Part shown: piece after piece, positions 1 to 64,000 of the stretch
Layout of the letters: each line of letters begins with the position of its first letter
How positions within the stretch are numbered: the first letter of the stretch is position 1
NCBI GenBank assembly: GCA_038044985.1
Contig: JBBSYY010000012.1
Location: 5,973-69,972, forward strand
Source of the DNA: Nanobdellota archaeon
GTDB lineage: Archaea > Nanobdellota > Nanobdellia > Pacearchaeales > GW2011-AR1
DNA length: 64,000 nt
Direction: 5' to 3'
Notes under the pieces: generated by a model
Told to the model about the DNA's origin: nothing
What the model saw: only the letters and a program-made list of their open reading frames with translations
Databases searched by the model: none
Translations under genes and position numbers: made by a program

Positions 1-1302
1 AATTGTTTTCATAGCTGGCTGGTCCATTGCTAATTTTTCATAATCTGATTTTTCAAATCTTAACCACCCCTCTTTTGCAGCTTCTTCATATAGAGGGGTG
101 CCAGGATAAGGCATTACAACAGTAGATTGATGAATATCAACAAGTCCATTAATCATTAGATCTTTAGCTAATTTAAATGTCTTTAATGCATCTTCTCTTG
201 TTTCCCAAGGATAACCAACCATCATTGTTATATGAACAATCAAACCAGCATCTTTAGCGTCTTTACAATGTTGAAAAACAAGCGAGACATTAGTTCCTTT
301 ATCTAATTTATCAATTGTTTTCTGAGAGCCAGACTCTAAACCAAATTTCAATAGTCTAAATCCAGCTTTTTTCATAAGCTTATACATATCAGCATCAACC
401 CAACCAAATCTCATATTACAGGAATACATTACTTTTTTATTATATCTAGATTCTATCATTAGTTTGCAAAAATCTTTTAACCAAGCTCCGGGAGGAATAG
501 TTCCTGCATCGTCAAATATTTCCCTTGCTCCAAAATTATCAACTAAATTTTTTACTTCTGCAAAAGTATTTTCGGGAGTTCTTTGTTTATATGCTCCTTT
601 AGGATAAAGAGCATGGTCCCAGACACAAAAAGTGCACTTTCCCCATGCACAATCTCTCGCTGACATAATATAAAATTGAGGTCTTCCTTTAAGATTAAAT
701 TCATCTTGATAATTCCAATATTTAGTCAATTTTCTGTCTGGAAATGGGGCATCATTAATATCTTTATCTTCTCTATTAAATTCATATCTTCCATTTTCTA
801 TAATTTTTCCATTTTCTTTGTACCATATCCCGTTTGGAACCTTCCCTTTTTTATTCTCTAACCATTCAACTAATTCCATAAAGGCAAAATCAAAATAACC
901 CCCATTAATTACATAATCTACATTAGAATTTTCAAATGTTTCTCCAGGAAGATAACTAACATGGTCTCCGCAAATTACTATTTTTATATTCGGGAATTTT
1001 TTCTTGATATGATCAATTGCTTGCCAATGTTTTTTTACTACCGGAGCTTTTGTTTCAAAAAAGAATAAATCTGGTTTTTCTTTTTCAAGCATTTTATCAT
1101 GATCATTCCAATCCATGTTTTGAGCGATTGCATCTTCCCATATTACCTCATGTCCAGCATTTTTAGCCATAGTGGCTGCAGTGCCAAGAACTACTGGATA
1201 AAGAAATGTTGGTTTTTCAAAATATTGAAACTGCCTATTTTGACTTAAAAGAGGCGTGCCTAAAGGACTTAGTGTCGGCGGAAATCCTACTATGATTTTC
1301 AT
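1..1302 (-). CDS. B12-binding-domain radical SAM protein (3' end truncated by the window edge)
   Basis: My own translation from the ATG at 1300-1302 gives MKIIVGFPPTLSPLGTPLL... The frame stays open to position 1. A Rossmann-like N-terminal half is followed by ARDCAWGKCTFC (Cx4Cx2C cluster motif) and a radical-SAM TIM-barrel-like remainder. It is absent from the ORF track because it runs off the window. Confidence 0.7.
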   Translation of the reverse strand, partial: MKIIVGFPPTLSPLGTPLLSQNRQFQYFEKPTFLYPVVLGTAATMAKNAGHEVIWEDAIAQNMDWNDHDKMLEKEKPDLFFFETKAPVVKKHWQAIDHIKKKFPNIKIVICGDHVSYLPGETFENSNVDYVINGGYFDFAFMELVEWLENKKGKVPNGIWYKENGKIIENGRYEFNREDKDINDAPFPDRKLTKYWNYQDEFNLKGRPQFYIMSARDCAWGKCTFCVWDHALYPKGAYKQRTPENTFAEVKNLVDNFGAREIFDDAGTIPPGAWLKDFCKLMIESRYNKKVMYSCNMRFGWVDADMYKLMKKAGFRLLKFGLESGSQKTIDKLDKGTNVSLVFQHCKDAKDAGLIVHITMMVGYPWETREDALKTFKLAKDLMINGLVDIHQSTVVMPYPGTPLYEEAAKEGWLRFEKSDYEKLAMDQPAMKTI

Positions 1303-1492
1303 TTTTTATTTTTACCTCTTTCTAAAGAAAGTATATTAACCTTTAAACATTTATTTGATATAGAATAATCTTTTATAGTTTTTATTCTCTTTTTCATAAA
1401 TAATAGAGTCTATTCGTATTTAAAAAACTTTCTAATTTTAAACTATTGTTAATTTTTTATTTAATAATTTTAACTGCGTTTTGCAAGTGCTT

Positions 1493-2533
1493 CTACCAAA
1501 AAACCCTTCTCATCCACCCCCAAATCATCCCTGCTCCATAAGATAAATGGATAGTAGGATAGATAAATGGTAAAACGAAAATAGCTTTAATATCTTTATT
1601 TTTAATAGAATCATAGAAACTAAATAAAATTATAAGCAAAATATACGCTATTAAAGGTAAAAACCATAAAAAAGCTAAGTTAATTGATACATTTTCACCA
1701 GAATAAATTGCATAACCAGCAAAACCTCTTCGATCTGCTGAAGAGCCGATATCATCTGAATTTAAATTATTAATTAAACTATTAAAATTAACAACATTTC
1801 CAGTTATCGAAGGATTTACTAAAATACTTCCTATTAATAAAACAAAATAAACAAGAAACGAGCTAGGAATTAAGAAAAAAGGTTTTTTTAGTGTTTCAAA
1901 AAAACTTTCTTTTTCGGGCCTGGCCTTCCCATAATTAAATATTTGTTTAACAAATGAACTAAAATTCGGCCTTCTTTTATGATAAACAATGATTTCAGGA
2001 CTATAAGCAATTTTAAATCCTTGTTTTTTAACATCTGCTACAAATTTAGGATCTTCTCCAGGAAATAGTTTTTCATCAAATCTTACTTTTTCAACTACTT
2101 TTTTTTTACAAATTAAATTAGCAGAAGTTAATGCTGTTTCATCAACGTCAAGACTTTCTTTATTTGTAGAATACCTATTAGATAATTTCCAGGCACCAAA
2201 TTTACTACTTAATGCGTATCCAGAAATTCTTGCAAATCCTTTATCATCGTAGAAGGTTAATTGTGGCCCCCCTACCATATCAATTTCAGGATGATTTTCA
2301 AGAAACTTCTCAACTTTATTTAAATAATTATTCTCAATTATGGCATCATCATCAAGAAAAACCACGAAATCTCCTTTTGCTTTATCAATTCCTCTATTTC
2401 TATTTAAAGAAGGATTTTTTCCTATTGGCACAACAACATGAAACTTATTTTTGTTATAATCAAGATTTTTAATAGCTTCCAAAATTTCAGCATTTCTTTC
2501 GGGCGCAAGAGGAACAATAAGGGTGAATTTCAT
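1493..2533 (-). CDS. Family 2 glycosyltransferase with C-terminal transmembrane segments
   Basis: N-terminal GT-A signature (FTLIVPLAPE..., FLDDDA DxD motif); hydrophobic C-terminal third. Confidence 0.75.
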   Translation of the reverse strand: MKFTLIVPLAPERNAEILEAIKNLDYNKNKFHVVVPIGKNPSLNRNRGIDKAKGDFVVFLDDDAIIENNYLNKVEKFLENHPEIDMVGGPQLTFYDDKGFARISGYALSSKFGAWKLSNRYSTNKESLDVDETALTSANLICKKKVVEKVRFDEKLFPGEDPKFVADVKKQGFKIAYSPEIIVYHKRRPNFSSFVKQIFNYGKARPEKESFFETLKKPFFLIPSSFLVYFVLLIGSILVNPSITGNVVNFNSLINNLNSDDIGSSADRRGFAGYAIYSGENVSINLAFLWFLPLIAYILLIILFSFYDSIKNKDIKAIFVLPFIYPTIHLSYGAGMIWGWMRRVFW

Positions 2534-2829
2534 TCACAAAACTAACTAGAATTAGTTATAAATATTTATATGATTTATCTTAATATTTATTTAGCTTAGC
2601 AATTAAGAAATTGGGGGTTGGTTTTAACATCTAATTAAACAAATCTACTTCTATAGATAAATTAAAATTGCTTTTTATAATATATTTCTTATGAAATATA
2701 TGAAATCTAAGCTAATTTAAGAGATCTAGATTAATTTTATAAGTTATTAACAATCCTAAAATCTGTTACTTTAAATAATATATTTTTAATTTTATATATG
2801 TTTTTTAATGGAAGAAGTAGTTTAAATTT

Positions 2830-3612
2830 ATGAAAGTATCAATTGTAATTCCAGCTCATAATGAAGAGAAACGTATCAGAAAAACTTTAGAAGAATATCT
2901 TTCTTTTTTTAATAATTTAAAAGAAAAAGAAGTTTTGGATTATGAAATTATAGTCGTGTTAAATGCATGTGTAGATAATACTAAGCAAATCGTTGAAAGA
3001 TTTAATTGTGAGGAGTTAATTATTTTGGATTTTGAACAAGGAGGAAAGGGATTTGCTGTTGTAGAGGGTTTTAAAAATGCTTTAATGAGAAATAATGATC
3101 TAATTGGTTTTATTGATGCAGACAATGCAACCTCTCCAAAAGCTTTTTATGATTTAATAAAAGGTATTAGAAACTATGATGGTATAATTGCAAATAGGTG
3201 GGATAAAAAAAGCACTATAAGTCCAAAACAAACTTTATTCAGAAGATTTATTGGCAGAGTTTTTAATTTTGTTGTTAGAAGTTTGTTTATTTTCCAACAT
3301 CAAGATACTCAGTGCGGTGCAAAACTATTTAATAGAAGAGTGATTGAAAAAATTTATCCTGAACTAGGAAACAGTGAGTGGAGTTTTGATGTTGATTTGT
3401 TGTATTATGGTAAATATTTTGGATTTAAAATAAAATCAATATATACTGAATGGCACGACAAAAAGGGTTCAAAAGTTAGCAAAAAAACCCCAGGAAGGAT
3501 GTTTTTTTCTGTTGTAAGATTAAGATTAGTTCACTCTCCTTTTGATTTTATTTTAAAATTTCATCAGAAACTTCCGAGAAAATTGCAAGTTGGATATTGG
3601 TTTGGAAGATAA
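2830..3612 (+). CDS. Family 2 glycosyltransferase, dolichyl/polyprenyl-phosphate sugar synthase-like
   Basis: VSIVIPAHNEE start, IDADNA DxD-type motif and QCGAKLF motif typical of Dol-P-Man/Dol-P-Glc synthase-like GT2s. Confidence 0.75.
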   Translation: MKVSIVIPAHNEEKRIRKTLEEYLSFFNNLKEKEVLDYEIIVVLNACVDNTKQIVERFNCEELIILDFEQGGKGFAVVEGFKNALMRNNDLIGFIDADNATSPKAFYDLIKGIRNYDGIIANRWDKKSTISPKQTLFRRFIGRVFNFVVRSLFIFQHQDTQCGAKLFNRRVIEKIYPELGNSEWSFDVDLLYYGKYFGFKIKSIYTEWHDKKGSKVSKKTPGRMFFSVVRLRLVHSPFDFILKFHQKLPRKLQVGYWFGR

Positions 3613-3615
3613 AAA

Positions 3616-4569
3616 CTATCCGTTTCTCCACAAAAGAAATAAAGTTATGATTGAAGGAATAACCCCCACAATAAAATAATCTATAACAGACATTGAAAAA
3701 ACCTTAGCAGAACTGACATTAAATAATCCAAATAAACTTATTAAAGCAGCTTCTCTTGTTCCTAAACCGCCAATACTTATAGGAATCATGGAAACTAATG
3801 TCCCTAACGGAAGAATAGCCATATAATATAAAAAACTTATTTTAATTCCTAAAGACAATCCGATAAAATAATATATTAAATAAATAAACAACCAACTAAT
3901 TAAGTTCAATAAAAAAAATAAGATAAAGTATCTTTTTTTAGGAATATGCTCGTAAAAAGAGTTAAAAGTATTTTTTGTTTTATCTTTAATTTTTTCATTA
4001 ATAAACTTTCTATAAAAAAATCTTAATACAATTTTACTTCTTTCCTTTTTTATAAAAAATAAAGTCAATAAAACAAACGCAAGAAATAATCCAGTAAAAA
4101 AACCAATAGGAAGATTTATCTCGTCTTTAAAAACAAAAGAGAATAAAACAGCCATAAAAATTACGCTAGTAATATCTAAAACTTTGTCAATTGTAAAATT
4201 AAACAATCCTTTGCCAATATTTTTGTTTTTTGTATATTTTTTTAAATATTCTGCTCTGATTACAGAACCTAGTTTAGATGGGGTTATAAGGCCATAAAAA
4301 TTACTTATTAAATTAATTTTAAAAGATTCTTTAAAAGGAACTTTTATGTCTTGAAAAACAGCTACGATATGCCATTTAAAAGTCTGAACAACTAACATTA
4401 TAATCAAAAAAACTAATGTTATTAATAAAAAATAAATATTAACTTTTTTAATTTCTTCTAGAACATTAACAAAATTTATTTTAATTAAAATATAAAAAAA
4501 TAACAAAATTCCAATTAATGGCAGGAATTTTTTCCAGTTTTTTGTTGTGTTTTTCATTGTCTCGCTCAT
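3616..4569 (-). CDS. Flippase-like / LPG-synthase-TM family membrane protein
   Basis: About 8 predicted TM helices, and a PSKLGSVIRAEYLKK-type motif seen in UPF0104/LPG_synthase_TM proteins. The usual neighbourhood next to a polyprenyl-P GT2 is present. Confidence 0.55.
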   Translation of the reverse strand: MSETMKNTTKNWKKFLPLIGILLFFYILIKINFVNVLEEIKKVNIYFLLITLVFLIIMLVVQTFKWHIVAVFQDIKVPFKESFKINLISNFYGLITPSKLGSVIRAEYLKKYTKNKNIGKGLFNFTIDKVLDITSVIFMAVLFSFVFKDEINLPIGFFTGLFLAFVLLTLFFIKKERSKIVLRFFYRKFINEKIKDKTKNTFNSFYEHIPKKRYFILFFLLNLISWLFIYLIYYFIGLSLGIKISFLYYMAILPLGTLVSMIPISIGGLGTREAALISLFGLFNVSSAKVFSMSVIDYFIVGVIPSIITLFLLWRNG

Positions 4570-4739
4570 TTTTTAAATTTAGTGATTTTATAAAAACAGC
4601 AATTTTTTCTGGATTTAGCAAATTTCGGCTTATCCTTCTTCTATAAGTTTGATTAATCTATCTACTAATTTATTTAGAGCTATTAAGCTTTATTTAATAA
4701 TCTCTCCTTTATCATGTTAACTTTATTATTTGTGTAATA

Positions 4740-5753
4740 TCACACAAACAAAACATCTCTAAAAATAATTAAAGCTAATAAGCAAATAACTATTTGATAT
4801 ACAAAAATTAAATAAACAACATCTTTCTCATAAACTTTTTTCTTAAATTTTTTCAAAACAAATAAAGACAAATGAGTAGTGCCATAAATTTTTTCATATG
4901 GAACTTCTAGGCTATTATCTTCATTCACTTTTCCAAAAGACGGTTTTTCTAATTTTCCTCTTAATTTCAAAAAAGTTTCTATAATATAGGGAATAAATAT
5001 AAAAACAGCAATTTTTTCAAAATTTCCTAAAATAGCAATTCCAGCTATTAGTGCTCCTATAGAATAAGTTAAAATATCTCCTGGGAAAACTCTTGCTGGA
5101 AATTTATTATAAAAATAAAAAACTAGTAGACTAGCTACCATACACAAACCAACAATCATTAACCAAAAATTTCCAGTTAAATAACTAACTAAACTTAAAA
5201 AACTTAGGATTATGATTCCTTGTCCTGTTTCTAATCCATTAAATCCAGCTAAAAAATTATAAGTTGTAGCGGCTCCTGCTATCCCTACTGGAATTAAAAT
5301 TAGTGGATAAAAAATTCCTAAATTAACTGCTCCAAAAAAAGGGAGATTAATTATATTTGATCCAGCATTTATTACAACTAGGGGAACTGAAGCAACAAAA
5401 GCAAGAAATAATCTAAATCTAATTGACAATCCTCTATGTGTCCATCCTAAAACATCATCAACAAAACCAACTAAAGCTAGTATTAAAATAACATTTAATA
5501 ACGCAAAAATTTCTAAACTTCCATTATTCCCATCTAAAATAAAAGTTTTAATTGCTATATAACTTAAAACTCCTAAAATAAAACTAATTACTACAATAAT
5601 TCCTCCAGACGCGGCAATATTCTTAGCTTTATGGAATTTATTCATATCTTCCCATAAATAACCAACCTGTCTGCATTTTTTAATCCATTTTGGCAATGCG
5701 TAACTAGTTAATAAAAAGCTTAAAATAATAGGTATTAATAATAATGGTTCCAT
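4740..5753 (-). CDS. GT4-family (MraY/WecA/Alg7-like) UDP-GlcNAc:dolichyl-phosphate GlcNAc-1-P transferase, AglH-like
   Basis: VDDVLG motif, NFLAGFNGLETGQG motif and PGD motif; polytopic membrane protein adjacent to AglB. Confidence 0.8.
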   Translation of the reverse strand: MEPLLLIPIILSFLLTSYALPKWIKKCRQVGYLWEDMNKFHKAKNIAASGGIIVVISFILGVLSYIAIKTFILDGNNGSLEIFALLNVILILALVGFVDDVLGWTHRGLSIRFRLFLAFVASVPLVVINAGSNIINLPFFGAVNLGIFYPLILIPVGIAGAATTYNFLAGFNGLETGQGIIILSFLSLVSYLTGNFWLMIVGLCMVASLLVFYFYNKFPARVFPGDILTYSIGALIAGIAILGNFEKIAVFIFIPYIIETFLKLRGKLEKPSFGKVNEDNSLEVPYEKIYGTTHLSLFVLKKFKKKVYEKDVVYLIFVYQIVICLLALIIFRDVLFV

Positions 5754-5883
5754 TGATTATTTAATCTTTTTAAGTTTTTAAAGATATTTCTAATGCATTG
5801 AAGCTCCAAAGAACTTAGTAAGTATTTTATAACATCTCTTTCCTTAATAAAAATTTGTTAGAAGTGTTGATATGATAACAATT

Positions 5884-8634
5884 TCACAACAACCAATCTA
5901 AATACTTAGTTTCGTCTGTATCAAGATATTCTTGCTTTATTTGTTCTTTTCCGGTATAATACACTTCCCAAATCTTAACGGGTCCTTGAACTCCTTGAAA
6001 ATAAACAAAATCAGGCAAATTTGTTCCTCTACTTCTTATATTGTCTATAATTAATGTTGGTTCTGCATGAACTAATTTAAAATTCTTAAATTTATTAAAA
6101 GGATCGTTCATTAAATAAACCTGGCTTAAAAATCCTCTCATTAATCTTGGAGATAAATAAAACGCAGTTCCCATTTGATTTAACTGGACTGTTCCTTCGC
6201 TTGTTTGGTCTAATCTCGGAAAAATAAAAGCAGCCGCCTCTATTCCATTTTTGAAGTCCGTTAATTCTTTATTATTTAAATTGTATGAGTATCTTAAATT
6301 AACATTAAACTGCTGATTTTGGTAAACTACTATGATATAAGGTTGATAATATCTACTATTTTGAGTAGGCAATACTATCGCTCCAACAGCAGCCGAATTA
6401 GCTGGAAGAAGAATGTCTTTTCCATTTTGATTAATTACTAAATCTTCATCTAACCCAACTCCTCCAGCATAAACTAAAAGAGTCTGATTTTTGGTTTCTT
6501 GAGTTTTGGTTTCATCTAATAAAAATGTTCCGATAAAAGAATATCTATCAAAATCTTTATTACTACCAATACTTGAAAAAGCTCCGTATTTTCCTATGTC
6601 TGTAGAGTCTATTAAAAGGTAAGTTGTATCATGGTTGTAAAGAAATTCCAAAGCATCATTTTCATTATCTCCAGTTAAAACATGCCTTCCCATTAAATAA
6701 TTCCAATAAACAATTGCATTACCTCCATCAACAGTAGTTGCTCTATTACCTATACTTTGAACCCAATAACCATAATCCCACCAGTGGGAGAAAACCGCGT
6801 TTTCCGGTGTATTCTTTCTCGCCCAATCCATTGCTTTTTGCCATTGAATGTTATAACTACTTGGCACGAATCCAAAAGACTGGGCTTTAACACTTTGATA
6901 AAAAACAGAAAAACTATAAACACTTGAAATTAAAATTATTATTAATAAAATTCCAATCAAAATTTTAGACAATTTTCTGTATTTGAAAAATTTGTCACTC
7001 AAATCAACAATTAGAAATCCGACAAAAATTGGAGCAATTGGACCCAAAACCATAATTAATCTTATAGCTCCTCTTGCAGTAAAAAGAGTTAAAATAAACA
7101 AAGAAAACAATAACAAATATTCAAATCTTATTTTCTCGAAACTATCATCTTTTAGTTTATAATATCTATTATAATAATAAATAAAAGCTCCCAGAAATAA
7201 TAAAATAGAGATATAATAAAAGAACTTGCTGATAAAATTCTCTCCATTAAACAAACTTCCAGTAGAATACCTAGAGAATATTATTCCTAGTAAAAAGAAA
7301 ATATAAAAAGAAGTTAAAATCAAAGTATCCTTATTTTTTAATCTTAATAACATTTTTCTAAATAAGACAACTGAACCAATAAAAAACATCCAAAAAATTA
7401 GAGGTATGTTTTTAACAAAAGGCCCAAAATTCTGACTCCATTCTCGAAAATCAGGTTGTTTATTCTCGGCAACAGTTATATTCCATCTTCCAATAACTGG
7501 TTTAAAAATTGTTTGATGAACTGCCTTCGCTTTACTTGTAATAAAACTAGGCCCTAAAAAGATTAAGCTTATTACTATTAATATAATAATAGTAGCAATT
7601 AAAGAAAGGATGGTTTTTGGAATTTTTGTTTCTCTATTGATAAATTTATTAAATTTAGTATTCCAAATTAAGTAATGTACAATTATAATAAGTAAAACTA
7701 AAAAAGCTAAACCAGAAGATAAAGAAGTGAACATTTCATTAAAATCATATCTCTTACCAGAAAAATACATAAGTATAAGAAAACTAAAAAAAATCCAGAA
7801 AAAATAAGCTAAAAATTCTTTTTTACTAACTTTGTTTAAAATAAATGCTATTAGTACTGCTAGTCCTAATGGAATAAATATATAGATAACTCCGCCCCAA
7901 ACCAATCCTGTCATGCCAGTAAAAACTCCAGCCAAACTTCCCAATATAATTGAATTAATTAATTGTTCAGCTTTCCAAGATTTTAAAAATAAATAAAAAC
8001 TTAAAAATATAAAAAAGAATGCGGCGCTTTCTTTTTCAGGAATTCCTGCGACAGTTCTTGATAAAAAAACAGGAATAACAATCATAAAAAAAGTAGATAT
8101 TATTGCAATAATATTGGCTTTTAGAATACTTTTTTCTGACTTTCTTACAAAAATTTCTCTTACAAATAAAAAAAAACTTATTATGGTTAAACCAAACATT
8201 ATAACTGGAAAAACCACTCCTGCAAATTCAATTCCTTTATCTACTCCAATAAACTTGAGAATTTTATAAGTCCAGGCAATCATATAAGCAAGTAATGGGA
8301 CTTCAATTGAATTATCAAAACCTAAAGGAACATTTCTCATATAGTCTCTTTCAGGCAGACTGCCTTGTTCAACAATAGTTTTTGCATTTCTAAAAAACAA
8401 CCAGGGATCTAAATCAGGACCTAATGTCCAAGTATTAGTAGTGATATCCCATAATCCAGGCCTTCCTCCATGATCTGCCATAGGTAAACTTCTTATATAC
8501 GCCCCTAAAATTACGGCGATAACTAAAACAACTAAAACCCACCACCTGCCTTTAAAAAAGTTTAAGAACTTTTGTTTTCTTAAAACAATAAAATCTTCAT
8601 TTATTGTTTCATCATCAACATTTGAAACTTCCAT
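5884..8634 (-). CDS. aglB: Archaeal oligosaccharyltransferase AglB (STT3 family)
   Basis: 916 aa with a multi-TM N-terminal half. Contains the catalytic WWDYGYW motif (HWWDYGYWVQS) followed by a soluble C-terminal domain. Confidence 0.92.
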   Translation of the reverse strand: MEVSNVDDETINEDFIVLRKQKFLNFFKGRWWVLVVLVIAVILGAYIRSLPMADHGGRPGLWDITTNTWTLGPDLDPWLFFRNAKTIVEQGSLPERDYMRNVPLGFDNSIEVPLLAYMIAWTYKILKFIGVDKGIEFAGVVFPVIMFGLTIISFFLFVREIFVRKSEKSILKANIIAIISTFFMIVIPVFLSRTVAGIPEKESAAFFFIFLSFYLFLKSWKAEQLINSIILGSLAGVFTGMTGLVWGGVIYIFIPLGLAVLIAFILNKVSKKEFLAYFFWIFFSFLILMYFSGKRYDFNEMFTSLSSGLAFLVLLIIIVHYLIWNTKFNKFINRETKIPKTILSLIATIIILIVISLIFLGPSFITSKAKAVHQTIFKPVIGRWNITVAENKQPDFREWSQNFGPFVKNIPLIFWMFFIGSVVLFRKMLLRLKNKDTLILTSFYIFFLLGIIFSRYSTGSLFNGENFISKFFYYISILLFLGAFIYYYNRYYKLKDDSFEKIRFEYLLLFSLFILTLFTARGAIRLIMVLGPIAPIFVGFLIVDLSDKFFKYRKLSKILIGILLIIILISSVYSFSVFYQSVKAQSFGFVPSSYNIQWQKAMDWARKNTPENAVFSHWWDYGYWVQSIGNRATTVDGGNAIVYWNYLMGRHVLTGDNENDALEFLYNHDTTYLLIDSTDIGKYGAFSSIGSNKDFDRYSFIGTFLLDETKTQETKNQTLLVYAGGVGLDEDLVINQNGKDILLPANSAAVGAIVLPTQNSRYYQPYIIVVYQNQQFNVNLRYSYNLNNKELTDFKNGIEAAAFIFPRLDQTSEGTVQLNQMGTAFYLSPRLMRGFLSQVYLMNDPFNKFKNFKLVHAEPTLIIDNIRSRGTNLPDFVYFQGVQGPVKIWEVYYTGKEQIKQEYLDTDETKYLDWLL

Positions 8635-8966
8635 TAACTAATTTATCTCAATATATTTTTAAAGTTATAGCAAATGATTTATACAATTGAAAAGTTGTCA
8701 TTTGCTATATCAAAAATTCATTGTGTTATTTTTTAGAATTTTTGAGCCAGAAAAAAATTTCTTTTTTTCTACATTCGGAAAACCTAAATGATATTTCTCG
8801 ACATTTAAGTTTTACGTTATATTTAAGTTTGTTTGGTATGTTTTATAGAAGCTTTGTTAAACAATAAACATACTTATTTCAAATAATATAATTTAAAGAT
8901 GCCACTCTTTCTTAGGCGGCATAATTAAACCAATGATATCAGAATTAGATTATTTGAATAATCTTT

Positions 8967-9023
8967 ACTAAATTATTACTAAATTATTACTAAATTATTA
9001 CTAAATTATTACTAAAAATTATT
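8967..9023. repeat. Tandem 11-bp repeat (actaaattatt), 4 perfect copies plus 1 degenerate
   Basis: Read directly: actaaattatt at 8967, 8978, 8989 and 9000, then actaaaaatta. The 3' end overlaps the stop codon of the Zn-ribbon mini-gene. Confidence 0.9.
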
Positions 9024-9168
9024 CACTTAACATTCTATCAACGTCGTCTAATAATTCAGTTGCAGATTTCTCTATCTCAATAGAGTTTTTTCCGCAATAA
9101 CCACATTCAGTAGCCCCTCTTTCTGAACTAAATCTGTAATTACAATTGGTACATATGTATCTTGACAT
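9019..9168 (-). CDS. 49-aa zinc-ribbon mini-protein
   Basis: My own translation is MSRYICTNCNYRFSSERGATECGYCGKNSIEIEKSATELLDDVDRMLSE, with two CxxC pairs. It is below the ORF-track size cutoff. Confidence 0.55.
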   Translation of the reverse strand: MSRYICTNCNYRFSSERGATECGYCGKNSIEIEKSATELLDDVDRMLSE

Positions 9169-9527
9169 TTTTAATTATTCTTAGTTTTTTATTTTTTTGT
9201 TAATCATAACTATTGACAATGACTCGACAATTATAACCTATAATCCTAGTTTTAGCTTGGTTATGATTATTATTAAACCTTTATTTCATTTATCATCATT
9301 GATTAATTACTATTACTAGTCATTATCAAAGCTTTTTTATAAAAAAGGTAAGTATTCATAATTTTTAAATTTAGCGGTTTTTTAATAGATCTCTTGGGAA
9401 GAAATTATACCTATATTAGTGGTATAAAAGGAGATAGAAGTAGAATGGAGCAAGGATATTTTAAAATTCCTAACTTAAATTTCTAAAAAACCCAAAAATT
9501 TAAATACATATCAATTGATATGTATAT

Positions 9528-9782
9528 ATGAATCAAGAGTTAAGATCTCCAACTTTAGAAACTGTAAAAATGGTTGAGAAAACAATTAAAGAATATAGCG
9601 GAGAATTTAACAAAACTCAATTATGGGAAAAATTACCAAGAAAAGTTATGTGGTCTACCTATCTTATAATTTTAGAATATTTAGAAGAAATAAATAAAAT
9701 AATAACTTCTGGCAACAGAGTCATTACTTATATTTGGAATCCTGAATTAGCTAGAAAAGTCCTTTTTAGAAAATCTTATTAA
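9528..9782 (+). CDS. Hypothetical 84-aa protein (possible partner of the downstream RelE-like gene)
   Basis: ORF lying 9 nt upstream of the toxin-like gene on the same strand. I recognise no family. Confidence 0.4.
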   Translation: MNQELRSPTLETVKMVEKTIKEYSGEFNKTQLWEKLPRKVMWSTYLIILEYLEEINKIITSGNRVITYIWNPELARKVLFRKSY

Positions 9783-9791
9783 TTACTTTCT

Positions 9792-10130
9792 TTGTATCAT
9801 TCTATGTCAAAAATAGTGAAAGTAAAATTTGTTAGTGATAAATTAGAAAATGAATATATTAATTTGTCAGAGAATGATAGGAGTAAGAAAAAAATAAATT
9901 GGGTTATAGAGAGAATTAAAGAAAATCCAACCTATGACCAGTCTATTGCAAAAAGATTAATTCCAGTAGAATACAAACAACTATGAGTTAATAATGCTTA
10001 TTGGGTTGAATTAAGCAAAGATTCTAGACTTATTTATACTCTAACTTCAGAAGACAAGGTGGAGGTTATAGCAATTATTCTAGAATGGTTCACTAGGCAT
10101 AAAGACTATGAAAAAAGATTTGGTTATTAA
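9792..10130 (+). pseudogene. RelE/ParE-superfamily-like toxin gene interrupted by an in-frame TGA (9984-9986)
   Basis: The same frame continues after the stop as VNNAYWVELSKDSRLIYTLTSEDKVEVIAIILEWFTRHKDYEKRFGY. This looks like the C-terminal half of RelE-like toxins (RLIY..., HK.Y motif). Confidence 0.5.
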
Positions 10131-10988
10131 TTAAAACAAAACCGGCGTAATAAAAACTTCAATTAAAGCAGCAACAAACAATAAGACTATAGCAAAAATT
10201 ATTAAATTTAAAGAATCTTGCAGAATTATCCAAAATTTTTCAGATTTTAAATCGTGTTTTATAACTGCTATACTTATTATTCCTCCTGCCAAAGCCACAG
10301 CAAAATATGATCCTATTTCAGGAATTCCATGAATCATATATCTAACAAGCCCTAGAGGAATATTAGATAAACTGGACTCAGAAAAAATTCCAATGGCAGC
10401 GCTAATAACGCTTGCATTCCAAGCTAAAATAAATATTGCCCCTGCACCAAAAATCAGAGAAAATATTAAAGTAAATATCAAAACATATATATTATTAACA
10501 AAAATATTAACTATTCTTTCTTTAGCTGTTAAAAAAGCAGTTGTTTTTTGAACTCCTAAACCATAGCCGGCAACACAATCATTAAATCTATTTGGTTGAT
10601 TTATTAAACAATAAGTTTCAATCTGCGCCCTAAAATTTTCATTGCCATCTTCAAAAACAATATACCAAAATGAAAATGCAACTAAAAAACCAAAAAATAA
10701 AAACATAAAATAGGTTAATGCTTTTCCATGCTCTTCAATTAATCTTAAAAAACCAGTGCTCTGCAAATCTTTTTCTTCTTCACGCTTTAGTGCAAAATAT
10801 AAAAAAGGGATGCAAAACATAACACAAAAAGTAACTACTAAAATCCCAGAATATTTCGATAACACGGGATCTTCTGAAAACAGCCATTTAACTAAGAATA
10901 AAGAGAGAGTTGCATAAAATGCTCCTACAAAAAACATTTCCCATGGTTTTTTCTCGGCCTTTACAGGATTTATCAGCATTTCAAACAT
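10131..10988 (-). CDS. SpoIIM-like (DUF95) integral membrane protein
   Basis: Multi-TM protein with NN..V and WNASVISAAIG-type motifs characteristic of the stage II sporulation protein M family. Confidence 0.55.
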   Translation of the reverse strand: MFEMLINPVKAEKKPWEMFFVGAFYATLSLFLVKWLFSEDPVLSKYSGILVVTFCVMFCIPFLYFALKREEEKDLQSTGFLRLIEEHGKALTYFMFLFFGFLVAFSFWYIVFEDGNENFRAQIETYCLINQPNRFNDCVAGYGLGVQKTTAFLTAKERIVNIFVNNIYVLIFTLIFSLIFGAGAIFILAWNASVISAAIGIFSESSLSNIPLGLVRYMIHGIPEIGSYFAVALAGGIISIAVIKHDLKSEKFWIILQDSLNLIIFAIVLLFVAALIEVFITPVLF

Positions 10989-11105
10989 TTTTTCTTCACC
11001 ATTTTTCCTAATATCTTAGTTTTAAGAGTTTTTAAATATTCTAGTATTAATTCAACGTATACTTGCTTCCAACAAACTTTTATACCAGCATCATCTTATT
11101 ATTTA

Positions 11106-11921
11106 ATGGACAAAAAGAAGCTTTTGCAATTCAATCAAATCTGCAAAGACATCAAAAATGTTAAAATTCAGGGAGCAAGAAATATAGCAAAAGCAGGACT
11201 TAAAGCTTACTCTTTAATTCCGACAAAAACTTCAAAGAAAAAACTTCTTTTTTTAAGACCAACAGAGCCAATGTTAGAAAAAGCTTTAGTTCTTGCAGAT
11301 AAAATTCCTCATAATAAAATTATAAATCACTTCAATCAGGCTCAAGAAATTATTAATAAACATATTTTTAAACTAATAAAAAATAATGATATAATATTTA
11401 CCCACTGTCATTCAACAAATGTTGTTAATGCTCTAGTTTATTCAAAAAAACATGGAAAAAAATTTGGGGTTTATAATACAGAAACAAGGCCTTTATTACA
11501 AGGAAGAAAAACTGCTAAAGAATTAAGAAAAGCTAAAATAAAAGTATCAATGTTTGTTGATTCTGCGCTAGGAATTGCTCTTGAAGGAAAACAAGGGATT
11601 AAAAAGACCACCAAAGTATTATTGGGGGCAGATGCTTTACTAAAAAAAGGAATTATTAATAAAATAGGTAGTAATGTTATAGCACAAATTGCAAAAAACA
11701 ATAGAATACCTGTTTATATTATTGCAGATTCTTGGAAGTACACAAATAAAAATGTTCCTTTAGAAAACAGAACTTTAAATGAAATATGGAATAAAGCTCC
11801 TAAATTAATTAAAATTCAAAATCCTGCTTTTGATTTTGTCCATAAAAGATATATAAAAAAAATAATAACAGAGCTAGGAGCTTTAAGTTATGATAAGTTT
11901 TTGAGGGGGGTGAAAACTTAA
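11106..11921 (+). CDS. eIF-2B alpha/beta/delta-family protein (ribose-1,5-bisphosphate isomerase-like)
   Basis: ETRPLLQGR, LLGADAL and IPVYIIADSWK motifs match the IF-2B family fold. Confidence 0.6.
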   Translation: MDKKKLLQFNQICKDIKNVKIQGARNIAKAGLKAYSLIPTKTSKKKLLFLRPTEPMLEKALVLADKIPHNKIINHFNQAQEIINKHIFKLIKNNDIIFTHCHSTNVVNALVYSKKHGKKFGVYNTETRPLLQGRKTAKELRKAKIKVSMFVDSALGIALEGKQGIKKTTKVLLGADALLKKGIINKIGSNVIAQIAKNNRIPVYIIADSWKYTNKNVPLENRTLNEIWNKAPKLIKIQNPAFDFVHKRYIKKIITELGALSYDKFLRGVKT

Positions 11922-12084
11922 ACTCTTTTTAAGTTAAAATAATATATTATAGATTACTGCTAGAAATAGTTATTTTGTTCATAGTTTTTCTGAATCAGAA
12001 CTTTTAATAGTTAATTTATAATATTAGTTATTTTTTATTTATAACGATCCCTAGTCTTATTTAGTAAAATCTTTAGAAATCAAT

Positions 12085-12480
12085 CTACTTTTTCTTACTC
12101 TGCTCCTTCTCAATCTCCACAATAAGATTATTAATTTCTTCCTGTAAAACCTCTAATCTTTTCATGATTTCCTGTTTAATCTCTGTTAATTTTTCAGTTT
12201 GATTATTGGCAATTTCTTTAGTTTCAGAAATAGTTTTCTTAACAAAATTTCCTTTGCCAACATCAACAATTAAATTATTATCTTTAATTTCAACTGGCAA
12301 GTAAACTCTTTTGCCCAAATTTGCAAGAATATCCTTGTTTTTATTGTTTTCAATTTCATTTAAACTTGATATTAATTCTCCAAATTCCCTAATATTTTCC
12401 TCAATTAACTGCAGCTGTTGATTTAACTGATTGACTTCCTGTTCCATTAACTGAATTTTAATTAGTTGTTCTTGATTCAT
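12085..12480 (-). CDS. pfdA: Prefoldin alpha subunit
   Basis: Coiled-coil N- and C-termini flank a double beta-hairpin core (ILANLGKRVYLPVEI...VDVGKGNFVKK). Confidence 0.7.
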   Translation of the reverse strand: MNQEQLIKIQLMEQEVNQLNQQLQLIEENIREFGELISSLNEIENNKNKDILANLGKRVYLPVEIKDNNLIVDVGKGNFVKKTISETKEIANNQTEKLTEIKQEIMKRLEVLQEEINNLIVEIEKEQSKKK

Positions 12481-12520
12481 TGAGGAAGATAAATAAATAT
12501 GCTTTTAAATCTTTCTTACC

Positions 12521-12901
12521 CTACTCCGGTTTTACATTGCAATAATTAATATATCCTATACTTATTATAAGAACTCCAATAGAGTTTATTAAAATGTCTT
12601 TAAATGAAGAATATCTTCCTGGAACAAAATACTGATGTATCTCATCAGAAATTCCATAGATTATTGCCAAGACTACTCCCAAAATTAATAAACTCTTTGA
12701 TTTCTTTCCTTTAGTTATAGAAATTAATAAAAATAGAGCTAGATATGAGAATACCGTAAAATGATAAATATAACTAAGATAACCGGTTCCTCCGCCCGCA
12801 GGAAAAGTTAAAGAGGATATATAAAAAATTAGAACAGCTATAATTACTGTTACTAGCCATGAAATACCCCTATTTTTTTCAAACCATCTAACTATGTACA
12901 T
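12521..12901 (-). CDS. VanZ-like membrane protein
   Basis: SDEIHQYFVPGR...DILINSIGV motif; 4 TM segments. Confidence 0.7.
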   Translation of the reverse strand: MYIVRWFEKNRGISWLVTVIIAVLIFYISSLTFPAGGGTGYLSYIYHFTVFSYLALFLLISITKGKKSKSLLILGVVLAIIYGISDEIHQYFVPGRYSSFKDILINSIGVLIISIGYINYCNVKPE

Positions 12902-12982
12902 GTTTTATTATAATAAAATGAAATTTAAAGATTGTTGTAGTTAAAAATATCGTTAAGAATTGCTACTAGTCAATAATCTAAA

Positions 12983-13387
12983 TTACTGCAACCCAAAAAC
13001 CTTGCTTAAAAAAATACTAAAAATTATGCTTGTTATTATATACCACCATATCCAACTTCCAGATAAACTCGTTGTTGAATAAATATCCAAAAGCCATTTA
13101 AAAAGAATTAGTAAAGGAATTAACGTAATAATCATTGGCTTGAAAGATTCTTTCATCTGTTCAGGAAAATCCTCTAGCATTTTTTTATTTAGTTCTAACA
13201 TTTTCTTAGGATTATTTTTAAAATTTTTCATTTCTTCACGAAGTTTTTTCTGTCTTTCTCTAATTTCCCGCATTTTATCTCTGTCAGTCATAAAATATCT
13301 TACTATTGTAACTAATAAAGTAGCAATAAAAGAAATAATAATAATTGAAGTTTTCGGATTAGTTTGAATTAGTTCTGTTAGTGGCAT
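12983..13387 (-). CDS. DUF106 / EMC3-YidC-like membrane insertase homologue
   Basis: TM1, then a charged coiled coil (REIRERQKKLREEMK), then two further TM segments. It sits in the conserved archaeal position downstream of secY. Confidence 0.6.
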   Translation of the reverse strand: MPLTELIQTNPKTSIIIISFIATLLVTIVRYFMTDRDKMREIRERQKKLREEMKNFKNNPKKMLELNKKMLEDFPEQMKESFKPMIITLIPLLILFKWLLDIYSTTSLSGSWIWWYIITSIIFSIFLSKVFGLQ

Positions 13388-13655
13388 TTTTATGTTTTTA
13401 GCTTTTACTCCTTTTTTTATTTATCTTTTCTTACTTAATGTTATTTATTCTAAGGATTTATTAATAATTAGTTTAATTACCTCTTTATTATGTTTATTAT
13501 ATTATTTATAATCAAAACTGGTTTTTAAAACTTTATAATCACCATAAAACTAATAAATACAAAACTTCTAAATTATTACGATAATCTATAAAGGATATTA
13601 TTTATTTAGAAAAGCCCAAAGCAAAATAATAAAGGCGCACATTAGAATTAGTGGA

Positions 13656-13910
13656 ATGCTTTGCGCTTTTGGCGAGAGCTACATCATTCAAGTAAAAAAA
13701 GATGACGCCTTAGAAGAACAAATTAAAACAATACTTCATGAACTAGCTCATCTTAGTTTAGAAGGCAAAAATCTTGATGAAATAGATTCTGAATTAAACA
13801 AAAGTCTTATTCTTGGCAGATTATCCTTAGAACAAAAAAAGTTAATAGTAAAAATTGAAGAGGATATTGAAAAAAGTCAGGAAGTTTTTATGAAAGAAAT
13901 CTGCCTTTAG
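13656..13910 (+). CDS. Hypothetical 84-aa protein with an HELAH (HExxH) motif
   Basis: ORF only. ILHELAHLSL is a minimal metallopeptidase-like motif. The in-frame upstream region closes with a stop at 13569-13571, so there is no longer alternative. Confidence 0.3.
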   Translation: MLCAFGESYIIQVKKDDALEEQIKTILHELAHLSLEGKNLDEIDSELNKSLILGRLSLEQKKLIVKIEEDIEKSQEVFMKEICL

Positions 13911-13971
13911 TAAACTATATTAGAAAAAAATTATTATCAAATTATAATAAATCCTTTAATCTTTAATTTTT

Positions 13972-15336
13972 CTAAACCCCCATCATTTTTTTCATGGCAG
14001 GATTCATGTCAAGAGCATGTTGTTGTGCTATGTTCTGGTAGAACTGAAAGGTAATCATAATTCCTAATAATAAAGCTGTTCCTCCAACCAAAGCTCCTAA
14101 AACATCTGCAAGAGCAGCAAGCAATCCAATAGCAAGTCCTCCCATAATAGTTAAAGGTGTAACATATCTTGATAAAATTGATTCTAAAATTCTTTGGTCT
14201 TTTCTAAACCCGGGAATTTGTAGTCCTGATTTTAAAATATTATTTGCTTGTGCAGAAGCGTCCATTCCAGCAGTTTTAACCCAAAATACTGAGAATAATG
14301 CCGCAAAAAACATATAGAAAGCAATATGCCCAAAAGTCTGCCATAATAGATTAATTTCCCAACTTCCAGTAATTATTCTTCCAACTATATCTGTTGAACT
14401 TATCCAAAATAAAAAACCGCTTACAGGCTGTCCATTAACAACACTTCCCAAAAAAGTCGGTCTTCCAAGCCAATTTTGTAGCAAACCACCAAATAATTGA
14501 ATGTTAGCAATTAAAGCACCTGTTAAGATTATAGGAATTACCGATGCATAAAAAAACTGCAGGGGCCACTTAAGACTATATCCTCTTAATCTGTCATAAC
14601 TTAAAGGAATCTCAATTTTCAAACTTTGAGCCCAGACAACAACTAAAAACAAAATAATAGTTACAGCAATTGCAGAAAAAGCTAGCATTGCTCCTTGACT
14701 ATCTGCATTCATTAAACTAACTATCAAAGCTATAACTTTTCCAGAAGGTTGGAAATTACCTTCAGGACCTAAAAAACCAAAACTAGCTGCAATTAACTGC
14801 CAACCAACTCCTGCTGCGATAAATAAGCTAACTCCTGATCCAAATCCCCATTTTTGACAGACTTCATCCATAAACAAAATAGCTAGTCCTCCTAAAACTA
14901 ACTGAAAAATAACTATATAAGTAAAACCAGGAGCAGCCCTAATTCCTCCCATTGAAACATAAATAATAGATTCAAATAATATAAAGAAAAAAACTAGTAA
15001 TTTCTGTAATCCTTGAAAAAATCTTTTTCCTTCTACACTAGAAAGATCAATATTAAGAATCTGGCTTCCAACTAATAATTGCAAAATAATACTAGCCATA
15101 ACAATAGGTCCAATTCCAAGCGAGATAATTGATCCAAAACTTGCTCCAAGAATTACTGCAAAAAATTTAAACTGTTCTAAAAATCCCGGGTCTGCTCCAT
15201 AAAGAAAAATATTAGACATAAGAAAAAATGCGGCTAAAATAATAAGAGTCCATTTTAGCTTAGTATTAAAACTTAGTTTCTTTTCAATTGGCCCTTTTAC
15301 TTCAGGAAGATTTTTTAAAATATTTTTAAATTCCAT
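13972..15336 (-). CDS. secY: Preprotein translocase subunit SecY
   Basis: 10-TM SecY/Sec61alpha pattern at the canonical position after rpl15. Confidence 0.92.
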   Translation of the reverse strand: MEFKNILKNLPEVKGPIEKKLSFNTKLKWTLIILAAFFLMSNIFLYGADPGFLEQFKFFAVILGASFGSIISLGIGPIVMASIILQLLVGSQILNIDLSSVEGKRFFQGLQKLLVFFFILFESIIYVSMGGIRAAPGFTYIVIFQLVLGGLAILFMDEVCQKWGFGSGVSLFIAAGVGWQLIAASFGFLGPEGNFQPSGKVIALIVSLMNADSQGAMLAFSAIAVTIILFLVVVWAQSLKIEIPLSYDRLRGYSLKWPLQFFYASVIPIILTGALIANIQLFGGLLQNWLGRPTFLGSVVNGQPVSGFLFWISSTDIVGRIITGSWEINLLWQTFGHIAFYMFFAALFSVFWVKTAGMDASAQANNILKSGLQIPGFRKDQRILESILSRYVTPLTIMGGLAIGLLAALADVLGALVGGTALLLGIMITFQFYQNIAQQHALDMNPAMKKMMGV

Positions 15337-15423
15337 TTTTATTTTTCAATTATTTCCGTCTTTTGCTATACATTAAAAGCCTTCACTTTTAACTACTTAT
15401 TTAAATTATTTAATATTTAATTC

Positions 15424-15876
15424 TTATTTACTAATAGTTTTGCTGGTTTTCCTTAAAATCTCGACTTCTCCGCCAATTTTTTTAATCTTTTCTCTAGCCC
15501 TCTCACTGACATCTAAAACTCTTATTTTAATTTTTTTGTTTATTTCTCCATCTCCTAAAACTTTATATTCTTTTAAATCCAGCCAACCATCTTTCTCAAA
15601 TTTTTTTAAAGAATCAAAATTTTTTTCAATGTCTCTTAAATTAATCACTTTATTTTTTTTCTTAAATGTACTCTTGCTTGTTATTCCCTGTTTTCCAAAA
15701 TACTTATTTCCATAAAGTTTTATAACCAAAGTTTTTTTTTGGTCAGCTCTTTTTCCTGTTCCTGCCATGCCCTTTCCGCCCTTATGTCCACTGCCCTTCC
15801 ATTTTTTTCTAGAACCATGTCCATGAGTACTTCCGCCTCTGAATCTTCTAGATCTTCTTTTTTTCTTAGTTTTCAT
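15424..15876 (-). CDS. rpl15: 50S ribosomal protein uL15
   Basis: Gly/Lys/Arg-rich N-terminus (RFRGGSTHGHGSRKKWKGSGHKGGKG); canonical position. Confidence 0.9.
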   Translation of the reverse strand: MKTKKKRRSRRFRGGSTHGHGSRKKWKGSGHKGGKGMAGTGKRADQKKTLVIKLYGNKYFGKQGITSKSTFKKKNKVINLRDIEKNFDSLKKFEKDGWLDLKEYKVLGDGEINKKIKIRVLDVSERAREKIKKIGGEVEILRKTSKTISK

Positions 15877-15954
15877 TTTTTATCTTGCTTCATTAAAAAA
15901 TGAAGATTAAAAATTTTTAATTTTTTTATTTTTATTACCATAATTTAGCTTCTT

Positions 15955-16200
15955 CTAATTTTTGTTTATATAGTTCATATTTATCGCCAGGATATATAAA
16001 ATCAAAACCTTTATTATATATCTCACACATTTTCCTATTAATAGCATCGATACAATATCTAAAACTCCAATCATCTTAAAATTTAAATCCTTTTTTATAG
16101 TTACTATTTCATTATTAGAAACACTAATTATTAGACTATCTAAAAGAAATATTTTACCCTCTGCTAAATCTTCAAATCTAAAGTTTATTTTTTTAACCAT
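15955..16200 (-). CDS. Operon-embedded orphan ORF O10, apparently frameshifted
   Basis: ATG at 16198-16200, with one base between it and the rpl30 stop codon. Shares the FEDLAEG motif with O5. The distal part reads as odd hydrophobic sequence, whereas the adjacent frame gives DDWSFRYCIDAINRKMCEIYNKGFDFIYPGDKYELYKQKLEEAKLW down to 15935. Confidence 0.5.
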   Translation of the reverse strand: MVKKINFRFEDLAEGKIFLLDSLIISVSNNEIVTIKKDLNFKMIGVLDIVSMLLIGKCVRYIIKVLILYILAINMNYINKN

Positions 16201-16201
16201 C

Positions 16202-16669
16202 TCACAACATCCTCTCAATAAGTTTATTTATATCTTTTCCGTTATTTCCCAATACCCCTTTAGGATAAACCAGTTTACTTTTTATTCCTTTTCTAGGAGG
16301 ATGAAGCCTAAAAAAAGGCTTTAATTCAAAATCAGAAAGTTTTTTTCCTTTGATTAGATTATCAGCAACCTCTTCGACATTAATTTTTATTTTATTTTTA
16401 TCGCCTTCGACAGATTTTGCCCTTTCTTTAATTAATTTAACTAGAATATTCTTATCAATCTCGCCATAAGCGATATAAAACTTTACCTTTTTCAACATTC
16501 CTTCATTATTTTTATTTCTAGTAATTAAGATACAAGCATATTTTCTTCTTAATCTCAATCTATCTAAAGTTCCAGCAATATCTTTTTTTACATCAACCAT
16601 TCCAGAAATTCTAATTACTGCTAATAACTTATTCTCTGAAAGTAATTTTTCTTTTTTTGTATCTGCCAT
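16202..16669 (-). CDS. rpl30: 50S ribosomal protein uL30
   Basis: LAVIRISGMVDVKKDIAGTLDRLRLRRK motif typical of archaeal L30/L7e. Confidence 0.9.
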   Translation of the reverse strand: MADTKKEKLLSENKLLAVIRISGMVDVKKDIAGTLDRLRLRRKYACILITRNKNNEGMLKKVKFYIAYGEIDKNILVKLIKERAKSVEGDKNKIKINVEEVADNLIKGKKLSDFELKPFFRLHPPRKGIKSKLVYPKGVLGNNGKDINKLIERML

Positions 16670-16886
16670 TTTTTTAGTAACGTAAGCCCCTATTTCTTGC
16701 TTGCTGTTGCTATCTTCTAGTTCTTTATTAATTATTTTTTGTTCTCAATTAGATTTTATTTTTTTTATTAATACCTGCTAACTCAACTTGAGAGCTATAG
16801 CTACTCATTACTCTATTATTTTCATTAAGTTTAATATTACTAATATCATCATTCATTTTTTCTATTTTTATTTTTTAGATATGGGA

Positions 16887-17186
16887 TTAAGCTAATTCAA
16901 TGCTTTCATCAGAAAATCCAAGTTTTACCAGAACTTTTTTAACGTTCACTGAATGTTTTCCTTGGAGTTCAATAGCATTTCTTTTAACTGTCCCGCCACA
17001 AGCTAGTTTGTGTTTAAGCTCTTTTGCCAGAGACTTCAAATCAACTCCCTGAAAACCTAAGATGACTGTTATAATTTTCCCAAATTTCTTGATTTCTGTT
17101 TTTATCTGTATTCGCTGTTCTGTTTTTGCAATTTCTTGGCAAACACAAGCTTGCAAAGGCAATCCACATTTAGGACATATACTCAT
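16887..17186 (-). CDS. Translation initiation factor aSUI1 (eIF1 homologue)
   Basis: N-terminal CPKCGLP..CVC zinc knuckle plus a SUI1 domain (KLACGGTVKRNAIELQG). Confidence 0.85.
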   Translation of the reverse strand: MSICPKCGLPLQACVCQEIAKTEQRIQIKTEIKKFGKIITVILGFQGVDLKSLAKELKHKLACGGTVKRNAIELQGKHSVNVKKVLVKLGFSDESIELA

Positions 17187-17414
17187 TTGTTTATTTTTTT
17201 GTTTTTATCCTCAATAGATTTATTTAATAGTTTTAACTTATTTAAAGATTTTTTTGATTTTAAATTTTTGTTGTGTTTCGTTTTGCGCTTTTTATTGAGC
17301 AAAATGAAATGCTCAAAAATCTTTCGATTTTGTTGTGCTTCATTTTACAATTCTAGCTTGCTTAAGGCTTTCAAAACCTTCATAAAATTTATTTTTGTTT
17401 AGTTTTATTTATGT

Positions 17415-17649
17415 CAAGATTCTAGAAAACCACGCACTTTAGTGCGTGGGAATCTTGAGCACCTCAAGAATTCTGACAATTGAATTCTTGATGGTCATCA
17501 GGAATTTTATTCCTGAGACAAGAAAATTTCTTACAAAGGAAATTTTCTGTACAGAAAATTCCAAACAACAAAAGGAATTTTCTTGCATCCAAAAGTCCTA
17601 AACAAACCTCGGCTTTTAAGCCGAGGTAAAACTCAAGGACTTTTTGATT
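17415..17649. other. Array of at least 7 consecutive perfect stem-loops inside the r-protein operon (between rpl29 and SUI1)
   Basis: Stems verified by hand. They are 17415-22/17450-57 (enclosing ccacgcac-ttta-gtgcgtgg), 17453-59/17463-69, 17465-73/17482-90, 17498-505/17509-16, 17521-30/17539-48, 17553-62/17574-83 and 17591-99/17636-44 (enclosing cctcggctt-tt-aagccgagg). Confidence 0.85.
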
Positions 17650-17822
17650 TTATTAAATGTTAGCAATCTTGCAATTGTTTTTTTTAATTCTCTAATTTTT
17701 GTTTTTCCACCTTTAGTCAACTTAACTCTTTCTCTGATTAATTCATTTTTTAATTCTTTAATTTTTTCTTTTATTTCATTTACAGCCATTTTTGAAATAT
17801 CTTTTGATTTTAATATTGCCAT
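17616..17822 (-). CDS. rpl29: 50S ribosomal protein uL29
   Basis: 68 aa with the helical L29 pattern (KELKNELIRERVKLTKGG). The stop codon (17616-17618) lies in the loop of the GC-rich hairpin. Confidence 0.85.
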   Translation of the reverse strand: MAILKSKDISKMAVNEIKEKIKELKNELIRERVKLTKGGKTKIRELKKTIARLLTFNKIKKSLSFTSA

Positions 17823-18006
17823 CTTGTTAAGTTTTGGTTTACTTAAAGATTCAGAAAATTTTTCATGTTAAAATTTTCTGCGCTCAAAAATCTTTTGATT
17901 TTTGTTGTTTTTAAAACCATCTATAAATTTTAGTTTTAGGTAATCAAAGATTTTTAATCTTTTAGTCTTTATCACCATATTTAATAATTTTTATTTAATA
18001 AATTTA

Positions 18007-18786
18007 TCATTCTTTTGATTTTATATCAATAATTTCTTGAGGAGCTTCTTTAATATCTTTTTCCATCGGCTTTTTTATATCCTTATTTTTCACTTTTTCT
18101 TTTTTCTCTTCAGTTTCTTTGATTTTTTCTTCAACTTTTTTTTCGGGTTTTTCTTTTTTTTCCTGAATGCTTTCTTTGATTTTTTCTTTTACCAATTCAT
18201 TAATCTCAATTTTATCATAAATTCTAGCCCATGGGGGCATAATAGCAACTTTCACTCCAATAACTCCGCTTTTTGTTAGTGCTGTTGATTGCGCTCTATC
18301 AACTTCTTTTCTTGAATCTCCAGCTTTCTTTAAATAACCTTCTGAAAATCTCCATGATTTAGCTCTATCACTAGGCAGTTTTCCGCTTAATCTTATTTCA
18401 CAACCTAAAACTCCGGCAGCCATTATTTCTTGCAATTTTTTATAAGCAATTACTTTAAACTTCAAATTACCAGTTCTTTCTAAAGCAAGTGCGATCTCAT
18501 CGGCAACTGTTTGTGCGTCAAACAAAGGATCTTTAATTTCTTTTATTTCAATGTGTGGGTTTTCTAGTTTAAATCTTTTTTTTAAAATTTCTGTTAAATC
18601 TTCAATTTTCCCTCCCCCCCTACCTATAACTAAACCAGGTTTACTAGTAGAAATAATTATTTTCTCTCCGACTGGCGTATACTCAATGTTCAATTTACTA
18701 ATTTTTCCTCTTCCTAGATCCCTTTTAATATATTCTTTAATTCCAAACTCTTCTTTCTTCAGTTTTATAAATTTTTGTTCTTCCAT
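18007..18786 (-). CDS. rps3: 30S ribosomal protein uS3 with a Lys/Glu-rich C-terminal tail
   Basis: KH domain (GLVIGRGGGKIEDL) plus S3 C-terminal domain, then about 60 aa of KE-rich tail. It is in a non-canonical position, after rps5. Confidence 0.9.
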   Translation of the reverse strand: MEEQKFIKLKKEEFGIKEYIKRDLGRGKISKLNIEYTPVGEKIIISTSKPGLVIGRGGGKIEDLTEILKKRFKLENPHIEIKEIKDPLFDAQTVADEIALALERTGNLKFKVIAYKKLQEIMAAGVLGCEIRLSGKLPSDRAKSWRFSEGYLKKAGDSRKEVDRAQSTALTKSGVIGVKVAIMPPWARIYDKIEINELVKEKIKESIQEKKEKPEKKVEEKIKETEEKKEKVKNKDIKKPMEKDIKEAPQEIIDIKSKE

Positions 18787-18788
18787 TT

Positions 18789-19214
18789 TTAATTAGGTTC
18801 CTCCCACATTCCATTTAATTGCAGCATTTTTAACAATTTTGGATATCTTGAGTCAGAAGATTTATATATATTATAACGAACAACTTTCCCAAAATCATTT
18901 AAAAATCCTAACGAGATAACACGATCTTCAAAAATTAGTTTTTCTTTTAAAATTCTATAAGCTATTATTTTATCATCAGCTATTTTAGTCAGAAATTCTT
19001 TAACACCATAGATTTCAGATACTTTATTCTGTAAGATAACCTCATAAAATTCTTTTTTATTTTCTTTAATAATTCCAGAATAAACCATTTGCTTACTTAT
19101 TGTTTCTAAAGTTACTAAACTTTTATGTTCAACTATTACTTTTTTTCCAATTAAATTTTCTAGTTCTTCATGAATTCTAGGTTTTTCATATATAATTGCT
19201 TTTTGCATTTTCAT
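18789..19214 (-). CDS. Operon-embedded orphan ORF O9 (141 aa)
   Basis: Starts at the base immediately after the rps5 stop and ends 2 nt before the rps3 start. I recognise no family. Confidence 0.65.
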   Translation of the reverse strand: MKMQKAIIYEKPRIHEELENLIGKKVIVEHKSLVTLETISKQMVYSGIIKENKKEFYEVILQNKVSEIYGVKEFLTKIADDKIIAYRILKEKLIFEDRVISLGFLNDFGKVVRYNIYKSSDSRYPKLLKMLQLNGMWEEPN

Positions 19215-19940
19215 TTACATCTCCATAGTCTTTTTTAAAGCATTAATACAAGCCTTTGCTAAATTTATAGTTGTTCTTTTCTGCCCATCTGTATAACTAT
19301 AAACATCTTTTATTCCAGATATTCTTAAAATTTTCTTTAGCTCATCTCCAATGACTAATCCTGTACCTTGCGGGGCTGGAATTAATTTAACCTTACAACT
19401 CCCACATTTTCCCTCAACAACAAATGGAACTGTATGCGATTCTCCACAATTACAATCAAAACTACCACAAGCCCTTTTAATTTTAATAAGATTAAGTTTA
19501 GCTTTTCTTAATGCTTTTGCGTTTGCTGGCAAAGTTTCTTTTGCTTTTCCATATCCAATACCAATATAACCATCGCTTCCTACAACAAGTGCACATGAGA
19601 AGGTTGGAACATTTCCTTCAGCAGTTTTTCTTTGAGTTTGTCTCCAAGCTCTTCTTTTTCCACCGCCAAATTTTCCTTTTGCCTGTCCGATATTAAGGAT
19701 TTCTGACTTTAGCCCCAATAATGAATCAACAATTTCTGGCTCTAATATTCTATATTTCAACACTTCATCAATTTCTTTAATTTTTCCTTCTTTCACAAGT
19801 TTGCCAAGTTTTGTTTTTGGATTCCACTCTTCTAATTTTTTAATTTTTTGTTCTATCGCTCTATCTTCTCTGATTTTTTTAAAGTCTCTAGTTTTCCAAG
19901 CTTCATTCATTTTTTTATTTAATCCAATTTGTTTTTTCAT
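19215..19940 (-). CDS. rps5: 30S ribosomal protein uS5
   Basis: S5 dsRBD and C-terminal domain motifs (VVGSDGYIGIGYGKAKE; APQGTGLV). Confidence 0.9.
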   Translation of the reverse strand: MKKQIGLNKKMNEAWKTRDFKKIREDRAIEQKIKKLEEWNPKTKLGKLVKEGKIKEIDEVLKYRILEPEIVDSLLGLKSEILNIGQAKGKFGGGKRRAWRQTQRKTAEGNVPTFSCALVVGSDGYIGIGYGKAKETLPANAKALRKAKLNLIKIKRACGSFDCNCGESHTVPFVVEGKCGSCKVKLIPAPQGTGLVIGDELKKILRISGIKDVYSYTDGQKRTTINLAKACINALKKTMEM

Positions 19941-19942
19941 TG

Positions 19943-20245
19943 TTATTTTAATACTTTATATTTATATTTATATTTATTTAAAAAATCTTTAATTAAATCA
20001 CTGTCTAAAGCAACAGTCCAATACTCTTTCACTGGTTTATTTGGAACCCCTATAACATAATAATTTTTTGTTTCAGATAAATTAGTAACATTAAACTTTT
20101 TAGCTATTTCATGGAAAACATCGATATCACTAACCTGTATCATTCTTTTATGTGGCCAAAATACTAATTTATCTTCATTTGATATTTTATCCTCTAAATA
20201 TTTTCTACATCTTTGTCCAGCTTCAGTTTTATCCATCATTACCAT
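19943..20245 (-). CDS. Operon-embedded orphan ORF O8 (100 aa)
   Basis: 1-nt gap after the rpl18 stop and 2-nt gap before the rps5 start. I recognise no family. Confidence 0.65.
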   Translation of the reverse strand: MVMMDKTEAGQRCRKYLEDKISNEDKLVFWPHKRMIQVSDIDVFHEIAKKFNVTNLSETKNYYVIGVPNKPVKEYWTVALDSDLIKDFLNKYKYKYKVLK

Positions 20246-20246
20246 T

Positions 20247-20726
20247 TTACTTTACCTTTTCAATTTCATTTTTAACTTTATTAAAAAAATCATATCTTTG
20301 AATTTTTTCATTGTCAGGGAAGACTTTTTCGTTACAAGGGATATTTAATCCAGCATCTCTAGCTCCTTTAACTATGGCATAAACTCTTGAACCCTTTGTA
20401 TTTGGAATTAATCCAGAATCTAAAATGGCTTTTTTAATTTTTACTTTTTTTCCTATTAATAATCCAGCTAAATAACTTGCTGATAATGACTTTAAACTTC
20501 CGATTTTCTCTTTGGGCCATCCAAATTTCAGAAGTTCTTTAGTAGTTATCGTTTTTAAAACTTTGTCTTGTGCATGTTCACTTTCAGCAATCTGCAAAAT
20601 TATATACTTATTAGTTTTCCTAACAACTAATCTAGGAGAATTAGATTTAAGCAAAATTAATCTTTTTCTATAATTCGTTTTGCTTTCCCTTCTTCGTCTT
20701 TTATGCAATCTTCTTGGATGTTTCAT
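20247..20726 (-). CDS. rpl18: 50S ribosomal protein uL18
   Basis: RRRRESKTNYRKRL N-terminus and PRLVVRKTNKYI motif. Confidence 0.9.
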   Translation of the reverse strand: MKHPRRLHKRRRRESKTNYRKRLILLKSNSPRLVVRKTNKYIILQIAESEHAQDKVLKTITTKELLKFGWPKEKIGSLKSLSASYLAGLLIGKKVKIKKAILDSGLIPNTKGSRVYAIVKGARDAGLNIPCNEKVFPDNEKIQRYDFFNKVKNEIEKVK

Positions 20727-20731
20727 TTTAT

Positions 20732-21238
20732 CTACTGCTTGCTTCCTCTTAATTTTTTACTAACTTTCTCTTTAGTCTTTTTTTCAAATTCTTTTTCAGT
20801 TTGATATATTGGTTTAACAAAATTATCTGCTATAATTCCAATGCCATTTAAATATTCTCTAAAATTAGACTTGCTTTTAAACTCTTTCATTTTTATTTTT
20901 TTTCTTAATCTGATATATAACTCTTTATTGACAACCCCAACATTTTTTAATTCAATTAAATATTTCCTTAATTTCCTAGTTATCTTTACATATTCTTTTT
21001 TTCTATCTTTAATCTTCATTTTAATTTTTCCAGCCCCTCTTTTAGTTTTTCTTCTTCTTACCTTTTTTCTTCCTTTAACTGGTTTAATTGTTATTATCTC
21101 TTCTTGATATAATGTTTTAATGTCTTGTCTTGTAATAGCTTCTTTTATCTCAGCCAAATTTGCTTGATTAAAGACGATTCTATTTTTTCCAACACCCAAA
21201 ACCCTTGCAGCAAGCATCTTTTTCTTATTGAGGTTCAT
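20732..21238 (-). CDS. rpl19e: 50S ribosomal protein eL19
   Basis: KKMLAARVLGVGKNRI start and a basic central region typical of L19e. Confidence 0.9.
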   Translation of the reverse strand: MNLNKKKMLAARVLGVGKNRIVFNQANLAEIKEAITRQDIKTLYQEEIITIKPVKGRKKVRRRKTKRGAGKIKMKIKDRKKEYVKITRKLRKYLIELKNVGVVNKELYIRLRKKIKMKEFKSKSNFREYLNGIGIIADNFVKPIYQTEKEFEKKTKEKVSKKLRGSKQ

Positions 21239-21518
21239 TTTTATCTTTTGATAAGTTTATTTCTTGAATTATTTTGGCGCTTGCTACCATTTTTTCTAAG
21301 TTAGTTTTACATAAATTAATTGATCTATCAATTCTTATTTTTTCTTCATTTGATAATGTTTTTTTTCTTTTATCTAATAACTGATTGCATTCTCTATATG
21401 TATCTTCATAAAGTAGCTGATTAATTCTTAAAGCTTCTTCATAATTATCTCTACGAACTGCTTCAAAGAGTTTTTTATAAGTTTGCTCAATTTCTTCTTT
21501 ATTCATAGTATTATTCAT
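21225..21518 (-). CDS. Operon-embedded orphan ORF O7 (97 aa, helical)
   Basis: Overlaps the rpl32e end by 8 nt (or starts at the internal Met at 21506) and the rpl19e start by 14 nt. I recognise no family. Confidence 0.6.
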   Translation of the reverse strand: MNNTMNKEEIEQTYKKLFEAVRRDNYEEALRINQLLYEDTYRECNQLLDKRKKTLSNEEKIRIDRSINLCKTNLEKMVASAKIIQEINLSKDKNEPQ

Positions 21519-22095
21519 TTTTTTCCTCCATCTCTTCCTTTTTAATTTCCTGTTTATTTAAATTTGATTCAGTTTTCTCTTCAATTTTCTCCTCTAGTTT
21601 TTGATCAGTTTTTTCTTTTAGTTCTTCTTCTTTCTTTTCTTCAACTATTTTTTCCTTAACTACCATTTTCTTTTCTTTTTCAATTTTTTCTTCTTTTGTT
21701 TTTTTCTTTTTTTTCTCTAGTCCGGCCAAAAATTTTTTTGGATTAAGATTTAATAAATAAACTTTATTATGCAATGCGTATTCAGAAATCTCTTTCTTTT
21801 TCTTGTCTCCTATATTAGCTATTATCCCGATGTTATTTTCTCTAATTTTTTTTAAATCCTTAATATTATAAATCATAAATGGAAATTTTTTTTGACCATT
21901 TTTTTTTATTAATCCTCTTTCTTCCTTACTGCTTTTAAACCCAACCTTGACTTTTCTAAGTTTTCCCTTCATATTTAATCTAATTTTATTGTCTCTGCCT
22001 CTGGGTTTTCTATAGACTACTTTTTTCTTTCTTCTTAATCCTAGTTTTGAGTATTTATGAGAATCAACTACTCTAAATATTGTCTTTTTTGACAT
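21511..22095 (-). CDS. rpl32e: 50S ribosomal protein eL32 with a Lys/Glu-rich C-terminal extension
   Basis: L32e core (YRKPRGRDNKIR...) followed by an about 70-aa KE-rich tail. It starts directly after the rpl6 stop. Confidence 0.88.
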   Translation of the reverse strand: MSKKTIFRVVDSHKYSKLGLRRKKKVVYRKPRGRDNKIRLNMKGKLRKVKVGFKSSKEERGLIKKNGQKKFPFMIYNIKDLKKIRENNIGIIANIGDKKKKEISEYALHNKVYLLNLNPKKFLAGLEKKKKKTKEEKIEKEKKMVVKEKIVEEKKEEELKEKTDQKLEEKIEEKTESNLNKQEIKKEEMEEKNE

Positions 22096-22833
22096 TTACA
22101 AATAAACCCTCCCAGGTTTTTCAATTATGAAAATTCCGTCTTGATATATTCTCCTATCTTTATTTCTTATTTTAGTTCCTTTTTCAATATTAGTTGCTAT
22201 CTGCCCGGCTTTTTCAATATCAAAACTTTTTAATTCTACAATGTCCTTATCTATCTTAATTTCAACCTCAGGAACCGATTTTATTATTCTATCTTTATTT
22301 TCCCCTAAAAAGTTTTTAACAATAATTTCATTATTTTCTTTGTTGTAGATGACATTCATTGGAAAATGAACATTTGCGATCTGTAGTTTGTAGATAAATC
22401 CCTTTATTAGTCCATTAATCATATTTTTAATATGGGCTGAAAATGTTCCAAAAAGCCTTTTTTCAATTCTTCTATCTCTTTCAGAACTTATAATTATCTT
22501 ATTTACTTCTATTTTAAAATTAATTAAATCGTTTAGCTTTCTTTTCAATTCTTTATCATTTTTCCTGATAATTAAAAAATTTTCTCTGATCTCAACAGAA
22601 ATTTCTTTTGGTATTTCAATTTCTTCATATAATTTTTTCTGATTATCTTTTTTTCTAACTTTACTAATCTTAACCGATTTCCTTTGAGAGCTAGAACCAC
22701 CATCGCTTTCATTTGATTTGATATTATCGATAGTTTTTTTATCTAATCTTTCTTTATTTTGGTAGCTATTCTGGTTTATTTCAGCTTTACTAACTTTTCT
22801 TTGTTTTAAACTACTAATATTTTCTTCGGCCAT
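22096..22833 (-). CDS. rpl6: 50S ribosomal protein uL6 with an about 65-aa N-terminal extension
   Basis: Duplicated L6 alpha/beta domain motifs (FGTFSAHIKNMINGL; VHFPMNV). The start lies 1 nt after the rps8 stop. Confidence 0.88.
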   Translation of the reverse strand: MAEENISSLKQRKVSKAEINQNSYQNKERLDKKTIDNIKSNESDGGSSSQRKSVKISKVRKKDNQKKLYEEIEIPKEISVEIRENFLIIRKNDKELKRKLNDLINFKIEVNKIIISSERDRRIEKRLFGTFSAHIKNMINGLIKGFIYKLQIANVHFPMNVIYNKENNEIIVKNFLGENKDRIIKSVPEVEIKIDKDIVELKSFDIEKAGQIATNIEKGTKIRNKDRRIYQDGIFIIEKPGRVYL

Positions 22834-22834
22834 T

Positions 22835-23206
22835 TCAATACATATATGCTATTAAACATCCTCCTAAATTTTGTTCTTCGGCTTCAATATGTTTAACTAT
22901 CCCCTTATTTGTGGAAACTATAATAAAACCAAAATTTTTTGCTGGCAAAAATCTTCTTACATAAAATTTTATTTTTTTAACAGAAACTGTATATCTTGGT
23001 TTAATTACTTTAATCATATTTAAGTCTATTATTCTAACCTTTAACTCACTATCTTGAATTTTATAATCTAAATATCCAGATTCTTTTGCAATATCTAATA
23101 TACTTCTAAGTAATTTTGAATGCTTTTTTATATTTATTTCTGTTTTTTTTGCTCTTTTAGCATTCATTATTTCATTCAATCCATCAGCTACAATGTCTTG
23201 ACCCAT
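22835..23206 (-). CDS. rps8: 30S ribosomal protein uS8
   Basis: DIVADGLNEIMNA start and a GGCLIAYMY-type C-terminus. Confidence 0.9.
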   Translation of the reverse strand: MGQDIVADGLNEIMNAKRAKKTEINIKKHSKLLRSILDIAKESGYLDYKIQDSELKVRIIDLNMIKVIKPRYTVSVKKIKFYVRRFLPAKNFGFIIVSTNKGIVKHIEAEEQNLGGCLIAYMY

Positions 23207-23207
23207 T

Positions 23208-23438
23208 TTAAGAATATTTTTTAAAGCCTAATTCTTCAGCAATTTCTCTAAAGCAGTGCCTGCATAAATTTAATCCGTAAGAATTGATCATCGCGCCAAA
23301 TCTTCCACATCTTTCACATTTTTTCCTAGCTATCCCAGCACCTCTTTCTTTTGGTTTATTATGTTTTAAATACTTAGCTCTAATTGCAGGCTTTCCAGCA
23401 AGCTGTTTCAACATCTTTCTCCAATCACTTGCGGTCAT
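23208..23438 (-). CDS. rps14: 30S ribosomal protein uS14 (zinc type) with an N-terminal extension
   Basis: CERCGR...CRHCFRE zinc-ribbon S14 core. Confidence 0.85.
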
Positions 23439-23755
23439 TTTATTTCCTCCAATAGTTTATGATAATCTTTAGAATTTCTTTTGTAAGCATTTACTTCAAA
23501 ACTGTAGCCGTCAAGTCCCATATATCTAAACTCTCCAACGAATTTATCACTGACATTTTTATCATTAAAAGTATAAACCATTGTGTTAATACAACGTCCT
23601 GATATAACATCAAATACAATTTCCTCAGTAATACAAAGGACAGAACCACTCTTATTAACTCTAAATCTATCTCCAACTTTTACATCATTATCAATTATCA
23701 ATTTATACATTTCGCCAAGTCTTACATCTCTAGTTATTTGTTCTAATACCATCAC
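23435..23755 (-). CDS. Operon-embedded orphan ORF O6 (106 aa)
   Basis: 4-nt overlaps with both the rpl5 stop and the rps14 start. I recognise no family. Confidence 0.7.
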
Positions 23756-24393
23756 ACAATCTCCACCCCAAAATTTTTACTTAAAAAACTTACAATTTCT
23801 TCTTGACTAACCAATTGTTTTTTTGGCAATTTTCCACGCTTAATTTTTTTAAATTTAACCCTTTTCCCTCTTCTTTTAAAAACAATTCTTACTTCAAAGC
23901 CCAAAATACCAATATCTCTTTCATAATCTAATCCAGGCACTTCAATATATTCTTTAATACCAAAACAAAATTGATTTTCAGTTATTTGCTGTCTTTTTAT
24001 TGTATTGTCGAAGGCAGAAAAAAACCTTTTTAATAGTCCATATATTTTATCTTTATCGCGAATTGTAACCTTACACCCACTCTGTTTTCCAGGGCTAATC
24101 CCAAATTCAGGCACTCTTTTTGTAGATTTTTTGATATAAACTTTTTTGTTGGTTATTTTTTTCAATAATTTTACAGATTTTTCTAGTTTATCGTCTATCC
24201 CTCCGCAATGTAGGACTAATTTTTCTATCTCAACATCTCTCATTTTATTTTGCATTTTATTTTCATTTCTTGGTTTTGATAATTTCTTACTATCAGTAGT
24301 TTGAACTTCTGTTGCTTTTTTAGCTAATTCTTTTACCATAATATTTTGTTTATTATCAACATCCAAAATTTTCTGATTCTGTATTAGTTCCAT
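23752..24393 (-). CDS. rpl5: 50S ribosomal protein uL5 (possible N-terminal extension; alternative start near MRDVEIEK)
   Basis: L5 core motifs (LVLHCGG; GFEVRIVFKRRG). Confidence 0.88.
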   Translation of the reverse strand: MELIQNQKILDVDNKQNIMVKELAKKATEVQTTDSKKLSKPRNENKMQNKMRDVEIEKLVLHCGGIDDKLEKSVKLLKKITNKKVYIKKSTKRVPEFGISPGKQSGCKVTIRDKDKIYGLLKRFFSAFDNTIKRQQITENQFCFGIKEYIEVPGLDYERDIGILGFEVRIVFKRRGKRVKFKKIKRGKLPKKQLVSQEEIVSFLSKNFGVEIV

Positions 24394-24437
24394 TTTAAAA
24401 TTTCAGTTTTGTTATAACTTTTTTAAAAAGCTTCATC

Positions 24438-25085
24438 TTAAATTTCCTCCATCGCAATTATATTTTTAACCCAAACATTTATCTTTTTGCCAATGTTAAT
24501 TTTTGCAAGTTTTTTACCGCCTCTTTCAATAATATCCTCAATTTTTCCTTTTTGACCTATATGCTTGCCTCTTATAATGAACCCTATTTTCCCAACTTCC
24601 ATTTTAATTACCTTTTCAATATTTCTATTATTAAAATTAAAAACGACAGAGTCTCCAACATTCGCTTTTTCTTTATAAATAACATTTCTTCCATCAATTA
24701 AGTTTAGCTGAATTTTATTTCCTTTAATTATTTTTTTTCCAGTAATTTTTATAGTCTTTTTATCAAAATTGTCAGAAATATTATCGAGCATGATTTTTTT
24801 ATGTTTAGACAAACCAACCCTATAATTTTTATCATTTAATAAAAGAACATCAAATAATCTAAGGGGATAATTTGTTTCTGTAATAACTTTTCCATTAATT
24901 TTAATTTTTTTTTCTTTTAGTAAATTTTTTAATTCTTTTTTAGTCCTAACTAGTCCTAAAACATCTCTTACTACTATTATCAATGGGATAGAATTTTTTT
25001 GGTCGTGCGTACTTACAGCCAAATACTTTGTTCCTTTCCTTGGAACTGGCCAAAATTTTCCAATATTTTGTCTTTTAAGATGCAT
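24438..25085 (-). CDS. rps4e: 30S ribosomal protein eS4
   Basis: MHLKRQNIGKFWPVPRKGTKY start followed by S4 and KOW domains. Confidence 0.9.
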   Translation of the reverse strand: MHLKRQNIGKFWPVPRKGTKYLAVSTHDQKNSIPLIIVVRDVLGLVRTKKELKNLLKEKKIKINGKVITETNYPLRLFDVLLLNDKNYRVGLSKHKKIMLDNISDNFDKKTIKITGKKIIKGNKIQLNLIDGRNVIYKEKANVGDSVVFNFNNRNIEKVIKMEVGKIGFIIRGKHIGQKGKIEDIIERGGKKLAKINIGKKINVWVKNIIAMEEI

Positions 25086-25326
25086 ATTTTTTCTCCTGTT
25101 TTAATCTATCTAAAACTTTTTTCTCTAGAGCAAAAATTTTGATATCATCATCTTCTATTAAGTATCTTTGACCTTCTGCTAAATCTTCATACCTACTATA
25201 AAAATAACTGTCCTTGGATAATGGTATTTCATGATACTGATAAAACCCTTCTACAGATCCATAACTCTTTCTAATCTTTTTAGCAATAAATTTTAATGCT
25301 GTTTTTCTTAATTTTTTTATTAACAT
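25075..25326 (-). CDS. Operon-embedded orphan ORF O5 (83 aa)
   Basis: 9-nt gap after rpl24 and 11-nt overlap with the rps4e start. Carries a YEDLAEGQRYLIED motif shared with O10. Confidence 0.6.
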   Translation of the reverse strand: MLIKKLRKTALKFIAKKIRKSYGSVEGFYQYHEIPLSKDSYFYSRYEDLAEGQRYLIEDDDIKIFALEKKVLDRLKQEKKYAS

Positions 25327-25335
25327 TTTCTTACC

Positions 25336-25743
25336 TTATTTACTAATTGTTTTATCTCCTCCAGCTTTTCTTTCAAGGGACTCTTTTCTTTTTTTATCTT
25401 CTAAATTTAGTTCTTTAATTTGTAATTTTGATGGATCAAATTTAACTGCAATTTTTGTTCCATCTTTTTTGGTTCTATAAATTCCATCAATCGTTACTTT
25501 TAATTTTTTTAAATTAACTATATTCACTTTTCCTATTTTATCTTTAAACTCTCCCGCCAATACTTTAACTAAATCGTCCTTAACTACCGAAAAATTCCTC
25601 TTCCCATATTTTTTTCTCAGTTCTTTGCTTAAATTAACACTCATCATTTTTCTTCTAATATGCAAACTAGCATTATACCTATACTTTCTCTGCTTTCTAG
25701 GTTGTTTGCTTGCCTTCCAATGTTTTGAAAATTTTTTTTTCAT
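25336..25743 (-). CDS. rpl24: 50S ribosomal protein uL24
   Basis: KOW motif region (VVKDDLVKVLAGEFKDKIGKV) and a basic N-terminus. Confidence 0.9.
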   Translation of the reverse strand: MKKKFSKHWKASKQPRKQRKYRYNASLHIRRKMMSVNLSKELRKKYGKRNFSVVKDDLVKVLAGEFKDKIGKVNIVNLKKLKVTIDGIYRTKKDGTKIAVKFDPSKLQIKELNLEDKKRKESLERKAGGDKTISK

Positions 25744-25744
25744 C

Positions 25745-26119
25745 TTAAAAAGATTCCAACATTTTTACAGATTTAACAAGAAATTCTTTATATCTTTCTT
25801 TAGCTAAATCAAATAAAGATTGATAATAATCAGGAATTCCATTTTTTAAAAAAGAGGAGTTAAAATAAATAGAAGCAATTCTATCCAAACTTAATATGCC
25901 GTCAGCAAGGCTTTTTCCAACACGTTCAATGTCTCCTTGTTGAGCAAAAGCAGCTGATTCTATTGATGTAAAATTTATGAGACATAATTCTTCTAAATAA
26001 CTTCCCAGTCTTTTACTTATAAATTTCTGTTTAACTATATTGTTTATTCTGTTAGAATAATCTCTAAGATTATTTAATTCTCTTGTCATTAAATTATTAA
26101 TTTCATTATTCATTTTCAT
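25745..26119 (-). CDS. Operon-embedded orphan ORF O4 (124 aa, helical)
   Basis: 4-nt overlap with O3 and 1-nt gap before rpl24. A GAGGAAAG Shine-Dalgarno-like motif lies upstream of the ATG. Confidence 0.65.
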   Translation of the reverse strand: MKMNNEINNLMTRELNNLRDYSNRINNIVKQKFISKRLGSYLEELCLINFTSIESAAFAQQGDIERVGKSLADGILSLDRIASIYFNSSFLKNGIPDYYQSLFDLAKERYKEFLVKSVKMLESF

Positions 26120-26421
26120 GTTTTTCTTTCCTCAAAAATATTATCGCATTTATTTCTCAATTCAACATATTTTTCTGCATAAAGCCTTGGATTAAAAGAT
26201 AATCCCATTAAACCAGAACAATAATTCTTAAAAGCTTCATCGGTTTCTTCTACTTCCCAATAAGAAACTTTTCCTCTTCGTTCACTAAGATTTTGATCAT
26301 ATCCATCATCAACAACTATTGATGGGCTAACTATAGTTACTTCTTCATCATTGATATACACATCTAATGTTTTTATGCAAGATTCTATTTCTCTTATTAA
26401 TATTTTTTTTACGTCTTTCAT
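26116..26421 (-). CDS. Operon-embedded orphan ORF O3 (101 aa, acidic)
   Basis: 1-nt gap after the rpl14 stop and 4-nt overlap with the O4 start. Confidence 0.65.
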   Translation of the reverse strand: MKDVKKILIREIESCIKTLDVYINDEEVTIVSPSIVVDDGYDQNLSERRGKVSYWEVEETDEAFKNYCSGLMGLSFNPRLYAEKYVELRNKCDNIFEERKT

Positions 26422-26422
26422 T

Positions 26423-26824
26423 TTACATCACAAATTTAGCAATTTTACTTACAAATGGGTATCTGTCTGCGGCTTCTTTAGCAATTGGTCCTTTAATCTG
26501 CGTACCTTTTGTATTTCCTTTTTCGTCTTTTAATAAAACAACGGCATTGTTTGTAAAAGCAACTCTTTCTCCAGTTTTTCTTCTATATGACTTTTTCTGC
26601 CTTATTACAACTGCATCAAAAACCTCTCCAATCATTTCATGATTTCCTTTTCTTACAGATACTTTAACCCAATCACCAACTTTAGCATACTGCTGTCTAC
26701 CTCTTCTTGTTTTTCCACCTTTAACGCTAACTATTCTTACAACAGTTGCTCCACTGTTATCACTAGCTAAAACTAAACTTCCTAAATTCAATCCTCTAGT
26801 TATTTTTGCTGCAACGCCTTTCAT
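26423..26824 (-). CDS. rpl14: 50S ribosomal protein uL14
   Basis: L14 core runs from MKGVAAKITRGLNLGS onward. I chose the internal Met at 26824 because the longer ORF-track start (26887) would overlap rps17 by 53 nt. An AAGGAG motif lies upstream. Confidence 0.88.
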   Translation of the reverse strand: MKGVAAKITRGLNLGSLVLASDNSGATVVRIVSVKGGKTRRGRQQYAKVGDWVKVSVRKGNHEMIGEVFDAVVIRQKKSYRRKTGERVAFTNNAVVLLKDEKGNTKGTQIKGPIAKEAADRYPFVSKIAKFVM

Positions 26825-26834
26825 TTTAAAATTT

Positions 26835-27179
26835 TCATTCTCCTTTTTCCTTAGTTTTACTTTCTTTACCAACCTTTCTGACAACAATAAAATGAATTAT
26901 CTTGCTAATAGGCCTGCATTCTTTAATTTCAATATAATCTCCAATACTGATTTCTTTTGACATGCAATCAGGAAGTCTTGCATGAAGTTTTGTTTTCCTT
27001 TTAGCATATCTTTCATATTTTCTAACAAAAATTGTCCTTTCAAATTCAATTACAACCCTTTTTGGAAATTTCTTTCTTACAGTTCCATAAAAACTTCTAC
27101 CTCTAAGACTTATACTGCCATGTTTTGGACATGCAAAATCATTGCATTCCTTTTCCGTTATGTTTTTTTGTTCTGCCAT
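26835..27179 (-). CDS. rps17: 30S ribosomal protein uS17
   Basis: CPKHGSISLRGR...VVIEFER...IGDYIEIKECRPISK OB-fold S17 pattern. Confidence 0.9.
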   Translation of the reverse strand: MAEQKNITEKECNDFACPKHGSISLRGRSFYGTVRKKFPKRVVIEFERTIFVRKYERYAKRKTKLHARLPDCMSKEISIGDYIEIKECRPISKIIHFIVVRKVGKESKTKEKGE

Positions 27180-27186
27180 TTTAATT

Positions 27187-27441
27187 CTATATTCCTTTTA
27201 AATAATTTGGTAACCATTTATCAACTAATTCTTGATAGAGTTTTATTTTAACCTCAATATCATTATCATTTCTTACTCTAACAAAATCTTTTAATTCTAA
27301 TAGTCCTGCTCCAATATTGATCACTGCATCTTTTTTCCCAAGACTATAACTATTATCCCAAAAAAAATTGAAATCTTCTAAATATTTGTTTAACCCAATC
27401 AATAATGCATTTTTCCTTATTTCATAATTTTCAAATTTCAT
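27187..27441 (-). CDS. Operon-embedded orphan ORF O2 (84 aa)
   Basis: 8-nt gap after rpl22 and 7-nt gap before rps17. It occupies the slot where rps3-rpl29 normally sit. Confidence 0.6.
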   Translation of the reverse strand: MKFENYEIRKNALLIGLNKYLEDFNFFWDNSYSLGKKDAVINIGAGLLELKDFVRVRNDNDIEVKIKLYQELVDKWLPNYLKGI

Positions 27442-27449
27442 TTTAATTT

Positions 27450-28043
27450 TTATCTCAGATTAGGAACTAATTTAATTAAAACATGACTTCTCTTAAATCT
27501 CCCTTGCCCAAATCTTTTCTGTGGTTTAGAAGCAATATTAGCCATGCAAAAAATTTTAAATTTTTCTAATTCTAGCTCATTATAAATTGCATTTGCTCTT
27601 AAACTTTTTAATAATTTTAAAAATTCATTAACAGCATTTATAGGATATCTCCCTCTTCCAGAAGCGATACTAATTCCTTTTTTATGCGGTATTTCTCCTT
27701 TCATTGGAATGGCAATTTCTATTTTTTTGACTTTTTCAAGATTTCTAATAGACTGATCAATTTCTTTATTTCTGATAAAATTACAAACAGCAACAGCCTG
27801 TTTTGTAGAAATCCTCAAATCCTCTCCTTTAACAACAGCTTCTGTTTTTTTTATTCTTTTAATTTCTGCTTTAGGTTCTCTTTTTTCTTTAGTTTTTTCT
27901 TTTTTAATATCTAACTTATCGCCTTTATTATATTGAACCTCTGTTGCTTGCTTGGCGTTACTATAACTACTATTGCTAATTTTTTCTTCTTTAAAACTTT
28001 CTTTTATATTTCCTTTAATTTTATTATCTAATTTTTCATCCAT
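27450..28043 (-). CDS. rpl22: 50S ribosomal protein uL22 with an about 60-aa N-terminal extension
   Basis: L22 core (ISTKQAVAVCNFIR...GRGRYP...). The start lies 1 nt after the rps19 stop. Confidence 0.88.
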   Translation of the reverse strand: MDEKLDNKIKGNIKESFKEEKISNSSYSNAKQATEVQYNKGDKLDIKKEKTKEKREPKAEIKRIKKTEAVVKGEDLRISTKQAVAVCNFIRNKEIDQSIRNLEKVKKIEIAIPMKGEIPHKKGISIASGRGRYPINAVNEFLKLLKSLRANAIYNELELEKFKIFCMANIASKPQKRFGQGRFKRSHVLIKLVPNLR

Positions 28044-28044
28044 T

Positions 28045-28455
28045 TTATTTTACAGACTTAGATGCACTAGATCTTGTAGCGCCGATTCCAGCTGCGCCAT
28101 GTTTAACTTTAGATCGAGTAACTGAAAATTCTCCTAACCTATGACCCAACATTTCTTTTTCAATCTGAATAGGAACAAATGTCTTGCCATTATGAATATG
28201 TATTTTCATGCCTATCAATTGCGGAACAATAATAAGACTTCTTAAATGAGTCCTTATAAGTTTTTTATTCTCAATTTTTTTATCGCATCTTATAACAAAT
28301 TTCTGTATCTTGTCATATTGCCTTAATATAGTTCTTTTTTCGTTGCTTTTCAATAATTTTGCAAATTCTCTAATGTCCATTTTTTTTAATTCCTCTAGAG
28401 TGTTGCCTCTATATGTGAATTCCTTTTTCTTTATTTCAAATGTTTGATCTGTCAT
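28045..28455 (-). CDS. rps19: 30S ribosomal protein uS19
   Basis: HNGKTFVPIQI...GHRLGEFSVTR motif. Confidence 0.9.
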   Translation of the reverse strand: MTDQTFEIKKKEFTYRGNTLEELKKMDIREFAKLLKSNEKRTILRQYDKIQKFVIRCDKKIENKKLIRTHLRSLIIVPQLIGMKIHIHNGKTFVPIQIEKEMLGHRLGEFSVTRSKVKHGAAGIGATRSSASKSVK

Positions 28456-28598
28456 TTTTTATTTTTATTTTGTGTTTATTTGTTTACTTGATTAATAATC
28501 ATAAACCTATTAAGCGAGAACTTCTGTTCCAGCTTATCTAACTTATTATTAATCTTCATTATACGTTTTTTGTTTAATTTTTTATTTTTAAAATATTA

Positions 28599-29468
28599 TC
28601 ATACTAAAATTCCTTTCCCCCTGCCAGTCTTCCTAGGCCTTATATGGCCAACTTTTGCTCCTGGAGGAGCATTTCTTTTTGCTATTTTGCTTTTGATTCT
28701 TTTTCCTCTACCACTTCCAAAAGGATGGTCTACAATATTCATTTTTACTGCAGAGGTTCTATGCCATTTTCTTCCTACAGATTTCATTTTATAATATTTC
28801 TTGCCTGCTTTAACAAACGGTTTTATTATTCTGCCATCTCCTCCAACAACACCTATAATTGCTCTACAATTTTCATGCAGTTTTATCTTTCTTCTTTTAA
28901 CTTGTATTTCAACTTTATCATCTTTTGTTGTTATAATTCCAAAACTTCCAGAACTCCTAAAATACTTACCGCCATTTCCAGGAACAGCCTCAACATTAAA
29001 GACCGTCGTACCTTGCTTAATGTCTTTTAGTTTTAAAATATCCCCAGTTTCAGAAATTCTGCTTTCGGGCCTTTTTCCAATATAAATTTCTTTTCCCTCA
29101 TAAATACCATCAACAGCAGGCACGAAAAATCTTATTTTTTTATTTTTGTCTTTTTGTATATTAACATCTAATGAAGTTTGATCGCTCTTACTAACTTGCT
29201 GTTTATTTTTATTCTCAAGTTCTTTTTTAAAGCTAATAATATTTCTAACTTTTTCTTCTTTAGGATTAATACTACTTATATTACTGCTAACAACCTCAAT
29301 TTCAGCAAGAGGAGCTGTATGCCCAAGAGAATTAATTAACCTAATAACCTTACCGATACCTTCTATGTTTAGACTAGGGTAACTTATTTTATATATATAA
29401 GCTCTTGGTCTAACTCTATACGTTAAACTTCCTTTTCCTCTTGCTTGCGAATATATTCTTTTTCCCAT
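28599..29468 (-). CDS. rpl2: 50S ribosomal protein uL2 with an about 50-aa internal insertion
   Basis: L2 motifs (GHTAPLAEI; VDHPFGSGRG; PPGAKVGHI). A Lys/Asn/Ser-rich insert (ISSINPKEEK...QKDKNKK) lies between the N-terminal OB and SH3-like domains. Confidence 0.9.
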   Translation of the reverse strand: MGKRIYSQARGKGSLTYRVRPRAYIYKISYPSLNIEGIGKVIRLINSLGHTAPLAEIEVVSSNISSINPKEEKVRNIISFKKELENKNKQQVSKSDQTSLDVNIQKDKNKKIRFFVPAVDGIYEGKEIYIGKRPESRISETGDILKLKDIKQGTTVFNVEAVPGNGGKYFRSSGSFGIITTKDDKVEIQVKRRKIKLHENCRAIIGVVGGDGRIIKPFVKAGKKYYKMKSVGRKWHRTSAVKMNIVDHPFGSGRGKRIKSKIAKRNAPPGAKVGHIRPRKTGRGKGILV

Positions 29469-29469
29469 T

Positions 29470-29709
29470 TTATATCATTCCTAGTTTAGTAACAACATCA
29501 ATTGCAGGATCTCTTGCATTTAATTTAGCATAAACATACTTTTCATTTTTTCTTATTAAGCTATTAATTTTATCTACCTTAACATTAAACATATTCTCAA
29601 TTTCCTTTTTAATTTCATCTTTGGAATTTCTCATATCTGTCTTAAAAACCAAAGTATTATTAAGTTCGATTAGCCTAACTGCTTTTTCAGACATAACTAG
29701 TTTGAGCAT
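29470..29709 (-). CDS. rpl23: 50S ribosomal protein uL23
   Basis: L23 pattern (LVFKTDMRNSKDEIKKEIENMFNVKV). A GGGAGG Shine-Dalgarno-like motif lies upstream of the ATG. Confidence 0.88.
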   Translation of the reverse strand: MLKLVMSEKAVRLIELNNTLVFKTDMRNSKDEIKKEIENMFNVKVDKINSLIRKNEKYVYAKLNARDPAIDVVTKLGMI

Positions 29710-29853
29710 TTTTCCTCCCTGTTTATAGGCTTTTTATTTATTTTATTAGTAATCCTATAAAGATTAAGAATGCTAGAAACTCTATTGTTATTTCTTTCTC
29801 CAATATTACCTAAGTTTATTAATATTTTAATTATCATTTTAAGTTTTGGTTTT

Positions 29854-30672
29854 TTATTTCTCCTTACTATTTTCTTTAAAAAAATCTTCAAGTTCTTTAA
29901 TCGCATTTTCGCTAAACATAGTTAATCTTGCTCCGTTTTCGGCTAGATCATTCACACTTAATTTTTTAACTTTAATAGTTTCAATTCCTCTAATTTTCTT
30001 ATTTTCATCATTGCTTACGATAAACAATAATCCTGCATTTTTTTTATATTTCCTGCCCCTCATTTTTCCAATCCCGGCTCTCACCGTCTTTTTTTGTATA
30101 GCTATTCCATATAATTCGCCTAAAATTTTTTTTAAACTTTCCAATAATTCTTTTGTTTTTAGCTGAAAAATTTTATTTTCAACAACCAAAGGCAGCTTAT
30201 TATTAATTTTATTAAGATTGTTTAAAGAATCATATTTTTTCTTTAGCTCTTCAAAATTAGAAATATAACTTAATGCTGATAATAATGCTTTTTTTAGTTC
30301 TTTTTTATTTATTTTTTTTATTTTATAAAGCCCTCTTGGAGGGTGGGCTCTTCTACCCCCTCTTGCGAAAGGTACTATTGCTCCTTGCCATGAAAATTGA
30401 GTTCCTCTTCTCCAAAAAGCTTTTTTTGGTATTCTTGCAAGCCCTCTTCCTCTGTCAGATTTCCACGAATGTCTTTTATGTCTAACATTTCCACTTGCAG
30501 ATCTATCCATTCCAGCATAAAGCTTTGTAGAATAAGGGTGTTCTGCTCTATTATTCATCTTTTCAGCTTCAACAACTTTAAAAATAATATCTTCTCTTAT
30601 TGGTTCTTCGAATAATTCTGTCTCTATTTCTCTTATCTTTTCTCCATTAATATTTAAAATTGGGATTTTCAT
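29854..30672 (-). CDS. rpl4: 50S ribosomal protein uL4
   Basis: GRGLARIPK...GGRRAHPP motifs; AGGAG upstream of the ATG. Confidence 0.9.
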   Translation of the reverse strand: MKIPILNINGEKIREIETELFEEPIREDIIFKVVEAEKMNNRAEHPYSTKLYAGMDRSASGNVRHKRHSWKSDRGRGLARIPKKAFWRRGTQFSWQGAIVPFARGGRRAHPPRGLYKIKKINKKELKKALLSALSYISNFEELKKKYDSLNNLNKINNKLPLVVENKIFQLKTKELLESLKKILGELYGIAIQKKTVRAGIGKMRGRKYKKNAGLLFIVSNDENKKIRGIETIKVKKLSVNDLAENGARLTMFSENAIKELEDFFKENSKEK

Positions 30673-31118
30673 TTATATTTCTCCTGATCTTTTGCTAGTT
30701 CTGTTTCTAATCTATCTACATAGGCTTCCCCTCTTTCTAAAAATCTAGCCCAATCCACCTCGGCCATCAAATCTAATCCAGAAAAAGTATTTTCTAGATC
30801 ATGAAGAATAATCTCTGTTTTTATTTGATAATTTTCTAAAACCTTTCTATTTTCTTCTTCAGAAGGACTTACAACAACTAATGCTGTATTATTTTTTAAT
30901 TCTGAGCGATAATGATGACATAAAATAGCCTCTGTTAATAGAAACTTATCTGAATTATGATTAACATAACGATAAGGAGGTTCATTATCAAAAACCTTAG
31001 GCTTAGGCATCTTTCTAAAATTTCCATTTCTACTGATAATCTCTGCAAATCTATGCGATTCTTCTAAAGATCCTACTCCAAATAAAAACTTAGCTCTTAA
31101 TCTCTGTTCCATTTTCAT
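30669..31118 (-). CDS. Operon-embedded orphan ORF O1 (149 aa, net acidic)
   Basis: ATGA overlaps at both ends, verified by hand (rpl3 stop 31115-17 with O1 ATG 31116-18; O1 stop 30669-71 with rpl4 ATG 30670-72). I recognise no family. Confidence 0.7.
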   Translation of the reverse strand: MKMEQRLRAKFLFGVGSLEESHRFAEIISRNGNFRKMPKPKVFDNEPPYRYVNHNSDKFLLTEAILCHHYRSELKNNTALVVVSPSEEENRKVLENYQIKTEIILHDLENTFSGLDLMAEVDWARFLERGEAYVDRLETELAKDQEKYK

Positions 31119-32083
31119 CTCAACTCAATAAACTCATAATTTTTTTTAATTTGATCTTTTGAGGGTCTTAAGGAAACAGTTACAATTAATTGCCTTTTTG
31201 CAGGACCTTGAACACTTCCATAAATTAAAGCATAGTCTTCTTTTATTTTACCAAAATTTTTAAAACCTTGTTCAGGATTAATATCTTCTTCTTTAAGGTT
31301 AGAAATAAAAATGATTTTATTATTATAAATAACTCTAGTAAAATAACCCATCTGACCAGCCATCGGTTGTGTAAATTCAACTCTTGCTGGATGCCACGGC
31401 CCCCCTGACCCAGGCCCTCTTATTCCTTTTTCAGATTTATGGGCCTGCAAACTTAATCCGAATCTTTTAGTCGATCCTTGGAAGCCCTTTCCTTTTGTTA
31501 TTCCTCTAACATCAACTAAACCATCTTTTAAAAATTCTTTATTTAAAAAATCCACAATTCTTATTTCTTTATTTAAATTCTCTTTAATAAAATTTAATTT
31601 TTCTTCAATTGTTCCAGAAAGTCCAATTTCAGCAATATCAGGAGTTTTTTTAATTCCTGTTTTTTTAGTTTGAGAATAAATAACTACTCTAATATCATTA
31701 TATTTTCCTTTATATTTATCAAAATCAACTTTATTTTTTATTTGTTTAGGAAGTTTGATTTTCTTTTTTAATTCTTTATCTAAATTTTGATTTAAGATCC
31801 CTCCTATCAAATTATTATCTTTATAAAATCTGACTGATAAAATTTTTATTGTTGGAAACTCTATTATTGTAACGGGGATGGTAATCCTTTTTCCTTTTGT
31901 TAAAGAATTAGGAGTGTTATCTTTAACATAAGCAGAAGCCATTCCAACTTTATATCCTATAAATCCTAGTAATCCTAGATCTTTTCTAGAAAGAGAACTC
32001 CAGTTAACCCTAGGTAAAATCTTGTTGGCTTTTTTCCTAGGATAAAACTGCAAACTTCCATGCCGAATATGTCCGCGCCTCAT
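31115..32083 (-). CDS. rpl3: 50S ribosomal protein uL3
   Basis: MRRGHIRHGSLQFYPRKKA start and a GKGFQG motif. It is the first gene of the cluster, with about 500 nt of intergenic sequence upstream. Confidence 0.92.
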   Translation of the reverse strand: MRRGHIRHGSLQFYPRKKANKILPRVNWSSLSRKDLGLLGFIGYKVGMASAYVKDNTPNSLTKGKRITIPVTIIEFPTIKILSVRFYKDNNLIGGILNQNLDKELKKKIKLPKQIKNKVDFDKYKGKYNDIRVVIYSQTKKTGIKKTPDIAEIGLSGTIEEKLNFIKENLNKEIRIVDFLNKEFLKDGLVDVRGITKGKGFQGSTKRFGLSLQAHKSEKGIRGPGSGGPWHPARVEFTQPMAGQMGYFTRVIYNNKIIFISNLKEEDINPEQGFKNFGKIKEDYALIYGSVQGPAKRQLIVTVSLRPSKDQIKKNYEFIELR

Positions 32084-32598
32084 CTTATAGTTATTTAATT
32101 ATATTTTTTATTTTTGTTGATAATATATTAATAAAATAGCTAGTATTCCGTATTTAAGCAGTTTTAATACTTACTAATCTTATTAATTATATTAATATTC
32201 TTGCTAATTTATTAGTAATTTACAATAATAAGCCAGAACTAAATAAATTAGCTTTTGGACAATCGTAACTTAACAGCTATTAGTTTATTACCCTGATTAT
32301 TGCTTTAACTTCCCCTTACTAATAATTATTTTTCTTAATTATTAACTTGATAGCAAAAAAGCTAAGAACTAATGTTCTTGGGCCTGTTAGTAAAAACCAA
32401 CCGCTATCAAAAACCTATTTATAAGTTTCAGATTTATCTATATGTAAATTAGCAAGAAAAAAAGAGTTTTTAAAGATTTCGTTATTTCTAACACATCTAA
32501 TTATTAATCGAATAAGTTATTAATAATTTTTAATAGATAATCTAAAGGTAGTTTAATATTTTAGAAAAGCTTTTAACTTGGTTTTAAGAAGTTTGTAG

Positions 32599-34077
32599 AT
32601 GGGCAAATATACAGTATATGAAGAAAAAGTTGACGAGTTTATTGAAAAATATTATCTACAGAAAATTGTCTCCAGTTTTCTGAAAGATATTAAAGCAATG
32701 AATAATAAGATGATTTCTATAATATTATTTGGAGGATTTGGAAAAGGAGAAGGGAGTATACAGTTTATTAACAATAAATTTGTTCCTTATAATGATTTTG
32801 ATTTTTATATTATAACAGAAAAAAAACTTAGTGATAAGGAACTAAACAAAATTTCTATGAATGCTTCAAAAGAAATTGGAATGGGTGGATTAGAGATAGC
32901 TTATTTTCCAGAGCAAGAGTATGATTCTAAAAAATTTTTTCATATAGATGTTAGATGTATCCCTTATGATCATCTAAGTAAATTAATGAAAATTCAAAGA
33001 TATTATGAATTAAAGTATGGAAGCAGAGTTATCTATGGAGATAAAACCGTTCTTCACAAAATTAAAGAAATAAAACCAGAAGAAATTCCTTTCTCAGAAG
33101 GTTTAAGGAACTTATTTAATAAATTACATACTATGTTATTAGGTTTAAGCAAGAGCTATAATAAAGAGCAAGAAAAAATTAAAATATTTTGGAGTTATAA
33201 ATGTTATTTATCAATTTGTGAGGCTTTATTACTCCTTGACAGAAAGTTTGCTCCAACTTCTGTGGAAAGAGCTAATCTTTTTATTAACAACTATAAAAAA
33301 GATTTTCCTGATTTGTATGAAATAATTCCAAACCTGCCAGAAAAAGTTAGAAAAGCAACTAGATTTAAATTAAAACTAGACTTTAATATTAATCATAAAA
33401 AATTATGGGATATCGCTTTAAAAGATATTTTAATTGTTTTTAAATATTATCTAAAAAAATTTGTTGGTGGTGATAATAATGGTGCTGAAGATATTGGGTC
33501 TGGAATTATTAATTACGTCGAGAATGGTGATATCAAAGATATAATTAATAACAAACTGCCTTATACTTATTTCAAACCTTATTTAAATGAAAGAATTGGA
33601 TTTAACTTCTTTTTATCTCAATATTTATTAAATTTTGGTTATTTTAATGTTTTAAGAAAAAAAGACAAGATTTATTTTAAACCGTTACTTAATTGGAAAG
33701 ATGTTGGATTAAGAATGATTCTTCCTGTTTATTATTTGTTAAAAGCTTATCAAGAAGTAGAGCAAGAGATAAAGCAAGAAAACATTCAAGAAATACCAAA
33801 ATCTCACACGAATCAAATAATGAATTCTAGATTAAATAAAAAAATAATAAAGACTACTTTAAATAATCATAATTTAACTCATTCAATTAATTTAATATCA
33901 GTTAATTCTAACTCAAATAATTCTGATGATGAAAATTTAATAATTAATTCTGAATATTTAAACAAAACTTATAATGAATTAAAAAAATTCATTAAGTTAG
34001 ATAATAAAGATTTTTGGTATTTAAGAGAGAAAGCTCTAAAGGCTTATGGTTTATACTATCAACAGAGGTTGTTGTAA
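32599..34077 (+). CDS. Pol-beta-superfamily nucleotidyltransferase-domain protein with a long helical and Asn-rich C-terminal region
   Basis: ILFGGFGKGEGS ... NDFDFYII (G-x-G-x-x-S plus DxD) NTase signature near the N-terminus. I do not recognise the remainder. Confidence 0.45.
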   Translation: MGKYTVYEEKVDEFIEKYYLQKIVSSFLKDIKAMNNKMISIILFGGFGKGEGSIQFINNKFVPYNDFDFYIITEKKLSDKELNKISMNASKEIGMGGLEIAYFPEQEYDSKKFFHIDVRCIPYDHLSKLMKIQRYYELKYGSRVIYGDKTVLHKIKEIKPEEIPFSEGLRNLFNKLHTMLLGLSKSYNKEQEKIKIFWSYKCYLSICEALLLLDRKFAPTSVERANLFINNYKKDFPDLYEIIPNLPEKVRKATRFKLKLDFNINHKKLWDIALKDILIVFKYYLKKFVGGDNNGAEDIGSGIINYVENGDIKDIINNKLPYTYFKPYLNERIGFNFFLSQYLLNFGYFNVLRKKDKIYFKPLLNWKDVGLRMILPVYYLLKAYQEVEQEIKQENIQEIPKSHTNQIMNSRLNKKIIKTTLNNHNLTHSINLISVNSNSNNSDDENLIINSEYLNKTYNELKKFIKLDNKDFWYLREKALKAYGLYYQQRLL

Positions 34078-34176
34078 ATTTTTAATTAGAATTCAATATT
34101 AGTTGGTTCTGTTTAATCGAATGGGATAAACTCTCTCTAAACCATGGTTTTCTAAGATAAATTAATTATTTTATTA

Positions 34177-34245
34177 ATCAAAAATTTCTTGTGTTTTTGA
34201 TAGAAATTTTTAAGACAGAAAAAATTAGATTTTTCTGTATTAATG
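34177..34245. repeat. Double-hairpin intergenic repeat, copy A
   Basis: The sequence atcaaaaatttcttgt...gaaattttt..gacagaaaaaa...ttttctgtattaat is closely similar to 59569-59630. Stems are 34181-89/34202-10 and 34215-22/34231-38. Confidence 0.75.
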
Positions 34246-34357
34246 ATAATTTTAATAAATAGTAGCATTTATTCTTGGTAAAAACTTGTTTTATTATAGT
34301 AGGCGTAACAATATCATTAAAGCTAAATTATTTATATTTAAGATTATTCTATAATAA

Positions 34358-34906
34358 ATGGGACAGTTTTACTTAGACATAGAAACTACTGGGTTAAATC
34401 CAACAAAAGACAAAATTATTACAATTCAGTTTCAGGAATTAGACAGATATACTGGGGAGCCTATAGGAGAGTTAATAATACTTAAAGAGTGGGAATCTTC
34501 TGAAAAAGAAATTTTAAAACAATTTATATCAAAAACAGATATTTTAACTGGAGATTTTAATTTTGTTCCGGTGGGTTATAATTTAAACTTTGAACACAAT
34601 TTTCTAAAAATAAGAACTACGATTAATAATCTACCGTTAATAGATATTCTTAATAACCCTTTTATTGATTTAAGGGCAATTGGAATTTTAATGAATAAAG
34701 GGCAGTTTAAAGGATCAAAACTAAGCAATTTAACAGGAAAACAAGAAGATGGAATAAATATTCCTTTATGGTATGAAAATAAAAAATATGATAGAATAAT
34801 CGATTATATAATAAATGAAACAAAAGAATTCGTAAAATTTAATGCTTGGCTTTATAAAAAAATGCCATTTTTGTTTGCTGAATTCAGAAATTCGAGTTGG
34901 AAGTGA
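34358..34906 (+). CDS. RNase H-fold (DEDD/DnaQ-like) 3'-5' exonuclease-domain protein
   Basis: The N-terminal YLDIETTGL motif (Exo I) is typical of DnaQ/PolB-exo-like proteins. Confidence 0.55.
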   Translation: MGQFYLDIETTGLNPTKDKIITIQFQELDRYTGEPIGELIILKEWESSEKEILKQFISKTDILTGDFNFVPVGYNLNFEHNFLKIRTTINNLPLIDILNNPFIDLRAIGILMNKGQFKGSKLSNLTGKQEDGINIPLWYENKKYDRIIDYIINETKEFVKFNAWLYKKMPFLFAEFRNSSWK

Positions 34907-35119
34907 ATTAAATGTTGCTGTGATAAGAATTTAATATAAGTTTTATGACTTTTTTTACAACTCAAGGTTCTGTTAGCTTAAAGGGTCATGAACTGCTTCT
35001 CTTTCTCTAGTTTATCCATAATATTTGAGATTTTAAATAAATAATTAATATCTGTTATAATGAAACTTATCGACAAGAATTGGTAGTATGCTCATTAACA
35101 GTGCCTAACTCAAAAAAAT

Positions 35120-35944
35120 TTAATCATATAATTTTTTTATTCCAGCAATATCTCCGCTATTCAGTGTTCTTTTTTTTGTTTCTCCTATTCCAGCAAATCT
35201 ATACATTGTTTCTTCAGTACAGGAATCAGAAGGATGAGCCATTCCAGCAGTATGTCCTTTTTCGTGTGTTGCAATATTCAGAAAATCCATTACGTTTGGA
35301 TTTATTGTTGCGTCGCCCCAGACAAAATCAGGATCGTTATAAACAACATCAAATTCTACAATTTTTCTATTAAATGTTGGTCCTGAAAAAACTCCCCAAA
35401 CTATTGCTACTGCAATTACTCTTGGATCTAAAATACTTCCAAATAAAACCTCGTTTTTTCCGTCTGGTGATAAAATATCAGCACCATTAACTATTAGACT
35501 AGTATTTCTTGTTCCAAAAACATCGAAAGCAACTTGGTCATCCCAAGCATTAAAACTTACTTCAACTGAATCAGCAACAAAACTATCACTCAAACCATCT
35601 GAATTTGTTGTATCTAAAACATATTGTTCTGTTGTTTTCCATTTTGCTCCTTTTGCAAGAAAAGCATAGCAAGTAGTATCACCTAGATGTGAACTACCTC
35701 CACGATGGCTTGCTTCGTCTTTTTTCTTTATTATCATATATCCTTCAACTACCTCTCCATTAACATCAACTGCGCTTCCAAGACTAAAAAGCCCTGGAGC
35801 AAGTTCTACAGCATGGCTTGGAACAATAACCTCTGCTCCTCCATTAGAAACAGCAGTTGTAAAATTTGGTATAGCCATAACTATTGAGAACATTACTATT
35901 AATAATAAAACGCTAATTAATCCAATAAATAAATGTTTTTTCAT
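35120..35944 (-). CDS. Secreted metzincin (matrixin/M10-like) zinc metalloprotease
   Basis: Signal-peptide-like N-terminus, an HEKGHTAGMAH (HExxHxxGxxH) zinc site and a downstream Met-turn (TMYRF). Confidence 0.75.
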   Translation of the reverse strand: MKKHLFIGLISVLLLIVMFSIVMAIPNFTTAVSNGGAEVIVPSHAVELAPGLFSLGSAVDVNGEVVEGYMIIKKKDEASHRGGSSHLGDTTCYAFLAKGAKWKTTEQYVLDTTNSDGLSDSFVADSVEVSFNAWDDQVAFDVFGTRNTSLIVNGADILSPDGKNEVLFGSILDPRVIAVAIVWGVFSGPTFNRKIVEFDVVYNDPDFVWGDATINPNVMDFLNIATHEKGHTAGMAHPSDSCTEETMYRFAGIGETKKRTLNSGDIAGIKKLYD

Positions 35945-36152
35945 CTTATTATAAAAAGGTTTATATTTTTAAACTTTGTTATATTGAAATATAAAGGTTC
36001 AATAAATAAACTTTTTAATGAAAGAAGAAACGAAATCTTGAACTCAACAAAACTTATTAATAACAACAAATACCACTAACCATTAATTATTTAAACTATT
36101 GTTAACTATATTTGTTATCTAAAATAAAAAGGTGTAAATTGAAAAAAGAAAA

Positions 36153-37580
36153 ATGAAAGTCCTATTAATAGCTCCAAATTATCTGAAAGTGTATAGTTAT
36201 GTTTCTGAAGAGGCGACAATGATTTTGCCTCCTTTAGGATTAGTTTATATTGCTAGTTATTTAAGAGCAAAGGGAGTTGAGATACAAGTTCTAGATTTTG
36301 CTGCGCTAAGATCAAATACAGAAATGGAAAGAAATCTTATAGCAAAAAGTAAGGCAGATCTTGTTGCAATGGCTGCTACAACTAATACTATTATGGAGGC
36401 TTATAATTTAGCGAAAATAACAAAACAAATTCTGCCAAATGCAAAAGTTGCTGTTGGCGGACCTCATCCAACCATGGAGCCAATAAAAACCTTACAAGAA
36501 TGTTCTGAAATAGATTATTGTGTTATAAGCGAGGCAGAAGAAACAATGTTGGAATTATCAATAGCTTTAGAAAATGGAAAACCTATTAATACAATACTTG
36601 GTTTATCTTATAGAGACGATAAAAATAATAATGAAATTCAAGTAAATGCTTCAAGGCCTTTAATACAAGACTTAGACAGTTTGCCTTTTCCAGCTAGAGA
36701 TTTACTTCCATTAAAAAAATATTGGACTCCAGGTGTAAGAAGATATCCTTTCGCGACAATAATGACCTCGCGTGGATGTCCGTACAGCTGTACTTTTTGC
36801 AGTAATTTTAAAACTCAGGGTAAGCAGTTTAGATTTAGAAGTCCTGAAAATGTTTTAGCTGAAATAGATGAGTTAGTAACTAAATATGGTGTAAAGGAAA
36901 TAAATATAATTGATGATAATTTTACTTTCCTGCCTAAAAGAGTTAAAGAAATTTGCGATTTATTAATAAAAAGAAAATATGATTTAGAATTAAAAACTGG
37001 AAATGGAATAAGATCAGATAGAGTTTCTCTGCCAATGTTAAAGCACATGAAAAAAGCTGGATTTTATTTAGTTGCATTTGGTATTGAGTCTGGAAATCCA
37101 GAAATATTAAAGAAAATGAGGAAAGGAGAGACTAAAGAACAATTAAGAAATTCGGTTAAGATGGCCAAGCAAGCTGGTTTAATAACAGAAGGATTTTTTA
37201 TGTTTGGAAATGAAGGAGAGGGTAGGAAAGAGATGCTAGACACAATAGAATTCGCTAAAGAACTTGATTTGAATATTGCTCAATTCCAAGTTTATACGCC
37301 TGTTCCAGGAAGTCCTTATTATGAGAAAATAGCAAAAGAAGGTAAGGTATTTTCAACAAAATGGGAAGACTTTAATGCTTTTAATGAACCTTTATTTGAG
37401 TATGGAGAAAGCAAATATGACTTAATGATTGAAATGCAGAGAAGAGCTTACAGAGAATATTATTTCAGACCTAAAATGATTGTAAAGAAATTATTAGAAG
37501 TTAGAAATTTAAAACAATTTCATGCTTATGTTAAAGCAGGAATGGCTGTTGCGAAGATGAGTGTGGGGAAGGCGACGTAG
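36153..37580 (+). CDS. B12-binding-domain radical SAM protein
   Basis: N-terminal cobalamin-binding-like Rossmann domain and SRGCPYSCTFC (Cx3Cx2C). Confidence 0.8.
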   Translation: MKVLLIAPNYLKVYSYVSEEATMILPPLGLVYIASYLRAKGVEIQVLDFAALRSNTEMERNLIAKSKADLVAMAATTNTIMEAYNLAKITKQILPNAKVAVGGPHPTMEPIKTLQECSEIDYCVISEAEETMLELSIALENGKPINTILGLSYRDDKNNNEIQVNASRPLIQDLDSLPFPARDLLPLKKYWTPGVRRYPFATIMTSRGCPYSCTFCSNFKTQGKQFRFRSPENVLAEIDELVTKYGVKEINIIDDNFTFLPKRVKEICDLLIKRKYDLELKTGNGIRSDRVSLPMLKHMKKAGFYLVAFGIESGNPEILKKMRKGETKEQLRNSVKMAKQAGLITEGFFMFGNEGEGRKEMLDTIEFAKELDLNIAQFQVYTPVPGSPYYEKIAKEGKVFSTKWEDFNAFNEPLFEYGESKYDLMIEMQRRAYREYYFRPKMIVKKLLEVRNLKQFHAYVKAGMAVAKMSVGKAT

Positions 37581-37616
37581 ATTTATGATATTGATTAAAT
37601 AATATAAGTATATATC

Positions 37617-38045
37617 ATGAAACACAAAATTAATGATCTTAATCGAGAGATGGCAGATCTAGATGCAACACTAGAAGAATTTAGCGAATCGGTTGATCTT
37701 CTTTCGAGAGATCGTAATTTAGAGAATGCTAGGCAAGCGCAATGGAGAAATATGGAGTCTTTTCACTTATTATATGATTTGTATTTAATGGTCGGTTATG
37801 TTTATAACGTTACCGAAAAATTTTTACGTGACTCGCATGATTGTGTTGCTGCTTTAAGTTTAGTAAAAGAAGAAGATGAATTCTCTTTAATAAATTATGG
37901 TCCTGGAAATTATATCCCACTTCTAATAAAAAATGTGGAAAGACGAATTGATTTATCCGATGGTTATAGAAATCATGGTAATTATTATGTAAAGAGAAAA
38001 TTAAGTGAGCTATTAGATGAACATCTGAATAAGAGATTTGGATAG
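37617..38045 (+). CDS. Hypothetical 142-aa protein
   Basis: ORF in a locally GC-richer stretch. The tail GNYYVKRKLSELLDEHL resembles the tails of the operon orphans. Confidence 0.45.
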   Translation: MKHKINDLNREMADLDATLEEFSESVDLLSRDRNLENARQAQWRNMESFHLLYDLYLMVGYVYNVTEKFLRDSHDCVAALSLVKEEDEFSLINYGPGNYIPLLIKNVERRIDLSDGYRNHGNYYVKRKLSELLDEHLNKRFG

Positions 38046-38097
38046 ATTATATCAAACAAAAGAATTCTACTTTCTTCATACTATTTTTACCAATAGT

Positions 38098-38367
38098 TTA
38101 ACTCCCAACCACCTCATCTAAATCCGGCACAAATTCATCAAGTTCTTGAAAATGCCCTCCAGACATTGCAGCTGTTGTAAAAGAATGAACAGCTAGCGCC
38201 ACATCAACCATTTTTTGAGATAAGATTTCACGTTTTTTATAATATAACTCGTCTGATAATCTATTAAGCTTTTCATTGACTGATTTTTTATTACTAGAAT
38301 TAGTATATTCGCTAATCAAAGCCAGCATTTCTTTCGCTTTTTCTTTTTCGTACTTAATATCTTTCAT
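38098..38367 (-). CDS. Hypothetical 89-aa helical protein
   Basis: ORF convergent with 37617-38045 in a locally GC-richer stretch. Confidence 0.4.
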   Translation of the reverse strand: MKDIKYEKEKAKEMLALISEYTNSSNKKSVNEKLNRLSDELYYKKREILSQKMVDVALAVHSFTTAAMSGGHFQELDEFVPDLDEVVGS

Positions 38368-38456
38368 AATGAAAGCTTGTATAGATGGTTTATAAGTTTT
38401 ATTAGTATAAATTATAGGAAATATAATCTTTTAAATCCATTTTTATAAATGATAAG

Positions 38457-39347
38457 ATGAAGAACATGAAAGTAATAATGATTGATGCTTTTAAACCCAG
38501 CTATCTAGAACATGCGCCATATTTAAAATCTTTAACAGAAAAATACCAATATGGAGAATTAGATATGGGAATTGGGCATTGGAACGGTGTAGAGACTTTA
38601 TTTAGTGGCAAGTCGGAAATTATTTCTCTTTTTTATAAGAGTAATAATAATTCTTTAAAATTTATTAGATATTTTTTATGGCTAAAAATATTTGGAAAAA
38701 TTGGAAGATTTTTAGTAGAAGCTTTAGTTAATTTTCCTAGATTGATGAATGGATATGAATTAGTTAAAACAAGAAATATTCCTCTAAATATATTATATAA
38801 ATTTAATATAAGTGTGAAAAGACATTTCGCCAAAAAAGATGATATAGAATTTAGATATTTTGGAGAGCTTGATAAGATAGGCCATAAATATGGAACAAAA
38901 AGTCTGGAAATTATTAAAGCAATAAATGAGGTAGATAAAAAAATTTCAAAAATGGGGTGGGATTTAATTTTTTCAGATCATGGAATGGCTGATATTGAGA
39001 AAACTATAGAAGTTCCTATAACAGAAGATTGTTTTATTGACTCTGATATGGCTAGATATTGGGGTAATGAAAAAGAATTAAAAATAATAAGGGAAAAACT
39101 TCCTCTAGAATATGGAAAAATAATTAATTGGAATGAAAAATATGGAAATTTAATATTTTTAGCTAATACTGGAATTTTAATATATCCAAATTTTTGGAAC
39201 GAAAAACTAGTAAAGGCAATGCATGGTTATGACGGTAAAGATAAAGATATGAAAGCTTTTTACATAATAAAAATAAACGGCAAGAGAAAAGATTTAGTTG
39301 CTGAAGAACTTTATAATGAATTAAAAAATTATGAGTTATCAAAATAA
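38457..39347 (+). CDS. Alkaline-phosphatase-superfamily enzyme (type I phosphodiesterase/nucleotide pyrophosphatase-like)
   Basis: MIDAFKPSY, LDKIGHKYG and SDHGM metal-ligand motifs. Confidence 0.6.
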   Translation: MKNMKVIMIDAFKPSYLEHAPYLKSLTEKYQYGELDMGIGHWNGVETLFSGKSEIISLFYKSNNNSLKFIRYFLWLKIFGKIGRFLVEALVNFPRLMNGYELVKTRNIPLNILYKFNISVKRHFAKKDDIEFRYFGELDKIGHKYGTKSLEIIKAINEVDKKISKMGWDLIFSDHGMADIEKTIEVPITEDCFIDSDMARYWGNEKELKIIREKLPLEYGKIINWNEKYGNLIFLANTGILIYPNFWNEKLVKAMHGYDGKDKDMKAFYIIKINGKRKDLVAEELYNELKNYELSK

Positions 39348-39349
39348 AA

Positions 39350-39952
39350 ATGAAAAATCAGAAATTTGAAGACAACAGATTAGAGAATACTTATGAACAT
39401 AAGAATTTTATTGTAAGATGGTATTTTAGATGGAAAGTTATGACGGCAATTTTATTGGCTGGATTAATAAAAGAGGATATTATTTTGGATTATGGGTGTG
39501 GAGGGGGATGGTTGGAAAAAAAGCTTGCTAATTTTAAGATTTATGGTTATGACATAAATCCTAAGAAAACTTTTATTAAAGATTATAGAAAAATAAAGCC
39601 AACAAAAATTTTTGCTTTAGATGTTTTTGAGCATATTCCTAAAAATGAGATAAAAAAAATAATAAACGGTTTTAAAAAATTAAATAATAAGTTTGAGTTA
39701 ATTGTTTCTATACCGACCGAAAACCGGATTTCTAGAAAAATTAGGGGACTAGTTGGAAAGAAGGAAGTTCCTGATGAACATATAACTAAATATGAAGATA
39801 TCTTAAAAATTCTTATGGAAAATTTTGAGTTAAAAAAGAAGGTGAACTTTTTTACAGTTACCCATACTTTTTTGTTTGAGCATGATTCTAGAAAATATAC
39901 TGAAAAAGCTAGTGATTATAAGGAAATTAAAGAGTTGATTAAAAGAAAATAA
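39350..39952 (+). CDS. Class I SAM-dependent methyltransferase
   Basis: ILDYGCGGG motif I; a 2-nt gap after the upstream gene suggests an operon. Confidence 0.7.
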   Translation: MKNQKFEDNRLENTYEHKNFIVRWYFRWKVMTAILLAGLIKEDIILDYGCGGGWLEKKLANFKIYGYDINPKKTFIKDYRKIKPTKIFALDVFEHIPKNEIKKIINGFKKLNNKFELIVSIPTENRISRKIRGLVGKKEVPDEHITKYEDILKILMENFELKKKVNFFTVTHTFLFEHDSRKYTEKASDYKEIKELIKRK

Positions 39953-40035
39953 CCGTTTTTAAAATTCTTAATTACAAAAAAAAAGTAATTACATTTAGAC
40001 CTCTGATATTTCTTCGCGACGCTTTTTTTCTGCAG

Positions 40036-40088
40036 CAGAAAATCTTTTAAAAGATTTTCTGTGCCATAAAATCCAAAAGATTTTTTGG
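40036..40088. terminator. Hairpin pair between convergent genes (candidate bidirectional terminator)
   Basis: Perfect 13-bp palindrome cagaaaatcttttaaaagattttctg (40036-40061), then ccaaaa-gatt-ttttgg (40073-40088), with T-tracts on both sides. Confidence 0.35.
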
Positions 40089-40107
40089 GCTCAAAAACTT
40101 TAAACTA

Positions 40108-41778
40108 TTATTTTAAACTTTTAATATTATCATAATCAAACTGATAAACAATTACAACTGGCTGTTGGACGTTTGGATAAGCCTGAACAGGAACTAACAA
40201 ATCAGGATGTTTTTGAGGATATGCAAAAGCCCAGGGTTCTTCTCTTTCATAAGCAGAAACGACTAAATATTTAGGTCTTTTTTCTAGGATAAATTTATCT
40301 AAATCTGACTCGTTACCTTTAGCGAGGTCTCTTCTATAAGCTAGTTCAAATGGGTAAACTGAACGCTCTGAATAATAAGTTAGCTGCGGAAGTCCACTTC
40401 CTATTATAATATCTTCTAGATTTGAATTTTCTTTAATCCATAATCCTGCTTGTTTAACTTCCATATAAGAAAGTTTTTTAGATTCAATTAAACTAAACCC
40501 AAATTTATAGTTTGGTATTAAAATAATTAAAAAAATGATTAAAAAAACAATAGCAATTGTTTTAGGATTAATTTTTTCTTTTAAAAATCCGGTTATATAA
40601 TAAAAAGGATAAACCGCAATAAAAAATAAAAATGGTATTACTGGCATTATATATCTTTGCTCTAATTGAGGAGCCATATATCCTAAAAATAAAAAACTTA
40701 AAACTATAAAAGATAAAATAAAAAACTTTTTCTGTATAGTATCATTTGAAAAAATTTTATCAAAACCTAAAAACAAATCTATAAAAAAAAGAAAGAACCC
40801 TATAATAAATAAAAGGTATATTGGACTTATTACGAATAAACTAGAGTATCCCTTCTGATTTGCATCTAATATATATGGCAGATTATTAATATAAAGAAAC
40901 AAATCAGAAGTTTTAGCTAACTCAACACCAACCTCTCCAGTCTTAGAAACTCCTTCTATTCCAAGATAATAGTTTGTAAGATCTAAAATTGGATTTCCAA
41001 AATGCTTATTATAGAGAATAAAATGCGGGATTAAAATAATTAAAAAGATTATAATTGATATCCATAATTTTTTATTGACAAATATTTTATGTTTTTCTCT
41101 TACTAATGCTAAAAGTAAAATAGGAATTACAAACATTAAATACTGCATTCTTGTTAAAACAGTCAAAGCAGCAAAAATTCCGAATAAAATAAAATATTTA
41201 ATTCCTTGATTTTTCATATAACCCTTCCAGAAAAAGATTAAAGAAGTTAAAAGAAAAAAGGTTGCTGGAATTTCTGTTAATAGCCTTCCTGTAAAAAATA
41301 AAAAAACCCAAGATAAAGTTATTCCTAAACTTGTTAATAAAGCTAATTTTTTATTAAACATTTCACTTATTAAAAAATAACTGACAAAAACAATTCCTGT
41401 TGATAGTAAAACAACTAAAATTCTCATGCCAATTTCTCCAATGCCAATTGCAAAAAATAAAGTTCCTATTAAAGCCCATAAAAAACCTCTTCTATAATAC
41501 CACATATCGATTAAATTTGGATTAATGCCGGCCCATCTTTTCGCACTTGCCATGTAATCAGCAGCATCCCACCATAAAACTTGGTCATTTGTTTTTAAAT
41601 AAACAAGAATTCTTATTATCAAGGCTACTAAAAAAATTAAAAGAAATAATTTATCATAACTATCCTGTATCCAACCAAAAAGTAAATGTTTAATATTTTC
41701 TTGTTTTTCCTTTTGAGTATTTTGAGTATGATTAAAAATTAGTTGTTCTGCAGATGGTAATTTATCGGTTATATCCAT
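40108..41778 (-). CDS. ArnT/PMT-like (GT39/GT83-type) polyprenyl-phosphate-sugar-dependent membrane glycosyltransferase
   Basis: More than 10 TM helices, an N-terminal loop motif WWDAADY and a soluble C-terminal domain. Confidence 0.6.
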   Translation of the reverse strand: MDITDKLPSAEQLIFNHTQNTQKEKQENIKHLLFGWIQDSYDKLFLLIFLVALIIRILVYLKTNDQVLWWDAADYMASAKRWAGINPNLIDMWYYRRGFLWALIGTLFFAIGIGEIGMRILVVLLSTGIVFVSYFLISEMFNKKLALLTSLGITLSWVFLFFTGRLLTEIPATFFLLTSLIFFWKGYMKNQGIKYFILFGIFAALTVLTRMQYLMFVIPILLLALVREKHKIFVNKKLWISIIIFLIILIPHFILYNKHFGNPILDLTNYYLGIEGVSKTGEVGVELAKTSDLFLYINNLPYILDANQKGYSSLFVISPIYLLFIIGFFLFFIDLFLGFDKIFSNDTIQKKFFILSFIVLSFLFLGYMAPQLEQRYIMPVIPFLFFIAVYPFYYITGFLKEKINPKTIAIVFLIIFLIILIPNYKFGFSLIESKKLSYMEVKQAGLWIKENSNLEDIIIGSGLPQLTYYSERSVYPFELAYRRDLAKGNESDLDKFILEKRPKYLVVSAYEREEPWAFAYPQKHPDLLVPVQAYPNVQQPVVIVYQFDYDNIKSLK

Positions 41779-41815
41779 TATTAATTTTATAGAAGTTTGT
41801 TTTTATAGTTTGTTA

Positions 41816-42811
41816 TTATCTGTCAAGTTTCCTTAATTCATGATATAGGTTTGTTAAAAAAATTCGGTTGTCTTCTTGAACATAATGCAATTCTCTTACC
41901 CCCATTCTGCTAAAAATCTTGCAAAATCTTAAATAATAAGAAGGATCGTCTTTAGGTGGCTCTTTCTCTGAATTCCAGTCCCACTTCCCTTCTTGTATAT
42001 CATTAACAACTATAAGAAAATCTTCTATCTCTTTATTTTCTTGATATGCTAGATTTCTTGCCATCGAAGAGGCTTTTTCAAAAACCATCGGAGAAGTTAT
42101 AGCAGAACCTATTGATAAATAAACGCCTCCATCTAAGTTTGAGACAGAATTAACAAATTTATAAAAATCAGTTCCAGAAGTTTTGCCTATTGCTTCAAAA
42201 TCACATAAAGGATGTTCATGTATTATATCCTGGCCTAGACAAGAGTGAACTGTAAATGATATCTTATGACAATATGCTGCTTCTTGCACGCTAAATTTTT
42301 TATAGGGATGTTTTATAATTTCTTCTCCTAATTTTTCTGAACTAATAAGTTTTCCAATAGACTCGCCATAACCTAAATTATTTTTAGCTCCTTCTATAAT
42401 AGCTAGATTAATATATTTTCCTGTCTCCTCCCATAACCCGAATTGGCCTTTTTGTACATAATATCTGACATCTTCTTCAGTTTTCCCTAGATAAGCAAAT
42501 TCCCAATCATGAATTGAGCCAGCTCCATTTGTAGCTAGATGTGTTATATAATTTTTTTCGGCCATTTTCTTTAAAATCAGAGATAATCCGTTTTTAATTA
42601 GATGGGCACCGAAAAACATTATCACTTGTTTATCCTCTTTTTTAGATTTTAATATCTCATTTGCTATATTAGTTATTATTTCCAAGTTTTTCGATCTTTT
42701 AGGAACCTCGTCTGGATTTATCATTATATCTAAACTAGTCTTACTCTTTCTTTCAGATAAAGGCAATGTTTTTATTTTTGATTTATCGAATTCCATTTTT
42801 ATTTGAGACAC
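41816..42811 (-). CDS. Deoxyhypusine-synthase-like fold protein (function unknown)
   Basis: GAHLIKNGLSLILKKMAEKNYITHLATNGAGSIHDWE resembles the DHS pattern (TSNLISSGLRE...VTTAGG.EED). This comes from recall only. Confidence 0.35.
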   Translation of the reverse strand: MSQIKMEFDKSKIKTLPLSERKSKTSLDIMINPDEVPKRSKNLEIITNIANEILKSKKEDKQVIMFFGAHLIKNGLSLILKKMAEKNYITHLATNGAGSIHDWEFAYLGKTEEDVRYYVQKGQFGLWEETGKYINLAIIEGAKNNLGYGESIGKLISSEKLGEEIIKHPYKKFSVQEAAYCHKISFTVHSCLGQDIIHEHPLCDFEAIGKTSGTDFYKFVNSVSNLDGGVYLSIGSAITSPMVFEKASSMARNLAYQENKEIEDFLIVVNDIQEGKWDWNSEKEPPKDDPSYYLRFCKIFSRMGVRELHYVQEDNRIFLTNLYHELRKLDR

Positions 42812-42899
42812 TTTTTTCTATTAAATTTATTTTAGTATTTTTTATTTTTGTTAAACTACAATTTATGATAGTGATAATCACTTGAGAATCTTTAATTAA

Positions 42900-43904
42900 C
42901 TAGTATTTGTCATTCTTATTTTGCAAAGATAAAATTTTCTCTCTTAGATCTAGAAAGGTCGGGGCATAAGTACCAATATGTTTTACAGTTATCCCTGCTG
43001 CTAAATTTCCTATTTTTGCTGCGTTTATTAAAGAATCTAATGAATTATCAGACGATGCTAAAGCTAAAGCAATTGCTGCTATGGCTGTATCTCCTGCTCC
43101 AGTTTCTTCAAAAGATTCTTCTGGAATTGTTTCTATTTCTATTATGGTATTAGTTAATGGGAACAACATCATTCCTTCTTTCCCTAAGGTTATCAATATA
43201 TTAGAATCAAATTTCTGTCTTAATTTACAACCAGCATCATCAATAGAATACTCTCCAGACATTTTAAGGGCCTCGTCTTTACTAGGCGTTATCAAAAAAG
43301 AATTCTTATAAATAGTATTAAAATTTTTGTTGTCTGGTTTAGGATCTATTATTATCTTATTTTTGTAAGGATGTAAATAATTTATAAGATCCTGTGTAAT
43401 TGCCCCCTTTGCATAATCAGAAATAATTATTTTATCTGCTTTTTCAGCTGCTTGTAAAAGATTATCAATATCTTTAAACTTTTTTTCTGAAATTTCTTCT
43501 CTGTCGATTCTTACTATATGTTGCTTTTGGCCAGAGCTTCTTCCGATAACCCTTTCTTTCATAATTGTTGTATCACTTTTTTCAAAATAATAATTGATCC
43601 TATTATTACTTAAAATTTTTTTTAGTTCATTCCCATAAAAATCTTCTCCCACGAAACTAAAAAGATAAATCTCTCCTTTAGTAGAAAGATTTACTACATT
43701 TAGAGCTACATTTGCAGCTCCTCCTGGTTTGTAAAATTCTTCTTCTACACTAAGAACTGGCACAGGAGCTTCTGGGCTTATTCTTTTAACACGGCCAATA
43801 GTATATTTATCTAGTATAACGTCTCCTATAACAAGAATATTCTTATTGTAAAAATTATTTAAAACATCTAATAAATTTTTCATATAATCGAGATTAGAAA
43901 GCAA
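42900..43904 (-). CDS. PfkB-family sugar kinase, D-glycero-beta-D-manno-heptose-7-phosphate kinase-like (HldE/RfaE domain I)
   Basis: GGAANVALN and TGAGDT motifs; adjacent to the adenylyltransferase-domain gene. Confidence 0.7.
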   Translation of the reverse strand: MLSNLDYMKNLLDVLNNFYNKNILVIGDVILDKYTIGRVKRISPEAPVPVLSVEEEFYKPGGAANVALNVVNLSTKGEIYLFSFVGEDFYGNELKKILSNNRINYYFEKSDTTIMKERVIGRSSGQKQHIVRIDREEISEKKFKDIDNLLQAAEKADKIIISDYAKGAITQDLINYLHPYKNKIIIDPKPDNKNFNTIYKNSFLITPSKDEALKMSGEYSIDDAGCKLRQKFDSNILITLGKEGMMLFPLTNTIIEIETIPEESFEETGAGDTAIAAIALALASSDNSLDSLINAAKIGNLAAGITVKHIGTYAPTFLDLREKILSLQNKNDKY

Positions 43905-43935
43905 TATAAAAAGTTTTATATTCTCCAGATCGATT

Positions 43936-44415
43936 CTATACCTTTCTTATTCTTTTTATAATATCACTAGTAGAATATCCTTTCTCTAACTCAAATGTTT
44001 TATACTTACCCCCACATTTTTCAATAAGTTCTTTTTCTTCGTTAATTCTTTCTTCAATCCAAGTTCCTCCTTTAACATGGATATTGGGTTTTATTCTTTC
44101 TAAATATTCCAGAGGCCTGTCTTGTGGAAAAATAACTACATAATCTACTGGTTTTAATTCAGATAAAAGATAAGCTCTTTCATTTTCAGGAATTATAGGT
44201 CTATCAAGACCTTTATTTATTCTTACAGATTCGTCGCTGTTTAACAATACAATAAGAACATCTCCTAAATCTTTTGCTTTTTTTAAAAATCTTATATGGG
44301 CTGAATGAATTAAGTCATAACTTCCATTTGTAGTAATAATTGTTTTATTTTGTAGTCTTAACTCTTTGGCCAATCCTTCAATTTCTTCTATTGTTCTTAT
44401 TCCATAAGCGCTCAT
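43936..44415 (-). CDS. Cytidylyltransferase-fold D-beta-D-heptose-1-phosphate adenylyltransferase-like (HldE/RfaE domain II)
   Basis: TNGSYDLIHSAHIRFLKKA (HxGH-type) motif; 159 aa. Confidence 0.7.
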   Translation of the reverse strand: MSAYGIRTIEEIEGLAKELRLQNKTIITTNGSYDLIHSAHIRFLKKAKDLGDVLIVLLNSDESVRINKGLDRPIIPENERAYLLSELKPVDYVVIFPQDRPLEYLERIKPNIHVKGGTWIEERINEEKELIEKCGGKYKTFELEKGYSTSDIIKRIRKV

Positions 44416-44475
44416 TTTAAAGTTTTAAATAATCTAATTTATAAGAATATAGGTTTTAGAACTTTTATTTTAGAA

Positions 44476-46323
44476 TCAAACTTTAGCAGGATATCTTTCT
44501 TTTTCTATAACTCTATCTATCTTATCACTACTATTGCCATTATCATCAGTTGAATATAAAACATTGTCATATAGATGATGTCTGACGGCTGTAGATAATA
44601 CTTTCGAGTCTAAAGTTCCGTTTAATTTTTCATTTGCATATCTTACAACCCCTTCAATAGCTAATTCTGATTTTGGCAAAACTGCGAAATAAGGTGCGAG
44701 ATTCTCTAGTTCTTGAATTCCAAAATTTCTTTCTGAAATAAATTTTCTAACTCTGGCTAGATTTTTCAGAATTTCTTTTGATTCTAGATTGTTTTGATTA
44801 TCTAATAATTTTCTTAAATGCTCTTCTGTTCCTTTCCCTAGGCTTTCATAACTAAACTCGCTTTTATTTAAATAGGATTCCGCGAGTTTATGTCCTTCTG
44901 GAACTAAAGTTATAAAATTGAAAATTCTTCTAAGCTCTGCATTTTTATTCCTATAATCTTCTAAAGAATCTTGATCAAGCCATACACCTAAGTCATTTTT
45001 TATTTCCTTTAATCTTGGTCCTCTCCATTCTTTTGGGAACCTTAAAACAGATCTATCAAAAAAAGTATCTGGAACATCACTATTATCTCCATTATAATGG
45101 CCGTTCTCTTCACAATAAGCTCCAAGTTTTGTTCCTTTATATGGAGCAAGGGTAGATGCCCATGCCATTGAAGGACCTCCTGATTCTTGTCTTAGTCTTA
45201 CATTTAATTCAACCAATTCTAAATCTGCTTCTAGATTCATTTTTGTTGGTTTCGTAGTTGCTCCATAGGGCAATCCCGTAATTTGTTCTGTCCTTACTTT
45301 AAAGTCATTTTCTATTAAATATTTCATTCCTTCAAACATTAAATCTTCTGGCATTGCCCTGTCTAATACTTCCTCTCTTATATTTCGATCTGCAGCTTCA
45401 ATTGCTAGTGTTAAACCAAAACAACCTGCTTCTCTTAAAAGATCTAATCTTTTTTTATCTTTAGTCATCTCCCATCTCATTTGAGCATGATAAGGAATTC
45501 CTACCTCATTCATATAATGATCTTTAAACTTTACAAGCCATTCTTTGATATCAAATCCGTGAACATCATCTTGACAATAAAGAACTTTTGTCGGCCATTT
45601 TTCAGCAATTTCTCTAGTCTCTCTAATAACATCATCTACACTTCTAATATTAAATGGAAATAATCTACCATAACCTAGTTTATTCAATTTAGAACTAGAA
45701 CATTCAGAATTAGGTTGGTCAATAACGGGAAGCATTGATAATTTTATTTGTTCTATAATTTTTGGGGGGGCTGAAATATCCTCTGGTCCACTACTATTAT
45801 AACAATAAGTGCATTTATATGGGCAGCCAGTCATAGTGATAAAACTTTTAATGTAACTGTTTGCATGTTGAGGATGTAATTTATAAAAAGTTTTTCTATC
45901 AGGATGGGGAAATTGTTCCTTTTCTTTCATTGGCATAATTCCTTTTTCTGCCTCTCCCTTCAAAATTTTTCTTAATGAATGAAAACCTTCGCTCATAACT
46001 ACGTAATCTGCATGTTTTTCTGCTTCTGATGGAAAGTAAGTTGCATGGGGTCCTCCAATAACTGTGATTATATCAGGATAATCTTTTTTTAGTCTTTCAT
46101 AAGCTTCAAATAATTGTAAATGATTTCCTGTATAAATATTAAAACCAATTATATCTGGCTTAAAATCTTTTATTTTTTCAAAAAATTCTTTAAAATTGTG
46201 GTCTTTTACTAAATGATAATTTCTTTCCCATCCTAAATCTCTTGCTAAACCACCTAAATGCAATAATCCAAGAGGTTCGATAACTGAATAAGTTGCACCA
46301 AAAAGTATCCTTTTTTTTGACAT
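44476..46323 (-). CDS. B12-binding-domain radical SAM protein (615 aa)
   Basis: N-terminal B12-binding-like domain, MTGCPYKCTYC (Cx3Cx2C) and a long C-terminal extension. Confidence 0.8.
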   Translation of the reverse strand: MSKKRILFGATYSVIEPLGLLHLGGLARDLGWERNYHLVKDHNFKEFFEKIKDFKPDIIGFNIYTGNHLQLFEAYERLKKDYPDIITVIGGPHATYFPSEAEKHADYVVMSEGFHSLRKILKGEAEKGIMPMKEKEQFPHPDRKTFYKLHPQHANSYIKSFITMTGCPYKCTYCYNSSGPEDISAPPKIIEQIKLSMLPVIDQPNSECSSSKLNKLGYGRLFPFNIRSVDDVIRETREIAEKWPTKVLYCQDDVHGFDIKEWLVKFKDHYMNEVGIPYHAQMRWEMTKDKKRLDLLREAGCFGLTLAIEAADRNIREEVLDRAMPEDLMFEGMKYLIENDFKVRTEQITGLPYGATTKPTKMNLEADLELVELNVRLRQESGGPSMAWASTLAPYKGTKLGAYCEENGHYNGDNSDVPDTFFDRSVLRFPKEWRGPRLKEIKNDLGVWLDQDSLEDYRNKNAELRRIFNFITLVPEGHKLAESYLNKSEFSYESLGKGTEEHLRKLLDNQNNLESKEILKNLARVRKFISERNFGIQELENLAPYFAVLPKSELAIEGVVRYANEKLNGTLDSKVLSTAVRHHLYDNVLYSTDDNGNSSDKIDRVIEKERYPAKV

Positions 46324-46490
46324 TTTATCTTTTTTATTTTATTAATTTTAGTAGACTAACATATATTGTTGAGACTTCTCTCGCCTATAGTTAATCTAAT
46401 ATTTATTATTACTTTATATTAATTTCATTTATCTATCAATTAAACTGGTATCTTCTATCAACTATAATTAACTATTGTTAATAAATGTTT

Positions 46491-48410
46491 TTATTTTGTG
46501 CTTTCAACTCTTTCCCAAGAATCTGAATGTCTCTTTTGAAGTACTTTAGAATTAAAAATAACATAAGACCACATAAATAGTCTTGCAAATAATAAGTTAA
46601 CCCCCCATAAAAATTCTTTTAAATTAGCTGGATAAGAAAATAAATTTAAAGCTCCTTTAGTTTCATTATAAAAAGTTTTGCTTCTTGGGGTTATATCTAT
46701 ATCTACATAATCACCTAAGTTCTCGTGGGCGAGACTTGTTCTAACTTTTTGTTTTAGCCATTCTTCTAAGTTATTGACGTTTTTAACAAAAACTTTTGCT
46801 TTTTCAGCATAAGCTATTTTGTACCCTTTTTCCCAGAACATATAAGGAACTATTGTATCTTCTGCCGTATCTAGGGGGAAGGAGTTAATAACATTATTTC
46901 TAAATGCAAATAAATATCCTGAACACTCTAAAAATCTGTTTTCTTTAAAAGCTTGTTTTCTCATCTTATGAGCATGTTCAAAAAGAAAATTTGCCCAGTA
47001 GCCGTATTTTGTTTCTCTGGATTCTTCTGGCACTGGCCTTCCTGCCACGCAACCAATAGAGGAATCATTAAATAATTTTATTATCTCATTTATTGCATTA
47101 TCATCCAGATAAACATCCCCATCTGTAAAAATTAAAATTCCTTCATTAATAGTTGGTAATAAAAGATTTAAAGCTAGACTTTTTCCTTTTCCAGGGTCTT
47201 TAAATAAAGAAATTTTTTTATATTTTTCAGAATATTTTCTGACTACATCTTGAGTTTCTTTATCTGGGGCAGATACTATAATATGAAAAGGATGGTCGAT
47301 TTTTTGATTTAAAATAGATTCAATAGCCATTTCTATTTTAGGTTCTTTATAAGAAGTTATTACAATGGCAAGAGAAACCTTGCTTAATTCTTCTAATGCT
47401 TTTATAACTTCTTCTAAAGAAATTTTTTCCATGCTTTTACAATCTTTTTGCATGCATTCAGAACAATCTGATTTGGCCAATATTATTTTTCCATGCCCAA
47501 ATGTTTCTTTTTCATTTTTTGGAGTTGGTCCTATTAGGCATATATTTTTCTTTTTTAAGGCAAGAGCTATATGAAGTCCAAGTGAATCGGTTGCTATAAC
47601 ATAATTACAAACACTAATTAATGCTGGAAAATCTATTAAATCGTTTCCTGTTCCTGCATCAATTACGGGAGAATTAGACAGAGACATTATCTCTTTATTT
47701 CTTTCTACTTCATTTGAACCTCCAAATAAAATAATTTTGCATTTAAATTTTTTATAAATTTTATCAATAAGTTTTGCGCTCAAATCAATAGGAAGTGATT
47801 TAGGCCAGCGGTCAGCTCCTCCAAGAACTAATCCTAGAACAATTTCATTGCCTATATTATATCTTTTTTTAAATTCTTCAGCTTTTTTTATTTGATAATT
47901 GCTAAGCCTTAAAAAAGGCTCGTATTTTTTCCAGTTTTTAATTTCTACAACTTCTGACATTAATTGTCTATGAGTTTTTTTGCAGGTTCTTTTAAGGTAG
48001 TCATTCTTAGAAATTTTACCAAGCTCTGAATCTATTATAGTTTTGTCTCCTAATAAACTCATATCATACCATTCTTTTGCTGTCTGGCTTGGAACAATCT
48101 TATTGTCCATCAAAAAAAAACCCAGCTTTTTACATTTAAAATAAGAGATTAACTCTGAATAAATTCTATCTTCTTCTAGATTTATTATAAGATCAAAGCT
48201 CTCTTTTTTTAAATTCTCCCTGTTAAATTCAGAATCTATTATCACTTTTTCAATATAAAGATTATTAATAAAAAGAGGTTTTGCTTTTTTGTCTGTAAGC
48301 CAAAAAATTCTTGGATTAAACTTCTTGTATTTATCTCTTAAAGCTTGAGCTATAAAACTTGTTCTAACAACGTCTCCTAGAGCTCCTATTTTTATAATTA
48401 GAATTTTCAT
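46491..48410 (-). CDS. Fusion protein: GT9 (heptosyltransferase-like) N-terminal domain plus GT2 C-terminal domain
   Basis: MKILIIKIGALGDVVRTS is a classic GT9 start. The C-terminal half has LAIVITSYKEP... and FTDGDV (DxD), typical of GT2. Confidence 0.7.
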   Translation of the reverse strand: MKILIIKIGALGDVVRTSFIAQALRDKYKKFNPRIFWLTDKKAKPLFINNLYIEKVIIDSEFNRENLKKESFDLIINLEEDRIYSELISYFKCKKLGFFLMDNKIVPSQTAKEWYDMSLLGDKTIIDSELGKISKNDYLKRTCKKTHRQLMSEVVEIKNWKKYEPFLRLSNYQIKKAEEFKKRYNIGNEIVLGLVLGGADRWPKSLPIDLSAKLIDKIYKKFKCKIILFGGSNEVERNKEIMSLSNSPVIDAGTGNDLIDFPALISVCNYVIATDSLGLHIALALKKKNICLIGPTPKNEKETFGHGKIILAKSDCSECMQKDCKSMEKISLEEVIKALEELSKVSLAIVITSYKEPKIEMAIESILNQKIDHPFHIIVSAPDKETQDVVRKYSEKYKKISLFKDPGKGKSLALNLLLPTINEGILIFTDGDVYLDDNAINEIIKLFNDSSIGCVAGRPVPEESRETKYGYWANFLFEHAHKMRKQAFKENRFLECSGYLFAFRNNVINSFPLDTAEDTIVPYMFWEKGYKIAYAEKAKVFVKNVNNLEEWLKQKVRTSLAHENLGDYVDIDITPRSKTFYNETKGALNLFSYPANLKEFLWGVNLLFARLFMWSYVIFNSKVLQKRHSDSWERVESTK

Positions 48411-49588
48411 TTTATTTTTACCAGCTTCTCATACTCTTTCATATATTTTTTATAAATAATATCCCAATCATAATTTTTTGATTTTTCTATATTTTTTTTA
48501 GCTATTTCCTCCATTAATTTTTTATTGTTAATCAAATAAAGAATTTTTTCTTCTAATTTTTCAACATCTCCATAGCTAACAAAAAATCCATTTTCAGGTT
48601 CTTTCATTTCATAAGGAACTCCATTAACTGGAGAGGCAATTATTGGAAGCCCTGAAGCCATTGCTTCAAATAAAGTTAAAGGCAACCCTTCTCTATAACT
48701 TGGCAGAACATAAATATTTGCTGCTTGGTACATTTCAGCAATTTTTTCTTTTCCCCTTATAGGCCCTAAATATTGCATATTTTCATAATTTTTTATTAAG
48801 CTCTTAATTTCTTCTGCTTTACCTTCATCAGGTCCAACCCAAATAAAAGCTATATCTTTTCTTTTTTTTGTTATGTTAATAGCTGCTTTTGCTAACATCT
48901 CAGGCCCTTTTGTTGGATTTAGTCTTCCAAAAAATAAAATTAAGTATTTTTCTTTAATACTATAATTTTTTTTAAAATTGTTGTTAACTATTTTTTTAAA
49001 TAATATTTTATCTGTTCCGTTGGGAATAACAAGTATTTTATTCCGGTTTTTTTTATCTACATGTTTATTCAAAATATCTAATTCCCAGGGCGTTAATGCA
49101 ATTATTTTATCAATCATATTAAAAGATAGTTTATTAAAAATTAAATCATTTATAAACAAAAATGGCTTTAAAATTTTAGGCCTGAAAGAAGCATCTGTCC
49201 AAGGACAGTGGGTTGTATGAATATGTTTAAAGCCTTTTATTCTTGACAGCAATCCTATAATTAAAACATATAAATGTCCTGAAACATGGCTATGAACAAT
49301 ATCAAACTTTACATTATTTTCATCAAATCTCAATAACAAAGATGGCCAGATAAAAGTATTTAAAGATAACCTAGCAATATAAGGCAATCTATGAACATGA
49401 ACTCCTTCTAATATTTCTTCTTTTATTTTTATTCTTGAATTTTTATCTGAATCACAACAAAAAACATGAACTTCATGGCCTTCTTTAACTTGCCTTTGTG
49501 CAAGCTCATAAATAACTTGTTCTACTCCTCCAAAAGTGGGCAGATAAAACATATTTACATGACAAATTTTTAGTTTCAGAAATTTCAT
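48407..49588 (-). CDS. GT4-family (group 1) glycosyltransferase
   Basis: EGLPLTLFEAMASGLPIIAS (E-x7-E) motif; 4-nt overlap with the downstream GT9-GT2 gene. Confidence 0.85.
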   Translation of the reverse strand: MKFLKLKICHVNMFYLPTFGGVEQVIYELAQRQVKEGHEVHVFCCDSDKNSRIKIKEEILEGVHVHRLPYIARLSLNTFIWPSLLLRFDENNVKFDIVHSHVSGHLYVLIIGLLSRIKGFKHIHTTHCPWTDASFRPKILKPFLFINDLIFNKLSFNMIDKIIALTPWELDILNKHVDKKNRNKILVIPNGTDKILFKKIVNNNFKKNYSIKEKYLILFFGRLNPTKGPEMLAKAAINITKKRKDIAFIWVGPDEGKAEEIKSLIKNYENMQYLGPIRGKEKIAEMYQAANIYVLPSYREGLPLTLFEAMASGLPIIASPVNGVPYEMKEPENGFFVSYGDVEKLEEKILYLINNKKLMEEIAKKNIEKSKNYDWDIIYKKYMKEYEKLVKIK

Positions 49589-49635
49589 TGTGAAATGAGG
49601 ATTTGAAAATCCTTGATTTCCATTATTTTCATTGT

Positions 49636-51846
49636 TTATTCAACAAAAACTTTCTCTCCATTTTTAATTTTATCAATTATTATTTTTGAAATTTTTGGTC
49701 TCATAAACCAATTAGGAATCGGCTTTCCTGCTTGTAAAAGTTTTCTAATTTCGGTTCCTGAAATATTCATTTTATAATCTTCTGGATGATCCACAAAATC
49801 TAATTCATGAACATATTTATTTTCCAGATTAGAGTAGAATACATTGCCAAACTTTATCGGAATTATTCCAAGCTCTTCTTGATTAAATTTATCAAAAATT
49901 TCATGTGAGGATTTAGGGTGGTAAAAATTTCCTACGCCCGTGTGATCTCTCCCAACAATAAAATGAGAACATCCAAAATTTTTTCTTACTAAAGCAGTGA
50001 ATAAAGCTTCTCTTGGACCAGCATACCTAGAATGTGTTAAAAAAGTTCCCATAACTACTTTTGATTTTGGATATAAGTTCATCATCTCTTCATAAGTTTT
50101 TATTATAATATGCGGTTGAAAATCACCAGATTTTTTACTTCCAACTACTGGATGAATGAACAAACCATCACAAAGCCCTCTTTTCATTGCTTCAAGCTGA
50201 ATAAATTCATGACTTCTGTGTATTACATTTCTTGTGTGAAAACCGACTACTTTACTCCAACCCCTCTCTGAAAAAATTTTTCTTGTTTGATTGGGAGTAA
50301 ACTCATGAATTCTATAATCAGATATTCTTTTTTTTAATAAGGTTATTCCTCCTCCTAAAAAAAATTCATCGCACTCTAAAAAATTTTTAACCCCGGGATG
50401 AGTGGGGTCTTTTGTTCCATATATTTTATCTACAACTAATTCTTTATCTACTTTATAAATTTCTTTTAAATGTAAAATCCCCCTTATTTCTCCATTTTTG
50501 GTTAAAGCTATGTTTTCTCCCTCAATAAGGCTACTTTTTACATCTTCATTAACGGCCAAAAAAATTGGCAGTGGCCAAATAATATTGTTAGTTAACCTCA
50601 TATCATTTATAACAGAATTAAAATCCTTAGAGTCCATAAACCCATCTAATGGGCTAAAAGCTCCTATAGCTAAGTTTTCTAAATCCATTAAAGTTTCTTC
50701 ATTTATTTCTATTTTTTTTATCGGCAGAGGCCCTTTATAATTTGGGTTAAACCTATTTATTAATACCCCCCCATGCGGTTTAATAAGCAATTCTGGAAAG
50801 TTATCTGATTCTAAATAATTTATTTTTTCTATTTTTTCAATAATATTTTCTCCTTGTTCTTTGTTTAATAATTCTATCTGATTAAATAGGTTTAGTAAAA
50901 TATTTACTGTTTCAACAGGATATTTTCCAATTGCAGTTTCTTTTGTTAAAGCAATTCCTGTTGCTCCATCTAAGATGCTATTTATGATATCGTTGACCTC
51001 TGCTTTATTAGGTTTTAGAGCAAAAGCCATTTGCTCTAAAGTGTTTGTAGCTATAAATGCTTCTTTTCCAAACTCTTTAACTTTTTTTAAAATTAATTTT
51101 TGGGCAAATGGAATTTTTTCTAGAGGAATTTGAGTTCCTAAGTCGCCCCTATCTATAAGAATTCCATCTGAAACTTTAGTTATTTCTAAAAAATTTTTCA
51201 GGCCTTTTTTAGATTCAATTTTGGAGTATACAATTGAATTAGGATAAATTTGTTTAAATTTAATCACGCTTTCTGGAGATTCCATAAAAGACAAAGTGAA
51301 GTGCAATATTCCATATTTTTTTGCTAATTCTATAGCCTTATAATCTTTCTTGCTAAAAGGAGATAACGAGAATGTTTGACTATCAATATGAACTGCTTTT
51401 CTAGCTCCAATTAATCCGCCAATTATGGCCTTACATGATATATATCCATTTTCTTTTGTTGTAGTGTCAAAAACCCTTAATAAAAGAGAATTAAAATCTA
51501 TAGAAATTAAATCGCCGACTTCTAAACCCCTAATAATTCCTTCTGGACTTAAGAATATTTTATTAGAGTCACATTTTACCCTACTAGAAAATAGTTTAAT
51601 AATCTCTCCTTCTCTTAAAAAAAGATCCTCAATGTTGCCAGATCTTATCTGTGAACCTTCTGTGTCTAATATTATAGAGGGCCCGTAACCTAAAAGATCT
51701 TTTATTCTTTGATCTATATCATCTTCTTCGGTATGAGATAAATTTATCCTAAAAAAATCAACTCCCCTGTCTTTAAATCTTTCTAAAATTTCTGGATAAT
51801 TTGAACTAGGTCCAATAGTACATATAATTTTCACTTTTTTTAGCAT
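49636..51846 (-). CDS. Fusion protein: pyruvate-kinase-like barrel domain (N) plus sulfate adenylyltransferase / ATP sulfurylase (C)
   Basis: N-terminal half: KIICTIGPSS, RINLSH, ILDTEGSQIR, IDRGDLG and TKETAIGKYP, matching the pyruvate kinase catalytic core. C-terminal half: PHGGVL, FSPLDGFM, GFHTRNVIHRSHE and VGRDHTGVG, matching ATP sulfurylase signatures. Confidence 0.8.
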   Translation of the reverse strand: MLKKVKIICTIGPSSNYPEILERFKDRGVDFFRINLSHTEEDDIDQRIKDLLGYGPSIILDTEGSQIRSGNIEDLFLREGEIIKLFSSRVKCDSNKIFLSPEGIIRGLEVGDLISIDFNSLLLRVFDTTTKENGYISCKAIIGGLIGARKAVHIDSQTFSLSPFSKKDYKAIELAKKYGILHFTLSFMESPESVIKFKQIYPNSIVYSKIESKKGLKNFLEITKVSDGILIDRGDLGTQIPLEKIPFAQKLILKKVKEFGKEAFIATNTLEQMAFALKPNKAEVNDIINSILDGATGIALTKETAIGKYPVETVNILLNLFNQIELLNKEQGENIIEKIEKINYLESDNFPELLIKPHGGVLINRFNPNYKGPLPIKKIEINEETLMDLENLAIGAFSPLDGFMDSKDFNSVINDMRLTNNIIWPLPIFLAVNEDVKSSLIEGENIALTKNGEIRGILHLKEIYKVDKELVVDKIYGTKDPTHPGVKNFLECDEFFLGGGITLLKKRISDYRIHEFTPNQTRKIFSERGWSKVVGFHTRNVIHRSHEFIQLEAMKRGLCDGLFIHPVVGSKKSGDFQPHIIIKTYEEMMNLYPKSKVVMGTFLTHSRYAGPREALFTALVRKNFGCSHFIVGRDHTGVGNFYHPKSSHEIFDKFNQEELGIIPIKFGNVFYSNLENKYVHELDFVDHPEDYKMNISGTEIRKLLQAGKPIPNWFMRPKISKIIIDKIKNGEKVFVE

Positions 51847-51926
51847 TTTTTTAATATATTTAACTGATTTAAATACATTGTTATACTTGATGCTAGATTT
51901 ATAAAATAGGTATAGTAATTATTATA

Positions 51927-52832
51927 ATGGAAGAAATAGACTTTATAGGAATAGGAGCCGGGAGATCTGGAACTACGTGGATAGTGAATATTCTCTCAAA
52001 ACATCCACAAATATGTTGTCCATATATAGGAAAACTAAATTATTTTTCTGCCACTAGACCATATAATAAAACATCAGAATATGATAAAAGAGGGATTAAA
52101 GGATATCTTGACTTATTTAAAAGTTGCAAAAAAGGACAAGTGAGAGGAGAGTTCAGTTCATATTATATGGTTAATCCAAAAATTGCTAAAATAATTAAAA
52201 AACATTTCCCAAATGTTAAAATATGGGCTTGTTTAAGAGAGCCTATTGAAAGAGCTTATTCTGACTGGCTTGCATTTAAAAGATTTAAGCTAAAAGAAAA
52301 AGATAGTTTTAAAGTTGCATTTTTTAAAGAACAAACTGGGCTTTATCCAAATGGCGATGGTTATAGGCACAGAGGATTTTATTACAAACAATTAAAGTCC
52401 TATTTTGCTTTATTTCCAAAAAAGAACATTAAAATAATACTATATGACGATATTGTAAAAAATCCTGAAAAAGTTGCAAGAGAGTTTTATGATTTTTTAG
52501 GAGTAGACAGTAATTATAAACCTAAAAATTTAAAAGAAAAACCGGCTAAATCTACTGAAACTAGATTTAAATTTATCAGAAGTATTATAACCTTTTTGTC
52601 AGAAATTTCTCATAAATTAGAAGAAAGTAATTTTGGAGCGATTATTTTTTTAATAAAAAGAAAAACAAAAATTAATGAATTATTTAATAAAATAAATGAC
52701 ATTAATGTTAAGGAATCTAAAAAACCGAAGTTAGAATCAGAGGTTAGGGAAAGACTGAAAAAGGTATATATAAAAGATATAGAGAAACTAGAAAAATTAA
52801 TTAGTAGGGATTTAAGTTCATGGAAAAAATAA
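51927..52832 (+). CDS. PAPS-dependent sulfotransferase-family protein
   Basis: IGAGRSGTTW (5'-phosphosulfate-binding loop) and CLREPIERAYS (3'-phosphate-binding motif). Confidence 0.75.
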   Translation: MEEIDFIGIGAGRSGTTWIVNILSKHPQICCPYIGKLNYFSATRPYNKTSEYDKRGIKGYLDLFKSCKKGQVRGEFSSYYMVNPKIAKIIKKHFPNVKIWACLREPIERAYSDWLAFKRFKLKEKDSFKVAFFKEQTGLYPNGDGYRHRGFYYKQLKSYFALFPKKNIKIILYDDIVKNPEKVAREFYDFLGVDSNYKPKNLKEKPAKSTETRFKFIRSIITFLSEISHKLEESNFGAIIFLIKRKTKINELFNKINDINVKESKKPKLESEVRERLKKVYIKDIEKLEKLISRDLSSWKK

Positions 52833-53024
52833 AATTACACTATTCATGAAATTTATAATCAATAAATAAGAAATATCATGATATTTAAAAAACAACAATA
52901 TCAGTAGTAATTCCTGTTTACAAACCATAAAAAAAAGAACCGTAATCATATTCTTCGTAAGAAGATTTCCATAAAGATTCTTCTAATTTATTTCTCCAGT
53001 TTTCCATTCTATTAAAATTATTAT

Positions 53025-53453
53025 TTAAATTTTCCAGATATTTCCAAAATAATAGGGATTCCTATCTAAAGTATCTGTGTCTTTTGGATTATAGAGCTTA
53101 TCCATGGTGTATAAGATAATTGCTTCACTATTGCCAAGAACTTTATACCCATGCCATATGCCTGGAGGAGTTTTGATTAATATTCTATTACTAACTCCTA
53201 TTTGAAATTTTTTAATTAATGAACTTCCTTTAATTTCTTTTATAGCTACATAAAGAATAGTTCCGTTTATACAAGTAGTGTATTCTGTCTGTTTCTTATG
53301 AAAATGTAAGCCTTTAATACTTCCTGGATTAACAATAGAAACTAAATTTTGTCCAAATTTTCCTTCGAAAATAGAATCATCTGACCTTAAAACTTCAAAA
53401 AGTTCTCCTTCATGATCTATAAATGGTTTTAACTTTTTAAATTCAATTTCCAT
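53025..53453 (-). CDS. RmlC-like cupin (NDP-sugar 3,5-epimerase / ketoisomerase-like)
   Basis: The KGLHFHKKQTEY...PPGIWHGY pattern resembles dTDP-4-dehydrorhamnose 3,5-epimerase-type cupins. Confidence 0.55.
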   Translation of the reverse strand: MEIEFKKLKPFIDHEGELFEVLRSDDSIFEGKFGQNLVSIVNPGSIKGLHFHKKQTEYTTCINGTILYVAIKEIKGSSLIKKFQIGVSNRILIKTPPGIWHGYKVLGNSEAIILYTMDKLYNPKDTDTLDRNPYYFGNIWKI

Positions 53454-53586
53454 TTTTAAGTTTTATTAGTCTTTTAATAAAAGTAATTAGATAATCCAAT
53501 AGTGTAAACTAGATTCATAATCTATCTCTCTTTTTTAATTTTTCTATTTTTTTTATTTACTGATCTTTTTATGAATTATTTATTTT

Positions 53587-54834
53587 TTATTCTGAATATT
53601 CCAATATTCTAGGTTCTGGGAGATGAACAATAAACCTTCCTCCTCTTTTCAAGAATTCTTGTTCTTTTTCCATAATTTCTTCTACATGATTCCAAGCAAA
53701 TAAGATAGCATAATCTGCATTATCATTATGAAAAACTTCTGGAGAAACTATAGGGATATGTTTTCCTGGTGTGTAAAGTCCTTGTTTATAAAGAGTTGAA
53801 TCAGAAACATAATCAATTATTTCTGGACCCAGATTACAATAATTCTGAACAATTGTTCCTTTTGAAGCAGCGCCATAACTTACAATTTTTTTGCCTTGTT
53901 TTTTAAAATTTATAATTAAACTAACAAATTTTTCTTTATTTGCTTCAATTCTTTTTACAAATTCAAGATAGGGTTTTATTGTATTTATTTCTTTTTGTTT
54001 TTCTTTTTCTAAATAATTTTTTAATCTTTCTGACTTTTCATAATTATTTTTTCTTGCGATATAAACTCTCATTGAACCTCCATGTACCTCTTGTTTTTTT
54101 GCATCAAAAATCTCCATATCATATATAGGAAATAATTTTGATAATGATGACAAAGAAAAATACCAGATATGTTCGTCATATATTTGGTCATAAGAATTTT
54201 TTTCTAGAATATCCAATAAGTACGGGTCTTCTGTTATAAAAACTCCTTTTTCGTCTAGTAACTCTTGTACTCCTTTCACAAAATCATGTATATCGATTAT
54301 ATTCAAAAAAACATTTGTTGAGATTACTGCTCTAGCTTTCTTTTCTTTTGCTATTTTTCTTGCTAAGTCCTGGCTAAAAAAATCAGCGATGGTTTCTATA
54401 CTTTGCTTTCTCGCAATTTGTGCTACATTATAAGAAGGTTCTATACCTAAAACATTTTTTCGATCTTCAAATGATTTTAACATAATCCCATCGTTACTCC
54501 CAATTTCTACAACCTTTTTATTCCCTTCTAAAAATCTGCTCTCAACTTCTTCTGCAAATTTTGCAAAATGTTTTTCCATAAATTTAGATGTTGAAGAAAA
54601 AAAAGCATAATTAGTTTTTCCTGTTTCATCAGGAATAATGTACTTATCATATGGAACAAGGTTAATCAATTGAGTCATATAACAACTATGGCAAAAACCT
54701 ACGGCCATTTTGTATGTATATTCTGATTTATCTAAATCTTCATTTTTTAAAAAGGCATTTGCAGCCGGCATATCTCCGAAGTTAATAAATTCTTCAAGAG
54801 TTTTTCTATTACAAACCTTACATTCAATTTTCAT
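53587..54834 (-). CDS. NDP-hexose C-methyltransferase-like (Zn-binding N-domain, class I MTase, C-methyltransferase C-domain)
   Basis: The CKVCNRKTLEEFINFGDMPAANAFL start and VVEIGSNDG motif I match the TylCIII/NovU-type architecture. Confidence 0.6.
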   Translation of the reverse strand: MKIECKVCNRKTLEEFINFGDMPAANAFLKNEDLDKSEYTYKMAVGFCHSCYMTQLINLVPYDKYIIPDETGKTNYAFFSSTSKFMEKHFAKFAEEVESRFLEGNKKVVEIGSNDGIMLKSFEDRKNVLGIEPSYNVAQIARKQSIETIADFFSQDLARKIAKEKKARAVISTNVFLNIIDIHDFVKGVQELLDEKGVFITEDPYLLDILEKNSYDQIYDEHIWYFSLSSLSKLFPIYDMEIFDAKKQEVHGGSMRVYIARKNNYEKSERLKNYLEKEKQKEINTIKPYLEFVKRIEANKEKFVSLIINFKKQGKKIVSYGAASKGTIVQNYCNLGPEIIDYVSDSTLYKQGLYTPGKHIPIVSPEVFHNDNADYAILFAWNHVEEIMEKEQEFLKRGGRFIVHLPEPRILEYSE

Positions 54835-54951
54835 AAAAAAGTTATTTGTAATTCGTTTATATAAATTGTTGTCTTATAGTGTTGTTATTTTATAGCACTA
54901 TATGTTTTAGAGAATAAAAATCTTTATAATGTAAGTTTAATAAAAAAAATC

Positions 54952-55923
54952 ATGGTGGGGAAAAAAGTAATTATAACTGGTGGGTGTGGTTTTTTAGGTA
55001 GTAATTTGTCTAGAAGACTTGTTAATTTAAATTTTAATGTAAGCTTATTTATTAAAAGTGGGCAATCTAAGCAAAATATTAGTAGTATTGAGGATAAACT
55101 TGAAATTATTGAGGGAAATCTGTTAGATGAAGAAAAGGTAAGAATAGTTATCGAAGAGAAGGATTATTTGTTTCATTTTGCCTGGCAAACTGATTTAAAA
55201 AAATCTATGGAAGATCCCTGCAAAGATTTTAAAAATGATTTAGGGGGTTTAATAAATATTTTAGAAAGTTGTAAAAAAATTAATCCTAATATAAAAATTG
55301 TTTTCCCAAGTACTACTACTGTGATAGGATTTCCTAAAAAACTACCTTCAAATGAAAATGAAAATGAAAATCCTAGTTCAATATATGACATAAATAAATT
55401 AACAGCAGAAAAATATTTACGAGTTTATTATGAAACTTATAATATTAAAAGTTGTGTTTTAAGACTGTCTAATGTTTTTGGAGAATATCAAAAAATAGAT
55501 AATCCTAATAGGGGAGTCTTAAATTTTATGATTGGAAAAGCGTTAAAAAATAAGCCTTTGGCAGTTTATGGCGATGGAAAATGGATTAGAGATTATTGTT
55601 ATGTTCAGAATTATATTGATGCTTTTATTTTAGCGGCTGAATCTGAGAATACTAACGGAGAAACTTATGTTTTGGGTTCTGGGTTAGGAAGAAGTTTTAA
55701 TGAAGCCGTTGAAAAAATAAAGGAGATAACTAAAGGATTGATAGGAAAAGAAGTTAATATTAAACATGTTCCATTTCCAGAAAAAGAGCACGAAATAAAT
55801 AAAAGAAATTTTATTGCTGATTATTCGAAATTCTGTCGAGCGACTGGATGGAAACCAAAAATTAGTTTCGATGAAGGAATAAGAAAAACTATAGAATTTT
55901 ATATAAATGAAAAAAATAAATAG
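54952..55923 (+). CDS. NAD-dependent sugar epimerase/dehydratase (extended SDR)
   Basis: TGGCGFLGSNL Rossmann motif and a YxxxK (YDINKLTAEKY) catalytic motif. Confidence 0.8.
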   Translation: MVGKKVIITGGCGFLGSNLSRRLVNLNFNVSLFIKSGQSKQNISSIEDKLEIIEGNLLDEEKVRIVIEEKDYLFHFAWQTDLKKSMEDPCKDFKNDLGGLINILESCKKINPNIKIVFPSTTTVIGFPKKLPSNENENENPSSIYDINKLTAEKYLRVYYETYNIKSCVLRLSNVFGEYQKIDNPNRGVLNFMIGKALKNKPLAVYGDGKWIRDYCYVQNYIDAFILAAESENTNGETYVLGSGLGRSFNEAVEKIKEITKGLIGKEVNIKHVPFPEKEHEINKRNFIADYSKFCRATGWKPKISFDEGIRKTIEFYINEKNK

Positions 55924-55926
55924 AAG

Positions 55927-56868
55927 GTGGAAAAAAAGAAAATTTTAGTTACTGGTGGTTTAGGACATATAGGATCAAAACTAGTAAGAGAATATTCCAA
56001 TAGAAAAGAAGTTGATTTAATTAGGATGTATGATAATTTACATACACAAAGATATTGTTCATTATTTAATCTTCCTTACTCAGTTAATTATGAGTTTATT
56101 GAAGGTGATATTAATGATAAAAATAAACTAGAAGAAATTGTAAAAGATATTGATGTTGTAATTCATCTTGCAGCAATTACAGATGCCCCATCAACGGTTA
56201 ATAATAAAGAAGAAACTTTCAGAGTAAATTTAGAAGGAACCATAAATATTTTAAATGCTTCAATAAATACTGATGTAAAAAGATTTCTATTTCCAAGCAC
56301 TACTAGTGTTTATGGAGGAGCTATAGGATTAGTTGATGAAAATTACAAGAATTATAAACCTGAAAGTCCTTACGCTGAATCAAAGTTAATAACTGAAAAA
56401 ATTGTTCAAGAAGCTTCTAATAAAAGCCTTAATACTACCATTTTAAGAATGGGAACTATTTTCGGAGCGAGCATTGGAATGAGATTTCATACTGCAGTAA
56501 ATAAGTTTTGTTATCTAGCTTCTATGAATAAGCCATTGACTATTTGGGATAGTGCCTTAAATAGTAAAAGACCTTATCTTGGACTAGCTGATTGTATAAA
56601 TGCTTTTGAATTTTTAGAAAAGAACGGAAAACCTGGAGAGATTTATAATGTTTTAACAGATAATTTTAGTATAAATAAGATAATAGACAGCATAAAAAAA
56701 TTTAGAGACGTCAAAATTGAAATAACCAAAAATCCTTTACTAAACCAAAGCCCTTATGAAGTTTCAAATGATAAAATAAAAAAATTAGGTTTTGAGTTCA
56801 AAGATAATTTAAAAGAAAGTATTGAAGAAACAATTAAACTTTTTGAAAGTATAAAAAATCCAGTTTAA
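55927..56868 (+). CDS. NAD-dependent sugar epimerase/dehydratase (extended SDR), GTG start
   Basis: TGGLGHIGSKL and YAESKLITE motifs; 3-nt gap after the upstream SDR gene. Confidence 0.75.
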   Translation: MEKKKILVTGGLGHIGSKLVREYSNRKEVDLIRMYDNLHTQRYCSLFNLPYSVNYEFIEGDINDKNKLEEIVKDIDVVIHLAAITDAPSTVNNKEETFRVNLEGTINILNASINTDVKRFLFPSTTSVYGGAIGLVDENYKNYKPESPYAESKLITEKIVQEASNKSLNTTILRMGTIFGASIGMRFHTAVNKFCYLASMNKPLTIWDSALNSKRPYLGLADCINAFEFLEKNGKPGEIYNVLTDNFSINKIIDSIKKFRDVKIEITKNPLLNQSPYEVSNDKIKKLGFEFKDNLKESIEETIKLFESIKNPV

Positions 56869-57299
56869 ATGAATAATAAAGTTGATGATAATTAATAATA
56901 AACAAAGAATTGAAGATTAATTGAAATGTGACTTCCTCCACGACCTAAAGATCGTGGCTTCCTGCGCGATGAACTGATCTTTAATTTCAGATAAATTTAT
57001 TAATAATAAATAAAAGAAATAATTAGCGAGAAAAAGTAAGAAGCAATTCATCCTCATATTAAAGTATGATGGATTTCTTGCTTAGAGGTTAACAAAATAA
57101 TTAGTTTATCTTCAGAAAATTATTTATTTGGCTGGCTTTATCAACTTCTTAAATTAACAGAATATTTTATCAACTACTTCTACTAAACCCTAATTTAAAC
57201 ACAAAACAAGGACTTTCCCCTTTCTTTTTTATAAAACCGTATTAAAATGCAAATAGTAAACAAACATAAAAAAATTTATCTATAAAATTTAATTAAAAT

Positions 57300-57524
57300 T
57301 TATTTCCTGCCTTTTTTCTCTGGCTCACAATGCAGACAAAATGGTTTTACCCATTTAAGCAGGCCTTTTAAAATCAGTAATGAGCCTATTACGTGCCAAA
57401 TATATTGTATCGAATAAATGGCGGTTACAAGCACAATAATACCTATAACAATATATTTTCCAGCAAAGCATTTTGAGCAAACACCATTATAACATGTTTG
57501 ATTCATTAGCACACCCCCTATCAA
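57300..57524 (-). CDS. Small Cys-rich membrane protein (hypothetical)
   Basis: ORF with two TM helices bracketed by C..C..C and CxxC motifs. Confidence 0.4.
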   Translation of the reverse strand: MIGGVLMNQTCYNGVCSKCFAGKYIVIGIIVLVTAIYSIQYIWHVIGSLLILKGLLKWVKPFCLHCEPEKKGRK

Positions 57525-57567
57525 TTTACTATTGCTCTTTAGTCTTTAAATATTTTGTGATTAAAAA

Positions 57568-57639
57568 TGAGCCTGCGAGGATTCGAACCTCGATCCTTCG
57601 GGCCGAAACCGAAGATTCTATCCATTGAACTACAGGCTC
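57568..57639 (-). tRNA. tRNA-Arg (anticodon UCG)
   Basis: Hand-folded cloverleaf: GAGCCTG-TA-GTTC-AATGGATA-GAAT-C-TTCGG-TTTCGGC-CCGAA-GGAT-CGAGG-TTCGAAT-CCTCG-CAGGCTC-A. It has a perfect 7-bp acceptor stem and 5-bp T stem, no encoded CCA, and a T-tract downstream. Confidence 0.85.
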
Positions 57640-58361
57640 TTTTTAGATTTAGTATTAATAAGAAAAACCTATTTAAAACTATTCGTATAAAGTTTTATTA
57701 AATCTATAAGTGATTAGAGGAGTAGAATAAATTAATAATAATTAATAACAAATAATGAAAACAGAATAAATAAAATAAAAAAATAGCTAGTGGGATTATG
57801 TCCCTCTTAAAAAAAATAAAATTAATATTTATAAAAACATAAAAATAATTTAAAATAAAATTTATCTTTTTTTCTTTTTTTTCTTTTTTTTCGCCATTAT
57901 ATAACCTCATGTTTGTAAATTAACTGATAATATAATGTATTAAGAGTTTAAGTATTTATATATTTTTGTTCTTATAAAATTTTTAAAGATTTTTGTTAAA
58001 AAAATTCGATCGATAAATTTTTCATATGAATCTCTTAAACTCAGAGAAACCTCCTTCTCCCAAAAACAATTTTTATTATATAAATTGTAAATTGCTTTTG
58101 CTCGGCACCACAAAACCAGCAAACAAAAAGCATTTTTTATCAAATATTAATTTTGTAAAATGCTTTTTGTTTGACAAACCCAAACTCAATAACTCACTCC
58201 CTATTTTATCATTTAGACGGTGAAGTGAGTTATTTCGCCTTTAGGTGTGGGTTAAAAACCGAAGGTTTTGTGATATATAAAAAACTATTCCAAGTTTATT
58301 AAAAATAATTCTGAAAAATTGTGTTTTTGGGTTTTGTATTGAAATACAAGAAATAATAAAA

Positions 58362-59084
58362 TTATGAAGTTTTATTCTCTATATTTTTAGTTGCTTTTAT
58401 ATCAATAAATCCTAGGTTAGACTTTTTAATAATTCCGTTAAGTTTAAATCTGTCTCTTACTAGCTCTAAATCTCCTTGAAATTCTTCTATTTTAAAATCC
58501 TCATCATTTAAATTAACCAAAACTTTTCCATTGTTTAGCTTAACTATACCAGACGTCCTATAATTTAAATCATCTAAATGAAAATTATGTATTTTCAAAA
58601 AACTAAAATCAGATTTTTCAAGTAAGATTTTCATATTAGAACTGCTAGTTATAGATATGCCATCAACAAAAATATTTTCTGTCTTTCCATCTAACTTTTC
58701 GATATTGTTTTTATTAAAAATTAATTTCCCATTAAAACCATCAATAACTATGCTTGCTTTATTTAATTTTAATTCTTCTTTCCCAACAAAAAAGTTACCA
58801 GAAGAAATTTTTAGTTCTATCTTATCCATTTTACTGTTTATTTCTAATTTCTCAGATGGTGTTAACACTGCATCTATATCAATAGTGCCTCCCCTATCTT
58901 TTATAATATTCCCTGTAATCGATTTGGCAAAACTCGGATTATAAAATGAAGTATAGATTAAAAAACCCAATACTCCAAAAAAAACTAAAAAAACAAATGC
59001 CCAAATACGGCTTTTTTTATGAGCTCTTTTTTGATCTATTATTTGTATTTGCGCATCCATTTTTATCTTGTTCTTGTTTTCCAA
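58362..59084 (-). CDS. Membrane-anchored beta-rich hypothetical protein
   Basis: Single N-terminal TM segment; overlaps the upstream gene by 22 nt (operon). Confidence 0.5.
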   Translation of the reverse strand: MENKNKIKMDAQIQIIDQKRAHKKSRIWAFVFLVFFGVLGFLIYTSFYNPSFAKSITGNIIKDRGGTIDIDAVLTPSEKLEINSKMDKIELKISSGNFFVGKEELKLNKASIVIDGFNGKLIFNKNNIEKLDGKTENIFVDGISITSSSNMKILLEKSDFSFLKIHNFHLDDLNYRTSGIVKLNNGKVLVNLNDEDFKIEEFQGDLELVRDRFKLNGIIKKSNLGFIDIKATKNIENKTS

Positions 59085-59560
59085 TGACCCATTTTACTAC
59101 CTAAAAATTCTACGAATTTAAAAGGATTATTTATATTTTTTATAATAAGATTATTTTCTCTGGAAAACATATGAATTTCTACATCTCCATAAGATAAAAA
59201 TCTTTCTAATAAAGTTTGGTTTATATGGGAATCACTTATTGCATTAAACTCTAATCTTTTTAAGACTATTGAAAAATACCCGTTTTTATGAATAACGGAA
59301 TCATCATTAATCTGATAATAATTTCCAAGTCTATGGATTTCAGTTGCAATTAACACAGCTATTATAAAAGCTAATGATAGTTTAAATGCAGCATCATCTA
59401 AGGGCCTTCCAGAAAGTTTTGTGTAAATAACTACCCCTACTAAAATAATTATCATTAAATAAAAGTGGATATAAATTTTTCTTGAATTTCTAACTCTTAA
59501 TATATCTCTAATTAGGATATTTTTATCGGTTTTATCCAATCCTTTTTTCCTCTTTTTCAT
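59063..59560 (-). CDS. Bacterial-PH-domain (bPH_2/YdbT-like) membrane protein
   Basis: Two TM helices followed by a bPH_2-like pattern (VIHKNGYFSIVLKRLEFNAISDSHINQTLLERFLSYGDVEIH). Confidence 0.55.
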   Translation of the reverse strand: MKKRKKGLDKTDKNILIRDILRVRNSRKIYIHFYLMIIILVGVVIYTKLSGRPLDDAAFKLSLAFIIAVLIATEIHRLGNYYQINDDSVIHKNGYFSIVLKRLEFNAISDSHINQTLLERFLSYGDVEIHMFSRENNLIIKNINNPFKFVEFLGSKMGHWKTRTR

Positions 59561-59568
59561 CTTATTGC

Positions 59569-59630
59569 ATCAAAAATTTCTTGTTGAAATTTTTGGGACA
59601 GAAAAAAGTTTACTTTTTTCTGTATTAATT
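59569..59630. repeat. Double-hairpin intergenic repeat, copy B
   Basis: Sequence atcaaaaatttcttgttgaaatttttgggacagaaaaaagtttacttttttctgtattaatt. Stems are 59571-80/59586-95 and 59598-609/59612-23. It is near-identical in its arms to copy A. Confidence 0.75.
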
Positions 59631-59874
59631 TTTAGTTGGTTTAAACTTAAATCCTTATATTAATTAAAAGAGCAGGCTTTTTATAAAGATTTGGTGTCAG
59701 TTAATTAAAACTAATATATCTCTAGTTATGGTGCTATTAAATCCGCTGGCGATGAAACCCTGGTCTGCTATTAATTTTCCCTCAATAAGCTCCAGATTAT
59801 AATAATCTCATTAACTAATAACTAACCAATCTCGTCTATGAAATAACATTTTAATCTGTTGCCTCAATAACTAG

Positions 59875-60744
59875 TTATCTAGCTCCAACAACAATAGCTG
59901 CAATAACACATATTAAAATAATTACTGAACTTATTATCTGCCTTAAGGTAATTTTTTCTTTTAAATATATCCATGCAAAAATATAAATAAAAACTGTAGA
60001 TGAAATAAAAATAGTTGTTGTAAATACAATTCCTAAAGTTTGATATCCATAATATAAAATAACCCTCATAAAAACAGCCATTATTCCAAGTAACAAAATC
60101 AAAAACCTAGTTTTTTCTTTCACACTAGTTAATTTTCTTTGAAAAACCGCCCAGGTTATTATAAGAATACATAAAGACCTTAAGAAATAAAATGTAATCG
60201 GATTATAATAATCAAGCAGGGGCTTTGAAAGAACAAGCTCGAAAGCAACTAAAAAACTTCCTATTACAGCTGAAAGAGCATATTTATTAAAATATAAATG
60301 ATGTCTCTTAGTATGGGCGACAACTAAGGTTATACTTGCGATTAACGACAGAATAATAACAGAATAATTTCTTTCATTTTCATATGAATTAAAGAAAAAA
60401 CTAAAAATAAAGGCTAACAAGATAATAAGTAGGGGGGTTGTTAATCTTATTGGCTCTATTTCAGATAAATCTTCTCTTGTCAGAGAATAAAAAACAAAAA
60501 AATTAGCAAAAATAGAAATGACGACTATTGCCATAAAAATAACTAAATTTTTTAGCTCTATGGCTTCTGGCTCTACATTCCAAAAAAAGAAAACAAGAGG
60601 CAATGCGAAAACAACTATGCTTAAAAAAATATAAACAACATAATTCCTAAAAGTTATTTTTGACTTTATTATTTTTTTGTCTATAATGGACAATATTGAA
60701 TCGAGAAGTGCTCCTAGAAAAGCTATTGGCATTACTAATGGCAT
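59875..60744 (-). CDS. EamA/DMT-superfamily transporter
   Basis: About 10 TM helices arranged as two 5-TM halves. Confidence 0.6.
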   Translation of the reverse strand: MPLVMPIAFLGALLDSILSIIDKKIIKSKITFRNYVVYIFLSIVVFALPLVFFFWNVEPEAIELKNLVIFMAIVVISIFANFFVFYSLTREDLSEIEPIRLTTPLLIILLAFIFSFFFNSYENERNYSVIILSLIASITLVVAHTKRHHLYFNKYALSAVIGSFLVAFELVLSKPLLDYYNPITFYFLRSLCILIITWAVFQRKLTSVKEKTRFLILLLGIMAVFMRVILYYGYQTLGIVFTTTIFISSTVFIYIFAWIYLKEKITLRQIISSVIILICVIAAIVVGAR

Positions 60745-60931
60745 TTTACTTTAACCTCTTTTATAACTTTAATAATTAACAGAAAGGTTTTTATAAAGAT
60801 TTGGTAATTGCCTTGCTAAAATTATCTGAAGGTCCTTGTTTAATTAATTTTAGTAATAACAAGAAAAAAACAAATATATGGAAAGACTTTTATATCCTAA
60901 TTCTTATTATTAGTATTAAGAGCGTATAAAA

Positions 60932-62299
60932 ATGTTCATATCAAAATCAAAAAAGATTAATCGGTTACCAAAATTTTTTATTGTCTTTATAATAGTAATG
61001 CTGTTTACAAGTATTTTTTCTATTAATGTTATTGCTAAAGACTATTCTGACAACGGAAAAAAAGACTCTAAATCCAATTCTGATTCTAAATCTGATTCAT
61101 CTAGTTCAGACAAAGGCTCCTTGAGATCTAACTCAGCCTTAAGTAAAAGTTCAAATGATATGAAGTCAGAAAATTCAGATTCTGACTCAGATAAAGATTC
61201 TGATGAAAATGATGAGGATTCTGAAGATAAATCTACTCAAAAAACAGAAACAAAAATAATAACAGATGAGCAAGGAAGAAAAGTTACTGTAGAAACAAAA
61301 ACAGAAACTAATGGAAAGGGGGGGACAGAGACTGAAGAAAAAAGAACTTTTATTGATGAATTTGGTAATAAAGTAACTATTGAAACAGAAACCAAAATTG
61401 AAAATGGAAAAAATGAAATAGAAGTTAAAAGAAAAATTATAACTCCAGATGGAACTGAAATTATTTTTAAAACAGAGACTAAAATTAAAGACGGCAGGAC
61501 TGAAACAAAAATTTCTGTTGAAGTAGAGGGGGTTGGATTTGAAACTAAACTAACAATTAAAGAAGAGTTTGAAGAAGGAAAGGCGATACTTAAAGCTAAA
61601 CTTTCCACTGGAGCTGAACAAGATATTATTACAACTCCAGATGAAGTATTAAAAACAGCTCTTGCAGAAATTGGAGGAAAAAACATAAATATTGAATTAA
61701 AAGAAGTTCTTGAAAAAGGTCAGAAAGAAGCTGTTTTTTCGGCTAAAACGACAAATCTAGGGAGATTTTTAGGAATTTTTGATACTAGCGTTAATTTAGA
61801 AACTTTAATTAATACACAAACAGGAGAAATTATAAAAACAAATAAACCATGGTGGGCATTTTTAGTTGTAGGATATAATAAAGCAACAATATGTCATGTT
61901 TCCGAAGAAAATAAAAATAAAAAAGTTACTCTTGAAATTGCAATACCTGCTGTTAAATCTCATCTAGCTCATGGTGATAGTGTTGGAAAATGCGCACCTA
62001 TTTGTAGAGATGGAATTCTAGAAAAAGGAGAAATATGTGAAACTGGAATAAATGAAACTCAAGTATGCACAACAACAGAAGGATATGCAGGAACAGAAGC
62101 ATGTAACTCCTTATGTAATGGGTATGACGTTTGTATTACAACAGAATCCTGTGGAGATGGAATTGTAAATGGTTTAGAGGCTTGTGATGATGGGAATACA
62201 ATAAATGGCGATGGATGTAATAGTTTATGTCAAATAGAAATAATTACAAATGGGACAAATCAACCTCCTTCAAATCAAACCAATAATACAACAGTTTAA
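60932..62299 (+). CDS. Secreted/surface protein: Ser/Asp-rich linker, three TETK-type beta repeats and C-terminal Cys-rich repeats
   Basis: Signal/anchor sequence, SDS-rich tract, repeats IITDEQGRKVTVETKTE / FIDEFGNKVTIETETK / IITPDGTEIIFKTETK. The sequence CGDGIVNGLEACDDGNTINGDGCNSLC matches the Myxococcus-type cysteine-rich repeat pattern. Confidence 0.65.
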   Translation: MFISKSKKINRLPKFFIVFIIVMLFTSIFSINVIAKDYSDNGKKDSKSNSDSKSDSSSSDKGSLRSNSALSKSSNDMKSENSDSDSDKDSDENDEDSEDKSTQKTETKIITDEQGRKVTVETKTETNGKGGTETEEKRTFIDEFGNKVTIETETKIENGKNEIEVKRKIITPDGTEIIFKTETKIKDGRTETKISVEVEGVGFETKLTIKEEFEEGKAILKAKLSTGAEQDIITTPDEVLKTALAEIGGKNINIELKEVLEKGQKEAVFSAKTTNLGRFLGIFDTSVNLETLINTQTGEIIKTNKPWWAFLVVGYNKATICHVSEENKNKKVTLEIAIPAVKSHLAHGDSVGKCAPICRDGILEKGEICETGINETQVCTTTEGYAGTEACNSLCNGYDVCITTESCGDGIVNGLEACDDGNTINGDGCNSLCQIEIITNGTNQPPSNQTNNTTV

Positions 62300-62551
62300 T
62301 CCTAATTGAATAATTAATGGTCTTCGATTAACTTCGCTTAAACATTGACCAAAAACCTCTTTTTTTCGTTTCTGATTTCTTTTGTAATTGGTCTGAATAA
62401 GCTTTTTGAATTAATACAAAATTATCTTGAGCGTCTTTTATCAGAGAATTAACTTTATTTGTGCTTTCTACATACCCTCTACTTGTAAATTCTTGCTCTC
62501 CTAAATATTTATTTATATCACCTAATAAATTTTGAGGGGGACCCTCAAAAA

Positions 62552-62842
62552 ATGGAGAGGATATTTTGCAAGGCCATTATTTATTTAAATATCACAAATA
62601 AAAATAGAATTGAAGAATTTATAAAATATTCTTCTTTTTTACCAGGAGTAGTATGGCCACAGAAAGTTTTAGGTAGTTGGGATTTTGAAATAGATTTCGA
62701 ATTAGAAGATTATGATACCTTTCAAAATATAATACTTCAGTTAAAAGAAAATTTCTCAGATATAATAAAAGATTACGAATTTTGCATCGTTTCTAGGGAA
62801 TTTAAATTAGATTTATTTCCAGACGCGCGTCCAATCATTTAA
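62552..62842 (+). CDS. Lrp/AsnC ligand-binding (RAM) domain-like fragment lacking an HTH domain
   Basis: The pattern ...LPGVVWPQKVLGSWDFEIDFELEDYDTFQNII... resembles the C-terminal domain of Lrp/AsnC regulators. I found no N-terminal HTH upstream. Confidence 0.3.
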   Translation: MERIFCKAIIYLNITNKNRIEEFIKYSSFLPGVVWPQKVLGSWDFEIDFELEDYDTFQNIILQLKENFSDIIKDYEFCIVSREFKLDLFPDARPII

Positions 62843-62935
62843 TTGAAAAAATGTTAGATTTCTGCAAAAAAAATTAATAATTAACTCTAAATCTAAAATT
62901 TAATCTAGACTACTAAAGACTTGTCTATCAATAAA

Positions 62936-64000
62936 TTAATTATATTTCCTCAACTCCTCATCTAAAATTTTTTTGACGATTTGATAATCCGCCCTTTTAT
63001 TAGTTACATTCATAACCTTTCCTATTAAAAAATTAGATGCTTTTTTTTCTCCTTTTTTATAATCAATTACAGTTTTTTCATTCTCGATCAAAACTTCTTG
63101 AATTATTTCTCTTAATTCTTGTTCATTGTCAATCTTTACAAATTCTTCAATAATTTTTTTTGGAGAAAAACTTTTTGGTATAAACTTTCTCATTATGTCT
63201 TTTGCTTTTAATGGAGTTATTTTATTTTTTTCCAACAACTCTAAAAGCTCTATAAAATGATCTGCATTTATCTCTAATTCTTGCATTGTTTTCTTATTAT
63301 AATTTAAAACAGAAAACCATTCAACAGTAATCCATGACAAAGCAAATCTAGCGTCAATTTTTTCAATAATTTTTTCATATAATTCTGCAATTTCTAAGTT
63401 TTTAATAAGAATTCTTGCATTTTCTTTATCAATTTTATACTTTTTAATAATCTTTTCAAGTTTTTCCATTGGAGTTTCTGGAAGGGCTTCTCTAATATTT
63501 TCAATTCTATCTTTTGTTATTTTTATTACAGGTAAATCTGGATCAGGAATAAACCTATAATCAGCTTGTTCTTCTTTTTCTCTCATTAATTCTGTAATCT
63601 CCAATTCAGAATTCCATCTTCTTGTTTCTTTTTTTATTGGTTTTTCTTTCTCATGTCTTTTAACTTCATAATTAATAGCTTTAACTATTTCCCTAACAGA
63701 ATTAACATTTTTAATCTCGGTTCTTTCTGTCCCTTTTATATTAACATTAACATCTGCCTTAATTCCAGCATCTTTATTTAAAGCTTTTATATAAGATAAC
63801 GATAAAATTAACTGCCTTAACCAAATTTCAACATGCTCTGAACTTTTAAAATCAGGTTCTGTAACAATTTCAACTAAAGGAGCTCCTGCTCTATTATAAT
63901 CTATTTTTCCTGTTTCAGGATTCCAAGCCGCTGGGTCTTCTTCTAAATGCACTTCCCTTATTTTTATTCCTAAAAAATTTCCTTTTTCAGCAACAGGAAC
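62936..64000 (-). CDS. gatB: Asp/Glu-tRNA amidotransferase subunit B (GatB), 5' end outside the window
   Basis: HLEEDPA (HLEEDAGK-like) motif, NRAGAPLVEIVTEPD and a C-terminal YqeY-like domain. The frame stays open to position 64000. Confidence 0.85.
   Translation of the reverse strand, partial: VPVAEKGNFLGIKIREVHLEEDPAAWNPETGKIDYNRAGAPLVEIVTEPDFKSSEHVEIWLRQLILSLSYIKALNKDAGIKADVNVNIKGTERTEIKNVNSVREIVKAINYEVKRHEKEKPIKKETRRWNSELEITELMREKEEQADYRFIPDPDLPVIKITKDRIENIREALPETPMEKLEKIIKKYKIDKENARILIKNLEIAELYEKIIEKIDARFALSWITVEWFSVLNYNKKTMQELEINADHFIELLELLEKNKITPLKAKDIMRKFIPKSFSPKKIIEEFVKIDNEQELREIIQEVLIENEKTVIDYKKGEKKASNFLIGKVMNVTNKRADYQIVKKILDEELRKYN

What the first reader, a model, noticed from the sequence alone, without database searches (positions are those of the whole stretch)
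49636..52832. Pyruvate-kinase-like domain fused to ATP sulfurylase, next to a sulfotransferase, with no APS kinase in sight
- **The fusion:** The 736-aa protein joins a seemingly complete pyruvate kinase catalytic core to a complete sulfate adenylyltransferase. The kinase motifs are CTIGPSS, RINLSH, LDTEGSQIR, DRGDLG and TKETAIGKYP. The sulfurylase motifs are PHGG, FSPLDGFM, HTRNVIHRSHE and GRDHTGVG. I do not know this architecture from characterised sulfate-activation enzymes, where the usual fusions are to APS kinase or to a PUA-like domain.
- **Neighbour:** A divergently transcribed PAPS-type sulfotransferase, with both PAPS-binding motifs, sits 80 nt away.
- **Missing step:** No CysC-like APS kinase is visible in the window.
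- **Hypotheses (inference):** The kinase-like domain may drive the unfavourable sulfurylase step by local ATP regeneration from PEP. More speculatively, it may supply the missing phosphorylation step.
- **Context:** The surrounding genes imply sulfation of a surface glycan.
Basis: partly seen in the sequence, partly recalled or inferred. Interest (0 to 1): 0.65.

Follow-up and report, generated by a model that had tools for sequence, protein, structure and literature searches.

The report
Pyruvate-kinase module fused to sulfate-activating enzyme
A groundwater archaeon encodes one protein that joins an intact-looking pyruvate kinase core to ATP sulfurylase, next to a sulfotransferase; this undescribed but widespread design most likely uses phosphoenolpyruvate to regenerate ATP and clear ADP while activated sulfate (PAPS) is made for glycan sulfation.

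Summary
ORF 49636-51846(-) encodes 736 aa made of a pyruvate kinase A+B barrel, a PUA_2 domain and ATP sulfurylase. A PAPS-type sulfotransferase is transcribed divergently 80 nt away. No APS kinase lies in the 64-kb window or about 5-10 kb beyond it.

The fusion is not rare. All 120 best database clusters share it. It occurs in DPANN archaea, CPR bacteria and at least ten other bacterial lineages, always in MAGs or SAGs and mostly in glycan gene clusters that often include a sulfotransferase. Open-access literature searches found no description of it.

The "missing kinase" is only local. Eighteen of 120 relatives carry a C-terminal APS kinase. At least 34 more have a stand-alone cysC on the same contig, including the closest relative. 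One appears to have it on another contig of the same MAG. PK+APS-kinase fusions also exist. So the PK module accompanies APS kinase and does not replace it.

The PK module keeps all canonical catalytic and ligand residues. It also forms its own clade with an invariant E-Q-N signature near the K+ site.

Best reading: a PEP-driven ATP-regenerating, ADP-scavenging module for PAPS synthesis. This is a new variant of a known kind and is biochemically untested.

The parts
49636..51846 (-). Whole fusion gene, 736 aa: PK(A+B) - linker - PUA_2 - ATP sulfurylase
   Evidence: ORF. Pfam and NCBIfam. AlphaFold2 model with mean pLDDT 91.4 and pTM 0.87. The identical protein occurs on independent contigs.
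50857..51846 (-). Pyruvate-kinase-like module (aa 1-330; Pfam PK barrel aa 3-314 = nt 50905-51840). It has the A-domain TIM barrel plus the B-domain lid and no C domain.
   Evidence: - PF00224 E 1.2e-60 over the full profile.
- E. coli PykF E 5e-50, aligned to PykF 1-333.
- Catalytic and ligand residues R33 N35 S37 H38 D61 T62 R68 K150 K209 E211 R233 G234 D235 T267 E303 are invariant or near-invariant in 119 relatives.
- Clade signature E63/Q66/N268.
- Foldseek matches to PKM2 and PykF.
50785..50856 (-). Inter-module linker (aa 331-354)
   Evidence: The region lies between the Pfam domains. It is a variable stretch in alignment A1. pLDDT dips to about 77-83 and the region is partly helical.
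50332..50784 (-). PUA_2 domain of ATP sulfurylase (aa 355-505), including PHGG (357-360) and FSPLDGFM (397-404)
   Evidence: PF14306 E 7e-45. H358, G359, S398, P399, G402 and F403 are invariant in A1.
49672..50301 (-). ATP-sulfurylase catalytic domain (aa 516-725), including HTRNVIHRSHE (537-547) and GRDHTGVG (632-639)
   Evidence: PF01747 E 6e-75. NF003166 and TIGR00339 score above their curated cut-offs. The best solved relative is M. thermolithotrophicus ATPS 8a8d, E 1.4e-86, with TM 0.93 and rmsd 2.2 A.
51847..51926 (.). 80-nt AT-rich divergent intergenic region between the fusion and the sulfotransferase. It contains a TATA-like TTTATAAAA about 20-30 nt upstream of the sulfotransferase ATG.
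   Evidence: Read directly. Its role as a promoter is inference only. The sigma-70 scan is not applicable to an archaeon.
51927..52832 (+). PAPS-type sulfotransferase (301 aa), divergently transcribed
   Evidence: PF00685 E 4e-16 and PF13469 E 7e-16. Motifs GRSGTTW at nt 51960-51980 and REPIERAYS at nt 52236-52262. A sulfotransferase gene lies beside or near the PK-ATPS gene in 14 of 29 loci examined.
49589..49635 (-). 47-nt gap between the fusion's stop codon and the next gene (GT4). This is where relatives carry an overlapping stand-alone APS kinase gene.
   Evidence: Sequence read. No APS-kinase remnant was found. Relative L016 has the order fusion - APSK - small ORF - GT4 - GT2 - PMT.
46491..49588 (-). 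Downstream co-directional glycosyltransferases: GT4 (48407-49588) and a GT9/GT2 fusion (46491-48410). These are context and likely users of the sulfated glycan pathway.
   Evidence: Pfam annotation of the same genes on contig L001. A GT4 gene also follows the fusion in L004 and, after the kinase and a small ORF, in L016; L005 has other glycosyltransferases nearby.

Best explanation
The gene encodes a sulfate-activating enzyme with a built-in, catalytically active pyruvate-kinase module.

**Proposed reactions**
- The C-terminal PUA-ATPS half makes APS from ATP and sulfate.
- An APS kinase converts APS + ATP to PAPS + ADP. In this genome it must be encoded elsewhere; in relatives it is fused or adjacent.
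- The N-terminal PK module converts that ADP back to ATP using PEP.
- Net reaction: sulfate + ATP + PEP -> PAPS + PPi + pyruvate.

**Proposed benefit**
- ATP stays high for both ATP-consuming steps.
- ADP stays low, so APS kinase is not trapped in its dead-end enzyme-ADP-APS complex.
- The unfavourable sulfurylase equilibrium is pulled forward.

**Downstream use**
- The PAPS feeds the divergently transcribed sulfotransferase, which sulfates a surface glycan built by the surrounding glycosyltransferase cluster.

**Shown:** the architecture, conservation of catalytic residues, the gene-neighbourhood associations, and the distinct PK clade.
**Inferred:** the PK module's substrates (PEP and ADP), physical cooperation with an APS kinase acting in trans, and the identity of the sulfated product.
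For: 1. The PK half matches the whole A+B profile and aligns end to end with PykF 1-333. The canonical PEP, Mg2+, K+ and nucleotide-phosphate ligands mapped from PykF are kept in 116-119 of 119 relatives, nearly all in 118-119. This implies purifying selection on phosphotransfer chemistry. The ATP-contacting Arg (R68) and Lys (K150) are among them.
2. The same PK clade is fused to whichever PAPS-pathway enzyme is present:
   - PK+ATPS: about 85 of the 150 nearest representatives.
   - PK+ATPS+APSK: 18 of 120 close clusters.
   - PK+APSK without ATPS: P0157 and P0201, confirmed by Pfam.
   - Stand-alone PK module beside a sulfotransferase: P0121.

   PK fused directly to APS kinase, the only ADP-producing step, is what an ADP-to-ATP recycler predicts.
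3. A stand-alone cysC overlaps or abuts the fusion gene in L007, L016, L027, L030, L031, L033, L036 and L100. By contig-length fingerprint, a cysC shares a contig with at least 34 of 102 two-domain clusters.
4. Sulfotransferase genes lie within 10 kb in 14 of 29 loci across archaea and bacteria.
5. In-vitro precedent (PMC9885120): without PK/PEP, ADP accumulates and PAPS is 'practically missing'. With PK, ADP disappears and PAPS rises. The authors attribute this to relief of the dead-end APS kinase-ADP-APS complex.
6. A distant relative, P0265, is PK-PK-adenylate kinase. That is another adenylate-recycling pairing.
7. The sulfurylase half passes curated equivalog-level thresholds and superposes on a solved archaeal ATPS, M. 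thermolithotrophicus 8a8d.
Against: - No enzyme of this family has been assayed, so the substrates are inferred.
- ATP sulfurylase itself produces no ADP. A PK-ATPS protein without APS kinase therefore only makes sense if a kinase acts in trans. None was found in the window, in about 5-10 kb beyond it, or by fingerprint on the 78-kb contig.
- 17 of 29 loci have no APS kinase within the available flank.
- The clade has invariant changes right at the active site: PykF K68->E, E71->Q (the rabbit E117 K+-dependence position) and Q279->N. Ser312, recalled as part of the proposed proton relay, is Thr in this protein and Ala in most of the clade. These could mean altered cation dependence or a different acceptor.
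- The fusion could simply carry the cell's housekeeping PK with no kinetic coupling.
Confidence: 0.62

Rival explanations
1. Housekeeping PK by accident of fusion. The N-terminal module is simply the organism's glycolytic pyruvate kinase, C-domain-less and unregulated, that became fused to sat. There is no functional coupling beyond co-expression.
For: All PK catalytic residues are intact. DPANN genomes are streamlined and short PKs without a C domain exist (an NCBIfam 352-position PK model, NF005234, matches). Annotation pipelines already call these proteins 'pyruvate kinase'.
Against: - The module forms its own monophyletic clade with an invariant E-Q-N signature that none of the seven signature-lacking ~457-474-aa PKs in the set carries.
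- The same clade is repeatedly partnered with ATPS, APSK or sulfotransferase genes, and sits inside glycan clusters, in phyla with large genomes such as Acidobacteriota, Planctomycetes and Rhodospirillales. Those organisms would be expected to have ordinary PKs (expectation, not checked).
- A random housekeeping fusion would not recur with three different partners from one pathway.
Confidence: 0.12
2. Altered-substrate kinase. The E-Q-N PK module uses PEP to phosphorylate a sulfonucleotide-pathway metabolite other than ADP. Examples would be acting as a PEP-dependent APS 3'-kinase, or re-phosphorylating PAP or AMP. APS kinase would then be dispensable where it is absent, as in this window.
For: - 17 of 29 loci, including this one, have no APS kinase within about 10 kb, although a PAPS-type sulfotransferase is adjacent.
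- No cysC fingerprint was found for the 78-kb, 856-kb or 867-kb contigs among the two top-120 APS kinase lists.
- The clade-specific invariant substitutions lie next to the K+ and phosphate site.
- APS is isosteric with ADP (general chemistry).
Against: - Fused or adjacent canonical APS kinase in 12 of 29 loci and 18 of 120 clusters, with the same PK signature, makes a redundant APS-kinase role unlikely.
- PK+APSK fusions exist.
- One MAG appears to have cysC about 500 genes away from the fusion (RL557_233 vs RL557_732), so local absence does not mean genomic absence.
- The nucleotide-phosphate ligands R68 and K150 are unchanged.
- PK chemistry transfers phosphate to a terminal phosphate oxygen, not to a ribose 3'-OH (established enzymology).
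- The negative fingerprint evidence comes from lists truncated at 120 of about 8000 hits.
Confidence: 0.07
3. Structural or regulatory domain. The PK module no longer turns over substrate and instead serves as an oligomerisation scaffold or PEP/nucleotide sensor for the sulfurylase. This would resemble the inactive APS-kinase-like allosteric domain of fungal ATP sulfurylase.
For: There is precedent for degenerate regulatory domains in sulfate-activation enzymes: the P. chrysogenum ATPS C-terminal domain and the Entamoeba / T. denitrificans ATPS-like domains, summarised in bioRxiv 10.64898/2026.04.02.716029. The proposed proton-relay Ser (PykF S312) is Ala in most of the clade.
Against: Near-perfect conservation of every metal, PEP and nucleotide ligand across relatives as low as 33-50% identical is not what degenerate domains show. 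The lid (B) domain is retained and confidently modelled.
Confidence: 0.08

Closest known systems
Bifunctional PAPS synthase (ATP sulfurylase + APS kinase on one chain; e.g. human PAPSS1/2, Aquifex aeolicus SAT/APS kinase PDB 2gks)
   Same: It is a multidomain sulfate-activation enzyme feeding PAPS-dependent sulfotransferases. The sulfurylase half is homologous (2gks E 7.5e-68, PAPSS about 1e-26 to 1e-28). 18 of 120 close relatives also carry the APS kinase domain at the C terminus.
   Different: The window protein has no APS kinase domain. It has an N-terminal pyruvate-kinase module that no described PAPS synthase has. Relatives therefore show PK-PUA-ATPS-APSK, a four-domain order not listed among the known arrangements in the literature read here.
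Stramenopile trifunctional APS kinase-ATP sulfurylase-pyrophosphatase (Bradley et al. 2009, as cited in bioRxiv 10.64898/2026.04.02.716029)
   Same: The logic is the same: an accessory enzyme is fused to the sulfate-activation core and removes a by-product or supplies driving force to overcome the unfavourable sulfurylase equilibrium.
   Different: The accessory there hydrolyses PPi, the product of the sulfurylase. The accessory here is a PK expected to remove ADP, the product of APS kinase, and regenerate ATP from PEP. The lineages also differ: eukaryotic algae versus DPANN, CPR and diverse bacteria.
Canonical pyruvate kinase (EC 2.7.1.40; e.g. E. coli PykF, PDB 1pky/4yng; rabbit/human PKM)
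   Same: It shares the A-domain barrel plus the B-domain lid, and all canonical catalytic, Mg2+, K+ and nucleotide-phosphate ligands.
   Different: - It has no C-terminal allosteric/tetramerisation domain.
- It falls below the curated full-length PK thresholds (TIGR01064 244.8 vs 306.4).
- It has invariant E/Q/N at PykF positions 68/71/279, where the seven signature-lacking ~457-474-aa PKs in the set and PykF have K/Q, E/K and Q/E.
- It forms a separate clade.
Engineered in-vitro PAPS cascades with PK/PEP ATP regeneration (PMC9885120; An et al. 2017 as cited there)
   Same: The enzyme set and proposed purpose are the same: ATPS + APS kinase + PK/PEP to recycle ADP and prevent APS kinase inhibition.
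   Different: Those are man-made mixtures of separate enzymes. This is a natural single polypeptide, or a compact gene cassette.
Methanothermococcus thermolithotrophicus ATP sulfurylase (PDB 8a8d/8a8g)
   Same: It is the closest solved structure for aa ~350-735 (E 1.4e-86, TM 0.93, 38% identity), with the same PUA + catalytic domain layout.
   Different: That enzyme is stand-alone and about 380 aa. In one search its active-site loop reads FQTRNVPHLGHE, whereas this family has FHTRNVIHRSHE: Q->H is invariant in alignment A1, and Ile replaces the Pro in the window protein.

Membership tests
Pyruvate kinase (PF00224 / TIGR01064, EC 2.7.1.40) | A-domain (beta/alpha)8 barrel with an inserted B-domain lid | tested here: met
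   PF00224 covers 2-328 of 328 profile positions at E 1.2e-60. PykF 1-333 aligns at E 5e-50. The AF2 model has pLDDT of about 85-97 over aa 1-330 with a beta-rich insert at about 67-155. Foldseek hits PKM2 and PykF at E about 1e-35.
Pyruvate kinase (PF00224 / TIGR01064, EC 2.7.1.40) | Catalytic Lys, Mg2+ ligands (Glu, Asp), K+ ligands (Asn, Ser, Asp, Thr), PEP-binding Arg, nucleotide-phosphate Arg/Lys and proton-relay Thr. The residue roles come from my knowledge of rabbit/human PK annotation, mapped through PykF. | tested here: met
   R33 N35 S37 H38 D61 T62 R68 K150 K209 E211 R233 G234 D235 T267 E303 are all present and kept in 116-119 of 119 relatives.
Pyruvate kinase (PF00224 / TIGR01064, EC 2.7.1.40) | C-terminal alpha/beta domain (PK_C, PF02887) that forms the tetramer and binds allosteric effectors | tested here: not met
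   There is no PF02887 hit. TIGR01064 matches only 1-337 of 476 positions and scores 244.8 against a cut-off of 306.4. All other full-length PK models also fall below cut-off.
Pyruvate kinase (PF00224 / TIGR01064, EC 2.7.1.40) | Second-shell K+-site residues: Lys at rabbit 114, and Glu (K+-dependent) or Lys (K+-independent) at rabbit 117 | tested here: not met
   The query has E63 and Q66. In the family, E occurs in 117 of 119 and Q in 118 of 119. The signature-lacking ~457-474-aa PKs in the same search carry K/Q and E/K.
Pyruvate kinase (PF00224 / TIGR01064, EC 2.7.1.40) | Catalyses PEP + ADP -> pyruvate + ATP | not testable with these tools
   This needs an enzyme assay.
ATP sulfurylase / sulfate adenylyltransferase (sat; PF14306+PF01747, TIGR00339, NF003166) | Scores above the curated family thresholds over the full PUA + catalytic domains | tested here: met
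   NF003166 scores 419.2 vs 387. TIGR00339 scores 348 vs 322.95.
ATP sulfurylase / sulfate adenylyltransferase (sat; PF14306+PF01747, TIGR00339, NF003166) | Active-site motifs: (Q)xRN loop, HxxH, GRDHAG-type loop | tested here: met
   HTRNVIHRSHE lies at 537-547 and GRDHTGVG at 632-639. H537 is invariant, and T538 R539 N540 H543 H546 R633 D634 H635 are conserved in at least 90% of alignment A1. These align with the 8a8d motifs. The variant is His in place of the usual Gln before TRN.
ATP sulfurylase / sulfate adenylyltransferase (sat; PF14306+PF01747, TIGR00339, NF003166) | Fold of solved ATP sulfurylases | tested here: met
   TM 0.93 normalised to the target and rmsd 2.2 A against 8a8d. TM 0.92-0.93 against 1v47.
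Bifunctional PAPS synthase (ATPS + APS kinase) | APS kinase domain (PF01583) on the same polypeptide | tested here: not met
   There is no PF01583 hit in the window protein. There is no APS kinase signal anywhere in the window. The domain is present in 18 of 120 relatives, so the family straddles this boundary.
PAPS-dependent sulfotransferase (PF00685 / PF13469), for the neighbouring gene | Family HMM above threshold, plus the 5'-phosphosulfate-binding and 3'-phosphate-binding motifs | tested here: met
   PF00685 scores 59.5 vs 22 and PF13469 scores 59.6 vs 27. GRSGTTW lies at aa 12-18 and REPIERAYS at aa 104-112. Assigning these motifs to PSB and PB is by resemblance to the canonical motifs, from my own knowledge.

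The most novel reading that the evidence does not exclude
The E-Q-N pyruvate-kinase clade is not an ADP kinase. It would instead be a PEP-dependent kinase acting on a sulfonucleotide-pathway intermediate, for example making PAPS from APS or recycling PAP. Genomes like this one, with PK-ATPS plus a PAPS-type sulfotransferase and no cysC found locally, would then activate sulfate without a canonical APS kinase.
Probability: 0.07. Interest if true: 0.9.

Novelty: new variant of a known kind. Interest (0 to 1): 0.58.

Why it matters
- **A third natural solution.** If the PK module works as proposed, it would be another way to drive the thermodynamically uphill activation of sulfate, alongside PPi hydrolysis and APS phosphorylation. 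Glycolytic PEP would be wired directly into PAPS synthesis. This appears in organisms with minimal energy and nucleotide budgets (DPANN, CPR) and, sporadically, in many bacterial phyla.
- **Sulfated glycans.** It points to sulfated surface glycans as a common and portable trait of these poorly known lineages.
- **A new PK subfamily.** It defines a distinct, C-domain-less pyruvate kinase subfamily with an unusual cation-site signature.
- **Annotation risk (inference).** MAG metabolic reconstructions may score "pyruvate kinase present" from a protein that belongs to a sulfation cassette. JGI already names several of these proteins "pyruvate kinase".
- **Biotechnology.** PAPS supply limits enzymatic sulfation of heparin and chondroitin. 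Engineers already add PK/PEP to ATPS/APSK mixtures. The natural PK-ATPS-APSK single-chain enzymes found here (for example P0006, P0043, P0048) are ready-made candidates.

Tried and rejected
1. **APS kinase remnant.** I looked for a degraded kinase after the fusion's stop codon or anywhere in the window. The HMM search found nothing (best E 0.43), and the 47-nt gap holds no remnant.
2. **Extending beyond the window.** There is no cysC within about 10 kb to the left or about 5 kb to the right. The rest of the genome (MAG GCA_964360005.1) could not be read with these tools.
3. **Last contig look-up.** I guessed that P0396 might be this MAG's remote cysC. It belongs to another organism and simply showed one more sulfotransferase | fusion | APSK cassette.
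4. **Contig-length fingerprints for large contigs.** I tried to decide whether the 856-kb and 867-kb near-complete contigs have a cysC. No match was found, but the lists are truncated at 120 of about 8000 hits, so this is not evidence of absence.
5. **The window's phosphodiesterase gene.** The window's PF01663 gene (38457-39347) might have been related to the phosphodiesterase domain fused to PK in P0212/P0245. It is not significantly similar (E 0.08), so the lead was dropped.
6. **Promoter and terminator scan.** The sigma-70 scan of the locus is not meaningful for an AT-rich archaeon (30 sites found vs about 20 expected).
7. **Literature.** Six searches for any description of a PK-sulfurylase fusion turned up none.
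8. **Assembly or frameshift artefact.** This is rejected because the identical protein appears on independent assemblies and more than 100 clusters share the junction.

Full report
**1. What is in the sequence**

Window 49636-51846 (- strand) is a 736-aa ORF. Pfam places three domains on it:
- pyruvate kinase barrel PF00224, aa 3-314, E 1.2e-60, covering positions 2-328 of the 328-position profile
- PUA_2 PF14306, aa 355-505, E 7e-45
- ATP-sulfurylase PF01747, aa 516-725, E 6e-75

No PK C-terminal domain is found. NCBIfam puts the C-terminal half above the curated cut-offs for sulfate adenylyltransferase (NF003166 419.2 vs 387; TIGR00339 348 vs 322.95). The full-length PK models match only their first ~337 positions and stay below cut-off.

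The divergent neighbour at 51927-52832 (+) hits Sulfotransfer_1 and Sulfotransfer_3 (E about 5e-16). It carries GRSGTTW (aa 12-18) and REPIERAYS (aa 104-112), which resemble the 5'-phosphosulfate- and 3'-phosphate-binding motifs of PAPS-dependent sulfotransferases (the motif assignment is from my own knowledge). The spacer is 80 nt and AT-rich.

An AlphaFold2 model built on a 33-sequence family alignment is confident throughout (pLDDT 91.4, pTM 0.87). Foldseek matches the C-terminal half to the Methanothermococcus thermolithotrophicus ATP sulfurylase (TM 0.93, rmsd 2.2 A) and the N-terminal half to PKM2 and PykF. No solved structure covers both halves.

The fusion is not an assembly artefact. 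The identical protein is called on several independent contigs.

**2. Organism and context**

The window has about 28% GC. It contains a long ribosomal-protein operon that reads as archaeal (by reading the ORFs). Homologues are named Pacearchaeota, Nanoarchaeota or Woesearchaeota. The contigs come from a 0.1-um-filtered groundwater metagenome (record names 'Hain_H51_01um') and from MAG GCA_964360005.1. So this is a DPANN archaeon.

Around the fusion lie these genes:
- GT4, GT9/GT2 and GT2 glycosyltransferases
- two sugar epimerases/dehydratases
- a dTDP-sugar isomerase and a C-methyltransferase
- B12-radical-SAM enzymes
- a CTP-transferase/PfkB pair
- a PMT-family transferase
- further away, an STT3/AglB oligosaccharyltransferase

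Glycan sulfation is the obvious use of the activated sulfate (inference).

**3. The architecture is common but undescribed**

The 120 best clusters in a 5.8-billion-protein database all have PK+PUA_2+ATP-sulfurylase at 48-70% identity. They are labelled only 'sulfate adenylyltransferase' or 'pyruvate kinase'.

An exhaustive search with the PK module alone against 1.84 billion 50%-identity representatives gave these classes among the top 150:
- about 85 PK+ATPS
- 4 PK+ATPS+APS kinase
- 2 PK+APS kinase with no sulfurylase (P0157 and P0201, Pfam-confirmed)
- about 35-40 complete stand-alone 325-360-aa PK modules
- phosphodiesterase(PF01663)+PK, with or without ATPS
- a distant PK-PK-adenylate kinase protein

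In species-representative genomes the full-length fusion occurs in Woese/Pacearchaeota, three CPR lineages, Acidobacteriota, Gammaproteobacteria/Methylococcaceae, Rhodospirillales, Cytophagia, Planctomycetes, Nitrospina, Longimicrobiales, Dehalococcoidia, Verrucomicrobiota and Chloroflexota. All are MAGs or SAGs.

Six full-text literature searches found no description of such a fusion. The introduction of a 2026 preprint, which lists several fusions of sulfate-activation enzymes, names ATPS-APSK, the stramenopile pyrophosphatase triple fusion and degenerate regulatory domains, but no PK.

**4. The 'missing' APS kinase**

The window has none: an HMM of relatives' kinase tails against all six frames gave a best E of 0.43. 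Neither do the roughly 10 kb to the left or roughly 5 kb to the right that could be recovered from overlapping contigs.

Among the 120 close clusters, however:
- 18 carry a C-terminal PF01583 APS kinase domain.
- At least 34 of the remaining 102 share their exact longest-contig length with a stand-alone APS kinase, including P0002, the closest relative at 70% identity.
- Direct inspection confirms the arrangement. In L007, L016 and L100 a cysC overlaps the fusion's stop codon.
- L016, 67% identical, then continues with a small ORF, GT4, GT2 and PMT. The window runs fusion, GT4, GT9/GT2, so the start of that gene order is kept with the kinase gene missing.
- In one apparent MAG the kinase (RL557_233) lies on a different contig from the fusion (RL557_732), assuming the shared locus-tag prefix marks one assembly.

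Across 29 loci with a full-length fusion, the kinase is fused in 3, within 10 kb in 9, and not within the available flank in 17. A sulfotransferase lies within 10 kb in 14.

Local absence of cysC is therefore frequent and says little about the genome as a whole. Whether this genome has one elsewhere remains open.

**5. Is the PK module active, and is it special?**

I aligned 119 family members to E. coli PykF. The residue roles below are from my knowledge of PK enzymology. These canonical ligands are invariant or nearly so:
- PEP/phosphate Arg (R33)
- K+ ligands (N35, S37, D61, T62)
- nucleotide contacts (H38, R68, K150)
- catalytic Lys (K209)
- Mg2+ ligands (E211, D235)
- the RGD loop, proton-relay Thr (T267) and E303

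This is strong evidence for retained phosphotransfer chemistry.

The family also has its own invariant substitutions at the active-site rim: PykF K68->E, E71->Q (the rabbit E117 position that distinguishes K+-dependent from K+-independent PKs) and Q279->N. This E-Q-N signature is shared by most PK+ATPS, all PK+ATPS+APSK and PK+APSK, and most stand-alone short modules. It is absent from the seven ~457-474-aa PKs in the same hit list that lack it. In a neighbour-joining tree, the 119 signature-bearing modules form one clade with no exceptions inside it (no bootstrap support was computed).

This is therefore a separate PK subfamily dedicated to sulfation loci. Its cation dependence or fine specificity may differ from that of glycolytic PK.

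**6. Mechanism**

The only step in PAPS synthesis that produces ADP is APS kinase. PK converts ADP + PEP to ATP + pyruvate.

The PK module is found fused to APS kinase alone, to ATPS alone and to both, and stands beside sulfotransferases. That pattern fits a general accessory to PAPS synthesis. It does not fit a replacement for one of the steps.

The biocatalysis literature shows why such an accessory helps. With human PAPSS1, omitting PK/PEP leads to ADP accumulation and almost no PAPS. Adding it removes the ADP and restores PAPS. The authors attribute this to relief of the dead-end enzyme-ADP-APS complex on APS kinase (PMC9885120).

I therefore propose that this protein, together with a trans-acting APS kinase, performs sulfate + ATP + PEP -> PAPS + PPi + pyruvate, and that it feeds the adjacent sulfotransferase. 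Confidence is about 0.6. The substrates of the PK module and the existence of a kinase partner in this genome are inferred.

**7. Rivals**

- **Incidental fusion of the housekeeping PK (about 0.12).** This is hard to square with the dedicated clade, the three different pathway partners and the occurrence in large-genome bacteria.
- **Altered-substrate kinase that bypasses APS kinase (about 0.07).** It is disfavoured by the many fused or adjacent APS kinases with the same PK signature. It is not excluded, because 17 of 29 loci, including this one, lack a nearby cysC and the active-site rim is changed.
- **Catalytically dead scaffold or sensor (about 0.08).** This is contradicted by the near-perfect conservation of ligands.

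**8. Comparison with known systems and verdict**

By function, it most resembles a PAPS synthase with a built-in driving module, analogous to the stramenopile APSK-ATPS-pyrophosphatase enzyme. It also mirrors man-made ATPS/APSK/PK cascades.

By membership:
- The C-terminal half is a bona fide ATP sulfurylase, with all tested features met.
- The N-terminal half belongs to the PK superfamily but fails two features of canonical PK: it has no C domain, and it has non-canonical residues at rabbit positions 114 and 117.
- The window protein is not a bifunctional PAPS synthase, because it has no APS kinase domain.

I rate it a new variant of a known kind. It is real, widespread, coherent in its genomic associations, apparently undescribed and biochemically untested. 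Interest is moderate to fairly high (0.58). The fusion is a clean, testable Rosetta-stone link between PEP and sulfate activation with practical value. The 'missing step' mystery that motivated part of the original score, however, is mostly explained by gene-order variation among relatives.

Noticed in passing
window 5884-8634 (-), with 4740-5753 (-), 3616-4569 (-), 2830-3612 (+), 1493-2533 (-): A 916-aa STT3/AglB-type oligosaccharyltransferase sits beside a Glycos_transf_4 (phospho-sugar transferase), an LPG_synthase_TM protein and two GT2 genes (Pfam via overlapping contig L013). The window therefore holds N-glycosylation machinery about 40 kb from the sulfation cassette. The sulfated product could be an N-linked glycan.
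   Followed up: partly
window 42900-44415 (-) and 46491-48410 (-): A split RfaE/HldE-like pair (PfkB kinase plus CTP_transf_like nucleotidyltransferase) and a 639-aa GT9 (heptosyltransferase family)/GT2 fusion. This hints at a heptose-type nucleotide sugar in a DPANN archaeal glycan. Similar PfkB, CTP_transf and GT9 genes recur near the fusion in L004, L005 and L016.
   Followed up: no
window 36153-37580 (+), 44476-46323 (-); also L013 11232-12893 and 13961-15361 (just left of the window): Four B12-binding radical SAM enzymes lie in or next to one glycan region, and another sits near the fusion in L005. They may catalyse C-methylation or other unusual sugar tailoring. Their function is unknown.
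   Followed up: no
window 38457-39347 (+); proteins P0212 (1151 aa) and P0245 (786 aa): The window encodes a PF01663 phosphodiesterase/nucleotide-pyrophosphatase family protein (E 2.6e-9). Elsewhere a PF01663 domain is fused N-terminally to a PK module, with or without PUA-ATPS. The two are not significantly similar (E 0.08), and the fused PK modules fall outside the E-Q-N clade. The role of the fused phosphodiesterase is unknown; it might hydrolyse PPi or PAP.
   Followed up: partly
protein P0265 (1051 aa, 28% identical to the query's PK module): A PK-PK-adenylate kinase fusion. This is another architecture pairing PK with an adenylate-recycling enzyme. Its source organism is unknown.
   Followed up: no
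database annotations of P0027, P0030, P0043, P0046, P0057, P0071 and others; PMC8091004: JGI and UniRef name several of these fusions 'pyruvate kinase', while NCBI names them 'sulfate adenylyltransferase'. DPANN MAG surveys score PYK and sulfate adenylyltransferase as separate capabilities. One gene could satisfy both calls and inflate inferred glycolytic ATP generation or 'sulfate metabolism' (inference).
   Followed up: no
L006 (8.78-Mb contig, ERZ25072979 contig_2) 8883-16400: In a large-genome organism the fusion is flanked by a sulfotransferase upstream and a TauE-family anion permease downstream. An IS66 transposase and a DruA (Druantia) homologue follow. This is consistent with the cassette being mobile. 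The breadth across phyla also suggests horizontal transfer.
   Followed up: no
L010 5739-7625 (about 3 kb right of the window end); window 35120-35944 (-): A CHASE2-sensor adenylate/guanylate cyclase and a matrixin-type (Peptidase_M10) secreted metalloprotease occur in a reduced DPANN genome. Both seem unusual for such organisms (impression from my own knowledge).
   Followed up: no
L013 18196-19665 (about 7 kb left of the window start): A Glycos_transf_3/PYNP_C protein of the thymidine/AMP phosphorylase family. In archaea such enzymes take part in AMP salvage (my knowledge). This is relevant to adenylate economy in an organism that must also dispose of the PAP produced by sulfotransfer. No CysQ-type PAP phosphatase was searched for.
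   Followed up: no
fusion protein aa 537 (window nt 50236-50238) and alignment A1: The sulfurylase active-site loop reads F-H-T-R-N, with an invariant His where the M. thermolithotrophicus enzyme aligned has Gln (FQTRN). In the window protein, Val-Ile follows where that enzyme has Val-Pro. The significance is unknown.
   Followed up: no
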